The notes under the pieces: generated by a model
What the model saw: the letters and a program-made list of their open reading frames with translations, nothing else
Database searches by the model: none
What the model was told of the DNA's origin: nothing
In this document: in pieces, positions 1 to 64,000 of the stretch
Layout: each line of letters begins with the position of its first letter
How positions within the stretch are numbered: position 1 is the stretch's first letter
Position numbers and translations under genes: made by a program
NCBI GenBank assembly: GCA_002269645.1
Contig: NIVC01000636.1
Location: 1 to 64,000 of the forward strand
DNA: 64,000 bases
DNA from: Macrostomum lignano
Lineage: Eukaryota
Direction of reading: 5' to 3'

Positions 1-3000
1 CAAGGGTAAGTTGATGAGATCCCTGCTGCCTCGCTGCTGTCTCACTGCTGCCTCGCTGCTGTCTCACTGCTGCCTCACTGCTGCTCACTGCTGCCTCACT
101 GCTACCTCACTGCTGCCTCACTGCTGCCTCACTGCTACCTCACTGCTGCCTCACTGCTGCCTCACTGCTACCTCACTGCTGTCTCACTGCTACCTCACTG
201 CTACCTCACTGCTGCCTCACTGCTGCCTCACTGCTACCTCACTGCTGCCTCACTGCTGCCTCACTACTGCCTCCTGCTACCTCACTGCTGCCTCGCTGCT
301 GCCTCACCGCTACTCACTGCTGCCTCGCTGCTGCCTCACTGCTACCTCACTGCTACCTCACTGCTGCCTCACCGTACCTCACTGCTGCCCACTGCTGCTC
401 ACTGCTGCCTCACTGCTGCCTAACTGCTGCCTCACTGCTGCCTCACTGCTGCCTCACTGCTGCCTCACTGCTGCCTCACTGCTGCCTCACTGCTGCCTCA
501 CTGCTGCCTCACGCTACCTCACTGCTGCCTCACCGCTACCTCACTGCTGCCTCACTGCTAACCTCACTGCTGCCTCACTGCTGCCTCACTGCTGCCTAAC
601 TGCTGCCTCACTGCTGCCTCACTGCTCTCACTGCTGCCTCACTGCTGACACTCAAATGCCGCTCTCTACTCCCCATCTTTCTGCAAAAGAGCGAATGTCT
701 GTTTCGCAATTTTATCCTCAGACGTCAGCACGCAACCTTTGCGGAAGTCACGTCACCCCCATGCCATGCTTGTAGTGACGCCCGGGCTGAGCCATGCTGC
801 AATTGTCAGATTCAATTAACTGACTTTCAATTCAAAAATCATAAATCTCAATTCTATTGAGACTGAGCTCTAGGAGCGCATCGGTTATTCCCGTGTCTTG
901 CAGGTGGAAGGTCCAGGAAGTTCTCGCAGGTGCTGTCCCGCTCTGGCTCAGTGCGGATGCTTTGAGCGCACTCAGATCAGGTTCGTCTCTTTAATTGAGC
1001 AGACTTCGGTTCGATTCAGCAGGCCAGCTGCTGTCATGGCAGGTGGCGGTCGGATCAAAGGACTCCGGCATGTCATCAGCGGCCTGAGCACCCGCTTCCT
1101 GCTGATTTCCCTTTTCAGTCTTGCAGCAAGCCGCAGCACTGCAGATTCGCTGTCTGTTAACCACTTCTGCCCACTCAAGCCTGCACTCACTCTGAGAAAA
1201 CCCGTTGGCATTCGACAGTTCGACAAGCTGAAAAGAGGATGAGTTTGAATATGCATGAGCACCCTCAGAGCATTCTTCCATATCCCTCCTGCGTGCTGAC
1301 TCAATCTGTCAAGAGTGCAGGCTGGCAGAGTTTCAGGCGCGAGTTATTTTTATCCTGCAGCGGTGCCGAGCGTTTTTGTGACGCCATCTTTCCTTGCTGA
1401 GCAGCCTCGTCAGCTGCTCGGCTCGCTGCAGCTGGTCAGTTATTCGGATCAGCACTTTTAGTAGCGGCTGGATGAGAGAAATGTGGAAAACAGCAACAGG
1501 AGGCAGACAATAAATTTATGATGAGGCGGAAGGGCAGCTGCAGGCGAGTCCTGGCACGCACAGGATTTGCCCATCCTTGAGCTCCTGCTGCCTGCTTTAG
1601 TATCTGCAGAGCCGCTGTCGCCATGGTATCTGCAGAGCCGCTGTCGCCATGGTTACTCAGGAGCGCCATTCTAATTTGAGCTGCCGCTGTTGCTCGAGAA
1701 TACAGATGGACTATACAGGGAAGAAGCGGAGCCGGGGGAAGTGCGGGGACACGAGAGGGCGAAGGTCCTGTGACAGGGCCGGGACACGAGAGGGCGAAGG
1801 TCCTGTGACAGGGCTGGGACACGAGAGGGCGAAGGTCCAGTGACAGGGCCGGGACACGAGAGGGCGAAGGTCCAGTGACAGGGCCGGGACACGAGAGGGC
1901 GAAGATCCTGTGACAGGCTGCCAGGGCGCATCGAGAACGTTCGGAATGAAGGTTGAAACGTTCTGGTGGGATATTGAGACCAGGCTCAGAAAGGAAAAAA
2001 GTTGGGGAGGGAAGATGCAGAAGAATAATGAGGCACGGGGGAAGAGGGAGATAAAGATGGGGAGAAGGAAGCTGGAATGCGCCGAAGAGAAGGGAGGCGA
2101 GCAGCTGGGCGACGCCAAGCCCTCCATTCAATTATGCCACAGCGAGCCGGGGCTGGCAGTTGCACACCTGAATGAACTTTTCTGCGTCATCGGAAGCTGA
2201 AGATGGGAGCCAGCTTCCCCCCCCCCCAGCGGAGCCGCCCCGTCTAAGCAGCCGCGACAGCGGGGACAGTCGCGAGTGGCAAGTAGGAAACAATGCTGCG
2301 GGAGCTGGGAGAAATTTCCCGCCATCCCACACCTGCTTCATGCAGCGAGCGCTGCGCTGGATTGCTGCTTTGGCTGCCCCCCCCCCGGGCTGGGACAGCC
2401 CGCGCTCAAATATTCAGCAGCGAGGGGTGGCTGCCCAGTGGGTGCCGGCGCAGCCTGGGCAGCTGAGACAGTGGCGCCTGACCAATGAAGTTCTGTTACA
2501 ATGCCGCGGCGCCCTGCACTGCGAAACCTGATGCTGGACAGAGTGTACTTCTACAGATGCTGCGCTGTAGCCGCTATAGGGCTGAGGCCCAGACTGAGAA
2601 TATGGGTGGTGGCGACGGTCTGGCAACTGAGGATCTTGCCAGGTCCTGAGGCTGGCGACACAGTCTGAGGATCTGAGAAGGTGGCGCCACAGTCTGAGGA
2701 TCTGAGAAGGTGGCGCCGCAGTCTGAGGATCTAGGAAGGTGGCGCCACAGTCTGAGGATCTGAGAGGCTGGCGCCAGTCTGAGGATCTGAGAGGCTGGCG
2801 CCACAGTCTGAGGATCTGAGAAGGTGGCGCCGCAGTCTGAGGATCTAGGAAGGTGGCGCCACAGTCTGAGGATCTGGGAAGCTGGCGCCACAGTCTGAGG
2901 ATCTGAGAGGCTGGCGCCACAGTCTGAGGATCTGGGATGCTGGCGCCACAGTCTGAGGATCTGAGAGGCTGGCGCCACAGTCTGAGGATCTGAGAGGCTG

Positions 3001-6000
3001 GCGCCACAGTCTGAGGATCTGAGAGGGCGGCGCCGCAGTCTGAGGATCTAAGAAGGTGGCGCCACAGTCTGAGGATCTGGGAGGCTGGCGTCACAGTCTG
3101 AGGATCTGAGAGGCTGGCGCCACAGTCTAAGGATCTGAGAGGGCGGCGCCGCAGTCTGAGGATCTAGGAAGGTTGCGCCACAATCTGAGGATCTGAGAGG
3201 CTGGCGCCACAGTCTAAGGATCTGAGAGGGCGGCGCCGCAGTCTGAGGATCTGAAAGGCTGGCGCCACAGTCTGAGGATCTGGGATGCTGGCGCCACAGT
3301 CTGAGGATCTGAGAGGCTGGCGCCACAGTCTGAGGATCTGGGATGCTGGCGCCACAGTCTGAGGATCTGAGAGGCTGGCGCCACAGTCTGAGGATCTGAG
3401 AAGGTGGCGCCGCAGTCTGAGGATCTAGGAAGGTGGCGCCACAGTCTGAGGATCTGGGAGGCTGGCGCCACAGTCTGGATCTGGGAGGCTGGCGCCAGTC
3501 TGAGGATCTGAGAGGCTGGCGCCACAGTCTGAGGATCTGAAAAGGTGGCGCCAGAGTCTGAGGATCTAGGAAGATGGCGCCACAGTCTGAGGATCTGGGA
3601 GGCTGGCGCCACAGTCTGAGGATCTGAGAGGCTGGCGCCACAGTCTGAGGATCTGGGATGCTGGCGCCACAGTCTGAGGATCTGAGAGGCTGGCGCCACA
3701 GTCTGAGGATCTGGGATGCTGGCGCCACAGTCTGAGGATCTGAGAGGCTGGCGCCAGTCTGAGGATCTGAGAGGCTGGCGCCACAGTCTGAGGATCTGAG
3801 AAGGTGGCGCCGCAGTCTGAGGATCTAGGAAGGTGGCGCCACAGTCTGAGGATCTGGGAGGCTGGCGTCACAGTCTGAGGATCTGAGAGGCTGGCGCCAC
3901 AGTCTAAGGATCTGAGAGGGCGGCGCCGCAGTCTGAGGATCTAGGAAGGTTGCGCCACAGTCTGAGGATCTGAGAGGCTGGCGCCACAGTCTAAGGATCT
4001 GAGAGGGCGGCGCCGCAGTCTGAGGATCTGAAAGGCTGGCGCCACAGTCTGAGGATCTGGGATGCTGGCGCCACAGTCTGAGGATCTGGGAGGCTGGCGC
4101 CACAGTCTGAGGATCTGGGAGGCTGGCGCCATAGTCTGAGGATCTGGGAGGGAACAAATCCTCACAGCGAACCTCCAGCAGCACGCCCGAGATTATCCGC
4201 AGCCGCTTATCCTAAACGCCCGCAGAGAAAGTGGCAATAAAAATTCTGGACAAGACGAAGCTGGACGCCAAGACGCAGCAGCTTCTCTCTCGCGAGGTGA
4301 CAGTGATGGAGCGGCTGCAGCATCCCTGCGTGATCTGCCTGTTCGAGGTGATCGAGAGCGTCGCCAAGCTGCACCTGGTGATGGAGTTTGCGCCAGGTGG
4401 CGAGCTGTTCACGAAAATCCGGCGGGAGGGCCGCATGGCTGAGGCCCGGGCCAGGAACATCTTCGGCCAGGTGGCCGCGGCTGTGGAGCACATGGTGAGG
4501 ATTGGAACTGGGATGAGGAGAATTGGGATTGGGATTGGGATAGGGATGGGGAACTAGGGATGGGGAGAATTGGGGATGGGGAACTAGGGATGGGGATAAT
4601 TGGGGATGGGGAACTGGAGATGGGGAGAATTGGGGATGGGGAACTGGGATGGGGAACTGGGGATGGAAAACTGGGGATTTGGAACTGGAGATGGGGAGAT
4701 TTGGGGATGGGGAACTGGGGATGGGGAGAATTGGATGGGGAACTGAGGATTTGGAACTGGGGATGGGGAGAATTGGGGATGGGGAACTGAGGATTTAGAA
4801 CTGGGGATGGGGAACTGGGGATGGGGAGAATTGGGATGGGGAACTGAGGATTTAGAACTGGGATGGGGAACTGGGGATGGGGAGAATTGGGGATGGGAAC
4901 TGGGGACGGGGAGAATTGGATGGGGAACTGAGGATTTGGAACTGGGATGGGGAACTGGGGAACTGAGGATTTAGAACTGGGGATGGGGAGAATTGGGGAT
5001 GGGGAACTGAGGATTTGGAACTGGGGATGGGGAACTGGGGATGGGGAGAATTGGGGATGGGGAACTGAGGATTTAGAACTGGGGATGGGGAACTGGGGAT
5101 GGGGAGAATTGGGGATGGGGAACTGGGGACGGGGAACTGGGGACGGGGAGAATTGGATGGGGAACTGAGGATTTAGAACTGGGGATGGGGAACTGGGGAT
5201 GGGGAACTGGGGATGGGGAACTGGGATGGGGAACTGTGGATGGGGAACTGGGATGGGGAACTGGGGATTTGGATTTGGGATGGGGAACTGGGGATGGGGA
5301 GAATTAGGGATGGGGAACCGAGGATGGGAAACTGTGGATGGGGAAGTGCGGATGAGTAAGTGGATATAAGGAACTGGGATAGGGAGAACCGTGAATGAGG
5401 ACATAGCAGGTTGAGTTGAGAGAGCTAGCTAAATATATTGACGGGTGGAGCAGAGATTTTATGACAGGAAGATAGCAGCTACAGTTAGCAAGTACGAGTA
5501 GCAAAGGAATAAAAGGGACTTGGGCAGAACTCGAAGCCTCTGTCGCTATCGAGTTACGTTGCTTCCATTCAGTGCAGCATGACTCATTTTTCTCAGACAG
5601 GCCTCTCTGACTAAGAGAGAACTGGCGTAGAAGCAAGTCAGATCGGGTGTCCCAGCTTGCTCAGAGCATGCGCTCCGAGCTTGGGGAAGGGAGCAGGTAG
5701 CTTGGGGAAGGGGACAGGTAGCTTGGGGAAGGGGACAGGTAGCTTGAGGAAGGGGACAGGTAGCTTGGGGAAGGGGACAGGTAGCTTGGGGAAGGGGACA
5801 GGTAGCTTGGGGAAGGGGACAGGTAGCTTGGGGAAGGGGACAGGTAGCTTGGGGAAGGGGACAGGTAGCTTGGGGAAGGGGACAGGTAGCTTGGGGAAGG
5901 GGACAGGTAGCTTGGGGAAGGGGACAGGTAGCTTGAGGAAGGGGACAGGTAGCTTGGGGAAGGGGACAGGTAGCTTGGGGAAGGGGACAGGTAGCTTGAG

Positions 6001-7343
6001 GAAGGGGACAGGTAGCTTGGGGAGGGGACAGGTAGCTTGAGGAAGGGGACAGGTAGCTTGAGGAAGGGGACAGGTAGCTTGGGGAAGGGGACAGGTAGCT
6101 TGGGAAAGGGAACAGGTAGCTTGAGGAAGGGGACAGGTAGCTTGGGGAAGGGGACAGGTAGCTTGAGGAAGGGGACAGGTAGCTTGGGAAGGGGACAGGT
6201 AGCTTGGGAAGGGGACAGGTAGCTTGAGGAAGGGGACAGGTAGCTTGGGAAGGGGACATGTAGCTTGGGGAAGGGGACAGGTAGCTTGAGGAAGGGGACA
6301 GGTAGCTTGGGGAAGGGGACAGGTAGCTTGGGAAGGGGACAGGTAGCTTGGGGAAGGGGACAGGTAGCTTGGGGAAGGGGACAGGTAGCTTGGGGAGGGG
6401 ACAGGTAGCATGTCGGACAAAATGAAGTTTAGATTTGTGCGGAATTGGTTTAAGATGGCTGGGAATATTCGCTGTTCGCATTACTGTAAGTAGTCAAGCA
6501 TGAGTCAGCCTAAAGCAAATCATTCCCCGACCGCAGCACTCGCGTCACGTGGTCCACCGGGACCTGAAGGCGGAGAACGTATTCTTCGCCGGGCCGCGTC
6601 ACGTGAAGGTCGGGGACTTCGGCTTCAGCACGGTGGCCAGGCCGCAGCAGGAGCTGCACACATTCTGCGGCTCGCCGCCCTACGCGGCGCCCGAGCTTTT
6701 CCGCCGGGAATCCTCATCGACTTATCGGGGCCAGCCGGTGGACATCTGGGCGCTGGGCGTCCTGCTGTTCTTCATGCTGGCCGGGGCGCTGCCGTTCCGC
6801 GCGGCCACCCTCGGTCGGCTGCGCCAGTTGGTGCTGGACAGCGACTTTCGGCTGCCGGCCTTCATCTCGGAGCCGGCGCGGCAGCTCGTGGCCGCCCTGC
6901 TGCAGTCGGAGCCCGACGCCCGTCCGAAGGCCACTGAAGTCGCCGGAGCCGCTTGGCTGACCGAGGCGGCTGCGGCGGAGCGCAGGGCGGCGCAGCGGAA
7001 GCCGCAAGCGGCTGAGCGGCCCGAGGAGCCTCCAGGAGAAGAGCGTAATGGGCAGCGGGACACGCGGCGTGAGGAGCGGCGGAGGCAGCGACGCGAGGCG
7101 GCGGCCCGCAGGCAGCTCAGCCAGCTGGGCATCGACGAGAGAAGCCTGGAGGAGGCGGCCGGGTCGGTCCGCTCCCCCGTCGGCGGCGCCTACCGGATCG
7201 CCCTGCACCGGCTGTGCAGCAAAGACCGGGGAAAAGGCATCGACTGGGACGACGAAGGAGACGAAGACGATGGCGAGACGAGGCGACCGCGAAGGCAACG
7301 AAACGGGGAGTCCGAGACCAGCAGAACTTGCCGGCTGCTCTGA
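1..7343 (+). CDS. NIM1K: NIM1K-like (AMPK/CAMK-family) serine/threonine kinase, 5'-truncated by the window edge
   Basis: Exons: ..1-5 (C AAG G|gtaag), 4226-4494 (cgcag|AG AAA GTG, giving K-E-K-VAIKILDKTKLDAKTQQLLSREV...AVEHM|gtgag) and 6537-7343 (HSRHVVHRDLKAENVFF, DFG, TFCGSPPYAAPE, DIWALGVLL, SPVGGAYRIALHRL). The protein ends TCRLL*, a CaaX-like end similar to CSIL of NIM1K as I recall it. Confidence 0.92.
25..647. repeat. Intronic minisatellite, ~11-bp core CTCACTGCTGC
   Basis: Directly visible. Starts ~20 nt after the donor at position 6 and explains ORF 11..775. Confidence 0.95.
1745..1917. repeat. 35-bp tandem repeat, ~5 copies
   Basis: Unit GGGACACGAGAGGGCGAAGGTCCTGTGACAGGGCC. Confidence 0.9.
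2622..4150. repeat. 29-bp intronic minisatellite
   Basis: Unit GGCGCCACAGTCTGAGGATCTGAGAGGCT with recurring variants. Confidence 0.95.
4496..5352. repeat. G-rich intronic array (GGGGAACT/GGGGAT units)
   Basis: Begins immediately after the donor at 4495 and has dense GGGG tracts. Confidence 0.93.
5688..6410. repeat. 21-bp G-rich intronic minisatellite
   Basis: Unit GGGACAGGTAGCTTGGGGAAG. Confidence 0.95.
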
Positions 7344-7530
7344 CCTTCAGCCAGCCGCCCCTCAACCTTCAGCCCTGCGACCCTCAACTTTCAGCCCTCC
7401 GCCCCTCAACCTTCAGCCCTTCGCTCCCTCCATCTTCAGCCCTCCGCTCCCTCCATCTTCAGCCCTCCGCCCCTCAACCTTCAGCCCTCCGCCCTCAACC
7501 TTCAGTCCTCCGCTCCCTTAATCTTCAGCC
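7344..7530. repeat. CCTTCAGCCC-type repeat directly after the kinase stop codon
   Basis: Degenerate CCTTCAGCCCTCCG units start at the base after TGA. Confidence 0.8.
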
Positions 7531-8077
7531 CTCCGCCCCTCCACCTTCCTGCTTGGCTCGCAAGTACACTCGTAGCCGCATTCGCACCAGTGCAAAAAAT
7601 GCACCGTACACTCGCGTTAGAATTGCTTTCAGACATTTCCGGTGATGAATGACTCTAAAGCTACACGCAGATGATGCCATCAATCCAAGAGTTGAATGTT
7701 TTTTTGCACTTCAAATTTGTTGATTCAGGAAATGCCGCTTCCTTCACAACTAAAGCCGAGTCAGCAGTGATTGCACTTGACGCGGCAGCTTACCTGGCTG
7801 CGAGTAACTGTAAGCAGTTTCTGCGAAGCAACATCAAACCTTTTTTTCACTTGCAGCCACAGATTTAAATGTTTGAAGTTATTGTAAATTGCAATAAATC
7901 CGAAACAATGCAGCGAGGATTAACTCCCGCGAACGCGTCAGCTGCAGAATCTCAAGAAACCCGCGCGGTAGATGGATTCGAGGTCTGTTGTTCTAGCGTG
8001 CAGGATTCTTAGACGGTCTTGAGGCGCCACACTGACTGCACCACGAAGGGCGCTGTGTTTGGGGGGGGGGCACTGTT

Positions 8078-8870
8078 TTAGGGGCGCTCTCTTTGGGGGT
8101 GCTGTCTTTGGGGGTGCTGTCTTTGGGGGCGCTGTCTTTGGGGGTGCTGTCTTTGGGGCCCCCGCCTTTGGGGGCGCTGTCTTTGGGGGCGCTGTCTTTG
8201 GGGGTGCTGTCTTTGGGGCCCCCGTCTTTGGGGCGCTCTCTTTAGGGGTGCTGTCTTTGGGGCGCTGTCTTTGGGGGTGCTGTCTTTGGGGCCCCCGTCT
8301 TTGGGGGCGCTGTCTTTGGGGGCGCTGTCTTTGGGGGTGCTGTCTTTGGGGGTGCTGTCTTTGGGGGCGCTGTCTTTGGGGTGCTGTCTTTGGGGGCGCT
8401 GTCTTTGGGGGTGCTGTCTTTGGGGGCGCTGTCTTTGGGAGCGCTGTTTTTGGGGGCGCTGTCTTTGGGGGTGCTGTCTTTGGGGCCCCCGTCTTTGGGG
8501 GCGCTGTCTTTGGGGGCGCTGTCTTTGGGGGCGCTGTCTTTGGGGGTGCTGTCTTTGGGGCTCCCGTCTTTGGGGGCGCTGTCTTTGGGGGTGCTGTCTT
8601 TGGGGCCCCCGTCTTTGGGGGTGCTGTCTTTGGGGGTGCTGTCTTTGGGGGTGCTGTCTTTGGGGGCGCTGTCTTTGGGGGTGCTGTCTTTGGGGGTGCT
8701 GTCTTTGGGGGCGCTGTCTTTGGGGGTGATGTCTTTGGGGGCGCTGTCTTTGGGGGTGCTGTCTTTGGGGGCGCTGTCTTTGGGGGCGCTGTCTTTGGGG
8801 AGGTGCTGTCTTTCGGGGCGCTGTCTTTGGGGGTGCTGTCTTTGGGGGGGGGGCTGTCTGGGGCCGCTGT
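8078..8870. repeat. 15-bp intergenic minisatellite
   Basis: Unit GGGGGYGCTGTCTTT; explains ORFs 7938..8873 and 8059..8892. Confidence 0.95.
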
Positions 8871-9323
8871 CACTGGGGGGCGCTATCTTTGAATGCGTTG
8901 TTTCAGGCACAATATTTCGTAGTTAAGCGGCTGAAGGGCCTTCAAGCCTCACCCGAATTCAGCCCGGAGCTCTTAAAGCAAATTCTAAGAAATGCAACTT
9001 CGCCCAAAACAGGTGACTTCTTGTTGAGTCCGAGCGCGGTCATTTGAAATTGAGTTGGAGTTCACTGACAGAGAACTGAGCTATTGAACTGAAGTTTTGA
9101 ATCGAAATCCAAATGCAGAAAATATCGAACGGGATTATTATGTGATTTTATTAACCTCGGCTGCAAGCACCAAACTGGGGCAAATGCACTGGAGACATGC
9201 AGAGACTGGGATGGGGAGCAAGTTAACAAAACTGCATCAAAATGCATCACAAGTGAGCAATGTGGGAATCAGTGAAGCTGGAATTCAGTATGATAGAACA
9301 GATGAAGATGCCGATGCGGGCAG

Positions 9324-11974
9324 TCAGTCCTGCAGCTGGAAAAGGCCCACCAGCCCCCAGTGATCGGAGGGAAACAGCTGGGTCCCGGCCGCCGGCTGCA
9401 GCCCCACAAGCTGAAAGTCCAGCGGCTGCATGCGCCAGGCCAGCATGCGATCGAAGCGGCAGCGGGCGCGGCCCATGTTCTGCGGATCGGACGGGCGGGC
9501 GCGATCGGCTACTGCGAGTAGCAAGCATCGCTCAGTGCCTAATAATTCTTTCCAATTTAGTAGGGACAGAAATGAGCTGCAGCCGAACCTGAGCGCAGTC
9601 TCACCTGTATGTTGCGGTTGCGCGTGGCGTCCCAGGTGTACTGCGCCTCAGGCCGGGCGCCGCAGTGGCTCCAGGCGTCCAGAACTCCCGCTGGCAGGCC
9701 GCCAATCGCCTGAAGCTCGGCGTCGCGCAGGTTCAGATCGCCGGCTAGAAGGGCCGGCTTGGCCGACTCTGTCAGGGTGCGCAAAGCCGTGGACAGCTGG
9801 CGCTTTCGCTCGGCCGCAAAGTCCTTGGTAGACTCCAGGTGGGTGTTCAACAGCAGCACCTGAAATGATGTTGAAAAGTAGATAATTTGTTGATTGATAG
9901 CTCAATAATCTGATTGGCTGATAGCTAGAGTAGATTCCTGTGGTGAGTACACCTCTCCTAGCCAATTCATAGTACGCGTAGCCTCTCCGCGAGCGTGCCA
10001 AGCTGGTGTAAACCGGCCCATTCCTAGGTCTCCAATTCCGCCCCCTTTATGAGTAAGCCTGCGTGCGATTGGCCAGAGCCGGGGTAGACATTGTTGTCTG
10101 ACCTCCCGGAGCAGTCTGAGTGGCTGGGCCAACCCCTCACAGTTTGAGGGGTTGGCCTCTTTAAGCCGGGAGGCTGCCATCTGCCCCTACCCCGCTACGT
10201 CTACCTATTTATTTGGAACTCCTACAGAGACTGTTTTTGTACCTTTCGGATTGGCTGGTAGCTAGGTAGATTGTGATTGGCTGATAGGTAGATGGTGATT
10301 GACTGATAGCCAGGCTAGGTAGATTGTGATTGGCTGATAGGTAGATTTTGATTGGCTGATAGCCAGGCCAGGTAGATTGTGATTGGCTGATAGCCAGGCC
10401 AGGTAGATTGTGATTGACTGATAGCCAGGCCAGGTAGATTGTGATTAACTGATAGCCAGGCCAGGTAGATTGTGATTGGCTGATAGGTAGATTTTGATTG
10501 GCTGATAGCCAGGCCAGGTAGATTGTGATTAACTGATAGCCAGGCCAGGTAGATTGTGATTGGCTGATAGGTAGATTTTGATTGGCTGATAGGTAGCTTC
10601 TGATTGGCTGATAGGTAGATTGTGATGGCTGATAGGTAGATTTTGATTGGCTGATAGGTAGCTTCTGATTGGCTGATAGGTAGATTGTGATGGCTGATAG
10701 GTAGATTTTGATTGGCTGATAGGTAGCTTCTGATTGGCTGATAGCTAGGTAGATTGTGATTGGCTGATAGGTAGATTGTGATTGGCTGATAGGTAGATTG
10801 TGATTGGCTGATAGGTAGCTTCTGATTGGCTGATAGCTAGGTAGATTGTGATTGGCTGATAGGTAGATTGTGATTGGCTGATAGGTAGATTCTGATTGGC
10901 TGGTAACTAGCTAATTCTCACCTCGGGACCGTTCGCTGACTTGACTCGCACAGCCAGCAGTGTCCGGTCCATCCGAGAGCCCTCAAAGCGGTGCAGGCTG
11001 GGGCTCAGCAACTGCAGGCGGCCGCGGCGCAGCAGCGTGGCGGTGAAGTAGCGATCGTCGGGGTGCGCTCGGCCGTCCACGAACTCGTAGCGGTCGCGAA
11101 GCAGGCGACGCAGCAGGTCCAGCGTGTCTGGAGCCACTTCCTGCACAGGCGGCGGCGGGCAAATTCATGGCACCTGCTCCCTGTCATAGTGAAAGCACCC
11201 CAGAGCACAGCACTTTGAAACTGAGGCTCCATCAGAATCGAAGCACCCCAGAGCACAGCACTATGGAACTGAGGCTCCATCAGAATCGAAGCACCCCAGA
11301 GCACAGCACTATGGAACTGAGGCTCCATCAGAATCGAAGCACCCCAGAGCACAGCACTATGGAACTGAGGCTCCATCAGAATCAAAGCACCCCAGAGCAC
11401 AGCACTTTGGAACTGAGGCTCCATCAGAATCAAAGCACCCCAGAGCACAGCACTATGGAACTGAGGCTCCATCAGAATCAAAGCACCCCAGAGCACAGCA
11501 CTATGGAACTGAGGCTCCATCAGAATCAAAGCACCCCAGAGCACAGCACTATGGAACTGAGGCTCCATCAGAATCAAAGCACCCCAGAGCACAGGTGCTC
11601 AAACCCACATGAGCTCCGGCGCTCACCTGAAGGTGGACGGCGTGCGGCTCGGCATCCCGCAGAACAGCGATGGCGGCCCGCGTCCGCGCCTCCACCTGCT
11701 GGTCCGTCAGGCCGTCCAGATTCCACGACATCACGCACAGCTGGCGCGGATCCTCGTTGCTGGAGGCCGCAGCCGGCAGCGCCAGGGTGGCTGGCGCGTC
11801 GCCACCGAAGCAGCGGTCCAGAGCGGCTGGCAGGGACCAGCCGTTGTTCTGCAGCATCATCAGCGCAAAGGCCGAGTCGGTGCCCGTGATCTCGGCGAAC
11901 TGGTCGCAGAGCCTGCGGCACACCGGCTCTGGCGGGATGTCACCAGAGTCTTCGTCAGGGCTGTCCACCTCCAT
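9324..11974 (-). CDS. TDP2: Tyrosyl-DNA phosphodiesterase 2 (UBA-like N-terminus plus EEP domain)
   Basis: Exons 11627-11974, 10922-11140, 9605-9859 and 9324-9479, all GT-AG and phase 0. Motifs: CDQFAEITGTDSAFALMMLQNNGW (UBA-like), SWNLDGL, HLQE, THLES, AGDLNLRD, YTWD, RFDR, FPSDHWGL. Confidence 0.93.
10248..10905. repeat. TDP2 intron 2 minisatellite (GATTGGCTGATAGGTAGATTGT-type)
   Basis: Directly visible. A relic copy lies at ~9895-9937. Confidence 0.92.
11193..11594. repeat. 48-bp minisatellite, ~8 copies, TDP2 intron 1
   Basis: Unit GAGGCTCCATCAGAATCAAAGCACCCCAGAGCACAGCACTATGGAACT. Confidence 0.95.
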
Positions 11975-12759
11975 GCAAGCAATGAGGCCTGAATGATACT
12001 CAGCGATCAAGATATTTATAAATTATAAATCATAAAGGACTACATATGTATATAAGCATATATATTATATGAGGCTATATATATCTAATGTATCTAGAAT
12101 ATATCTAGAAGGCTTCCCTTAAAGATACTGAATTGACTTCCTCATTATATCTACAATGCAATCATTCATTCAGGGTTTTTATACCATAAAAATACTATAG
12201 CTTCTCAAATTCCAATATCTACTTCAATGCAATGTTTTGGCAAAAACTATTATTAGATTTTATTTTTATAGTCCATTCAACTCATTGAAGATAAAAGGCA
12301 TTTTTTACATTTCTTACATAGGCAAAAAGCCCAGATGATATGCCTCTCATTATAAAGGCATATATGATATAAATAATATTATGCCACTCCACTTCTTTGC
12401 AGATTAAGAATATATAAGCATAGCTATTTACCTCTATATACTAAAGGATATTGTATCCATAGATCATCTATCCATATAGATATGGCTAGCCTAGGGGCTA
12501 TTATATATTAATATTGTTTTTAATAGGATAGGACTATATTAGCATATAATAGTAATGCTAAGTGAAACTAATATAGTCATATAATAGATCTAAAGACTTC
12601 TTTTAACCATCCTCCTTGCTTGACCTTGACCTTAATTCCTTAATTATTTGGCTAATAATACATTTGAAATATACTGTCTAATACAAATAACTTATTATAC
12701 TAAGGCCAAGTAATTATCAATTTATATAAGAATTCTAAGCTTATAATAAGTACTTTTTA

Positions 12760-13152
12760 CGAAGAGCTTGCGTGCACGGCAGCCGTTCATGTAAGCTCAG
12801 AATTGCGTGCACGGTGGCTATCTACCTAGTGCTTTATTTGCATGTATGCAGCCATCCACCTAGTGTTGTAATTGCGTGTACGGCAGCCGGCAATTGGCCG
12901 GGACTGGGCCCTTAAATCCACGCATTGGCGTTGGCAAACCTAATTAAAAAATATTTTTACTATATTGTTTTATAATGCTTTATCCCCCGTACACCATGGA
13001 CTGCAAATGTAATCTTAATTCATTGTTTTTTTGTTAACTTGAATATTAATTCGAATAGTATATGACTTACTGTATAAGCCTATAAGGTATAGCTCTGCCA
13101 TGCACGCAATTCTGAGCTTACGTGAACGGCGGCCGTGCACGCAAGCTCTTCA
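12760..13152. mobile_element. 393-bp MITE with 55-bp terminal inverted repeats
   Basis: 12760-12814 and 13098-13152 are inverted (51/55 identical). The element is flanked by the direct repeat TACTTTTTA (12751-12759 and 13153-13161). Confidence 0.85.
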
Positions 13153-13909
13153 TACTTTTTATTATAAGCTTAAATCAAATCAAATCTTAAATCAAATATT
13201 TATTAAGGCTAATAGTGTCTTTATAATAAAATGAATATATTGAATGGTTTAACACAAAGTTCCATTATAAAGTATAAAGTATAAAGTTCTTAGGCCTAAT
13301 AAAAGCTATAGATAAAGTCTTAATTAAATTGAATTAATTGCTGGATAATTAGTAATCTCTTTTGAATAGGGCCTAGCTAGCTACATAATTTGGATTTTTT
13401 AATGTTTCAAATTGTACTTATACCCACTTGTTTCTTGCTAACTTTTTTTAGTTTTAGGAAATTAGGAGTCAGGACCATACATGTCATCCATAGCTTTGCT
13501 ACCCTTTAGTTTAGGCCTGAGGCGACTATATGCATGCATTACCTGACACTGAGCTAGAAATTTATTTCAGGGAGGGCATAGCCAGGAATTTCCTATAGGG
13601 AGGGGGGATACACCAAGGTAAAAGTGCTATGACAGAGTCACATGGTAGCATGTATAGCAACCAAGGGTAACAAAAAAGTTTTGGTCAGGCTTTTCAAGGG
13701 ATACATCCCCCCTCCCTATGCCCCTGGGGGGGAGGCATTCAGCACCCAGAGGAGGGGGTTAGGGCTAGGGGTATAGGAGGGCTGGGTTTTTTCTCTGGAA
13801 TTTCAGGGGGAGGGGCAATTTTTCCTCCAGAATTTGGGGGGGGGGTAAATTTCGTGGGGCGAGGCCCCCTGGCCTGGCTGCGCCACCGACTGACAGCAGT
13901 AGGCCTAGG

Positions 13910-14314
13910 GGCAATCCTACACTTCCGTTCGGTAAATTATTTTAACATTTGAATTCGTACCACCGAGTCAAATGACGTCGATTGGCAATGTGTCTATGGC
14001 CAAAAGTTTGAGCGAACAGAGTTTAAGGGGGTGTCAGTTTAAGGGAGCTGTTGCTTGTGAGCTGCTTGTTTTTTGAGCTTCAATTTCTCATATCTTCCTG
14101 TCTTCAGTGCCATGGCTATAGGCGACCTGCAGCACCCGGGTTCATCATCCCGTTAAACGAGGTTCGAAACACCGCCGAGCTACTCAATCTCAACATGTCG
14201 CTACGGGATCTGCACATCGTCACCCAGGACACGCTGTCTGCAATGCAGTGGTTGGCGAAGTACCATCTGCTTGCCAACACTCGCAACTGTCCATGTGGAA
14301 CAAACATGAAGTAG
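13910..14314 (+). mobile_element. Truncated Merlin (IS1595/ISXO2-like) DNA transposon relic
   Basis: A TIR-like start GGCAATCCTACACTTCCGTTCGGTAAATTATTTT resembles the TIR of the MITE at 41304. It is followed by MSLRDLHIVTQDTLSAMQWLAKYHLLANTRNCPCGTNMK*, which resembles the Merlin N-terminal zinc-finger region. No right TIR was found. Confidence 0.5.
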
Positions 14315-15711
14315 AGAATTAAATGATGATGTATTTCTATGCTCTGCGAGCCCGATAGTCAAGGGCTAAAAAGCTGTCTCATATTATACAACATGTACTT
14401 GTATATTTACAAGTACACACCATGCGTGTAGTCTTCACGCCACGCAGTCAATTATTGCGAAGTTACATCAAGGACTTCTAGACTAACTTCTAGTCTAGAA
14501 GTCCTTGAGTTACATTAGCTATGAGAATTTGAAAGACCCTAAAAAGGGAAATTTACGACACGCACGAACGTGCCTTCAAATTGTTACACGTAGTAAAACA
14601 TTTGAATATACTCGTAGAATAGTCCCCTGAATATCCACTACGCAATATTTTTTCTCAACATCTCTAGACACATTTCCAGATGGCAAGACCATAGTAATAG
14701 GCATCTAGTATTTTCCCATATTTTGTCTGCACATAATTACATTATTATACAGTATCTGCTAATATGACATGTACATGTAAAGGAGAACCCGCCTTAAGTT
14801 GGCACACCGCTCGAGGCTATACCGAGTTTATACTTATACACGTGTATGTTGTATTCTTTCGTCTTGGCGTTTGATTCCGTCTCGGTAATTAAAAATTGCG
14901 CAACCCCTCTCGGGCTCCGTCTCGATCGCGGGCTGTACGTCGATCGGCCTGTCCTCGGCTCATGCATCATGCCGTTCCCTTCCGTAAAAACACGGACCCC
15001 CAAAAAGCTTTATTGAGTCTAGAGACTTAAAGATAAGGCCTACAATATTGATTCTACATGTCTTTTCCCGCCTACACTGCAAGCCTACACTATGGACAAG
15101 AAGACTGATAATCTCCATGCAGCTGCTCCCAATAAATGGGAATTCTTAACTTCGGTTGGCTAAACTATTAAATTGGCTGACAAAATCAATATAACTGCAT
15201 GTGTTTGCTGCATGTTCGCAAAATTGTAGTGCTGTGTATTAATATAAATGTAGCGCACAAGCGTACATTCATTGTGACACGCAGCTTTTCCGAGCTGCAC
15301 TAAAATAACAAAATTCAGCGTATGGATTACGTTGCAATCTGCATGCTGATGTACAATTTGAGTTCAAATGGTACAAAGTACAGCGCGCGTGTCATTATAT
15401 TTAGCAATGCAAACTATCAGCGTACAGTCAGCAGGCTGTCGAGTTGTTGATAACGCGGTGTCACTGAGCTGAGTCACTCAGTTGGAGCTGTAGCAGCCTG
15501 TGCTATACATTGCTTCTGAGATTGCTGGACAGTTAGGAGCTTCGGCAAAATTTATTCAACACAGCTCGACAGGTCTGGTCTGCCTCTGCAAACATTATTG
15601 AATGCATTCAGATAGACGGTTTCTACATGGACTGAGCTCCTGATCTGCAAACACTGTAGCTACAGCTATTAGTGCGAAGGCAGCTGCAAGGCAAGACCTA
15701 ATCATTTAAAA

Positions 15712-18700
15712 ATGACCGACTTGACATCGCAGCTGATTGGCAATGGCAAAATCAAGGTATTAAATACGATCTTTTTTGCTTAACCTGCATGGTCTAGAGC
15801 ACTCAATATGTTGTTCAATGTAGGCCGAAGTTTATTATATGGTGTCCTGATTCACTGAATGGCTTGCGACTTAGCCTGCTGATCCCACTGTGACTAGGAG
15901 CTAGTTCACTCACTCACTCACTCACTCACTCACTCACTCACTCACTCACTCACTCACTCACTCACTCACTCACTCACTCACTCACTCACTCACTCACTCA
16001 CTTACTCACTCACTCACTCACTCACTCACTCACTTACTCACTCACTTACTCACTCACTCACTCACTCACTCACTCACTCACTCAATCACTCACTCACTCA
16101 CTCACTCACTTACTCACTCACTCACTCACTCACTCACTCACTCACTCACTCACTCACTCACTCACTCACTCACTCACTCACTCACTCACTCACTCACTCA
16201 CTCACTTACTCACTCACTCACTCACTCACTCACTCACTCACTCACTCACTCACTCACTCACTCACTCACTCACTTACTCACTCACTCACTCACTTACTCA
16301 CTCACTCACTCACTGACTCACTCACTCACTCACTCACTCACTCACTCACTCACTCACTCACTCACCCAGAGTCTGCGCATTCGGCCCCGGCCGCAGCCCC
16401 GCCTGTCGCTGTGCCGGAAGCTGCTGTTCGGCCTGGCCGCGCCGCCACTGCAGATGACGAGCAACATCTGCGGCTTCTTCTTCAGCATCTACCTGCTGGA
16501 GGCTGTGCGCCTCAGTCCTGCCCAGGTGTCCGCCATCACCTTTGCGGGCAGACTGTGGGACGCCGCCACCGACCCGCTGGTTGGCCAGCTGGTGCTGCGG
16601 ACTCGAACCCGGTGCGGCCGCACGAAGCCGTGGCTGGCCGCGGCCACCGCGCTGGGCCCGGCCGCCTTCCTGGCCATGTGGCTGAGCGGCAGCGCCGGCT
16701 CCGCGTTCTCCTACCACCTGCTGAGCTACCTGGCCTACTGCGCCTGCATCACGGTGAGACACGGAGCATTCATTGAAATAGCAATTGCAGCACCCAGTGT
16801 GCCTTCTGGGTGCAGACCTTCCCGATCATGTCGCGCCAGTAAGATATAGAGCGGAATCCAGAGCCCAGCAGCAGTCAACAGACTCGCCATGGATGATGTG
16901 GATTTGGAGTACGTGAATCTGATTCTGAGTACGTGAATCGGATTTGGAGTACGTGAATCGGATTTGGAGTACGTGAATCTGATTCTGAGTACGTGAATCG
17001 GATTTGGAGTACGTGAATCTGATTCTGAGTACGTGAATCGGATTTGGAGTACGTGAATCGGATTTGGAGTACGTGAATCTGATTCTGAGTACGTGAATCG
17101 GATTTGGAGTACGTGAATCTGATTCTGAGTACGTGAATCTGATTCTGAGTACGTGAATCGGGTTTTGAATACGTGAATCGGATTCTGAGTACGTGAATCG
17201 GGTTTTGAGTACGTGAATCGGATTTGAGCACGTGAATCGGATTTTGAGTACATGAATAAAATTTTGATTACGTGAATCGGGTTTTGAGTACGTGAATCGG
17301 ATTCTGAGTACGTGAATCGGATTTTGAGTACGGTGTAATCGGATTTTGAGCACGTGAATCGGATTCTGAGTACGTGAATCGGATTTTGAGTACGGTGTAA
17401 TCGGATTTTGAGTACATTAATCAAATTTTGATTACGTGAATCGGGTTTTGAGTACGTGAATCGGATTTTGAGTACGTGAATCGGATTTTGAGTACGTGAA
17501 TCGGATTTGAGCACGTGAATCGGATTTTGAGTACGTAAATCGGATTTTGAGTACGTGAATCGGATTTTGAGTACGGTGTAATCGGATTCTGAGTACGTGA
17601 ATCGGATTTTGAGTACGGTGTAATCGGATTCTGAGTACGTGAATCGGATTTTGAGTACATGAATCAAATTTTGAGTACATGAATCAAATTTTGATTACGT
17701 GAATCGGGTTTTGAGTACGTGAATCGGATTTTGAGTACGTAAATCGGATTTTGAGTACGTGAATCAGATTTTGAATACATGAATCGGATTTTAAGTACGT
17801 GAATCGGATTTTGAGTACGTGAATCGGATTTTGAGTACATGAATCGAGTTTTCAAGTCTCCTGGAAGGTTTGGCCATCGAGAGCGGTTTCGTTGATAAAG
17901 AATGAACCAATAAACAGGGGAGGGAGTGAGCAGCCGCGTCTAAAGTCCAAGATGCTTGGAGCTGAAGTTCCCTCACGCATACGCTTTGGTTAAAAAATTC
18001 GAACCAAGGACCGCTGAGGTTATTTTTTGCAGCATCAAATTTTCCTTGGATTTCGCTCTGTCAGCCCCCGAATTCAAACCAGTGCATGGCTTTTGAAGAA
18101 AAGGACTTGGCTGCATTGCTTTAAATACGAGTACTTGACTGCTTTTTAATAGAGACGTCTCGAGGAAATTGTCCAGCTTACCATTGTCCAGCTTCCACTC
18201 CCCATCGCACTTTTATCCCGGCCCCACCCACAGTGCTACCACGTGCCCTACGCCTCTTCCACCATGCTGATCTCCAACAGCGCTGAGGACAAGGACGGCG
18301 CCACCGCCTGCAGAATCGGCTTCGAGTTGCTGTTCACCATCATCGGCACCGGCGTCTTCGGCGCCGTCAGCGGCCGCCACCGCCTGGCGGCCGACTGCGG
18401 AGCCGGCGACTCCGGCGGGGCGGACTCGCCCGAACTGCTGCAGGCGGAAGTGAGCAACGCCTCAGCTTTATGAATTTTCTATGGCTTCCAGTGCTGTGAA
18501 AATTTTCTGGACTCGGGTATCGGGACTCGGGTATCGGGACTCGGGTATCGGGACTCGGGTATCGGGACTCGGGTATCGGGACTCGGGTATCGGGACTCGG
18601 GTATCGGGACTCGGGTATCGGGACTCGGGTATCGGGACTCGGGTATCGGGACTCGGGTATCGGGACTCGGGTATCGGGACTCGGGTATCGGGACTCGGGT

Positions 18701-21466
18701 ATCGGGACTCGGGTATCGGGACTCGGGTATCGGGACTCGGGTATCGGGACTCGGGTATCGGGACTCGGGTATCGGGACTCGGGTATCGGGACTCGGGTAT
18801 CGGGACTCGGGTATCGGGACTCGGGTATCGGGACTCGGGTATCGGGACTCGGGTATCGGGACTCGGGTATCGGGACTCGGGTATCGGGACTCGGGTATCG
18901 GGACTCGGGTATCGGGACTCGGGTATCGGGACTCGGGTATCGGGACTCGGGTATCGGGACTCGGGTATCGGGACTCGGGTATCGGGACTCGGGTATCGGG
19001 ACTCGGGTATCGGGACTCGGGTATCGGGACTCGGGTATCGGGACTCGGGTATCGGGACTCGGGTATCGGACTCGGGTATCGGGACTCGGGTATCGGGACT
19101 CGGGTATCGGGACTCGGGTATCGGGACTCGGGTATCGGGACTCGGGTATCGGGACTCGGGTATCGGGACTCGGGTATCGGGACTCGGGTATCGGGACTCG
19201 GGTATCGGGACTCGGGTATCGGGACTCGGGTATCGGGACTCGGGTATCGGGACTCAGCTGACAGTTTAAACCCAAACGTTCTTCAACATCATGCATTTTC
19301 CTCGTAGCGTCGCGGCTACGCCCTCGCCGCGCTGGTGATCGCCGGGATCTACTTCGCCTGCGGTCTGTTCGCCACCTTCGGCATCCGGGAGCGGGTCCGG
19401 CTGGACGCCAGGCGGGACTCCCTGCTGAGCAACGTGCGCAGCGTCCTGGCATTCCGGCCATACGTGTTGCTCATGCTGGCCTTCCTCTGCATGTCTCTGG
19501 GCATTCAGGTGGGTCGCAAAATCAGCTGCAAATTGAAGCCCCCCAAGACTGGACTGAGGTGGACTTTTTCTCTGAAAAAAATGTTAAATCTTTACCAAAT
19601 GCTCCACAAATTCTTCAAATGCTCCACAATTGCTTGGGGCAGAGCAGCTCAGCGGTAAATGCGCCTTACTCTCGGGCCACGATCCTTGGTTTGATCCCGT
19701 GGGAAGCCACCGTAATTTGGGGTTTGCGCAGGAAAATTGGCCGGCGGTTGTCGGTGTTGGCGCGCTTGTGAGTGCTCAGGAGACAGCGGAACGGGCAGAA
19801 TTACTGATGCAGCGATGCTTTGATTTTCACTCAACTCATGTCAGTTGTGAAGAATTTATTCAGCTTTCAAAAGTGATCCAGGGACTGAATTCGCTCCATA
19901 TGTGTAATGACTTGAGAGTGAGTCTTGGAGTTTAGTTCAAGGCTCTGCCTGGGAGCGGATCCCGTGAGCAGGCAGGCAGTCAGTAAAAAAGTGGAGAGAC
20001 TGAGGGGGTCGTGTTTACCGTTATATTTCTGGGCTCTGGGGCCCGAACCGTATAGGCGTGCTGTGGCACGAACACAAACGTACAGGAGATATGTAGCATG
20101 AAGCAATGGGGAGCGTGCAGTGGGGGTGACTCGGGTGAGTCAGTGAGGGGGACAATCGGTGCTGCTTAGTCAGTGGGAGAACGCATACTGGGCCTGCTGC
20201 GGAGGGTCCGCAGCCCAGGCCAGGACAATATGGACTTGCCGCCCTCCCCCGCAGACGGTGCAGGCCAACCTGGGCCTGTACACCACGCACAGCCTCGGCA
20301 TGGGCGGCCACATGAACTCGGGCATCTTCACTGTGCTCACCGTGGCCGTCCTGCTGGTGCCGTTCTGGGCCAGGATGAGCGGCAGGTTCGGCAAGAAGCG
20401 AATCTTCATGATTGGGCTGCTGGTGAGCTGCCTGGAGTGCTGCTGATTGTTTTACAATCGGGTTCTCAATCTGGCTCCTGAGATTTCTCCCGGTCTGGAG
20501 ACGAAATCTTCTATAGTAGGCCTCTGTCTGACCTCCATCCCCGCCGGAAGTTATAGGACTCAGGATTATCACACCAGGACTCAGGATTATCACACCAGGA
20601 CTCAGGATTATCACACCAGGACTCACAATTATCACACCAGGACTCAGGATTATCACACCAGGACTCAGGATTATCACATCAGGACTCACAATTATTACAC
20701 CAGGACTGAGAATTATAGTATCAGGACTCAAAATTGTCACAGGACTCAGGATTATCACATCAGAACTCAAGGTGTCACATTAGGACCTGAAGATTATCAC
20801 ATCAGGACTCGAGTTTATCCCACCAGGACTCAGGATTATCACATCAGGACTCGAGTTTATCACACCAGGACTCAGGATTATCACATCAGGACTCAAGGTG
20901 TCCCGTTAGAACTCAAAGTACCCACTCTGGGGCTAAGGCACTTCAAATCAGGCTCTTGAGACGCTACTCATCATGCGCTGCCAGCCCATGCAGTGACTCA
21001 CTCAGAAAGCCCGCCCGCCCCGAACCCGCAGCCGCAGCTGCCCTGTCTGATGCTGGCCACGGCGCTGCCGCCCAACAGCGTCGCCGCCTACTACGCAGTC
21101 ATCGGGGTGTCCGGCGTGTCCATCTCGGTGGCCATGCTGCTGCCCTGGTCCATGCTGCCTGACGTCATCGATGACTTCTACTGCCGCACTGGGGAGCGCA
21201 GGGAGGCCACCTTCTACTCCCTGTACGTGTTCTTCACCAAGTTCGCCTCCGGGCTCAGCCTCGCCCTCTCGCAGCTGGTGCTCAGCTTCAGCGGCTACGA
21301 CAGCAACTCGTGCGAGCAGCCGTACTCCGTGGCCCTGGCACTGCGCTACCTGCTCGGCCCCGGGCCCATTGTGTGCGTCTGCCTGGCCCTGCTGCTGATG
21401 CACTTCTACCCGATCGACAAGCCGTACCGGGAGGGGCTCAACGACCGGCTGTTGGAGAAGCTGTGA
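15712..21466 (+). CDS. MFSD2-like major facilitator superfamily transporter (MelB/GPH family)
   Basis: Exons 15712-15756 (tentative), 16370-16753, 18234-18449, 19308-19508, 20255-20422 and 21038-21466, all phase 0. Motifs: IYLLE, GRLWDAATDPLVG, GRTKPW, CYHVPY, LLPWSMLPDVIDDF, FYSLYVFFTKFASG, YPID, matching MFSD2A/B as recalled. Confidence 0.9.
15907..16364. repeat. (CACT)n microsatellite running up to the splice acceptor
   Basis: ~455 bp of CACT with a few CTTA variants, ending CTCACCCAG|AGT. Confidence 0.97.
16900..17845. repeat. 20-bp intronic minisatellite
   Basis: Unit GAGTACGTGAATCGGATTTT. Confidence 0.95.
18508..19256. repeat. Highly homogeneous 14-bp CpG-rich intronic array
   Basis: (GGGTATCGGGACTC)n, with one single-base deletion seen near 19068. 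Confidence 0.97.
19637..19710 (+). mobile_element. tRNA-derived head (SINE fragment or tRNA pseudogene) in an MFSD2-like intron
   Basis: A-box-like AGCTCAGCGGTA (~19646-19657) and B-box-like GGTTTGATCCC (19688-19698). No convincing acceptor stem. Confidence 0.5.
20556..20896. repeat. 21-bp intronic minisatellite
   Basis: Unit AGGACTCAGGATTATCACACC. Confidence 0.9.
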
Positions 21467-23083
21467 GCACTGTTATTATACTGTAGGTCAGTAATCTGTA
21501 GAAATGCATCTCCAATCTACTTCACCGCTCCCATCCCCACTTATGCCATTAAAGCAACTCAAACTTTGTATCGTCAAGCTACGGCTCAGCGGATCAACAT
21601 CAGTCAGAGGGCCCGCTGATAGGGGACAGGCAGGACTCGGTGCCATGCTCCCGCCAGCCCGCATCATCTGTAGAGAGCAGATACCAACTTCAGAAATAGG
21701 ACATCGACTGCAGAGGCCGGAATCGACCGCCTATTGAATAGCAGTATAAATTATACCATATGCCGCATCTTATACGTTAGGGATACGCTCTGTTAAGCTC
21801 TACCACGTTCGAATCAGCAAAATGACAAGTAACTTAAAAATACTTTAAATCTACCAAGGACTACTTAAGAACACTTAAGTAGTGCTTGAAATCTACTTGC
21901 ATTAATTCAACTCAGAGTGAACCAGTATTTTTCTGCGCCACACGGATTCTCTCCAACCAACTATTTCATTTAATTTTCCAATATATCAGATTTTTTGTAT
22001 AAAAATGTCACAACCTTTGGTTGCCGCCTTCGCTTACTTGTTTTACCAAAAGTTATACAAAGTTTACAACGTTTACAAAGTTTATAATTGACGTGCTATG
22101 CGTAGCATGTCACATAAACATGTGTGCCATGCATGTTCATGTCTATATAATAGTTAGTTTGGTTTATCTTTATAAGAAAGTAACTACATGGATATATTTT
22201 GGCAAAATGGGGTGAAAGGGAGGCAATGAAAAAAGGCGTCTGTGGGCTAAATGAAACCCCATGCACTTTCATGGAGCCAGGCTGCATGTGTTCCAAAATT
22301 TGGATCATCAAAATAAAATTTTCTGCGACATGGTTAGTTTTCTCAATCCTAGTTTTTATTTCGATACTTACTACTTTACTGACTCATTTTTTACCAACTA
22401 AAAATTAGATAACGAGGCGAAAACATATTTAATACTAAGGTTTGTTACTTCAATCTCTTAGCAAAAGTTTAAGTTTGATATTTTCTATGATGCGTAACAA
22501 GGACGACTTTAAGTACTTCAGTTGTCCTTGGCATATGTATCGTTCGTTTTACACCCGAGGCAATAGAAGAAAGCAAATTTTTGGAAGAGCCCAAACAGAA
22601 AGCAGCTTGGCTGCAATTTTTTTATTTATTTTTGTAAGGCAAATTTTAGTATATTTAGCCCTCATGTTCCAGTTACATAGCAGAGGCCTAGGTCATTGAC
22701 TAACTGACATAGGCCTAGCTCATTAGTTTAATAATAATTTCCGGTTGTCAGTCAGGTCAGAGGCGAGGAACTGAAAGCTTATCATATTATAAAAACTTAT
22801 CATAACATAAAATAACTCAGAAAATTAGTAAACTATTTTTGAAATCAATATACATAAAAGTCATAAAATTGCAAATATTATTGCCTATTTATTGTATTGT
22901 TTGTATATATGGGAAGAATTGTTAAATAATGATTCAGTAGGCTACAATATGAATATGCTCAAATTAGGATATTGGCTTAGTAGTAGTAGTTGTTGATTGC
23001 ATATCTGGCCTTATTGGAGTAAGTACAATCAAATATATTATTATATTAATGTATTTTTATTTAACTTTTGCTTATTTTATATG

Positions 23084-23747
23084 GGTGCCAGGCTTTTTTG
23101 GCGATAGTTGATTTCGGCGACATTAAAAAGTGTGACTTTGACGACAAGCAATGTAAAAAGGTACGTTTTGTCAACAATTTTGGCTGCAGTGTGGCAGGCC
23201 CTTAGAGTAGCCTTTCCTGAGGCCAACTTTATGCGCTGCCTGTTCCACTACACTCAAGCATTATGGCACAACGTTCAACAAATTGGCTTGCAAGGCTAGT
23301 ACGTGAACAACATTGAAACACAGCAGGTCTGTAGGAAGTTCATGGCATTTCCATTTCTACCAGTGAACCTAATTGAGCACGGCTTTTACATTCTTCGTGC
23401 AAGTATTGATCGTCGTGATAAGCCTTTGTTAGCATCATTTGCCGACTATGTCTAGGTAGGTGCAAATGGATATTGTGGAGCAAATTGGTTGCATCTCTTG
23501 CCTGCACACTTGTTTGTTGTATTTAACAAAAAGTTAAAGTATTTTGTAGGCTGTAGGCGGTTACGGTAGGATTTAGACACATTGGTTATGTTAGTAAGAA
23601 TATAATAAAAAGACTAAATAAATAGCCATAGAAAGTGATTTGTGAAAATGAAAAAGAAACTTTTCGCCGAATTTAACATTGCTTGTTGCCAAAGTGACCA
23701 TTTTCCGTGTCGCCAAAATTAACTATTGCCGAAATGCCTGGAATTCT
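23084..23747 (+). mobile_element. Degenerate MULE (Mutator-like) element with an internal transposase fragment
   Basis: Diverged ~75-bp TIRs at ~23084-23158 and ~23660-23747. The internal peptide ALRVAFPEANFMRCLFHYTQALWHNVQQIGLQG*YVNN...FMAFPFLP carries the MULE CxFH motif and in-frame stops. Confidence 0.75.
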
Positions 23748-23981
23748 TACTAGATTATAATAGTTATCTAGGGGAGGTAAGGGTAGTTGCCTCCCACTTA
23801 CATGGAAACCTAAAAATCAAAGGGGGACCAAGTTGCATATAAACTAAGTGTTATATAATTATGTCCTTAGGTAGACATAGGATATTTTTTTCAAAATATA
23901 TAGCTACCACCTTTATCCCCTTGGGTTTTTTCTCTCTAGAATCTACCAACTTGAACAAATTTCTAGGTATATTACTAGATT

Positions 23982-24262
23982 GGATTATAGTCATTTCAGT
24001 AATAGGACATTTTGGTAACAGTCATTTTGGTGACAAGAAAAATACCCTTTGGACTTTGGTGATAGCAATTTTGTTTTTTTAATTTTTTAATAATTATCTG
24101 CAATGGTTAAGTATTGCTTTTTTAATTTTGTTTATTTACAATTCCAGAGTTGCAATCTTTTGTGTGTCTATAACAAAAGCAACTTGTCACCAAAACAACT
24201 ATTTGTCACCAAAATGTCTATCACCAAAATGACTTGTTACCGAAATGACTGGTAGGCCTACC
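23982..24262. mobile_element. 281-bp MULE-type MITE with 9-bp TSD
   Basis: Begins GG and ends CC, with subterminal inverted GTCATTT...TTTTGGTGACAAG repeats. Flanked by TACTAGATT at 23973-23981 and 24263-24271. Confidence 0.75.
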
Positions 24263-24315
24263 TACTAGATTGTAATATGCTTATAGCTTAGTTTAGGCCT
24301 AGACATATTATAGTA

Positions 24316-26101
24316 CGAGGGGTGTCCCAAAAGTTCCCGGAGTGTCTAACGTAGCTCTTCAACAGAGCCATGAAATTTCATGCCCATGGTGTCAAATGAA
24401 AGGAAATTTTGTCACAAAGAATACAAAGTTAAAATCATGTTGATATCTTTTTTTATTCAAGAGCTACAGCAAGAAACTTGCGCAAAGGTCAGGGGTAGTG
24501 TTACACAACCTCAACAATCTATGGCAATAATTTTTTCATCTCCATTTTTGGAATTTTATCATTTTGAATTTGTGCTACTGACGTGTTAGAAAGACGTGGT
24601 AGTGTCTATGGAAAAAAGCAGAAATGCTCATAAAGCTAATCTGAGCTTTTGCGCGAGTGCAGATAATTCGTACCAAGCGCTTGCTTTCAACTTGAAATTT
24701 CTTTGCAAAAATGAGTTCTCTTCAGAGCCTTGAAAGTCAGTGAATTCAAGTTTTTGCCCTTTGGTCAGTAGGATGGAGTGGAGCCAAGATTTCTGACCAC
24801 TTATTCTCCATCCACGGTGAGAACAGCCTGAAAAAAACTGCAATTTACGGATGGATCGAACGCTTTAGAGATGGCCAGTCTGCTGTGAATGATCAGCCAC
24901 GCTCTGGCCGTCCTTGCACGTCGGGTGGAGAGACATCCCATCAACGGATCGAGGCCCTGCTGGACTCGGATGCCCGCTTGACTATTCGAGAGATCTCTGA
25001 TCAATTGGATATTGCCAAGTCGACTGTCCATCGAATAATCGTCAACGATCTGGGTCTCTCAAAGATCTCAGCCCGCTGGGTTCCCCGTCTCCTCACACTG
25101 GAGCTCAGGGCACAACGACTGAGCGTCGCCAAGTCCAACATTGAGCTCATTCAGAGGCAAGGTGGCTGGAGCGACTTTGGTAAGCTGATCATTTCTGGTG
25201 ACGAGACCTGGATTCCGTTTTTTGATCCTGAGACAAAAGAAGAAAGCCGGGTTTGGACAAAGAAAGGGTCACCTGCCCCTGTGAAGGCTCGGCGAGACCA
25301 GCATTCGAAAAAAGTCATGCTGACTCTCTTCTTTGACCACTGTGGTCCACTGACCATTGATTTTCTGGAGGAAGGGACCACCATCAATGCTGATCGCTAC
25401 GTTGCTAGCCTGGCCAGACTAAAGGATGATGTGAGAAACAAGCGGCGTCATTCTGGTGAGAAGCCCTGCTTTTTGCACCATGACAATGCTCGGCCACACA
25501 CCGCTAGAAAGACGATGGCGCAGATCAACCAGCTGAATTTTGAGTTGGTGCCTCACCCGCCCTACTCGCTAGACTTGGCCCCTGCCGATTTTGCCATCTT
25601 TCCACAAATTAAAAAACTTCTTTGTGGCCGGGTGTTCCAGAACTGCAGTGAACTTGAAGACTTCACTCGTCGCGTCATCCTGCATGAAATGCCTCGAACT
25701 GTTTTTGCCCAGGCCATCGATGGCATGCTTTCAAGGTGGCAGAGGTGTGTCCAGCTGAATGGGGACTACGTGGAGAAGCCGCAGGTTGAGCTTGACGATT
25801 CGCTTTGAATTTTGAATTGGTTCATGCCCATCATCGGCACCCATTTCATCAACGGTATGAACTGTTCTGTGTTTTATTGTTTAAAATCATTGTCATAGAT
25901 TGTTGAGGTTGTGTAACACTACCCCTGACCTTTGCGCGAGTTTCTTGCTGTAGCTCTTGAATAAAAAAAGATATCAACATGATTTTAACTTTGTATTCTT
26001 TGTGACAAAATTTCCTTTCATTTGACACCATGGGCGTGAAATTTCATGGCTCTGTTGAAGAGCTACGTTAGACATTCCGGGAACTTTTGGGACACCCCTC
26101 G
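24316..26101 (+). mobile_element. Mariner (DD34D) transposon, 1786 bp, TA TSD, ~219-bp TIRs
   Basis: TA|CGAGGGGTGTCCC...GGGACACCCCTCG|TA. The TIRs at 24316-24534 and 25883-26101 are nearly identical. Confidence 0.95.
24711..25808 (+). pseudogene. Mariner transposase (365 codons) with one premature stop
   Basis: ATG 24711 is in frame with ORF 24885..25808, with TGA at 24741-24743. Motifs: PRSGRP, WVPRLL, GDETW, HHDNARPH, HPPYSLDLAPADF (34 residues between the 2nd and 3rd Asp). Confidence 0.9.
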
Positions 26102-26526
26102 TAATTTAGTTAGACTAGGGAGAGTCTTACTTAGACTTAAATTTTTACCAATTGTCATTAAAAGTTTAAAACAATATAATTTTATATATTAGATAAGTCA
26201 TAGATAGGTAATAGACTGTATCTCAATCTAATATTGAAACCATTTTAATTTTTTTCCTACAAATCAAATATATAGTTTATAAGTATATCTAAACTGTTCT
26301 ACATCTAATTTATTCCTTTTGAATGTTAGTTATTTATCATAGTATAAATTATTACACTTTTTACTAAATTTAAAATTTTAAAAATACAAAGTGCTTCAAG
26401 TTAGCATAAGAGATAATTCTCTTTAATGCATGATCTCTTCCATAGCATGACTATTGGTTTTTTAAACAAAAGTTTTCCTAATTAAAAATTTCAGTAGAGT
26501 CTTCAAAGACCAGCAAAGAATTTAGC

Positions 26527-29500
26527 ATGGCCACTTGTAATGGTTCAAACCTGTCTCTACCAAAGGTAAATCTTCAAACATGTTAGGACTGATTTGAAAT
26601 TGATAAAATATGCTACACATGATTTGTGAATGAATTCTATATTATAGAGCAATATTGACTGATGTTTCTATTAAAAGCCCTCAATTTGGCATCTAAGCTA
26701 GACCAGCTTCTGACCTGAACTTGTGCACTTATATCTTTTCTAGAATTTTGACATCAAGTATTTATTTAGATTTATTACATTCTTTTGTGTTTGACTAAGT
26801 TTTCCTATATATTTAATACCAAAACCCTATTGTTACTGAACCTTTTTGCAGAGTTCAAAGGTATATTTTTGCACTGAATTTTTGGTGTGATAAATTTTAA
26901 TACATTTACTTCAATTATTAAAGCTCCCTCATGCAAGCTAACTGGCTAAGGGAGATGCTGAAGTGGGTTTTTGGTGCAGAATGCTTGATTGGTAGCCAGT
27001 GATCAGCTTGCATGTCACAGCAATCTGCAACTCTCCCTCACCTGTCCAGGTCATCAATGATCCGATCCACGGCACCATCGAGTTGCACAAGTTCGCGGAG
27101 CTCATAATGGGCGCGCCAGAGTTCCAGCGGCTGCGACACCTCAAGCAGCTGGGCGTCACCTACCTGGTGTACCCGTCTGGCACCCACACCCGATTTGAGC
27201 ACTCTGTTGGGTGAGCATAGTGACTGACTGAGCTGGCTGAGTGACTGGCTGAGCTGGCTGAGTGACTGGCTGAGCTGGCAAAGTGACTGGCTGAGCTGGC
27301 TGAGTGACTGGCTGAGCTGGCTGAGTGACTGGCTGAGTGACTGGCTGAGCTGGCGGAGTGACTGGCTGAGCTGGCTGAGTGACTGGCTGAGCTGGCTGAG
27401 TGACTGGCTGAGCTGGCTGAGTGACTGGCTGAGTGACTGGCTGAGCTGGCGGAGTGACTGGCTGAGCTGGCTGAGTGACTGGCTGAGCTGGCGGAGTGAC
27501 TGGCTGAGCTGGCGGAGTGACTGGCTGAGCTGGCGGAGTGAGTGACTGGCTGAGCTGGCGGAGTGACTGGCTGAGTGACTGGCTGAGCTGGCGGAGTGAC
27601 TGGCTGAGCTGGCGGAGTGACTGGCTGAGCTGGCTGAGTGACTGGCTGAGCCGGCGGAGTGACTGGCTGAGCTGGCGGAGTGACTGGCTGAGCTGGCGGA
27701 GTGACTGGCTGAGCTGGCGGAGTGAGTGACTGGCTGAGCTGGCGGAGTGACTGGGGCTGAGCAGTGAGTGACTGGGGCTGAGCAGTGAGTGACTGGCTGA
27801 ACTGGCTGAGTGACTGGCTGAGCTGGCGGAGTGCCTGGAGCTGAGCAGTGAGTGACTGGCTGAGCTGGCGGAGTGCCTGGAGCTGAGCAGCGAGTGACTG
27901 GCTGAGCCGCACCCTCCGATCACTTCAGCACATACCACCTGGCCTGGCAGCTCGCCAAGACTCTGAAGAGCCGCGCCACGACCCCGGAGACGGAGCTGAC
28001 GGACGACGAAGTTCTGTGCGTGGCGCTGGCCGGCCTCTGCCACGACCTCGGCCACGGGCCATTCTCTCACCTGTGGGAGGTGCTGGTGAAGACGGGAGGC
28101 AGGTTCGGAGACTATCACCATGAGGGCATGAGTGTCCAGCTGGTTGACATTATCATTGACCAAGTCATCAGCTCCGGTCTGTCAGGCGCCGCCGAGTTCG
28201 CCGACTTCATGCGAAGGCGGCACGAAGCCTCTGGCGGCACCAACCGGGAGCTCATCAAGCAGCTGATTCTGGGCGGGCCCGAGGATCAGGAGATGAGGTG
28301 TTAGAAAGACGGTGTTTCCCACAGTATGAGGTGAGGGGGGCCTGGGAGGCAGATTCTGTACGAGGTGAGGGGGGCCTGGGAGGCAGATTCTGTATGAGGT
28401 GAGGGGGCCTGGGAGGCAGATTCTGTACGAGGTGAGGGGGGCCTGGGAGGCAGATTCTGGATGAGGTGAGGGGGCCTGGGAGGCAGATTCTGTATGAGGT
28501 GAGAGGGGCCTGGGAGGCAGATTCTGTATGAGGTGAGGGCGGCCTGGGAGGCAGATTCTGTATGAGGTGAGGGGGGCCTGGGAGGCAGATTCTGTATGAA
28601 GTGAGGGGGCCTGGGAGGCAGATTCTGTATGAGGTGAGGGGGGCCTGGGAGGCAGATTCTGTATGAGGTGAGGGGGGCCTGGGAGGCAGATTCTGTATGA
28701 AGTGAGGGGGGCCTGGGAGGCAGATTCTGTATGAAGTGAGGGGGGCCTGGGAGGCAGATTCTGTATGAAGTGAGGGGGGCCTGGGAGGCAGATTCTGTAT
28801 GAAGTGAGGGGGGCCTGGGAGGCAGATTCTGTATGAGGTGAGGGGGCCTGGGAGGCAGTTTCTGTATGGGGTGAGGGGGGCCTGGGAGGCAGATTCTGTA
28901 TGAAGTGAGGGGGGCCTGGGAGGCAGATTCTGTATGAAGTGAGGGGGGCCTGGGAGGCAGATTCTGTATGAGCAGCCGCACTGCAATCGCCCCCCCACCA
29001 GATCATCAACAACAAGAGGACCGGGTTCGACGTGGACAAGTGGGACTACATCAACAGGGACTCCTACTACCTGGGCCTCAACAACAAGCTGGACTGCCAG
29101 CGACAGCTCGCCATGCTGCGGGTGCTGCCGTGCGGGCAGGGCCGCAACCTGCTGGTGATTCGCGACAAGCAGGTGCTGGAGTACATCCAGCTGCTGGTGG
29201 CCCGCAGGGTCAACCACTATGTTGGCTACCAGCACATCAAAGTGATCGGCTTTGAGAAGCTGTGAGCTGCTTTCTAATGCCTTTGATCTGTGGCCAGGAC
29301 CTGTGGTCTGGCCTCAACTGCCACCTCAACTGCCGCCCCAACTGCCACCTCAAGTGCCGCCCCAACTGCCACATCAACTGCCACCCCAGCTGCCACCCCA
29401 AATGCCACCCCAACTGCCACCTCAACTGCCACCTCAACTGCCACCCCAACTGCCACCTCAACTGCCATCCCAACTGCCACCCCAACTGCCACCTCAACTG

Positions 29501-32500
29501 CCACCTCAACTGCCACCCCAACTGCCACCTCAACTGCCACCTCAACTGCCATCCGAACTGCCACCCCAACTGCCACCTCAACTGCCACCCCAACTGCCAC
29601 CCTGAACTCCCTGCAGCCTGGGCGACGCACTGCAGGCGGGCCGCAGCTTCCTGGAGTCTCAGCCCGTGGAGTCAGTGAACCCGGACGCCCGCCGCTACCT
29701 GCTGGAGGACTCCGGCTACGTGGAGACGCTCTGCTGGCTGACGGACGCCCGCCTGGAGCTGCTGCTGACGGAGCACTGCGGCCCGACAGCCCGGCACCTG
29801 ATGCAGCGCCTGGTCACCCGCAGGATGTACAGCCTCGTGGCCACGGCGCGGTTGGCCTTGAAGGACCCCGAGGACAAGCAGAAGTACGAATCGGCCATAA
29901 AGAAGGCGCGGGCATTCTCGGAGGACTGGAACAGGCGGAACCCGCAGTCCTCGGACTACAGCACCATTGCCGAGTTCCGCAAGATCGACTACGGCAGCGG
30001 GCTGAGCCACCCGCTTGACGAGGTGTTCGCCTACTCCAAGCATGACCCCAGGCATGGCCAGCGCTGCAGCGAGAAGGACCTGCTGGTGAGCTGCCAACCC
30101 TGAGATTCCCCAGGAGATTCTCCATAGATTCCTCCTCGAGATTTGCCTCCGCACCAGATCTCTCCTGAGATTCCTCAGGATTTTCGTGGAGATTTTTTGA
30201 GGTTCCCCTGCCGATTCCCTTGGAGATTCCTTCTCGAGATTTCCCTTGGAGATTCCTTCTCGAGATTTCCCTTGGAGATTCCTTCTCGAGATTTCCCTCG
30301 GAGATTCCTTCTCGAGATTTCCTCGGAGATTCCTTCTCGAGATTTCCCTTGGAGATTCCTTCTCGAGATTGCCTCGGAGATTCCTTCTCGAGATTTCCCT
30401 TGGAGATTCCTTCTCGAGATTTCCCTCGGAGATTCCTTCTCGAGATTGCCTTGGAGATTCCTTCTCGAGATTTCCCTCGGAGATTCCTTCTCGAGATTTC
30501 CTTGGAGATTCCTTCTCGAGATTTCCCTCGGAGATTCCTCGACATTTCTCCCGAAATTCATCCCAATATTTCCCAGAAACCGACCCCCCCCGCCCGAGAT
30601 TCCCCTGCAGATTGTTTTCAAAAGAATTTCCCTTCTGCATTCCCCCCATGCAGGACATTCCCACAGTGAAGCCAGCAGACAGTCCGGAGTGCGGGCTTTC
30701 ATTTCCCACAGTGAAGCCAGCAGACAGTCCGGAGTGCGGGCTTTCATTTCCCACAGTGAAGCCAGCAGACAGTTCGGAGTGCGGGCTTTCATTTCCCACA
30801 GTGAAGCCAGCAGACAGTCCGGAGTGCGGGCTTTCATTTCCCACAGTGAAGCCAGCAGACAGTCCGGAGTGCGGGCTTTCATTTCCCATAGTGAAGCCAG
30901 CAGACAGTCCGGAGTGCGGGCTTTCATTTCCCATAGTGAAGCCAGCAGACAGTTCGGAGTGCGGGCTTTCATTTCCCACAGTGAAGCCAGCAGACAGTCC
31001 GGAGTGCGGGCTTTCATTTCCCATAGTGAAGCCAGCAGACAGTTCGGAGTGCGGGCTTTCATTTCCCACAGTGAAGCCAGCAGACAGTCCGGAGTGCGGG
31101 CTTTCATTTCCCACAGTGAAGCCAGCAGACAGTCCGGAGTGCGGGCTTTCATTTCCCACAGTGAAGCCAGCAGACAGTCCGGAGTGCGGGCTTTCATTTC
31201 CCACAGTGAAGCCAGCAGACAGTCCGGAGTGCGGGCTTTCATTTCCCACAGTGAAGCCAGCAGACAGTTCGGAGTGCGGGCTTTCATTTCCCATAGTGAA
31301 GCCAGCAGACAGTCCGGAGTGCGGGCTTTCATTTCCCACAGTGAAGCCAGCAGACAGTCCGGAGTGCGGGCTTTCATTTCCCACAGTGAAGCCAGCAGAC
31401 AGTTCGGAGTGCGGGCTTTCATTTCCCACAGTGAAGCCAGCAGACAGTTCGGAGTGCGGGCTTTCATTTCCCATGGGCTCTCCCAGTGCCCTTGTCACCT
31501 GTTAGAAGCAGAGAAAGCTGCAGGCCGGCTCCCCCAAGCTGCAAAGCGGGCCGCGTCCTTCGCTCCCACGGTTCCCTCGAAACTTGATGCCCGGGCTGGC
31601 TCGGATCAGGGGCTGGGGTTTGACGCGGACCAGAAATGCCTGGCGCTCCGCGGGAACGGAGCCAATAAGCCTGACGAGTTTCGCTTAATGCCTGTTTTTT
31701 TCGTCTGTTCGCTAAATATTGCAGTGAGGGTTTCTTTGCTAGCCAGTTTTCAATCCAACTCACTCCAACTGAATCCAACTCACTCCAACTGAATCCAACT
31801 CACTCCAACTGAATCCAACTCACTCCAACTGAATCCAACTCACTCCAGCTGAATCCAACTCACTCCAACTGAATCCAACTCACTCCAATTTAATCCAACT
31901 CACTCCAACTGAATCCAACTCACTCCAACTGAATCCAACTCACTCCAACTGAATCCAACTCACTCCAACTGAATCCAACTGAATCCAACTGAATCCAACT
32001 CACTCCAATTTAATCCAACTCACTCCAACTCACTCCAACTCACTTCAACTGAATCCAACTCACTCCAACTGAATCCAACTCACTCCAGCTGAATCCAACT
32101 CACTCCAACTGAATCCAACTCACTCCAATTTAATCCAACTCACTCCAATTTAATCCAACTCACTCCAACTGAATCCAACTCACTCCAACTGAATCCAACT
32201 CACTCCAATTTAATCCAACTCACTCCAACTGAATCCAACTCACTCCAACTGAATCCAACTCACTCCAACTGAATCCAACTCACTCCAACTGAATCCAACT
32301 GAATCCAACTGAATCCAACTCACTCCAATTTAATCCAACTCACTCCAACTCACTCCAACTCACTTCAACTGAATCCAACTCACTCCAACTCATTCCAACT
32401 CACTCCAACTCACTCGAACTCACTCGAACTCACTCGAACTCACTCCAACTCATTCCAACTCACTCCAACTCACTCCAACTCACTCCAACTCACTCCAACT

Positions 32501-33652
32501 CACTCTAACTCACTCCAACTCACTCCAACTCACTTCAACTGAATCCAACTCACTCCAACTCATTCCAACTCACTCCAACTCACTCGAACTCACTCGAACT
32601 CACTCGAACTCACTCCAACTCATTCCAACTCACTCCAACTCACTCCAACTCACTCCAACTCACTCCAACTCACTCTAACTCACTCCAACTCACTCCAACT
32701 CACTTCAACTGAATCCAACTCACTCCAACTCACTCCAACTCACTCGAATTTAATCCAACTCACTCCAATTGAATCCAACTCACTCCAACTCACTCCAACT
32801 CACTTCAACTGAATCCAACTCAATCCAACTCACTCCAACTCACTCCAACTCACTCTAACTCACTCCAACTCATTCCAACTCACTCCAACTCACTTTAACT
32901 CACTCCAACTCACTCCAACTCACTCCAACTCACTCCAACTCACTTCAACTGAATCCAACTCAATCCAACTCACTCCAACTCACTCCAACTCACTCCAACT
33001 CACTCCAAATCACTCGAACTCACTCGAACTCACTCCAACTCATTCCAACTCACTCCAACTCACTTTAACTGAATCCAACTCAATCCAACTCACTCCAACT
33101 CACTCCAACTCACTTCAACTGAATCCAACTCAATCCAACTCACTCCAACTCACTCCAACTCACTCTAACTCACTCCAACTCACTCCAACTCACTTCAACT
33201 GAATCCAACTCACTCCAACTCACTCCAACTCACTCGAATTTAATCCAACTCACTCCAATTCAATCCAACTCACTCCAATTTAATCCAGCTCACTCCAACT
33301 CACTCCAACTCACTCCAACTCACTCCAACTCATTCCAACTCACTCCAACTCACTCCAACTCATTCCAACTCACTCCAACTCACTCCAACTCATTCCAACT
33401 CACTCCAACTCATTCCAACTCACTCCAACTCACTCCAACTCATTCCAAATCACTCCAACTCACTCGAACTCACTCCAACTCACCCCACCACAACCCTGGC
33501 CGCAGTTCCCGGATCTGCTGCTCTCCGCCATCCACGTGAGCATTGTGCGGCTGTACGAGCGGTCTCCAGGACAGGGGCGGCAGCGGCAGGAGGCGGAGCG
33601 GGAGTTTCTGAGTGGGCTGGCGGCCCTGGGCTTCATGAAGACGGTCGAGTGA
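26527..33652 (+). CDS. SAMHD1: SAMHD1-like HD-domain dNTP triphosphohydrolase, paralog A (no SAM domain)
   Basis: Exons 26527-26565, 27050-27210, 27929-(28297 or later; junction unresolved), 29002-29261, 29617-30085 and 33506-33652. Motifs: [46 protein letters not shown]. Confidence 0.85.
27226..27906. repeat. Intronic array GAGTGACTGGCTGAGCTGGC
   Basis: Directly visible in paralog A intron 2. Confidence 0.93.
28325..28972. repeat. 33-34-bp array containing an exon-end-like coding segment and a GTGAG donor motif
   Basis: Unit CCTGGGAGGCAGATTCTGTATGAGGTGAGGGGGG, ~19 copies. Confidence 0.93.
29312..29602. repeat. 12-bp intronic array CAACTGCCAC(CT/CC)
   Basis: Directly visible. Confidence 0.92.
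30100..33487. repeat. Three stacked arrays in paralog A intron 5: ~26-bp (30100-30545), 45-bp (30657-31472) and 10-bp CCAACTCACT/GAAT (31757-33487)
   Basis: Units GATTCCTTCTCGAGATTTCCCTCGGA; CCACAGTGAAGCCAGCAGACAGTCCGGAGTGCGGGCTTTCATTTC; CCAACTCACT. Confidence 0.93.
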
Positions 33653-34422
33653 AGCTGGCGGTGTGCGGGCGGGCCGCCAGTACAAAACGCACTGCTAAGT
33701 TGGCTCGGTGCCAAGGGTTTCGGGAATTGATAATTTTTTGCTGTTTTTAGCTTTGTTTGAATATCTATTAATGAAACTGGCTTTCAATTGACGCCACACG
33801 AGTTTCTGGTGCCGCTTGCCGCTTTATTGCTCCGCTCATTTTTTTCCGCCTTCGCACCTGTTTATCCCATTTTTTAGCACTGCTTTAACCCGCTTTCAGC
33901 TGTTGAATGGGTCCAGCTCCCGGATTCGCGTCTGGTTTATTTGATTTGTTTTACTGAGTTTTACCAACATTTTTGTTTCGTGTTTTCCTGTACACAGCTG
34001 TTGCAAAACTTTTTCTGAAACAAAAGTATTTGTTGCTTGCTTGACTGATTTCAATTTTCCAACTGTTTTGATTTTTAGTCCTGATTACTACTGCTGATTC
34101 GCATATAGCACTACTTCAAGTAGCACATTGCAGATTCATTCCTAGATTCGGAACCAGCTTAGAAATTCAATAAATTTTGATTGACTTGTCGCAATTCTTT
34201 TGGCTCAGGAAAATTCAATTTTAACCTACAATCGATTCGATTACTGATGAGTAGCCAAAGTAGCCAAAGCAACTGCGGAGCTCGGCTTTGAGTTGATTTT
34301 TGTGTTGTCATTTTTAACTGCACTGGCTGGAGTGATTTGTGAAGTGCTGCTTTCAGTGGCTGAGCAGCTGCAAACACCTGCTGCCGCTGTACAGGCTTCA
34401 CTCCATCTGCCCCGGTCACTCT

Positions 34423-36391
34423 GGCTAGCACTCCCCAGTCACTCTGGCTAGCACTCCCCAGGGCACTCTGGCTAGCACTCCCCAGTCACTCTGGCTAGCA
34501 CTCCCCAGTCACTCTGGCTAGCACTCCCCAGTCACTCTGGCTAGCACTCCCCATTCACTCTGGCTAGCACTCCCCAGTCACTCTGGCTAGCACTCCCCAG
34601 TCACTGAAGCGGGATGTGAAAAGACTGACTTGGCTTATTGTATTTTGGGCCATAGACAACTAAGTTCAAACAGGCCAGGGTTTAGGGTCCCGAGTAGAAG
34701 ATAATTATCCTGAGGTTTAAGTAAAGAAATAAATCGAATGTACGCTCGTACTTATGGTTTAACCACACGGTAAGACAGTACGAATAGCTGCATCCATTAT
34801 CTTAAAGACAGATTTTTGACAATGCAGTGACTGGAAGACCGGCAAATTGACAATTTTCTGCATTAAAGACAAATTCAATTAGTCTAAAAGAGCGAGTCGT
34901 TAGAATCCCCAGACTTGAGGAGTGGGTGACGGGGCAGCTGCAGGTCTCTGACTCTCGTGCACGGACAGCTGAAGCAGACTGGGTGACGGGGCAGCTGCAG
35001 GTCTCTGACTCTCGTGCACGGACAGCTGAAGCAGACTGGGTGACGGGGCAGCTGCAGGTCTCTGACTCTCATGCACGGACAGCTGAAGCAGACTGGGTGA
35101 CGGGGCAGCTGCAGGTCTCTGACTCTCATGCACGGACAGCTGAAGCAGACTGGGTGACGGGGCAGCTGCAGGTCTCTGACTCTCGTGCACGGACAGCTGA
35201 AGCAGACTGGGTGACGGGGCAGCTGCAGGTCTCTGACTCTCATGCACGGACAGCTGAAGCAGACTGGGTGACGGGGCAGCTGCAGGTCTCTGACTCTCAT
35301 GCACGGACAGCTGAAGCAGACTGGGTGACGGGGCAGCTGCAGGTCTCTGACTCTCATGCACGGACAGCTGAAGCAGACTGGGTGACGGGGCAGCTGCAGG
35401 TCTCTGACTCTCGTGCACGGACAGCTGAAGCAGATGCTACATCAGATTTTCTTAGAAATAAGCTGGAGGCAATGCAGCCAGGAAAATATTAAGTCCTGCC
35501 AAAAGCAAATACAAAAGACAAAAAAGTTCAACTTGCAATGATGGTAAATTGTGCCTTATGATTTTGGAGGCAATCAATGATTGATTTTTAATAATTAATT
35601 AATTTGTATTTAGCTTGAATAATTATTCGTTGCGTTGAATAATAAGCGCACCGTTGGGACAGTGCTGCTGTGTTCACTGTTCCCCCACTGTATTTAAGCA
35701 GCAAGGGAAGTACAGGAAGTGAATGAGAACTGCAGACACATTTTGATGGCCAATAGAGGAAAACAAAAGGCGGAGTATTAATAAAGCAGACAAATTCGGA
35801 CTATAAAATGACTGCAGCCAGTGATGCTGCTAATTAGCATATCATTTCTAGACGGAGTTGAATTTCATTTAGTTGAATAGCGGATGCGTATTGAATAGAA
35901 AGCACTTATATAAGTGTACCACTATTTTCTTTTTAGGCTTTTGATTGAGTTTTTGGGTTTTTAATTGGGTAAATAAGCATCAGCCTACTGACAGCCTCAC
36001 TAACAGCCTCACTAACAGCCTCACTGACAGCCTCACTAACAGCCTCACTAACAGCCTCACTAACAGCCTCACTAACAGCCTCACTGACAGCCTCACTAAC
36101 AGCCTCACTAACAGCCTCACTAACAGCCTCACTAACAGCCTCACTAACAGCCTCACTGACAGCCTCACTGACAGCCTCACTAACAGCCTCACTAACAGCC
36201 TCACTAACAGCCTCACTGACAGCCTCACTAACAGCCTCACTAACAGCCTCACTGACAGCTTCACTAACAGCCTCACTAACAGCCTCACTAACAGCCTCAC
36301 TAACAGCCTCACTAACAGCCTCACTGACAGCCTCACTGACAGCCTCACTGACAGCCTCACTAACAGCCTCACTAACAGCCTCACTGACAGC
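34423..36391. repeat. Intergenic/3'-UTR arrays: 23-bp (34423-34605), 57-bp (34921-35432) and 12-bp ACAGCCTCACTA (35983-36391)
   Basis: Directly visible. The 12-bp array abuts the paralog B stop codon. Confidence 0.92.
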
Positions 36392-36392
36392 T

Positions 36393-39300
36393 TTACTCAG
36401 CAGTCGGCTTGAACCCACAGGCGCTCATCTTCTCGCGGAAGTCAGCGACCTCCCGGCGCCGGAACTCCTTGACGGCCGCCGCATCGGCCGGAGGTTCCCC
36501 GGCCGTCCGCTCGTACAGCCGAACCACCGTGATGTGCAGCGCCGCCAGCTGCAGGTCCGCGAACTGGAAAGGACACGTCGGATCAAAGTTTATCACGACA
36601 CCACTCTTCACTACTGTAAGTAGCAGTCAGTGCCTTAGACTTGTCTCAACTGACACTGAAGCCTTGCCAATACTAGCTCAACTCCCAGCTCACCAACAAG
36701 CTCAACTCCCAGCTCACCAACAGGCTCAACTCCCAGCTCACCAACAAGCTCAACTCTCAGCTCACCAACAAGCTCAACTCCCAGCTCACCAACAAGCTCA
36801 ACTCCCAGTTCACCAACAAGCTCAACTCCCAGCTCACCAACAAGCTCAACTCGATCCCAGCTCACCAACAAGCTCAACTCCCAGCTCACCAACAAGCTCA
36901 ACTCCCAGCTCACCAACAGGCTCAACTCCCAGCTCACCAACAAGCTCAACTCCCAGCTCACCAACAAGCTCAACTCCCAGCTCACCAACAAGCTCAACTC
37001 CCAGCTCACCAACAAGCTCAACTCCCAGCTCACCAACAAGCTCAACTCCCAGCTCACCAACAAGCTCTCCGAATCGCCGTCGCCGTTGCACTGCCTGACC
37101 TCGCCGTTCTTCGAGTAGCAGAAGACGCTGTCGAGCGGGTGCTGCGGCCCGCAGCCGTAGTCGAACTTGCGCAGCTCGGCGATGCTGCGGCTCCGCGAGG
37201 CGTTCCAGTGGGTCACCGCAATCTTGACAGCCTCCAGCTGGTTCTTGTAGACAGCCGTGGCCTCGTCATCGGCCGTGGAGTGCAGCGCCACCCTCACGCT
37301 GGCCAGGTGGCGGTACTTCCGGCGCTCCTCCAGGTGCTTCATCAAGCGCGCAGCCTCCGAACCGCAGCTCTGCTTGAGCAGCTCGACGAGGCGGTCGTCG
37401 GTGAGCCACAGCAGCGACTCCAGCGACTCCGGCTCGTCCAGTAGGTAGCGGATGGCCAAGCGGTTGACATCCGGGTCGTCACGGTGCGCCTGCAGGTGGC
37501 GTCGGGCGGCTGACAGCGCGTCCTGCAGGCTGCAAGGTGGTGAGGTGACCTGAGTCAATTGTCCTGTATTTCTGCTGTACTCAATAAAAGCTTATCGTTA
37601 GCGATTTTTATACATACGACTTTCTACTATTGCTACTGCTAGTAGAGCAGACTGAAAATTGGCGATCACAGGGAAATCCATGTGACAGGGGACGGCATTT
37701 CTTACACTTTCTCGAAGGCTACCGACTTCACGTGCTGGTAAGCCAGGTAGTGCTGCATCCTCCGCGAGATCAACAGGTTGATGTAGTCCAGCACCTGCTT
37801 GTCCCTCAGGACCAGCAGCTTGCGGTTGCCGGGGCAGGGCAGCACCCGCAACAGAGACAGCTGCCGAGTCGCATCGAAGCGGTTGGGCAGCCCCAGGCTC
37901 AGCGCGTCCCGGTTCATGTAGTCCAGCTTGTCCACGTCGTAGCCCGTGCGCTTGTTGTTAACGAACTGCGGTTTCAGAAATGCCAGTTGGTGTCTGATTG
38001 AGACAGAGATGATCTCCTGAGCTGACCACCTGAGCTGATCACCTGAGCTGATCACCTGAGCTGACCACCTGAGCTGATCATCTGAGCTGATCACCCAAGC
38101 TGATCACCTGAGCTGACCACCTGAGCTGATTTAGTGCTAACAAACTGAAAACTCCTATCTAGCTAATGCATTTTGCTGCGATTAACTGGCCGTCAGAGTT
38201 TGTCTACTGATAAGTAGAAAGTTTAGAGTGTGATGCGAAAAGCTCGCATGGCGGGCAAAGAAATGCCGCCATGCGAAAGCACAGGAGTGGAAGTTCTGTT
38301 CAGCCTGGCTAATGGGTGGAGTCCAGCCCGGTTCGATTCCACTTTCAGCTCGCTGACAGCGAGTGTGGGGTCCTTCTACTTTTAGTCGTCCATGGATCGG
38401 CCATCATGGGTCACCAACCTCGAACAGGAACTGCTTCTCGGGTGGGATTCGCTCGGAGTCGCCACCCGGTCCGCCCCGGATGAGGTCGCAGACCAGCTGC
38501 TTGTGGGTCCAGTTGGGCCTCCAGCAGCGGTCCATGAACGCAGAGAATTCCATGGACTCCTGGTCCTGCCTGCTGGCGATGTCGGTCACAATGGACTGGA
38601 ACACCTGCACGCTCATCGCCTCATGGTGATAGTCGATGCCGCAGGACTTCAGCAGTGACTCCCACAGGTGGGAGAACGGGCCGTGGCCGAGGTCGTGGCA
38701 GAGTCCCGCGATGGCCGCGCACAGCGCCTCGCTGTCCGAGAACTCCGACTCGGGCAGGCAGCTGCGCAGCTTCTTGCCCAGCTCCCAGGCCAGGTGGTAG
38801 GTGCTGCGGGCAGCGGCAGGTGGCAGAACTAAACTGCTCAGCGCTTCGAGCCAGCAGAGCAGCGACTTCGATTCACACAACATGCATTCACGCAGCATGC
38901 ATTCACACAACTGGCATTCACACAACATGCATTCACACAACATGCATTCACACAACTGGCATTCACACAACATGCATTCACGCAACATGCATTCACACAA
39001 CTGGCATTCACAAAACATGCATTCACACAACATGCATTCACACAACATGCATTCACACAACATGCATTCACACAACATGCATTCACGCAACATGCATTCA
39101 CACAACTGGCAATTATAACCTGAACTCACACATTCACACAAATAAATTCAATTAGCCTGCATTCACTTAGCCCGTATTCACACAACCTGCATTCACACAA
39201 CATGCATTCACACAACATGCATTCACACAACATGAATTCACACAACATGCATTCACACAACATGCATTCACACAACATGCATTCACGCAACATGCATTCA

Positions 39301-40091
39301 CACAACTGGCAATTATAACCTGAACTCACACATTCACACAAATAAATTCAATTAGCTTGCATTCACTTAGCCCGTATTCACACAACCTGCATTCACACAA
39401 CATGCATTCACACAACATGCATTCACACAACATGCATTCACGCAACATGCATTCACACAACTGGCAATCATAACCTGAACTCACACATTCACACAAATAA
39501 ATTCAATTAGCCTGCATTCACTTAGCCCGTATTCACACAACCTGCATTCACACAACATGCATTCACACAACTGGCACTCACATAGCCTGGACTCACAATT
39601 CACACTTTAAAAAATTCACTCAGCCTGCATTCACTTAGCCCGTATTCACACAGCCTCCAATCTACACAACATGCATTCACACAACATGCATTCACACAAC
39701 ATGCATTTGCACAAACAATATTCACGCAGCATAATTTCACACAAACCGCATTAATATTACAAGTATTCACGCAACCGCATTCCCGCAACTAAGCTTCCAT
39801 CGGGGCTGGAAATGGGACAAAGAAGCGGCCCCGCTCACCCGAGGGAGTGCTCAAAGCGCGTCTTTGTTGCCGAGGGGTAGACCAAGTCCGTCAGGGCCAG
39901 CTGCTTAAGGTGCCGCAGCCGCTGGAACTGCGGCCGATCCATGATCAGCTCGGCGAAGCTGTGCACCTGGATGGTGCCATGCACCGGGTCATTGATGGTC
40001 TGCGGATTGAGGCGGGTTCATTTCAGTAATATGTACTTTTTAAATGCATGCAGCAGCTGTACCTGCTCACCTTCAGAGGTCGGAATTCCAT
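36393..40091 (-). CDS. SAMHD1: SAMHD1-like HD-domain dNTP triphosphohydrolase, paralog B (no SAM domain)
   Basis: Exons 40071-40091, 39839-39999, 38419-38803, 37706-37965, 37058-37529 and 36393-36563, with an intact frame. Motifs: [62 protein letters not shown]. Exons 2 and 4 are the same length as in paralog A (161 and 260 nt). Confidence 0.9.
36675..37066. repeat. 24-bp array overlapping the paralog B exon 5 donor
   Basis: On the minus strand the unit is GAGCTTGTTGGTGAGCTGGGAGTT. The first copy begins inside the exon. Confidence 0.93.
38870..39780. repeat. 15-bp array ACATGCATTCACACA with higher-order repeats, paralog B intron 2
   Basis: Directly visible. Confidence 0.92.
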
Positions 40092-41303
40092 AAGAGCTCT
40101 TTCAGCCGGTTCAGGATGATGGCAGCCAAATAAAATCTGCCCCTTTCTGCGCCGCAGCAGCGGGTTAATAAACAGGCAGGCAGCGGCTGATGTAGCATTT
40201 TTAACCAAACAATAAAAACCTCGCAGCGGCAAGTGCGCACTGCGAGCAGCGGATCAGATAAAGCAGTCCAGGGCAGCGTCGGGTGCAGCTTTCTGTGACT
40301 CACTCTTCATCACCTTAAGGCCAGTAAGAGAAAGAAGCTGCGCGAGCTCTGATTAAACAAACATGCAGCAGTGTTTAGGAGGCGCCTCTAGTGACAATTT
40401 TTCTCACGCTGCTGTGCTGCAATCAGCTGTGACTGTGGGATTCAAGTTGCAGGATATCACATGAGTTCATGGTTCCATATCAGGATCATCGGTCGAATAA
40501 ACAGTGTTTGATGATGGCAGTATAGCGATTTTAATGTTTATCAACCATCCAATCTTCCATCATGAGTCTTTCAGCAGGCAGCAGCAGCAAATGTTATATT
40601 TTCAAAGATATACGCACTGAGTTATGTGTGCATTGCCTACAGTGACTCAGCCTTTTTTAGCTTCTCTCAGTTTTAGCAATTTTTATAGCACACAATTTCT
40701 TCCTACTAATTGCTTTTATTCATTTGCATGGCCCAGAGCTTGGGTACAGCGATGATAAGATAATAAATTTATTTTAAAAATTCCTCTGAAAAAAAATGAA
40801 ATGTTTTCAAACGAAATCTTGTGAGTACGAGCTAGCGTCTTCGAAGTCTATAGCTATAGCCCATACATCAAAACTCAACTTTGAAGTACTATCGGCCTTG
40901 GTTAAGACTAAAAACAAGGCAATTAAATCCCTAACGTATACATTATTACCCTTGAACTAATATTGAACACGACAGTGTTGCTAGATCAGAAGCTTGAAGG
41001 ACATGAGATTGAGATCACCCAGTGGGAAAAAGTCGAAATGTGAATCGGTTGTCAGTGTGCTGTCCCTGAAGTAAAATCATTTAATTTTAATATAACATAA
41101 ATAAAGACATGCTAACACCGCAAAATTAAATGGATCACGCTATAAAATATTGCCTTTCTAAGTTGCTTAAAAGTGTATGTCTTTGTTTTTTTATTCCAAA
41201 ATTTCAAATAAATTTATTTCTAAGAACTTGAAGCCAATGTCAGTTGCGATGCGAAGCTTTACTTGAAGAAAAATACTAACCTAATTTGTAGGTAGGAAGA
41301 ATG

Positions 41304-41526
41304 GGCAATGTCCTAGTTTCCCGCGTTAAATTATTTTGACCCAAAATTTAAAATGAACAAACAAAAGCAAGTTTATTAAAAGTTTAAAATGAGTCTTAGG
41401 TCTTAAAAGGAGTATTACACGGTGTAGTAATGTGTCAGCCAGTACAGAAAGCTTCCTGACGATGGCTGCAGTTCCATGACAAAAATTGGGTCAAAATAAT
41501 TTAACGCAGGAAACTAGGACATTGCC
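41304..41526. mobile_element. 223-bp MITE with ~43-bp TIRs (Merlin-like GGCAA ends)
   Basis: GGCAATGTCCTAGTTTCCCGCGTTAAATTATTTTGACCCAA is inverted at 41484-41526 with about one mismatch. No clear TSD. Confidence 0.75.
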
Positions 41527-42307
41527 AAAATGTGTACTATATGCAATATACAATGGGTTTTTCTTAAGACATTTATATTAAGGCAATGTTGTAATATTGA
41601 ATAGAAAGCAATTTTTGCCACTATTAGTCTTTTGGATTATAACTATAATTGTAGGCAAAAACTATGTCTATGGCCTCATTTTTCTAATCATACCTTTTTC
41701 TATACAGCTAAATCCAAATATACTAAATCTAAATATACTAAATTTATATACTATAGTTATAGTAAGAGTAAGACACTAGAAAGAAGCTATAAATTGAGAT
41801 ATTGTATGAAATAAAAAAACTAGAGTCCTAAACCCCTCTAGCAATCAAATAGAGTCATTGCAAAGAAAGGCTACAATGTAAATAGAACCTAGGCACTATT
41901 TGGATTAAGGTCTATTATAAATAGAAGTATGCCATGCCACTTATGATTGGATAATATATTATGCAGATAAATGCAATAGATATTGAAACTTGAGGCATAG
42001 ACTTTAGGACTGAAACCCAATGACCACTCTTTGTTTAGTGACTGCTCTCTGTATTAATAGAATAGTAATGCAAATTTTAGTAAAAACAATATTAATGATA
42101 AAATCTATTTCACGAAGGCTGTGGGCAACCCAATGCATGGCCCCCTTTCTGTACATACTCATACACTCACAAAGGGTGTGCAGTGGCCCTGGCTTTCTAA
42201 TCATACTTCCTGCCCCCTTAAGATTTAAGCTATGATCATAAACATTTAGTAGCATGCATTGCATTTCCCCTACAGACTACCAAGTAGCCCAAGCAGACTG
42301 CTTGGAA

Positions 42308-43537
42308 ATGCTGCGCCCTGCCGCTATGAGCCCCAGTCGCCTCTTTAAACTTCTGCTGGCCATCGGTGGCTTTGCGGCCTGCTGTCTGGCGGTGCTGGCG
42401 CTGCTGGGCGGTGTGGACAGCAGCGGCTACCGGCTGACAGCGGAGGAGGCGACACAGCGGCCTGCCAGCCATCCGGGCAGCTGGGGGCAGCGGCAGCGGC
42501 CGCAGTTGCAGCCTCAGCCGGTGCGGGAGCTGCTGCCCTACCTCAGCGGCGAGTGCAGCGGCCGGGCGCCCTGCGTGGCCTTCGGCAGCCCGCTGTTCCA
42601 CCGGTGGCGCGGCTGGCTGCCGCTGGTGGACACCTGGCTGGCTGGCGGGCAGGCCGACTGCGGATTCGCCTGCGAGTTCATTGCCGACGCCAGCGCGGCA
42701 GATGCTGTGCTGTTCCACGGCCGCGATCTGCAGCCGCGGCTGTCGCTGGGCCGCAGTCTGCAGCAGTTCTGGGTCTACGTCAACATGGAGTCGCCGCTGG
42801 CCACCCGGCGCTACGGCTACAACGTGGCGGCCGACCCGAAGTTCCGCTTCCTGTTCAACTGGACGGCCACCACCCTGCGGAGCAGCTCCATCCCGCTGGC
42901 CTACGAAGTCTGGGAGCGCAGGCGCAGCCCGCTGGCCCCGGCCGAGCAGCTGTACTCCGTCAGCAAGAAGAAGCATCTGGCCTTCATCGCCTTCTCCAAC
43001 TGCAAGTATTCGTTCAACAATCGGACAGCGAAAGTGCGTGAGCTGCAGAAGTACATGGAGGTGCATGTGTACGGCGACTGCGGCGACAGGCGGCTGGCAA
43101 AGAATGCCACAGCGTTCAGGCAGCTGTCGGAGCTGTACCGCTTCTACCTGAGCTTCGAGAACGCGTTCTGCCGCGACTACATCACGGAGAAGCTGCACGC
43201 CAACGGCCTGCAGTCCATCGCCGTGCCAGTCGTGTTCGGCGGCCTGTCCCGAGCTGAGTACGAGGCGGTCAGCCCGCCGCGCTCATTCGTGTTCGCCCTG
43301 GACTTCGCCAGCATGAAGCAGCTGGCTGACCACCTCACCGAGCTGGCCGCTGATGAGGCCCGCTACTCCCGCTACTTCGACTGGAAACGGCACTACAGAG
43401 CCTCTCCCAGCTCTGCCATGCTGTGCGCCATCTGCCGCAAGCTGCACACCGACTCCGCCAGGTCTGTGGCCGACCTGAACGACTTCTCCGATGTGGCCGC
43501 CAACTGCCGGCCTGCGGACTTCCCCTACCTGCTGTGA
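42308..43537 (+). CDS. Intronless alpha-1,3-fucosyltransferase (CAZy GT10), type II membrane protein
   Basis: N-terminal TM segment (LLLAIGGFAACCLAVLALLGG), ADAVLFH, QQFWVYVNMESP, FNWTATT, and the alpha-1,3 motif YRFYLSFENAFCRDYITEKL...VPVVFG, then YFDWK. ATG 42308 is preferred; 42254 is possible. Confidence 0.93.
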   Translation: MLRPAAMSPSRLFKLLLAIGGFAACCLAVLALLGGVDSSGYRLTAEEATQRPASHPGSWGQRQRPQLQPQPVRELLPYLSGECSGRAPCVAFGSPLFHRWRGWLPLVDTWLAGGQADCGFACEFIADASAADAVLFHGRDLQPRLSLGRSLQQFWVYVNMESPLATRRYGYNVAADPKFRFLFNWTATTLRSSSIPLAYEVWERRRSPLAPAEQLYSVSKKKHLAFIAFSNCKYSFNNRTAKVRELQKYMEVHVYGDCGDRRLAKNATAFRQLSELYRFYLSFENAFCRDYITEKLHANGLQSIAVPVVFGGLSRAEYEAVSPPRSFVFALDFASMKQLADHLTELAADEARYSRYFDWKRHYRASPSSAMLCAICRKLHTDSARSVADLNDFSDVAANCRPADFPYLL

Positions 43538-43987
43538 CTGCTCAGTGCTGAGCTGCCTCAGATCCCCTACCTGCTGTGACTGCTCAGTGCTGAGCTTGCC
43601 CTCAGATCCCCTACCTGCTGTGACTGCTCAGTGCTGAGCTGCCTCAGATCCCCTACCTGCTGTGACTGTTCAGTGCTGAGCTTGCCCTCAGATCCCCTAC
43701 CTGCTGTGACTGTTCAGTGCTGAGCTGCCTCATGCCTCAGATCCCCTACCTACTGTGACTGTTCAGTGCTGAGCTGCCTCAGATCCCCTACCTGCTGTGA
43801 CTGCTCAGTGCTGAGCTGCCTCAGATCCCCTACCTGCTGTGACTGCTCAGTGCTGAGCTGCCTCAGATCCCCTACCTGCTGTGACTGCTCAGTGCTGAGC
43901 TGCCTCAGATCCCCTACCTGCTGTGACTGCTCAGTGCTGAGCTGCCTCAGATCCCCTACCTGCTGTGACTGCTCAGTGCTGAGCTGC
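43522..43987. repeat. 42-bp array whose first copy contains the last codons and stop of the fucosyltransferase
   Basis: Unit CCCCTACCTGCTGTGACTGCTCAGTGCTGAGCTGCCTCAGAT, ~11 copies. Confidence 0.93.
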
Positions 43988-44278
43988 TTCACCCGTCAAC
44001 ACCTTTCATGGCTTAAGTTTTGCAATTCCAACTTCAAGCTCTGCGATTCCAAGTACAAAGCTGTTAAATTTTATAAAATTGCATTGCCTAAATTTACATG
44101 TGATATGAAGTGATTTATCAACTTATTATTTTACATTAGAGGCAAAATATACAAGTTTAAGCTTGCATTTTGCTTATTTTAAGGAGGCAATTCAAACTCG
44201 CCAGAACTCCCGTCTCATTTATTTGAATTCGAACAGTCATCAAACAGATTTCGCTGCTCGGTCAGCAGAGTCGAGTTG

Positions 44279-44434
44279 CTAAGCATTGTCGGCTCCCAGC
44301 AGCTGCTGCTGCAGGCGGCTGACCCGCACTCGGTAATAGAACATGAAGAACAGCAGCATCACCAGCGAGATGGTGTTGAAGGCCAGCAGGCAGAACTCCA
44401 GGTCCTGCGACTCCGCTTGCGGCGAGAATTTCAT
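44279..44434 (-). CDS. Putative 51-aa single-pass membrane microprotein
   Basis: MKFSPQAESQDLEFCLLAFNTISLVMLLFFMFYYRVRVSRLQQQLLGADNA*. It has the GC3-rich codons (CTG, TTC, ATC) of the true exons here, and a hydrophobic 21-mer followed by basic residues. It falls below the ORF-track cutoff. Confidence 0.6.
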   Translation of the reverse strand: MKFSPQAESQDLEFCLLAFNTISLVMLLFFMFYYRVRVSRLQQQLLGADNA

Positions 44435-44839
44435 TCCAGTCTGCTGCTTGCGGCCAGAAATCCTTGCTCTTGTGGAACTGGGCGCGGACGAGTCTTAAAA
44501 AAATTGCCGCACCAATGGGGCCATAGACTACTGTGCTGCTGACACCCATGGATGAATGAATCCCGAGTCAGCAGTTTAAGTTTTACTGGACTACAAAGTA
44601 AAGCTTTTGGTTTTGGCTGAATAATCAAAATAATCAGTTATTATCATACATGCCTACTGATGCTCCAGTCCAAAGGCAGCAAATTTAATTAAGCAAAGCT
44701 TATGCTCAATGCACTACTATAACGCCGCAGTTTATCAGTAGTCATTTGCAAAAAAACAATTGAGTTCAGGTAAAAACTTTTTATTGGCAAATTTGCTCAC
44801 AGCTCGTCCGATGACAAAATGCCACTTCAAGTTCACTGC

Positions 44840-47800
44840 ACTCCACCAGACACCACCCTCCCCACCCCCACTCCACTAGGCACCCCAGCGCCCCACTCCA
44901 CCAGACACCCCAACCTTTCAGCGCCCCACTCCACCAGACACTCACCCTTCCAGCACCCCACTCCACCAGACACCCCAACCTTTCAGCGCCCCACTCCACC
45001 AGACACCCACCCTTCCAGCACCCCACTCCACCAGACACCCACCCTTCCAGCACCCCACTCCTCCAGACACCCACCCTTCCAGCGCCCCACTCCACCAGAC
45101 ACCCACTCTTCCAGCGCCCCACTCCACCAGACACCCACTCTTCCAGCGCCCCACTCCACCAGACACCCACTCTTCCAGCGCCCCACTCCACCAGACACCC
45201 ACCCTTCCAGCGCCCCACTCCACCAGACACCCACTCTTCCAGCGCCCCACTCCACCAGACACCCACCCTTCCAGCACCCCACTCCACCAGGCACCACCCT
45301 CTCCACCCCCACTCCACCAGGCACGCCACTCCCGCGCCCCTCTCCTACGCCAGGCGCTGCTGGAAGCGCCTCAGCCTGAGCACCACCCGGCGCAGCGCGC
45401 GGGTCTGCCCGCCCGAGCTGGCCAGCGCCCGCTCCATGTAGCGCCGCTGCACGCAGACGGACCGGGCGAACTCCTCCAGCGTCAGGCAGCCGTCTTCGTT
45501 TTCGTCGCGCAGGATGGCGGGCAGGAACTCCCTGCGCCAGCTGCGGTGGTAGAACAGGTACAGGTCGTGCGCGAACTTGTCGCCAGTCTCGTAGGTGCGG
45601 TACCAGTTGCTCCTGGCCAGCAGGTGCCGCACCATCAGCATCTGGCTCTGGCCGTAGGCGCTGCGGAACTTGCTGGGCATCAGGTTCGACCACAGCTCGG
45701 CCGCCAGGGCGTCCAGGACTTCTTCGCGACTGGCCTGGCGGCCTGGGAAGGCAGACGGCTGGGTTGCTAAGTTGCAATCCTTTGTGAACCTCACGAACTC
45801 ACAGTCTCAGGCCCATGACCGACAGTCTCAGCCCCATGATCTCACAGTCTCAGCCCCATGACCGCACAGTCTCAGCCCCATGACCGCACAGTCTCAGCCC
45901 CATGACCACACAGTCTCAGCCCCATGACCGCACAGTCTCAGCCCCATGACCGCACAGTCTCAGCCCCATGACCACACAGTCTCAGCCCCATGACCGCACA
46001 GTCCCAGCCCCATGACCGCACTGTCTCAGCCCCATGACCGCACTGTCTCAGCCCCATGACCGCACTGTCTCAGCCCCATGACCGCACAGTCTCAGCCCCA
46101 TCACCGCCTCACTCACCGCCGAACTGGCCGAAGAACCAGCGTGCCGCATAGTAGCGGCTGTCCACCATGACGTCCAGGGGCAGCCGCGGCCCGCCGTGTC
46201 GGAGAATGGCGCACTTGTTGGCGTCCAGCAGCACGGGCGCTCTGTTGAGGGTGCCGGCGCCGCGCTGGCGCTCAAACTGGATGCGCGCCTTCTCGAGTGC
46301 CACCCAGCGTTGCACTGCGCGACTCCCTGCGGCACAGCCGGAGCTGAACTCCGGAAAGTTGAAGTTGCTCTCCATGGCGTCCCGCCTGGGGAATGATGAA
46401 GCCGTCGGAAGGCTGGCTGCAACGATGGAGCAGGCGGGGTGGGTCTCACTGCCAGTTTCGATTGCACAAACTGCCAGTTTCGATTGCACAAACTGCCAGT
46501 TTCGATTGCACAAACTGCCAGTTTCGGTTGCACAAACTGCCAGTTTCGATTGCACAAACTGCCAGTTTCGATTGCACAAACTGCCAGTTTCGATTGCACA
46601 AACTGCCAGTCGAAACTGCCAAGTTCTGAATACACATACACAAACTGCCAGCAGACTATTAAAGTGCACAATGATAAGCCAGAGCGCAGGCAGTGAACTA
46701 AATGCCGTTGAGCAATCCGAAACGGTCTCAATCGGTCAGTCTCACTTCGATACGAATTCGAGCAGCAAATGGCAACAAAATGCCCTACGAATGAAAATTG
46801 CAGTCCCCATTCGCAGCACAGAGCGGAGTTCCCGTGGCCTCAGTTTGTTTTTCTGCGCACAAAATTCAAAACACATCCCGATGCGCAGTTGGTAATTTTC
46901 GATTTCAACTCCAGGTTGGAACGATTTTACTTTCTGTCGTCATATTTTGTGCCCTTTTGTTGGCGCTTGCTAGTCTGCACCGACGGCTTGCCTGTCTACA
47001 GAATACTCATTAAACTTTTGGCCCGCATTACGCGCGCCGTTCATCGCGCAGCTCCCCCTTCTTCATCTTCTCCATCTACTCTCCCCTCTTTTCCCCGCTC
47101 AACTCATTCCTCTCCCCTCTCCCCTCTTCTCTCTTCCCTCTGCACTCTGTCCCTCTATCCAATCCTCCCCATCTGCCCTCTCCTCTCCCCTCTACTCTCT
47201 CCTCTTCCCTCTACCCTATCTTCTTCCCTGTACCCTCTCCCCTCTCCCCTCTGCCCTCTACCCTCTCCCCTCTCCCCTCTGCCCTCTACCCTCTACCCTC
47301 TCCCCTCTCCCCTCTGCCCTCTACCCTCTCCCCTCTGCCCTCTACCCTCTACCCTCTACCCTCTGCCCTCTACCCTCTCCCCTCTGCCCTCTACCCTCTC
47401 CCCTCTGCCCTCTACCCTCTCCCTCTGCCCTCTACCCTCTCCTCTCTGCCCTCTACCCTCTACCCTCTCCCCTCTGCCCTCTACCCTCTACCCTCTCCCC
47501 TCTCCCCTCTGCCCTCTACCCTCTCCTCTCTGCCCTCTACCCTCTACCCTCTCCCCTCTCCCCTCTGCCCTCTACCCTCTCCCCTCTGCCCTCTACCCTC
47601 TCCCTCTGCCCTCTACCCTCTCCCCTCTGCCCTCTACCCTCTACCCTCTCCCCTCTGCCCTCTACCCTCTACCCTCTCCCCTCTGCCCTCTACCCTCTAC
47701 CCTCTCCCCTCTCCCCTCTGCCCTCTACCCTCTCCCCTCTGCCCTCTACCCTCTCCCTCTGCCCTCTACCCTCTCCCCTCTGCCCTCTACCCTCTACCCT

Positions 47801-48100
47801 CTCCCCTCTCCCCTCTCCCCTCTGCCCTCTACCCTCTACCCTCTCCCCTCTGCACTCTGTCCCTCTACTCAATCCTCCCTATCTACCCTCTCCTCTCCCC
47901 TCTACTCTCTCCTCTTCCCTCTACCCTCCTCTTCCCTCTACTTTCTCCTCTTCTCTCTACCCTCTCTCCTCTCCTCTTCCCTGTACCCTCTCTTTTCCCC
48001 TCTCCTCTCTTCTCTCTCCTCTCTTCCCTGCCCCTATCCCTTCTCCCCTCTGCCCTCTGCCCCTTTATTCAATCCTCCACATCTACCGTCTCCTCTTTGT
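44840..48100. repeat. Arrays in and around the unknown gene: 44840-45330, 22-bp (45800-46102), 22-bp (46447-46625) and a pyrimidine-rich CCCTCT array (47130-48100)
   Basis: Units CCCCACTCCACCAGACAC...; CAGTCTCAGCCCCATGACCGCA; CTGCCAGTTTCGATTGCACAAA; CCCTCTGCCCTCTA. Confidence 0.9.
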
Positions 48101-48481
48101 TGCGGGTGGAACAAAAGTTCCCCATAGACATTTATTTACGTGACTGCGCAATTATGTTAATATGAAGAGGTCGAACGGACTAAACTAGACAAGAACAAAA
48201 TAAAATGAATTGAGAGCTGAGCTCAGCCATGGATGCATTGAAGGCTTAAAGCCAAAGTACAACAGTCTTCCCTGTGCCCTCTCTTCTCCCCTCTCTCCCT
48301 TCTCCCCTCTCCTCTCTTCTCTCTCCTCTCTACCCTCTATCCTCTCCCATCTCCCCTCTGCCCGTCTACTCAATCCTCCCCATCTACCCTCACCCCGCAA
48401 CCTTCTCCCGTGAACCCTCTGCAATCGCGCCTTACCCGGCAGTAGCAGCAGCAGGGCCAGAAAAGCCAGGCAAAACTGCAT
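45345..48481 (-). CDS. Putative secreted protein (~257 aa) with one EF-hand-like loop, family unknown
   Basis: Exons 46117-46385 and 45345-45742 are well supported (GC3-rich, phase-compatible GT-AG). Exons 48436-48481 (MQFCLAFLALLLLLPG) and 46931-46991 are tentative but phase-compatible (1, 2, 1). The loop DENEDGCLTLEE fits the EF-hand pattern. Confidence 0.55.
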
Positions 48482-49084
48482 GGACTCTGTGCCTTGATGA
48501 GCGGGGCTTATATACCGTATATTAGCAGTTATGGAAATTAATTTTTTAACTGCGGGCTCAGTGGAACTGACTGCAGTTTTTCTGCGAAGCATTTCTACAA
48601 ATATGAATGCAGGTGAGACACTCGCTCGCCAAGCAGGACGCGGTGCGGCGACTTTCTGCGCTGCCTCGGCCAATGGAAGCCATGCAGACATGCAGTTGCT
48701 AAATAAGGCAGTTCCCGCACAGCGCCGCCCCTCTGAGGCCCCTGCCCAGCTGCTATTCATAGCCAGATGCAGCCTATAATTAGCCATGCAAGATTGTAGG
48801 TGAAAATTGTTTCAATTTCCTGATAGCGGGGGCGTGAAGGCGATTAGATGGGGCTGAAACCAGATGATGGAAGCTGCAGAATTAGACTGGTAGCTTATTT
48901 TGAACAGCTGGTGACCAATGCACGAAATTCACAGGCCATGAAACGGTTGAGGGAGAGCAAAAATATCAAAACTGTTAGCTTTGACAAAGGTTAGGGAGTT
49001 GTTACCACATGGTCACAAACTAGTGCGACATTAAAATCAATAAAATCGTTAGCTATGATGGTATAACAATTCATAGTTTATTAT

Positions 49085-49350
49085 TAACCAATAGCTCAGA
49101 CGCAGCTATTGCGCGGCGCATTTGAAGGCTGCGTACGGCTGTTCAGTCCAATGACTGGGGGGGGGGGGGTCGCCACCCACCCGCAATTACCCCAGCTAAA
49201 TGCTGGCACCCATTTTACAGCTGGGTGAACTGAAGCAATGCAGAGTGAAGTGTCTTGCTCAAGCTAGGACACAACTCGTTCTGAGTGGATCGAGAATCGA
49301 ACCCCCGACCTTTCAGTCGTGACTCCGACGCTCTGACCACTGGACCTCAT
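49085..49350 (-). mobile_element. tRNA-derived SINE with a CORE/V/Meta-like central domain
   Basis: The minus strand reads GGTCCAGTGGTCAGAGCG (A box) ... GGGTTCGATTCTC (B box), then TTGAGCAAGACACTTCACTCTGCATTGCTTCAGTTCACCCAGCTGTAAAATGGG, which resembles the MIR/CORE-type domain. The 3' boundary is approximate. Confidence 0.75.
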
Positions 49351-49439
49351 CTAACCACTAGCTGTGACAAAGGGCATGGAGTTGCCATAGCATGGACACT
49401 AATTTCTGCAACATGAAAATGAATAAGGTTGGATGAAGT

Positions 49440-49930
49440 CCCCACTGGGAATTTCACAGACCACACAAGCTCTCACAGATGTCTCCATGCTCAAAATAGC
49501 TGAGTACCAATTAGCTAAATATCTGGATTACCTGATCAAGCCAACCATTTCGCATCAAATCGGCCATGGAATTTATGAAATTCATGAAAACAGTCAGCCA
49601 ACGCAGCTAATGAAGACAGCTTCTTATGAATGTGCTCTCCTAAGTTCCAAAAAAGCTCTTTGAAAAAACTTCTGAACTTTGCCACGTCTGGGTTGTTTCT
49701 GCTCAGTGGTCAGTGCTGCCGCCAAACCCGATGGCTGCACGATGGGGCACCTAGCGCCCACTTCAGCAGTGAATGCCCTGAATGCGTCCCTAGATTTTAC
49801 AGACGCTACTTTGATGACACTTTAGCCATTTCAATGTGAACACCCACTGCACTATCTAAGCTGGAGGCAACAAATTTCCATTCCTTGAAGCGCTGACCTC
49901 AACAACAGCCTTGCTGTGCCCACCATAGTC
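49440..49930 (+). pseudogene. Degenerate Penelope-like element reverse transcriptase fragment
   Basis: Frameshifted peptides YQLAKYLDYLIKP, PRFYRRYFDDTLAI, FPFLEAL and TIVHRNLT match the PLE RT motifs (LAK.L..P, RYVDD, PFLD, VYRKPT). Confidence 0.65.
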
Positions 49931-50214
49931 CACCGCAATCTCACCTAGAGTGAATTAGGAATCTACCTGAAATCCTGAAAATTAAACAATGTTCAAAAAC
50001 TTTCATTGGTGACGAAACAGATTTGTCTCGAATCAAATGGCGGAAAAACGGAGGATCAACACTGGAAAATATTTTAAATTCTGTCCGTCCGTCAGCTGTC
50101 CAAGACCGACTTCTCTGCTTCTGACAGTCAGCAAACCCAACGTTTCAAAATTATTGATAGTTGCAAAACTGAATTTTAACTAGAATAGATGTACATTAAA
50201 TGCCAAAAACCAAG

Positions 50215-50460
50215 GTTAAGGTTCGGTTAGGGTGAGGTTTTGGTAGGGTTAAGACTTGGATTTTGGTTAAGGTTAGGACTCGGGTTTAGGTTAGGGTAAG
50301 GGTTTAGGTTTAGGTTAGGGTTAGGACTTGGGTTTAGGTTAGGGTAAGGGTTTAGGGCTAGGGCTAGGACTTGGGTTTAGGTTAGGGTAAGGGTTTAGGT
50401 TTAGGGTTAGGGTTAGGACTTGGGTTTAGATTAGCGTAACCTAAGGTTTAGGTTAGGGTC
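50215..50460. repeat. Degenerate telomere-like (TTAGGG/TTTAGG/GGTTA) interstitial repeat
   Basis: Directly visible, with a higher-order unit ending GGACTTGGG. Confidence 0.85.
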
Positions 50461-51115
50461 GGCAGTCAAAAGTCGCAGACCTGTGAGTGCCGGCACCCTA
50501 ACCCTCATTTTCATCATGACAGTTTCCGCATATTTTCACCAAAGCCTGTCCAACTTGAGCTTGGCCAAACCTGAGAACACTGAGAAAACCAAATGACCAG
50601 CTTAGACATGAGTTGTTTTAATTGCAGAATATAAAAGCCATTTAGCAGTTTCAAATTGTCTCGTTCGTAGAGGTGGTGGCTGCTTTACGCTACTCATAGT
50701 AGACACCTGAGGATTCAGCGTTTGATTGAAAAAATTACTATCCAATTTAAATTTTTAAATAGCTTCAACTGCGGCACGAAACAGACAGCCCCGCAGGCGG
50801 AGTTCCCATGATTTTGTTTGACTGGAACCCGGAGAGGTTCAGATTCAAAACCGTCACGCCGTGAAGTGCAGGCATGAATTCTGCTAAGCCCCAGCAGTTG
50901 CAGCAGCTTGCCTGAGATTTTAATCTCTCTCTCTTGTCAGTTGAATGACAAACAAACTGGACAGCTCCTGCGCCCGAAGTTCTGCATGATAAGCCGCTGT
51001 CCGCGCTTGCGGCTGACGGATCGGCCTCAGGAATGTATAATGTAGTGATGTAAGAAAATTTGTGTAAAATACGCGCTGAAATGAATGTTATGAATGGCTT
51101 CTGAGCATTCTGAGG

Positions 51116-53012
51116 ATGCAGGTGACTGAGGGTTTGAGGTGGAGTGCAGGTGTGTGAGGGTTTTAGGTGGAGTGCAGGTGTGTGAGGATTTGAGGTGGAG
51201 TGCAGGTGTGTGAGGGTTTGAGGTGGAGTGCAGGTGTGTGAGGGTTTGAGGTGGAGTGCAGGTGTGTGAGGGTTTGAGATGGAGTTCAGGTGACTGAGGG
51301 TTTGAGGTGGATGCAGGTGTGTGAGGGTTTGAGGTGGAGTGCAGGTGTGTGAGGGTTTGAGATGGAGTTCAGGTGACTGAGGGTTTGAGGTGGATGCAGG
51401 TGTGTGAGGGTTTGAGGTGGAGTGCAGGTGTGTGAGGGTTTGAGGTGGATGCAGGTGTGTGAGGATTTGAGGTGGAGTTCAGGTGTGTGAGGGTTTGAGG
51501 TGGAGTGCAGGTGTGTGAGGGTTTTAGGTGGAGTGCAGGTGTGTGAGGATTTGAGGTGGAGTGCAGGTGTGTGAGGGTTTGAGGTGGATGCAGGTGTGTG
51601 AGGGTTTTAGGTGGAGTGCAGGTGTGTGAGGATTTGAGGTGGGGTGCAGGTGTGTGAGGGTTTGAGGTGGAGTGCAGGTGTGTGAGGGTTTGAGGTGGAT
51701 GCAGGTGTGTGAGGGTTTGAGGTGGATGCAGGTGTGTGAGGGTTTGAGGTGGATGCAGGTGTGTGAGGGTTTGAGGTGGATGCAGGTGTGTGAGGGCTTG
51801 AGGTGGAGTGCAGGTGTGTGAGGGTTTGAGGTGGATGCAGGTGTGTGAGGATTTGAGGTGGATGCAGGTGTGTGAGGGTTTGAGGTGGAGTGCAGGTGTG
51901 TGAGGGTTTGAGGTGGAGTGCAGGTGTGTGAGGGTTTTAGGTGGAGTGCAGGTGACTGAGGGTTTGAGGTGGATGCAGGTGTGTGAGGGCTTGAGGTGGA
52001 TGCAGGTGTGTGAGGGTTTGAGGTGGATGCAGGTGTGTGAGGGCTTGAGGTGGAGTGCAGGTGTGTGAGGGTTTGAGGTGGATGCAGGTGTGTGAGGGTT
52101 TGAGGTGGAGTGCAGGTGTGTGAGGGTTTGAGGTGGAGTGCAGGTGTGTGAGGGTTTTAGGTGGAGTGCAGGTGTGTGAGGATTTGAGGTGGAGTGCAGG
52201 TGTGTGAGGGTTTGAGGTGGATGCAGGTGTGTGAGGGTTTGAGGTGGATGCAGGTGTGTGAGGGTTTGAGGTGGATGCAGGTGACTGAGGGTTTGAGGTG
52301 GATGCAGGTGTGTGAGGGTTTGAGGTGGAAGCAGGTGTGTGAGGGTTTTAGGTGGAGTGCAGGTGTGTGAGGGTTTTAGGTGGAGTGCAGGTGTGTGAGG
52401 GTTTGAGGTGGATGCAGGTGTGTGAGGGTTTTAGGTGGAGTGCAGGTGTGTGAGGATTTGAGGTGGATGCAGGTGTGTGAGGGTTTGAGGTGGATGCAGG
52501 TGTGTGAGGGTTTGAGGTGGATGCAGGTGACTGAGGGTTTGAGGTGGATGCAGGTGTGTGAGGGTTTGAGGTGGATGCAGGTGTGTGAGGGTTTGAGGTG
52601 GAAGCAGGTGTGTGAGGGTTTGAGGTGGAGTGCAGGTGTGTGAGGATTTGAGGTGGAGTGCAGGTGTGTGAGGGTTTGAGGTGGATGCAGGTGTGTGAGG
52701 GTTTGAGGTGGATGCAGGTGACTGAGGGTTTGAGGTGGAAGCAGGTGTGTGAGGGTTTGAGGTGGATGCAGGTGACTGAGGGTTTGAGTTAGATGCAGGT
52801 GACTGAGGGTTTGAGGTGGATGCAGGTGACTGAGGGTTTGAGGTGGATGCAGGTGACTGAGGATTTGAGGTGGATGCAGGTGACTGAAGGTTTGAGATGG
52901 ATGCAGGTGACTGAAGGTTTGAGGTGGAGTTGAGGTGACTGAGGGTTTGAGGTGGATGCAGGTGACTGAAGGTTCGAGGTGGAGTTGAGGTGACTGAGGG
53001 TTTGAGGTGGAG
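51116..53012. repeat. 27/28-bp intergenic minisatellite, ~1.9 kb
   Basis: Unit GCAGGTGTGTGAGGGTTTGAGGTGGA(G)T. Confidence 0.96.
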
Positions 53013-53707
53013 AGCATGAATATGGAATCCCAGGCCTAAAAACCAGAACATTACAAATCCCAAAACCTAGATGACTTGATGACTCACAAGAGCTCAAAGC
53101 TGTACCGCTGTACCATGAGTCAGTTCCATAAGGCCCCGCACACCGTCACGCACTGCAGGGGGCCCCCGGCTGATAAATGAGTTCTCAAATTCTTCAGACT
53201 GTGGGTTGCCGAACTGAGGGACCTCGGCTGGTGGCTCTTATCAGCCAGACTCAGCGCGGTCAGGAAAGTGCTCAGAACTCGGCCCACAACCCTGGAGGTC
53301 AGCTGGACAGGTGCTGACTGGCAATGGAGCCGCCGCACTGATCAAGCGGCGCCTTGCTTTGAAGACGCCAAAGCTCCATAATTAAGAAACTCAGATTGTC
53401 TCAATTTCAAAGCTAGAGACCTACCGTACTCAATTGAGCAGGTCAAAACAAATGATATTTCGCACAGAGACTTCGCACTCTTCAGCAGGGCGCTTTATTT
53501 AGCATGCAATTCTTAGCGTTGTGATGAGTCAAAAGCAGGCAATTTGGTTTGATCGTTGAGGAGAGAAAAAACTGATGCGGCAGTCTGGTAATCTTAGCAG
53601 ATCAGTGAATTTGAGCATGCGGCTGTGACAGGAAAAACCTATTTTAAAATATGCTATAAATATAAGTCACATCGACTGATGCTCCGGTACAGTGAATTTC
53701 TGAGAAG

Positions 53708-54118
53708 GGACGAGCGGGAGATGAAGCTGGAGGCTGCGGGGTCAGAGCTGGGAGCACAGATGAAGCAGTGAATGAAGAGGAGCGGGTGATGAAGCTGGAG
53801 GCTGCAGGGTCGGAGCTGGGAGCACAGATGAAGCAGTGAATGAAGAGGAGCGGGAGATGAAGCTGGAGGCTGCGGGGTCAGAGCTGGGAGCACAGATGAA
53901 GCAGTGAATGAAGAGGAGCGGGTGATGAAGCTGGAGGCTGCAGGGTCGGAGCTGGGAGCACAGATGAAGCAGTAAATGAAGAGGAGCGGGAGATGAAGCT
54001 GGAGGCTGCGGGGTCAGAGCTGGGAGCACAGATGAAGCAGTAAATGAAGAGGAGCGGGAGATGAAGCTGGAGGCTGCGGGGTCAGAGCTGGGAGCACAGA
54101 TGAAGCAGTGAATGAAGA
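53708..54118. repeat. ~68-bp array downstream of the TRP stop codon
   Basis: ~6 copies of GAGCGGGAGATGAAGCTGGAGGCTGCGGGGTCAGAGCTGGGAGCACAGATGAAGCAGTGAATGAAGAG. Confidence 0.92.
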
Positions 54119-54191
54119 ACAGCGGGCGAATGCCAGGCAAGATGCATGAGGGCCTCAGTAGCGCGCCAGCAGAGGCGGGTGTCAAAGGGGG

Positions 54192-57100
54192 TCACGGGCC
54201 CTCCTCGCGGCCCTCCTCAATGTAGGGCATGGCCAGGACGGACGCCCGCTTGTTGCTGATGTTGCTGGGGCCTCGGAGGCTGATGGCCTTGAGCTCCTTG
54301 ACCAGCGACTCCAGCTGCTTGACCGTCTCTTCAATGCGGTCGAATCTCTCCATCCGCTCGTTGAGGGCGTTCACCTGCTGGAAGATGATCTTGTTGCCTT
54401 CGTCCAGGTCCTCCTCGTCCAGCACCACGCCGTTGAGGGACGAGCGGCGGTTGCGGAAGGCCAGCGCCTGCGGGGCGATCGAGTGGGTAAACAGGTGGGC
54501 ATCCTTGCAGGTATCCTAGGTATCCTTTACAGGCACAGAATGTGCACCTGTTCTGTCTGTACAGGCACAGAATGTGCACCTGTTCTGTCTGTACAGGCAC
54601 AGAATGTGCACCTGTTCTGATCGCAGACTTGGGGAATCACAGCCCAGCCCGGCTCACCTGGTAGTACAGGCTGAGCAGGTACACCTTGCAGTCGTGCGGG
54701 GTGTCCCCGGCTGACGCGGGGGCTGCGGAATTCGCCGCGGCCTCGGCGGCAACAACGGCAGCGGCGGGCTGCCCGCGCTGCTCCTCACCGGCGCCGGAGC
54801 GGCGGCACAGTCGGCGCCAGACGAAGGACGCCAGGTTGCGCAGCTCCGACAGGATGTTGAAGGGCGGCGGCAGCGCCGACCTGGTGTTGAACTCCTCGAT
54901 AAGGTCGAACTTCTCGAACTGCCACATGGCCTTGGACTCGCTGTCGATGGCGTCGATGGTCTTGCTAAACATGGCGACGATGACGTTGAGCAGCAGGATC
55001 TGCATCACCACGATGTACAGCACCATGTACACCGTGGGCACCAGCACCGCGCCAATGGGGTGCACGCAGTCGGGCTCATCACCATCGTTTATGTTCGGCC
55101 CGGTGATGTCGCTGATGTTGCAGGGCACGAAGTTGTCGAGCCCGTACTCGCCCACGATGGCGTAGAAGGTGTTGCGGAACATGCCGAGGATGATCTCGCT
55201 GGCGCTCTCGCGACCTTCGGTGCCGGTGCTCTGGATGGACTTGCCCTCGGGTATTGCAGCGCCTGCGCCGTGGCGGTGGGGCGGTGGGCTGGTGGCGGCT
55301 CTGAACTGGACTGCGGCTCATGGAGCAACAGCGGGTCTCCGGGCAACAAATAGAGATTCACGCACTCCACACCCATTAGCACCCATTAGCACCCATCAGA
55401 ACCCATTAGCACCCATTAGAGTCCATTAGCACCCATTAGCACCCATTAGCACCCATTAGAACCCATTGGAACCCATTAGAACCCATTAGAACCCATTAGA
55501 ACCCATTAGAACCCATTAGCACCCATTAGCACCCATTAGAACCCATTGGAACCCATTAGAACCCATTAGAACCCATCAGAACCCATTAGCACCCATTAGC
55601 ACCCATTAGCACCCATTAGCACCCATTAGAACCCATTGAAACCCATTAGAACCCATTAGAACCCATTAGAACCCATTAGAACCCATTAGAACCCATTAGA
55701 ACCCATTAGCACCCATTAGCACCCATTAGAACCCATTAGAACACATTCTGCACCCATTAGCACCCATTAGAACCTATTAGCACTCATTAGAACCCATTAG
55801 AACCCATTAGAACCCATTAGAACACATTCTGCACCCATTAGCACCCATTAGAACCCATTCTGCACCCGTTAGCACCCAATAAAATATTTGTTGTAATAGT
55901 TGTAAAATATAAATGTAAAATTAGTTCTAAAATATTGCTCGTAATAGTTGATATTCTCCTTTGCTATTTTCTCGACAAGCACGGCAACGAAGGGATTCCC
56001 CAAGGCACGCAGCTGGTCCCCAATGCCCGGTGCAGCACAGCTGGTCCCCAATGCCCAGTGCAGCACAGCTGGTCCCCAATGCCCGGTGCAGCACAGCTGG
56101 TCCCCAATGCCCGGTGCAGCACAGCTGGTCCCCAATGCCCAGTGCAGCACAGCTGGTCCCCAATGCCCGGTGCAGCACAGCTGGTCCCCAATGCCCGGTG
56201 CAGCACAGCTGGTCCCCAATGCCCGGTGCAGCACAGCTGGTCCCCAATGCCCGGTGCAGCACAGCTGGTCCCCAATGCCCGGTGCAGCACAGCTGGTCCC
56301 CAATGCCCAGTGCAGCACAGCTGGTCCCCAATGCCCGGTGCAGCACAGCTGGTCCCCAATGCCCGGTGCAGCACAGCTGGTCCCCAATGCCCGGTGCAGC
56401 ACAGCTGGTCCCCAATGCCCGGTGCAGCACAGCTGGTCCCCAATGCCCAGTGCAGCACAGCTGGTCCCCAATGCCCGGTGCAGCACAGCTGGTCCCCAAT
56501 GCCCGGTGCAGCACAGCTGGTCCCCAATGCCCGGTGCAGCACAGCTGGTCCCCAATGCCCGGTGCAGCACAGCTGGTCCCCAATGCCCAGTGCAGCACAG
56601 CTGGTCCCCAATTCCCAGTGCAGCACAGCTGGTCCCCAATGCCCGGTGCAGCACAGCTGGTCCCCAATGCCCGGTGCAGCACAGCTGGTCCCCAATGCCC
56701 GGTGCAGCACAGCTGGTCCCCAGCACAGCCTCTCACATGGAAGGTGACGCCGAAGCCGAACATGAGCACGAACAGAATGAACAGGAAGGGCAGGAAGTCC
56801 TTCTTCACCATGAGCGACATCATCTTGAGCTTCGGGCCGAGGCTCTCCAGCACCACCGATATGTAGAGCAGGCGCACCCAGTACACCAGGCAGGTGGTGG
56901 TGAGCAGCACCAGCGACCAGTAGCGCTGGAACGGGTTGTGCACTGTGCTGTTGTGGATCCGCAGGGCGAAGGCGGTGAAGCCGCAGGTGATGGCGGTGAT
57001 GTCGATGACGTTCCAGCCGTCCAAGAAGTAGTTCTTGATGGTCTCCTCCCTGGCGCTGGTGATCATCTCGTTGATCTCCTCGACCAGGAAGCCCAGCAGG

Positions 57101-60100
57101 GTCAGGTAGCAGATGATCTCCCCGACGGAGAAGGCGCGGCCCATCTGGAACATGACCACGAAGGACAGCAGCAGCACGAAGCTGATGTGCGCCGTCACGT
57201 GCATGCGGAACTTCACGCAGGGGATCTGGTAGAACCGCAGCAGCTCCGCCAGCGGGCTCAGCCGCGGCCTCGGCTGCTGCTCCTCCTCCGGCTGCTTTTG
57301 CTGCTTCCGGCCGCCCTGCAGCAGCGCCACGCCCTGCTCGCTGGAGCCTCCGGTGCGCTTCTCATGCGCCCGGCAGCGGCCGTCGGCGTTCCCGGATGAC
57401 TCGCTGATGCTGCTGGGCCGCAGGCGCACGTAGTCGGGCTCGTGAGCGCGGAAGCGGGGCATCAGGAACAGCAGCAGCGGGTACAGCAGCGGCACGAAGC
57501 CGCAGGCGATGGCCAGCTCGATCAGCGCTCCCTGGTGAGCGTCCTTGCGGGCGAAGAAGAAGTCCGTGTACCACATCCGGTTCAGCGCCTCCTGTGGACG
57601 GCGGGTTGGGGTGTCATATAGATTGGCTGAGTCTGCAGTCTGCACCCAGCTGAATCTGCAGGCTGCACCCAGCTGAATCTGCAGTCTGTACCCAGCTGAG
57701 TCTGCAGTCTGCACCCAGCTGAATCTGCAGTCTGCACCCAGCTGAATCTGCAGTCTGCACCCAGCTGAATCTGCAGTCTGCACCCAGCTGAATCTGCAGA
57801 CTGCACCCAGCTGAATCTGCAGACTGCACCCAGCTGAATCAGCAGTCTGCACCCAGCTGAATCTGCAGACTGCACCCAGCTGAATCTGCAGACTGCACCC
57901 AGCTGAATCTGCAGTCTGCACCTAGCTGAATCTGCAGGCTGCACCCAGCTGAGTCTGCAGTCTGCACCCAGCTGAATCTGCAGTCTGCACCCAGCTGAAT
58001 CTGCAGTCTGCACCCAGCTGAATCTGCAGGCTGCACCCAGCTGAGTCTGCAGTCTGCACCCAGCTGAATCTGCAGGCTGCACCCAGCTGAATCTGCAGGC
58101 TGCACCCAGCTGAATCTGCAGGCTGCACCCAGCTGAATCTGCAGTCTGCACCCAGCTGAATCTGCAGGCTGCACCCAGCTGAATCTGCAGTCTGCACCCA
58201 GCTGAATCTGCAGTCTGCACCCAGCTGAATCTGCAGTCTGCACCCAGCTGAATCTGCAGTCTGCACCCAGCTGAATCTGCAGTCTGCATCCAGCTGAATC
58301 TGCAGGCTGCACCCAGCTGAATCTGCAGACTGCACCCAGCTGAATCTGCAGGCTGCACCCAGCTGAAGCTGCAGTCTGCACCCAGCTGAATCTGCAGTCT
58401 GCACCCAGCTGAATCTGCAGTCTGCACCCAGCTGAATCTGCAGTCTGCACCCAGCTGAATCTGCAGTCTGCACCCAGCTGAATCTGCAGTCTGCACCCAG
58501 CTGAATCTGCAGTCTGCATCCAGCTGAATCTGCAGGCTGCACCCAGCTGAATCTGCAGACTGCACCCAGCTGAATCTGCAGGCTGCACCCAGCTGAATCT
58601 GCAGTCTGCACCCAGCTGAATCTGCAGACTGCACCCAGCTTAATCTGCAGGCTGCACCCAGCTGAATCTGCAGTCTGCATCCAGCTGAATCTGCAGTCTG
58701 CACCCAGCTGAATCTGCAGGCTGCACCCAGCTGAATCTGCAGTCTGCACCCAGCTGAATCTGCAGTCTGCACCCAGCTGAATCTGCAATCTACGAGTACA
58801 GTCTTCATCCAGCTGGACTCCCAGCCTCCTCACCTGCACGATGTCGATGATGACGAAGCTGCTGGATTCGCCCTTGGCCGCCAGCTCCAAGATGCTGTAG
58901 CCGCCGAAGGTGTCGAGCGGCAGCATGACCAGCTCCATGGTCAGGCAGTTGTTCGGTGTCACGTCGACATCCTTGATGCTGCGGAGGGCCTGCATGGCGA
59001 TGCCCTCGCAGGTGATGGCCATCTTGGTAGCCTTGTTGGCATAGACGTCCTCGATGTCGCGCCGGCGGCCGAGGCTGCGCAGGATTTTGGCCAGCAGCAG
59101 TGCCTGCGGAATGGTGTCGAAGTCCTCCTGGCGCAGGAAGTAGGGCGCCAGGCGCAGACGGCCGGTCAGCACGCACCAGACCGCCAGGGACTCCACCGGG
59201 TCGCGCATGGCCTTCAGGTGCGGCGGCTCCTGTCGGCCAGGCGTGGTGGCCGGGGTCTCCTCCGCCTCCGAGTCGTCCGCGCCGACCCACTGCAGCTGCC
59301 AGAACTGTGTGAGCTGCGCTACCAGGCGGTGCAGCTTCAGGCTGCTGACCCGGCCTTCATCATTGAGGCAGTTGCGGCACACCAGGCCCTTGATGCCGTC
59401 CTTGCGGCGCTCGCCCAGGCTTTGGTTGTACACCTGGTGGGAGCGGATGAGCAGTAGATTCAGAACTGCTCTTTCATGAAACACTCGTATCGCTCTTCAT
59501 CTTGCTCTGATGCTTTGCATTTACAGACCCTGCCAGTGTCTGTGTGTCAGTGCTGTGTCAGTGTCTGCCAGTGTCTGTGTCAGTGCTGTGTCAGTGTCTG
59601 CCAGTGTCTGTGTGTCAGTGCTGTGTCAGTGTCTGCCAGTGTCTGTGTGTCGGTGCTGTGTCAGTGTCTGCCAGTGTCTGCCAGTGTCTGTGTGTCAGTG
59701 CTGTGTCAGTGTCTGCTAGTGTCTGCCAGTGTCTGTGTGTCAGTGCTGTGTCAGTGTCTGCCAGTGTCTGTGTGTCAGTGCTGTGTCAGTGTCTGCCAGT
59801 GTCTGTGTGTCGGTGCTGTGTCAGTGTCTGCCAGTGTCTGCCAGTGTCTGTGTGTCAGTGCTGTGTCAGTGTCTGCTAGTGTCTGCCAGTGTCTGTGTGT
59901 CAGTGCTGTGTCAGTGTCTGCCAGTGTCTGCCAGTGTCTGTGTGTCAGTGCTGTGTCAGTGTCTGCCAGTGTCTGTGTGTCGGTGCTGTGTCAGTGTCTG
60001 CCAGTGTCTGCCAGTGTCTGTGTGTCAGTGCTGTGTCAGTGCTGTGTCAGTGTCTGCTAGTGTCTGCCAGTGTCTGTGTGTCAGTGCTGTGTCAGTGTCT

Positions 60101-63100
60101 GCCAGTGTCTGCCAGTGTCTGTGTGTCAGTGCTGTGTCAGTGTCTGCCAGTGTCTGTGTGTCAGTGCTGTGTCAGTGTCTGCCAGTGTCTGCCAGTGTCT
60201 GTGGGCCAGTGTCTGCCAGTGTCTGTGTGTCAGTGCTGTGTCAATGTCTGCCAGTGTCTGCCAGTGTCTGTGTGTCAGTGCTGTGTCAGTGTCTGCCAGT
60301 GTCTGCCAGTGTCTGCCAGTGTCTGTGTGTCAGTGCTGTGTCAGTGTCTGCCAGTGTCTGCCAGTGTCTGTGTGTCAGTGCTGTGTCAGTGTCTGCCAGT
60401 GTCTGCCAGTGTTTGTGGGCCAGTGTCTGCCAGTGTCTGTCAGTGTCTGCCAGTGTCTGCCAGTGTCTGCCAGTGTCTTCCAGTGTCTGCCAGTTTCTGT
60501 TCCAGTTTCTGTGCCAGTCTCTGCGCCAGTGTCTGCCAGTGTCTGTCAGTGTCTGCCAGTGTCTGCCAGTGTCTGCCAGTGTCTTCCAGTGTCTGCCAGT
60601 TTCTGTTCCAGTTTCTGTGCCAGTCTCTGCGCCAGTGTCTGCCAGTGTCTGCCAGTGTCTGCAGTGTCTGCCAGTTTCTGTGCCAGTCTCTGCGAGTGTC
60701 TGCCAGTATCTGCGAGTGTCTGCCAGTGTCTGTGCCAGAAGCTCATTTTCCCAGCACCTCAGCACTCACGTGAACAATCCTGTTCTCAAGGTGCACCACA
60801 ACAGCGGACCACAGCATCCCGAGCTTCATCACCTCCTGCAGCAGCGCCTCATTCTGGGGCACGAAGATGTGCTTGAGAAAGTTGTCGGCGATCTTCCCTA
60901 CCATGCCGCCGCTGATGATCTCGTCCGCCAGGCCGCTCATGCAGGCCTTCAGCACAATCTCAACGAACTCGTTGATGTCGAACTTCTCGCTGAAGCGGAT
61001 GTGCGTGAGCAGCGTGTTGTTGGTGTTGTTGTCCAGCAGGTTCGTCTCCTCGTTGCACTCGTTGTGGCCGAAGTTGTGCTGGAACTCGTTGTCCACCGTG
61101 CGCAGCAGCCGGAGGAATTGCTGGCCCTGCCGCATCGCCAGCAGCTCCTTGATGCAGCTGCCACCGCTGCTGAGCACGGGGCTCACCATCCACTGGCCCA
61201 TACCCTCCAGGATCGCCGTGTCCTGTGGGATGGCCCAGTTTTGATGCAAAACCTGCAATTCCCCACCTGCAGTTCCCCTCTTGCAGTTCCCCTCCTGCAG
61301 TTCCCCTCCTGCAGTTCCCCTCCTGCAGTTCCCCACCTGCAGTTCCCCTCCTGCAGTTCCCCACCTGCAGTTCCCCTCTTGCAGTTCCCCTCCTGCAGTT
61401 CCCCTCCTGCAGTTCCCCTCCTGCAGTTCCCCTCCTGCAGTTCCCCACCTGCAGTTCCCCTCTTGCAGTTCCCCTCCTGCAGTTCCCCTCCTGCAGTTCC
61501 CCTCCTGCAGTTCCCCACCTGCAGTTCCCCACTTGCAGTTCCCCACTTGCAGTTCCCCACCTGCAGTTCCCCACCTGCAGTTCCCCTCCAGCAGTTCCCC
61601 ACCTGCAGTTCCCCTCCTGCAGTTCCCCACCTGCACTTCCCCACCTACAGTTCCCCACCTGCAGTTCCCCACCTGCAATTCCCCACCTGCAGTTCCCCCT
61701 GCAGTTCTTCTCCTGCAGTTCCCCACCTGCAGTTCCCCTCCTTCAGTTCTTCTCCTGCAGTTCCCCACCTGCAGTTCCCCACCTGCAATTCCCCTCCTGC
61801 ACTTCCTCACCTGCAGCTCCCCACCTGCAGTTCCCCACTTGCAGTTCCCCACTTGCAGTTCCCCACCTGCAGTTCCCCACCTGCAGTTCCCCTCCTGCAG
61901 TTTTTCTCCCGCAATTCCCCTCCTGCAGTTCCCCTCCTGCAGTTCCCCACCTGCAGTTCCCCACCTGCAGTTCCCCAAGCAGGCCCAGCCCAGTGCGGCC
62001 TCACCTGCTTCGCCAGCACGATGTCAATGGGTGTTCGCTCCTGAATGTCGTAGAGGTCCAGCCGGGGGCCGGAGCGCAGCACGGTCAGGAACAGCTTGGA
62101 GTTGCCCAGGTTGGCGGCAATGTGCAGCGGCGTGAAGCCCCTGGCGCCGTGCCGATTGCACAGGTGCGGGTTGTGCGACAGCAGCAGCTGGGCGGCGCGC
62201 ACGTTCTCCTCCAGGCAGGCCCGGTGGATGGGCAGGTCGCCGTGCTGGTCGAAGGTGCCGCAGCTGGCGCCGTGGTCCAGCAGCAGGTGCAGAAACCGGT
62301 CATCTTTGCGGATCCTCACGGCTGCGTGCACGGTGGACTCGACCTTGTTGGCGCCGCCGTTGGCATTGGCGCCCTCCTCCAGCAGCAGCTGCAGCGCTTC
62401 CAGCGATTTTCGCGCCAACGCCAGGTCCAGTGCTGTCTCGCCATTCTTCGTCTGCGCTTCCAGCTCAGCCTGAAGGGTTCCAGGCGGAGACGGGAGTTCC
62501 AACTTTAACATCTGCTCAGTCACTAAGATGGCAGCAGCAGCACCTGACAAATCAGTCACTGGTCTATCACTGCTCAGTCACTGCTCAGTCACTGCTCAGT
62601 CACTGCTCAGTCACTGCTCAGTCACTGCTCAGTCACTGGTCAGTCACTGCTCAGTCACTGCTCAGTCACTGCTCAGTCACTGGTCAATCATTTCTCAGTC
62701 ACTGGTCAGTCATTGCTCAGTCACTGGTCAGTCACTGCTCAGTCACTGCTCAGTCACTGGTCAATCATTTCTCAGTCACTGGTCAGTCATTGCTCAGTCA
62801 CTGGTCAGTCACTGCTCAGTCACTGCTCAGTCACTGCTCAGTCACTGCTCAGTCACTGGTCAATCATTTCTCAGTCACTGGTCAGTCATTGCTCAGTCAC
62901 TGGTCAGTCATTGCTCAGTCACTGGTCAGTCACTGCTCAGTCACTGGTCAATCACTGCTCGGTCACCGCTCAGTCACTGCTCAGTCACTGGCCAGTCACT
63001 GCTCAGTCACTGCTCAGTCACTGGTCAATCACTAGACACAAGAACTGAGGGTCTCACGTGGCTGCTGATGAGGACGCTCAGCACATCGCAGCGGTTGTCG

Positions 63101-63228
63101 GCTGCCGCCTTGTGCAGGAGTCGCCAGCCCAGGCTGCTGTCCAGCTCCGAGTTCGGCGACACGCTGCCCGCTGCCAGCAGCTCGCGCAGCAGGGACGGAG
63201 ATTCGTAGGCGCGGGACAGGCTGCCCAT
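54192..63228 (-). CDS. TRP cation channel with N-terminal ankyrin repeats and a TRPM-like channel core
   Basis: Exons 63058-63228 (the exon may extend to 63253 with upstream exons), 62005-62469, 60770-61222, 58834-59433, 56737-57591, 54658-55230/55262 and 54192-54503. Ankyrin repeats ([26 protein letters not shown]). TRPM-like [73 protein letters not shown], and a C-terminal coiled coil. Confidence 0.88.
55370..63030. repeat. TRP intronic arrays: 10-bp (55370-55880), 28-bp (55990-56726), 23-bp (57625-58790), GTGTCTGCCA-type (59530-60740), 14-bp (61250-61980) and 11-bp (62515-63030)
   Basis: Units ACCCATTAG(A/C); GCAGCACAGCTGGTCCCCAATGCCCGGT; CTGCAGTCTGCACCCAGCTGAAT; CAGTGTCTGC; CTGCAGTTCCCC(A/T)C; CTCAGTCACTG. 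Confidence 0.94.
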
Positions 63229-64000
63229 GCTGCCCGCGGCCGGCGGCCCTGGACTGGTGGAAGGAGCGGGCGGGAGTGAGAAACCAGGAGAGACAGTAGG
63301 GAGAGAGCGGAAAGGCTTGGGGCGCCCTGGACTGGCACCGGTCGCAGACTCGGTGAGGCTAAAATAGGCTTCTGGGCCAGGGAGGGAGGGCCGCCGCGCA
63401 CCATGCAGTAACTCCTACCCTGGCCTTTGAGCCTTTGACACTGACTTCTGAGCGGCTGCTGCGGCTGCGTGCAGGGGCAACCCCGCCCCAGCCTCCGCCT
63501 GCCGGACGGGCCAATAGCGGTCGGGCCCTGCGAGTTGAACCGGGCAGCTCTGGGAGGGGGGGGGGTGGGGGCGCAGAGCAGAAATGCAGCGAGGCGCAGC
63601 AACTATTCTGTAGAAGAAAACACAGTTGGTTTTCTGTCTCTGATTCGCATTGAAGAATGGAGCGAGCACGAGTTTTACAGACCGAGTGTGCAGCAGAGGC
63701 TCCAACGGGCAGTGGGCAGGGAGAGGGTGGGGGCGAACAGCGACTGGACCGCTCAATACAACTGACTGCATCGAGTCGGCCGCAACAACACAGTCCTGAG
63801 CTTGTCACAGACGTATCAGCTTTCTAATCGGCGGCCCCTCTAATGTTGCTCTCATAATAAAATATTAAACTCGAAAGCCGGCCCTCCCCTGTTTGCCGAG
63901 TTGCTGTTCCAGACTGCACTTCGTTCTCTGAGAAGACTCAAAGGCAGACGGGGTACAGTGCTCACTGAGCTATTTTCACAATTGAGCGCTGCGCTAACCA

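Follow-up and report, generated by a model that had tools for sequence, protein, structure and literature searches.

A gene at the end of a 64,000-nucleotide stretch of the Macrostomum lignano genome (contig NIVC01000636.1, positions 1 to 64,000; hereafter the window) very probably belongs to a flatworm-specific family of ankyrin-bearing, TRPM-like proteins typified by TRPM_MCLZ (Smp_333650), and its product is most likely a tetrameric, Ca2+-permeable cation channel. We describe its gene structure and domains, document that its channel core is of the TRPM type and that it falls within the ankyrin-bearing clade, and report the conservation of its ligand pocket and Ca2+ site. The link to TRPM_MCLZ was drawn from residue signatures, their spacing, protein sizes, taxa and an exon-3 duplication, rather than from a direct alignment of Smp_333650. 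TRPM_MCLZ, the subject of a literature dating from 2023 to 2026 (Park et al. 2024 JBC; Rohr et al. 2026), is the target of the drug meclonazepam; like its 63 parasitic-flatworm orthologues, it has an N-terminal ankyrin region, no MHR1/2-SLOG and a short C-terminal part that carries no enzyme domain, and it has been termed 'TRPM-like' (PMC10788528, PMC11731825, PMC12861061). A preliminary description of the locus had suggested an undescribed subfamily, but this architecture was already published for TRPM_MCLZ, and the M. lignano gene lies within that family. The ankyrin-for-SLOG design is rare among animals and is known from parasitic flatworms as TRPM_MCLZ; its presence and expansion in Macrostomum seem to be unreported in the TRPM_MCLZ literature.

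Gene structure

The gene occupies positions 63228-54192 of the minus strand and consists of seven exons, the spliced protein being 1141 amino acids long (the preliminary description had estimated ~1150). The coding blocks were found where that description had placed them, on the minus strand, but two boundaries had to be moved, exon 4 now beginning at 59433 (VYNQSL) and exon 6 reaching 54658 (...SLYYQ). All acceptors are of the polypyrimidine-AG type and all donors read GTGAG; every junction is in phase 0 with strong splice signals, and the introns are packed with minisatellites. Once a one-base gap was bridged, the protein was 99.7% identical over 1141 amino acids to the M. lignano UniProt entry P0001, with S308T, G650D and A1025V as the sole differences.

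Exon 1 (63058..63228; aa 1-57), with the ATG at 63228, encodes an N-terminal cap and ankyrin repeat 1; it matched P0001 aa 1-57 at 100% by tblastn, produced an Ank_3 match, and ends in the donor CAC/gtgaga. Exon 2 (62005..62469; aa 58-212) carries ankyrin repeats 2-6, lies between the acceptor ccttcag/GCT and the donor CAG/gtgagg, and likewise matched P0001 (aa 58-212) at 100%; its Pfam matches were Ank_2 (1e-15) and Ank (2e-13), and its helix pairs were modeled by AF2 at a pLDDT of 85-93. An all-helical linker begins in exon 3 (60770..61222; aa 213-363), of which the linker part had neither a Pfam nor a PDB sequence match, and AF2 predicted helices here with pLDDT mostly 73-89 and a single dip at aa 264-273. 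Exon 4 (58834..59433; aa 364-563), the acceptor of which (ccaccag/GTGTAC) was set by comparison with P0001, holds the linker end and an MHR4-like/TRPM2-like domain, and as an exon piece matched PF25508 at 8.8e-9 over profile positions 123-255. Exon 5 (56737..57591; aa 564-848; Ion_trans by Pfam) comprises the pre-S1 region, a disordered insert and S1-S5, including the pocket residues of the VSLD and the S2 and S3 Ca2+-site motifs EEINE and WNVID, assigned by alignment to nvTRPM2 and TRPM1 together with a motif table. Exon 6 (54658..55262; aa 849-1050) extends from the S5-pore linker through, in order, the pore helix, the filter VGEYG, S6, the TRP helix ([13 protein letters not shown]), LPPPF and the post-TRP helices. 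Exon 7 (54192..54467) encodes a long C-terminal helix and the TGA stop at 54194-54192.

It was indeed found that ankyrin repeats and channel occur together in one gene, as the preliminary description had held, since the paralogue P0121 joins them, in the same architecture, in a single uninterrupted, intronless genomic ORF of 3363 nt; P0132 is also a single ORF, on its own contig. Of the two outcomes that had been named as counting against the combined channel, a core of another TRP type did not arise, the core being TRPM-type, and separate transcripts are made improbable by the P0121 ORF, which joins both parts. That the ankyrin exons (62005-63228) are instead a separate upstream gene, with the channel gene starting further downstream, is highly improbable. 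The minisatellite-filled introns of 0.8-1.3 kb between the ankyrin exons and the MHR4 exon would fit such an artefact, but the phase-0 junctions with strong splice signals and the domain order of P0121 (ankyrin, MHR4, channel) argue against it, as do the recurrence of the architecture in ~10 Macrostomum paralogue clusters and four flatworm classes, the expression and function of Sm.TRPM_MCLZ with the same architecture, and the confident AF2 transition from ankyrin repeats to linker (pLDDT 86-90 across residues 190-230).

A missing base in exon 6

Exon 6 is 605 nt long, one base below a multiple of 3, and a CCC run at 55249..55251 of the minus strand lacks one base relative to the P0001 reading (ALQYP/EGKS). 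In the assembled CDS the frame shifts after codon ~852 and meets a stop at codon 905, upstream of the pore, so that this copy as assembled may not yield a channel; one placeholder base at 55249-55251 brings back the 1141-residue ORF. The missing base is thus either an assembly error or the mark of a pseudogenised copy. The latter, with this copy a pseudogene, non-functional allele or homeologue, truncated after S5, of an ankyrin-TRPM gene that otherwise functions, is a possibility to be taken seriously, although it is the less probable of the two. It accords with the early stop, and the P0001 reading was restored by no alternative canonical acceptor, the only in-frame options being a weak donor (T/GTGCTG) or an upstream acceptor adding ~21 residues; moreover, many M. 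lignano genes exist in several near-identical copies, of which one could decay. Against decay, the rest of the gene is intact, with canonical splice sites, three amino acid differences from P0001 over 1141 residues, and no further stop or frameshift. The base is missing within a homopolymer (CCC versus presumably CCCC), and miscounted homopolymers are the error seen most often in long-read assemblies. Such frameshifts also abound in the older UniProt models of this locus (P0002-P0007 and P0122); their reading as paralogues of 45-70% identity was dropped, since they represent this locus, or ones near-identical to it, with the frame shifted.

Elsewhere in the window, the ORFs at 29666-30103, 36635-37558 and 38404-39141, considered as SAMHD1-like HD-domain exons, had no Pfam support at E<=1e-4.

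Domain architecture

The N-terminal ankyrin region was recognized by Pfam in the exon pieces and in the full model alike (Ank_2, Ank, Ank_4 and Ank_5; E 5e-20 to 2e-11), the full-model matches falling in residues 34-194 (Ank_2 5e-20, Ank_4 3e-15, Ank 1.5e-11). In the AF2 model it appears as an N-cap, five canonical helix pairs and a partial sixth (residues 33-229), in keeping with the five to six repeats noted earlier. Residues 213-432 that follow are helical in the model but were assigned to no known domain. Pfam further identified Ion_trans (5e-12) and a TRPM2-like domain (PF25508; E 1e-7, 33 bits) that covers only profile positions 126-255 of 257, whereas canonical TRPMs match this domain at full length with 150-190 bits. 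The MHR4 likeness pointed out at the outset is weak yet correct: MHR4 of TRPM8 is matched by [24 protein letters not shown] at an E of about 4e-4, and the region matched TRPM8/2/7/3/4/5 only, i.e., TRPMs alone. No Pfam match in the protein was obtained for LSDAT_euk/SLOG (LSDAT_euk none at E<=0.1), LSDAT_prok, NUDIX, alpha-kinase or TRPM_tetra (PF16519). An N-terminal ankyrin region on a TRPM-type body without SLOG, NUDIX or kinase, as first described, was thus borne out, together with the TRP helix and PPPF motif (within LPPPF).

Only ~140 residues follow the TRP region, and this C-terminus is free of enzyme domains. AF2 placed here, with moderate confidence, a helix of 41 residues (1073-1113), which makes the exon 7 helix a candidate tetramerising coiled coil, although no TRPM_tetra match accompanied it. 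The premise of the preliminary description that TRPMs have no ankyrin repeats applies to canonical repeats, but Burroughs (2015), as cited in PMC13143021, reported divergent ones within MHR3/MHR4.

The channel core

The core of the protein is TRPM-type, and not TRPC, TRPN or TRPA. The 60 top-scoring PDB sequences for the S1-TRP region were all TRPMs (8e-30 to 3e-18), residues 449-1017 matched TRPM3 at 1e-40 (phmmer against PDB), and TRPMs made up 49 of the 50 best structure matches in Foldseek. The Ca2+-site positions align to those of nvTRPM2, namely E-x-x-E in S2, N-x-x-D in S3 and a glutamate in the TRP helix; at the last S2 position, canonical TRPMs have Q, as do the neodermatan proteins of the clade described below.

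That the channel is a divergent TRPN, TRPA, TRPC or TRPV was considered in view of its N-terminal ankyrin repeats, the rank of NOMPC in Foldseek (sixth), and the dominance of ankyrin proteins and TRPN in the full-length sequence search. However, the NOMPC matches cover query residues 33-177, which are ankyrins only, and the S1-TRP and MHR4 matches were confined to TRPMs. The core also scored 28-40 bits with TRPN against 57-123 bits with SLOG-bearing TRPMs, and the TRPN outgroup separated from the TRPM-like group at 100% bootstrap in neighbor-joining (NJ). The TRPM-like S1-S6 region of the preliminary description thus held by sequence, structure and tree, and the grouping with TRPC, TRPN or TRPA named there as its refutation did not occur. 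On core similarity and tree, identity with TRPN, TRPA, TRPC or TRPV was rejected, its probability being next to nil.

A flatworm clade of ankyrin-bearing TRPMs

With exon 5 as query, 1.84 billion representative proteins were searched by phmmer, and the best 150 of 333 matches were considered. Among these, the ankyrin-bearing, SLOG-free proteins, excepting the weak outlier P0264, fell in one clade of 22, consisting of 17 ankyrin proteins and 5 N-terminally truncated sequences. Bootstrap support for the clade was 92% with the core (125 sequences, 301 columns) and 94.5% with MHR3/4 plus core (82 sequences, 517 columns); the trees were distance-based only (NJ, ScoreDist distances, 200 bootstraps), on a data set in which Smp_333650 itself was absent and no TRPS sequences were identified. 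A SLOG jackhmmer seed was negative in all 17 full-length ankyrin-clade proteins and positive in 54 other matches, and a local NUDIX seed was negative in all members of the clade. All named members among the best 150 of 333 matches are flatworms (Macrostomum, Opisthorchis, Dicrocoelium, Fasciolopsis, Schistocephalus and Protopolystoma), so that the clade unites Macrostomum with trematodes, cestodes and monogeneans, further members coming from Logan/ENA/MetaClust (P0132, P0133, P0145, P0136 and P0235; run accession DRR639838). The Macrostomum proteins, in at least ten paralogue clusters, form an expansion of their own (99%), sister to the branch with the neodermatan proteins (98%).

In separate searches, the word-indexed search with the full-length protein yielded, past the Macrostomum matches, an overwhelming number of ankyrin proteins. 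With the body only, and with an alignment of 9 family sequences, every match was a Macrostomum model, either of this locus or of one closely related to it.

Pocket residues and TRPM_MCLZ

The published TRPM_MCLZ pocket (H827/H831/Y864/E868/R943/x946/Y1117) corresponds to 845/849/882/886/961/964/1125 of Dicrocoelium P0137, a constant offset of +18 across S1-S4. The variable S4 residue is Y in Dicrocoelium and Fasciolopsis, F in the cestode and N in O. felineus; the Y and F agree with the published Fh-Y994 and Eg-F952. The Opisthorchis models with two channel domains reproduce the published exon 3a/3b duplication. Judged by these sequence signatures, the neodermatan members of the clade represent TRPM_MCLZ. 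At the seven sites the M. lignano protein reads H, H, F, E, R, Y and F, and thus retains the four pocket residues that vary least among the 63 published orthologues; F at position 1117 occurs in Gyrodactylus too, according to the TRPM_MCLZ paper. The S1 H-x3-H signature is typical of the clade: each of its two positions is His in 18 of the 22 clade members, compared with 10 of 93 other TRPMs at the second position.

The M. lignano channel would be expected to answer meclonazepam poorly or not at all, considering that its S4 tyrosine is of the low-sensitivity or insensitive type (S. japonicum, Fasciola). Many true TRPM_MCLZ orthologues (Fasciola, Echinococcus) are themselves insensitive to meclonazepam, and drug response is therefore not family-defining.

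Origin of the clade

The place of the ankyrin clade within the TRPM/TRPS radiation was not fixed by the trees, backbone bootstraps being 3-47%; a sister relationship to the flatworm SLOG+NUDIX clade was tried and dropped, at 34% with the core and 0% with the longer MHR3/4+core alignment. These values are among the points in favor of an ancient lineage that branched off early, either as the sister of TRPM+TRPS or before that, and retained ancestral ankyrins without any N-terminal swap, as are an MHR4 similarity far weaker than that among canonical TRPMs and the placement of TRPM_MCLZ 'next to' other TRPMs, as 'TRPM-like', by Rohr et al. Nonetheless, we regard such antiquity as unlikely. An ancient lineage would be expected to persist in further phyla, yet the named members (best 150 of 333 matches; 1.84 billion representatives) are all flatworms; the clade lies within the TRPM-like group, 100% away from TRPN, and its core has the TRPM hallmarks, i.e., the Ca2+-site motifs, a W-x-F-x-[KR]-[FY] TRP box, LPPP and MHR4. 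TRPS proteins, in which no ankyrin repeats were detected, are SLOG- and Nudix-linked (PMC7306681); since TRPS and TRPM are both SLOG-linked, parsimony favors secondary loss of SLOG.

Tentatively, and with rather low probability, the family may have arisen by stepwise N-terminal replacement in the flatworm stem, through an intermediate with ankyrin, SLOG, MHR3/4, channel and NUDIX that would survive in Macrostomum (P0189/PAA85706.1 and P0308/PAA68780.1), followed by expansion of the SLOG-less form there into at least ten paralogues. In P0189 and P0308 the last ankyrin repeat and the SLOG start lie within one exon; their ankyrins matched those of the ankyrin clade at ~30 bits, no better than generic ankyrins or TRPN. 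If stepwise replacement were true, the parasite drug target would be the sole remnant of a more extensive family of channels with a probably sensory role.

Proposed function and significance

By homology with solved TRPM structures and with Sm.TRPM_MCLZ, which in HEK293 cells produced Ca2+ signals in response to the drug as well as single-channel currents (PMC10788528), we infer that the protein would assemble as a tetramer and form a non-selective cation channel, permeable to Ca2+, co-dependent on Ca2+ and gated through the VSLD cavity. In such a channel, S1-S4 would form a voltage-sensor-like domain with a ligand cavity shut by the TRP helix, and S5-pore-S6 the pore domain, in which the filter follows the pattern [VF]G[ED]Y. 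On the cytosolic side, the layer of MHR4 and pre-S1 is kept, ~6 ankyrin repeats and the helical linker stand in for the nucleotide-binding SLOG (MHR1/2) domain, and NUDT9H and kinase are absent; the long C-terminal helix would probably serve as the central coiled coil.

TRPM_MCLZ is one of just two validated schistosome TRP drug targets and has been studied in parasites alone. Finding its family, in ~10 paralogue clusters, in a free-living flatworm amenable to transgenesis offers an accessible experimental system, which could reveal what ankyrin-TRPMs sense and how the exchange of SLOG for ankyrin alters gating. It also corrects a generalization, as both large TRPM/TRPS phylogenies omit Platyhelminthes and call the TRPM-TRPS lineage ankyrin-free, and it permits consistent naming of proteins currently labeled 'ANK_REP_REGION domain-containing', 'hypothetical' or 'TRPM7'.

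Comparison with known channels

TRPN (NOMPC) resembles the M. lignano protein in placing ankyrin repeats at the N-terminus, ahead of a TRP channel that includes a TRP helix, but it has no MHR4, far more repeats (29 in NOMPC), and the low core score and outgroup position given above. Canonical TRPMs (TRPM2/nvTRPM2, TRPM1/3, TRPM4/5/7/8) are the best sequence and structure matches over residues ~449-1017, and share MHR4, pre-S1, S1-S6, the Ca2+ positions in S2, S3 and TRP, LPPP, the C-terminal helix, and a variant of the TRP box (WQFEKF versus WKFQRY). Unlike them, the flatworm protein lacks SLOG/MHR1-2, the defining melastatin N-terminus, as well as NUDT9H/kinase, and gave no TRPM_tetra match; its TRPM2-like match is weak and half-length, and it has canonical ankyrin repeats at the N-terminus. 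TRPS (ced-11-like soromelastatins) is similarly a divergent TRPM relative with a TRPM-like body, but is set apart by its SLOG and Nudix links and by having shown no ankyrin repeats, as described in PMC7306681. The flatworm SLOG+NUDIX TRPMs (the TRPM_PZQ 'nudix' subclade; M. lignano P0162/P0150/P0189/P0308 and S. spindale P0173) belong to the same phylum, have the smallest mean core-tree distance to the ankyrin clade, and include two Macrostomum proteins, P0189 and P0308, with ~3 N-terminal ankyrin repeats; they differ in that SLOG, NUDIX and the TRPM2-like domain at full length are all retained.

The closest counterpart is TRPM_MCLZ, which has the same domain order (ankyrin in place of SLOG/MHR1-2, MHR4, S1-S6, TRP helix, short enzyme-free C-terminus), belongs to the same clade (92-94.5% NJ bootstrap), and shares H827, H831, E868 and R943, the M. 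lignano tyrosine at the variable S4 position being a known variant (F/H/Y). The M. lignano gene nonetheless differs in belonging to a Macrostomum-specific expansion and not being a 1:1 orthologue, in the length of its protein (1141 versus about 1380 amino acids), and in its 7 exons (1 in P0121) versus typically 3, the channel being split over exons 5 and 6, whereas exon 3 typically holds the whole channel in TRPM_MCLZ. Among the residues, Y864 and Y1117 are both replaced by F, S2 reads EEINE instead of EEIRQ, and the filter is a TRPM-like VGEYG where neodermatan members have IFEVS; and its host, in contrast to those of TRPM_MCLZ, is a free-living animal.

Gene structure and genomic setting

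The window is GC-rich and eukaryotic. By six-frame translation, seven coding blocks were found on its minus strand, and their bounds were settled after comparison with database models: exon 1, 63228-63058; exon 2, 62469-62005; exon 3, 61222-60770; exon 4, 59433-58834; exon 5, 57591-56737, which spans pre-S1 to S5; exon 6, 55262-54658 (605 nt); and exon 7, 54467-54192. Every exon has a polypyrimidine-AG acceptor, a GTGAG-type donor and phase 0. The top database match was P0001, a UniProt model of 1141 amino acids from the free-living flatworm M. lignano, labelled 'ANK_REP_REGION domain-containing protein', from which the spliced translation differs by three residues only (S308T, G650D and A1025V).

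Relative to the P0001 reading (…TFH|ALQYP EGKS…), however, the CCC run at 55251-55249 (minus strand, exon 6) is one base short, such that, as assembled, the coding sequence loses its frame after S5 and ends at codon 905, ahead of the pore helix and S6. Since the rest of the gene is intact and the gap lies within a homopolymer, an assembly indel is the likelier explanation; that the early stop marks a pseudogenised duplicate is, given the intact remainder, rather unlikely. Earlier UniProt models of this locus (P0002-P0007 and P0122) are full of similar frame shifts, and some were named for spurious domains (calponin-homology, guanylate cyclase, DUF202). Their reading as 45-70%-identical paralogues was rejected, as they are translations, with shifted frames, of this locus or of near-identical ones.

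Introns and intergenic DNA are largely minisatellite arrays; in 52000-63033 and throughout the window, nearly all such stretches are minisatellites with periods of 10-80 nt and up to 109 copies, which generate long spurious ORFs on both strands. Neighboring genes encode the C-terminal half of a Ser/Thr kinase domain (6549-7343, plus), an exon with a UBA-like domain (11549-12010, minus), two exons of an MFS_2 sugar-type transporter (16454-16849 and 20993-21466, plus) and a single-exon GT10 fucosyltransferase of 427 amino acids (42254-43537, plus). A mariner-type transposase with an intact 307-residue ORF (24885-25808, plus; Transposase_1, DDE_3 and HTH domains) resides within an AT-rich island. 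Two sets of related ORFs in opposite orientation (29666-30103, plus; 36635-39141, minus) had no Pfam match at E<=1e-4, and one of them contains a 10-residue motif reminiscent of SAMHD1-type HD-domain phosphohydrolases.

Ankyrin repeats on a TRPM-type body

Pfam analysis of the window protein assigned ankyrin repeats to residues 34-194 (Ank_2, 5e-20), a TRPM2-like (MHR3/4) domain, in its C-terminal half only, to residues 422-557 (1e-7), and Ion_trans to residues 716-958 (5e-12), and detected no SLOG (LSDAT_euk; the N-terminal MHR1/2 domain of canonical TRPMs), NUDIX, alpha-kinase or TRPM_tetra domain. An AlphaFold2 model built from a 15-sequence family alignment (mean pLDDT 73.8, pTM 0.69) placed an N-cap and five to six ankyrin helix pairs up to about residue 229, in agreement with the 5-6 repeats of the preliminary description. 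These are followed by an all-helical linker (about 236-405) with sequence matches to nothing, a confidently modelled MHR4/pre-S1 block (445-612), six transmembrane helices, a pore helix, a TRP helix and a C-terminal helix of 41 residues.

Against all PDB sequences, residues 449-1017 matched TRPM3 and TRPM1 at about 1e-40 and nvTRPM2 at 4e-35, while the best 60 matches of the S1-TRP core by itself were all TRPM (8e-30 to 3e-18); TRPM cryo-EM structures likewise occupied 49 of the first 50 Foldseek places. The stretch singled out earlier as MHR4-like indeed aligned with TRPM8 MHR4 (E about 4e-4), its sole matches being TRPMs. The positions that we take to be the TRPM Ca2+ site are S2 E-x-x-Q, S3 N-x-x-D and a TRP-helix Glu; by alignment to nvTRPM2, the window protein has E-x-x-E in S2 and keeps the other two. 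The same alignment revealed a filter, VGEYG, resembling the TRPM YGE[LV], and an LPPPF motif; the TRP box reads WQFEKF, in contrast to the canonical WKFQRY. By homology, therefore, the body is TRPM-type, and the proposed combination of ankyrin repeats with a TRPM-like S1-S6 region, TRP helix and PPPF motif, lacking NUDIX and kinase domains, is upheld by the Pfam, PDB sequence and Foldseek matches together with the model.

Distribution and phylogeny

An exhaustive phmmer search of 1.84 billion representative proteins with exon 5 as query returned 333 matches. ANK, SLOG, MHR3/4 and NUDIX were annotated locally on the matches listed (the best 150 of 333), and a sample was checked with Pfam. Among these, ANK and SLOG were mutually exclusive with two exceptions, P0189 and P0308. 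A neighbor-joining tree was built from the channel core (125 sequences, 301 columns, 200 bootstraps, TRPN outgroup). It united every ANK-bearing protein without SLOG, apart from the single weak outlier P0264, in a 22-member clade at 92% support, the value being 94.5% on a 517-column MHR3/4+core alignment. Within this ANK clade there is a Macrostomum-only expansion with 10 representatives at the 50% level (99% support), which an eleventh Macrostomum sequence, the fragment P0205, joins at 69%. Its sister is a 98% branch of Dicrocoelium, Fasciolopsis, Opisthorchis, Protopolystoma, Schistocephalus and four further proteins; among the matches listed, all clade members with a named organism are flatworms. 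The clade lies inside the TRPM-like group, separate from TRPN at 100%, with backbone values of 3-47%.

The window gene's nearest true paralogue, P0121 (46-51% identical), has the same domain order, Ank + TRPM2-like + Ion_trans, yet is a single uninterrupted, intronless ORF of 3363 nt in GCA_002269645.1 (locus L002:6001-9363, from NIVC01001761.1), as opposed to seven exons in the window gene; parasitic (neodermatan) genes for TRPM_MCLZ, the schistosome meclonazepam target, typically have three. P0121 could be an old retrocopy. P0132, an ankyrin-TRPM of 1072 amino acids, again consists of one ORF, in this case on a Logan contig (locus L001:1298-4516, run DRR639838). In the tree it lies between the Macrostomum and the neodermatan groups, and in S1 it has Tyr-x3-Tyr in place of the clade's His-x3-His; its source is possibly another free-living flatworm. 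Because P0121 and P0132 are single ORFs, the ankyrin repeats and channel belong to one protein rather than to separate transcripts; the core, matching TRPMs, does not fall within TRPC, TRPN or TRPA.

Origin of the architecture

Two large TRPM/TRPS phylogenies sampled no Platyhelminthes and called the lineage ankyrin-free (PMC7306681, PMC13143021). In our trees, bootstrap values for a position of the ANK clade next to the flatworm SLOG+NUDIX (TRPM_PZQ-type) clade were 34% with the core and 0% with the longer alignment. Since the named members among the matches listed are all flatworms and both TRPM and TRPS are SLOG-linked, ankyrin repeats more probably took the place of SLOG secondarily; the early-branching origin also raised in the preliminary description, for which the low backbone values leave room, is unlikely on the same grounds. 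The two M. lignano exceptions, P0189 (PAA85706.1) and P0308 (PAA68780.1), belong to the SLOG+NUDIX clade, and in both some three ankyrin repeats precede SLOG + TRPM2-like + Ion_trans + NUDIX. A fusion of neighboring genes was ruled out for P0189 (gene at locus L003:3001-22147, from NIVC01000307.1), because its exon 3 (L003:4771-5055) runs from the final part of the last repeat into the beginning of SLOG. Such an architecture is a possible intermediate on the way to ankyrin-TRPMs without SLOG, homology of its repeats to those of the ANK clade being putative.

Proposed mechanism

By homology, the window protein would assemble as a tetramer and conduct cations non-selectively, Ca2+ included, with gating through the S1-S4/TRP-helix cavity and Ca2+ as a probable co-factor. 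Structurally, MHR1/2-MHR3 would be replaced by the ankyrin tier and the helical linker, and a C-terminal coiled coil would sit on the channel axis.

Relationship to TRPM_MCLZ

The design of the window gene is unusual for a TRP channel, and the original observation was correct; the subfamily is nonetheless not undescribed, as the same design has been published as TRPM_MCLZ. Sm.TRPM_MCLZ (Smp_333650, 1380 amino acids), the meclonazepam target, 'lacks the NH2-terminal MHR1/2 or SLOG domain'; its N-terminus bears ankyrin(-like) repeats, its C-terminus is short and free of enzyme domains, and in HEK293 cells it yields drug-evoked Ca2+ signals and single-channel currents. From it, 63 orthologues were curated from trematodes, monogeneans and cestodes, for which the authors proposed the name 'TRPM-like' (PMC10788528, PMC11731825, PMC12861061). 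The link was tested at the level of the published pocket residues. Dicrocoelium P0137 has the same residues at H827, H831, Y864, E868, R943, the variable S4 position 946 and Y1117, with a constant +18 offset across S1-S4. At the variable S4 position, Dicrocoelium and Fasciolopsis have Tyr and the cestode has Phe, in agreement with the published Fh-Y994 and Eg-F952; O. felineus has Asn. Opisthorchis viverrini models P0128 and P0284 show two channel domains in succession, in keeping with the published duplication (3a/3b) of the channel-encoding exon 3 of TRPM_MCLZ in Opisthorchis, Clonorchis and Paragonimus; these public models wrongly take in both exons.

At the corresponding sites the window protein has H, H, F, E, R, Y and F, the S1 H-x3-H pair being typical of the ANK clade and uncommon elsewhere, and given its S4 Tyr, poor meclonazepam sensitivity is expected; in S. 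japonicum, Tyr at this position has been exchanged for His experimentally. In an independent supplement, Smp_333650 has strong full-length matches in the planarians Schmidtea (32% over 1101 amino acids, E 1e-150) and Dendrocoelum (E 3e-145); one planarian homologue is Schmidtea h1SMcT0013144.1. Free-living as well as parasitic flatworms therefore have the family, a point that the publications consulted do not discuss, nor do they mention Macrostomum in that connection. Judged by sequence, the window gene belongs to a family already described, as a member from a free-living species in which that family has expanded, and does not represent a new subfamily. Neodermatan members of the ANK clade keep the TRPM2-type EE-x-RQ in S2 but have a divergent filter, IFEVS, whereas in the Macrostomum paralogues the filter stays TRPM-like ([VF]G[ED]Y) and it is the S2 Gln that has changed, to Glu; from these differences, ion selectivity may differ between the parasite and free-living channels.
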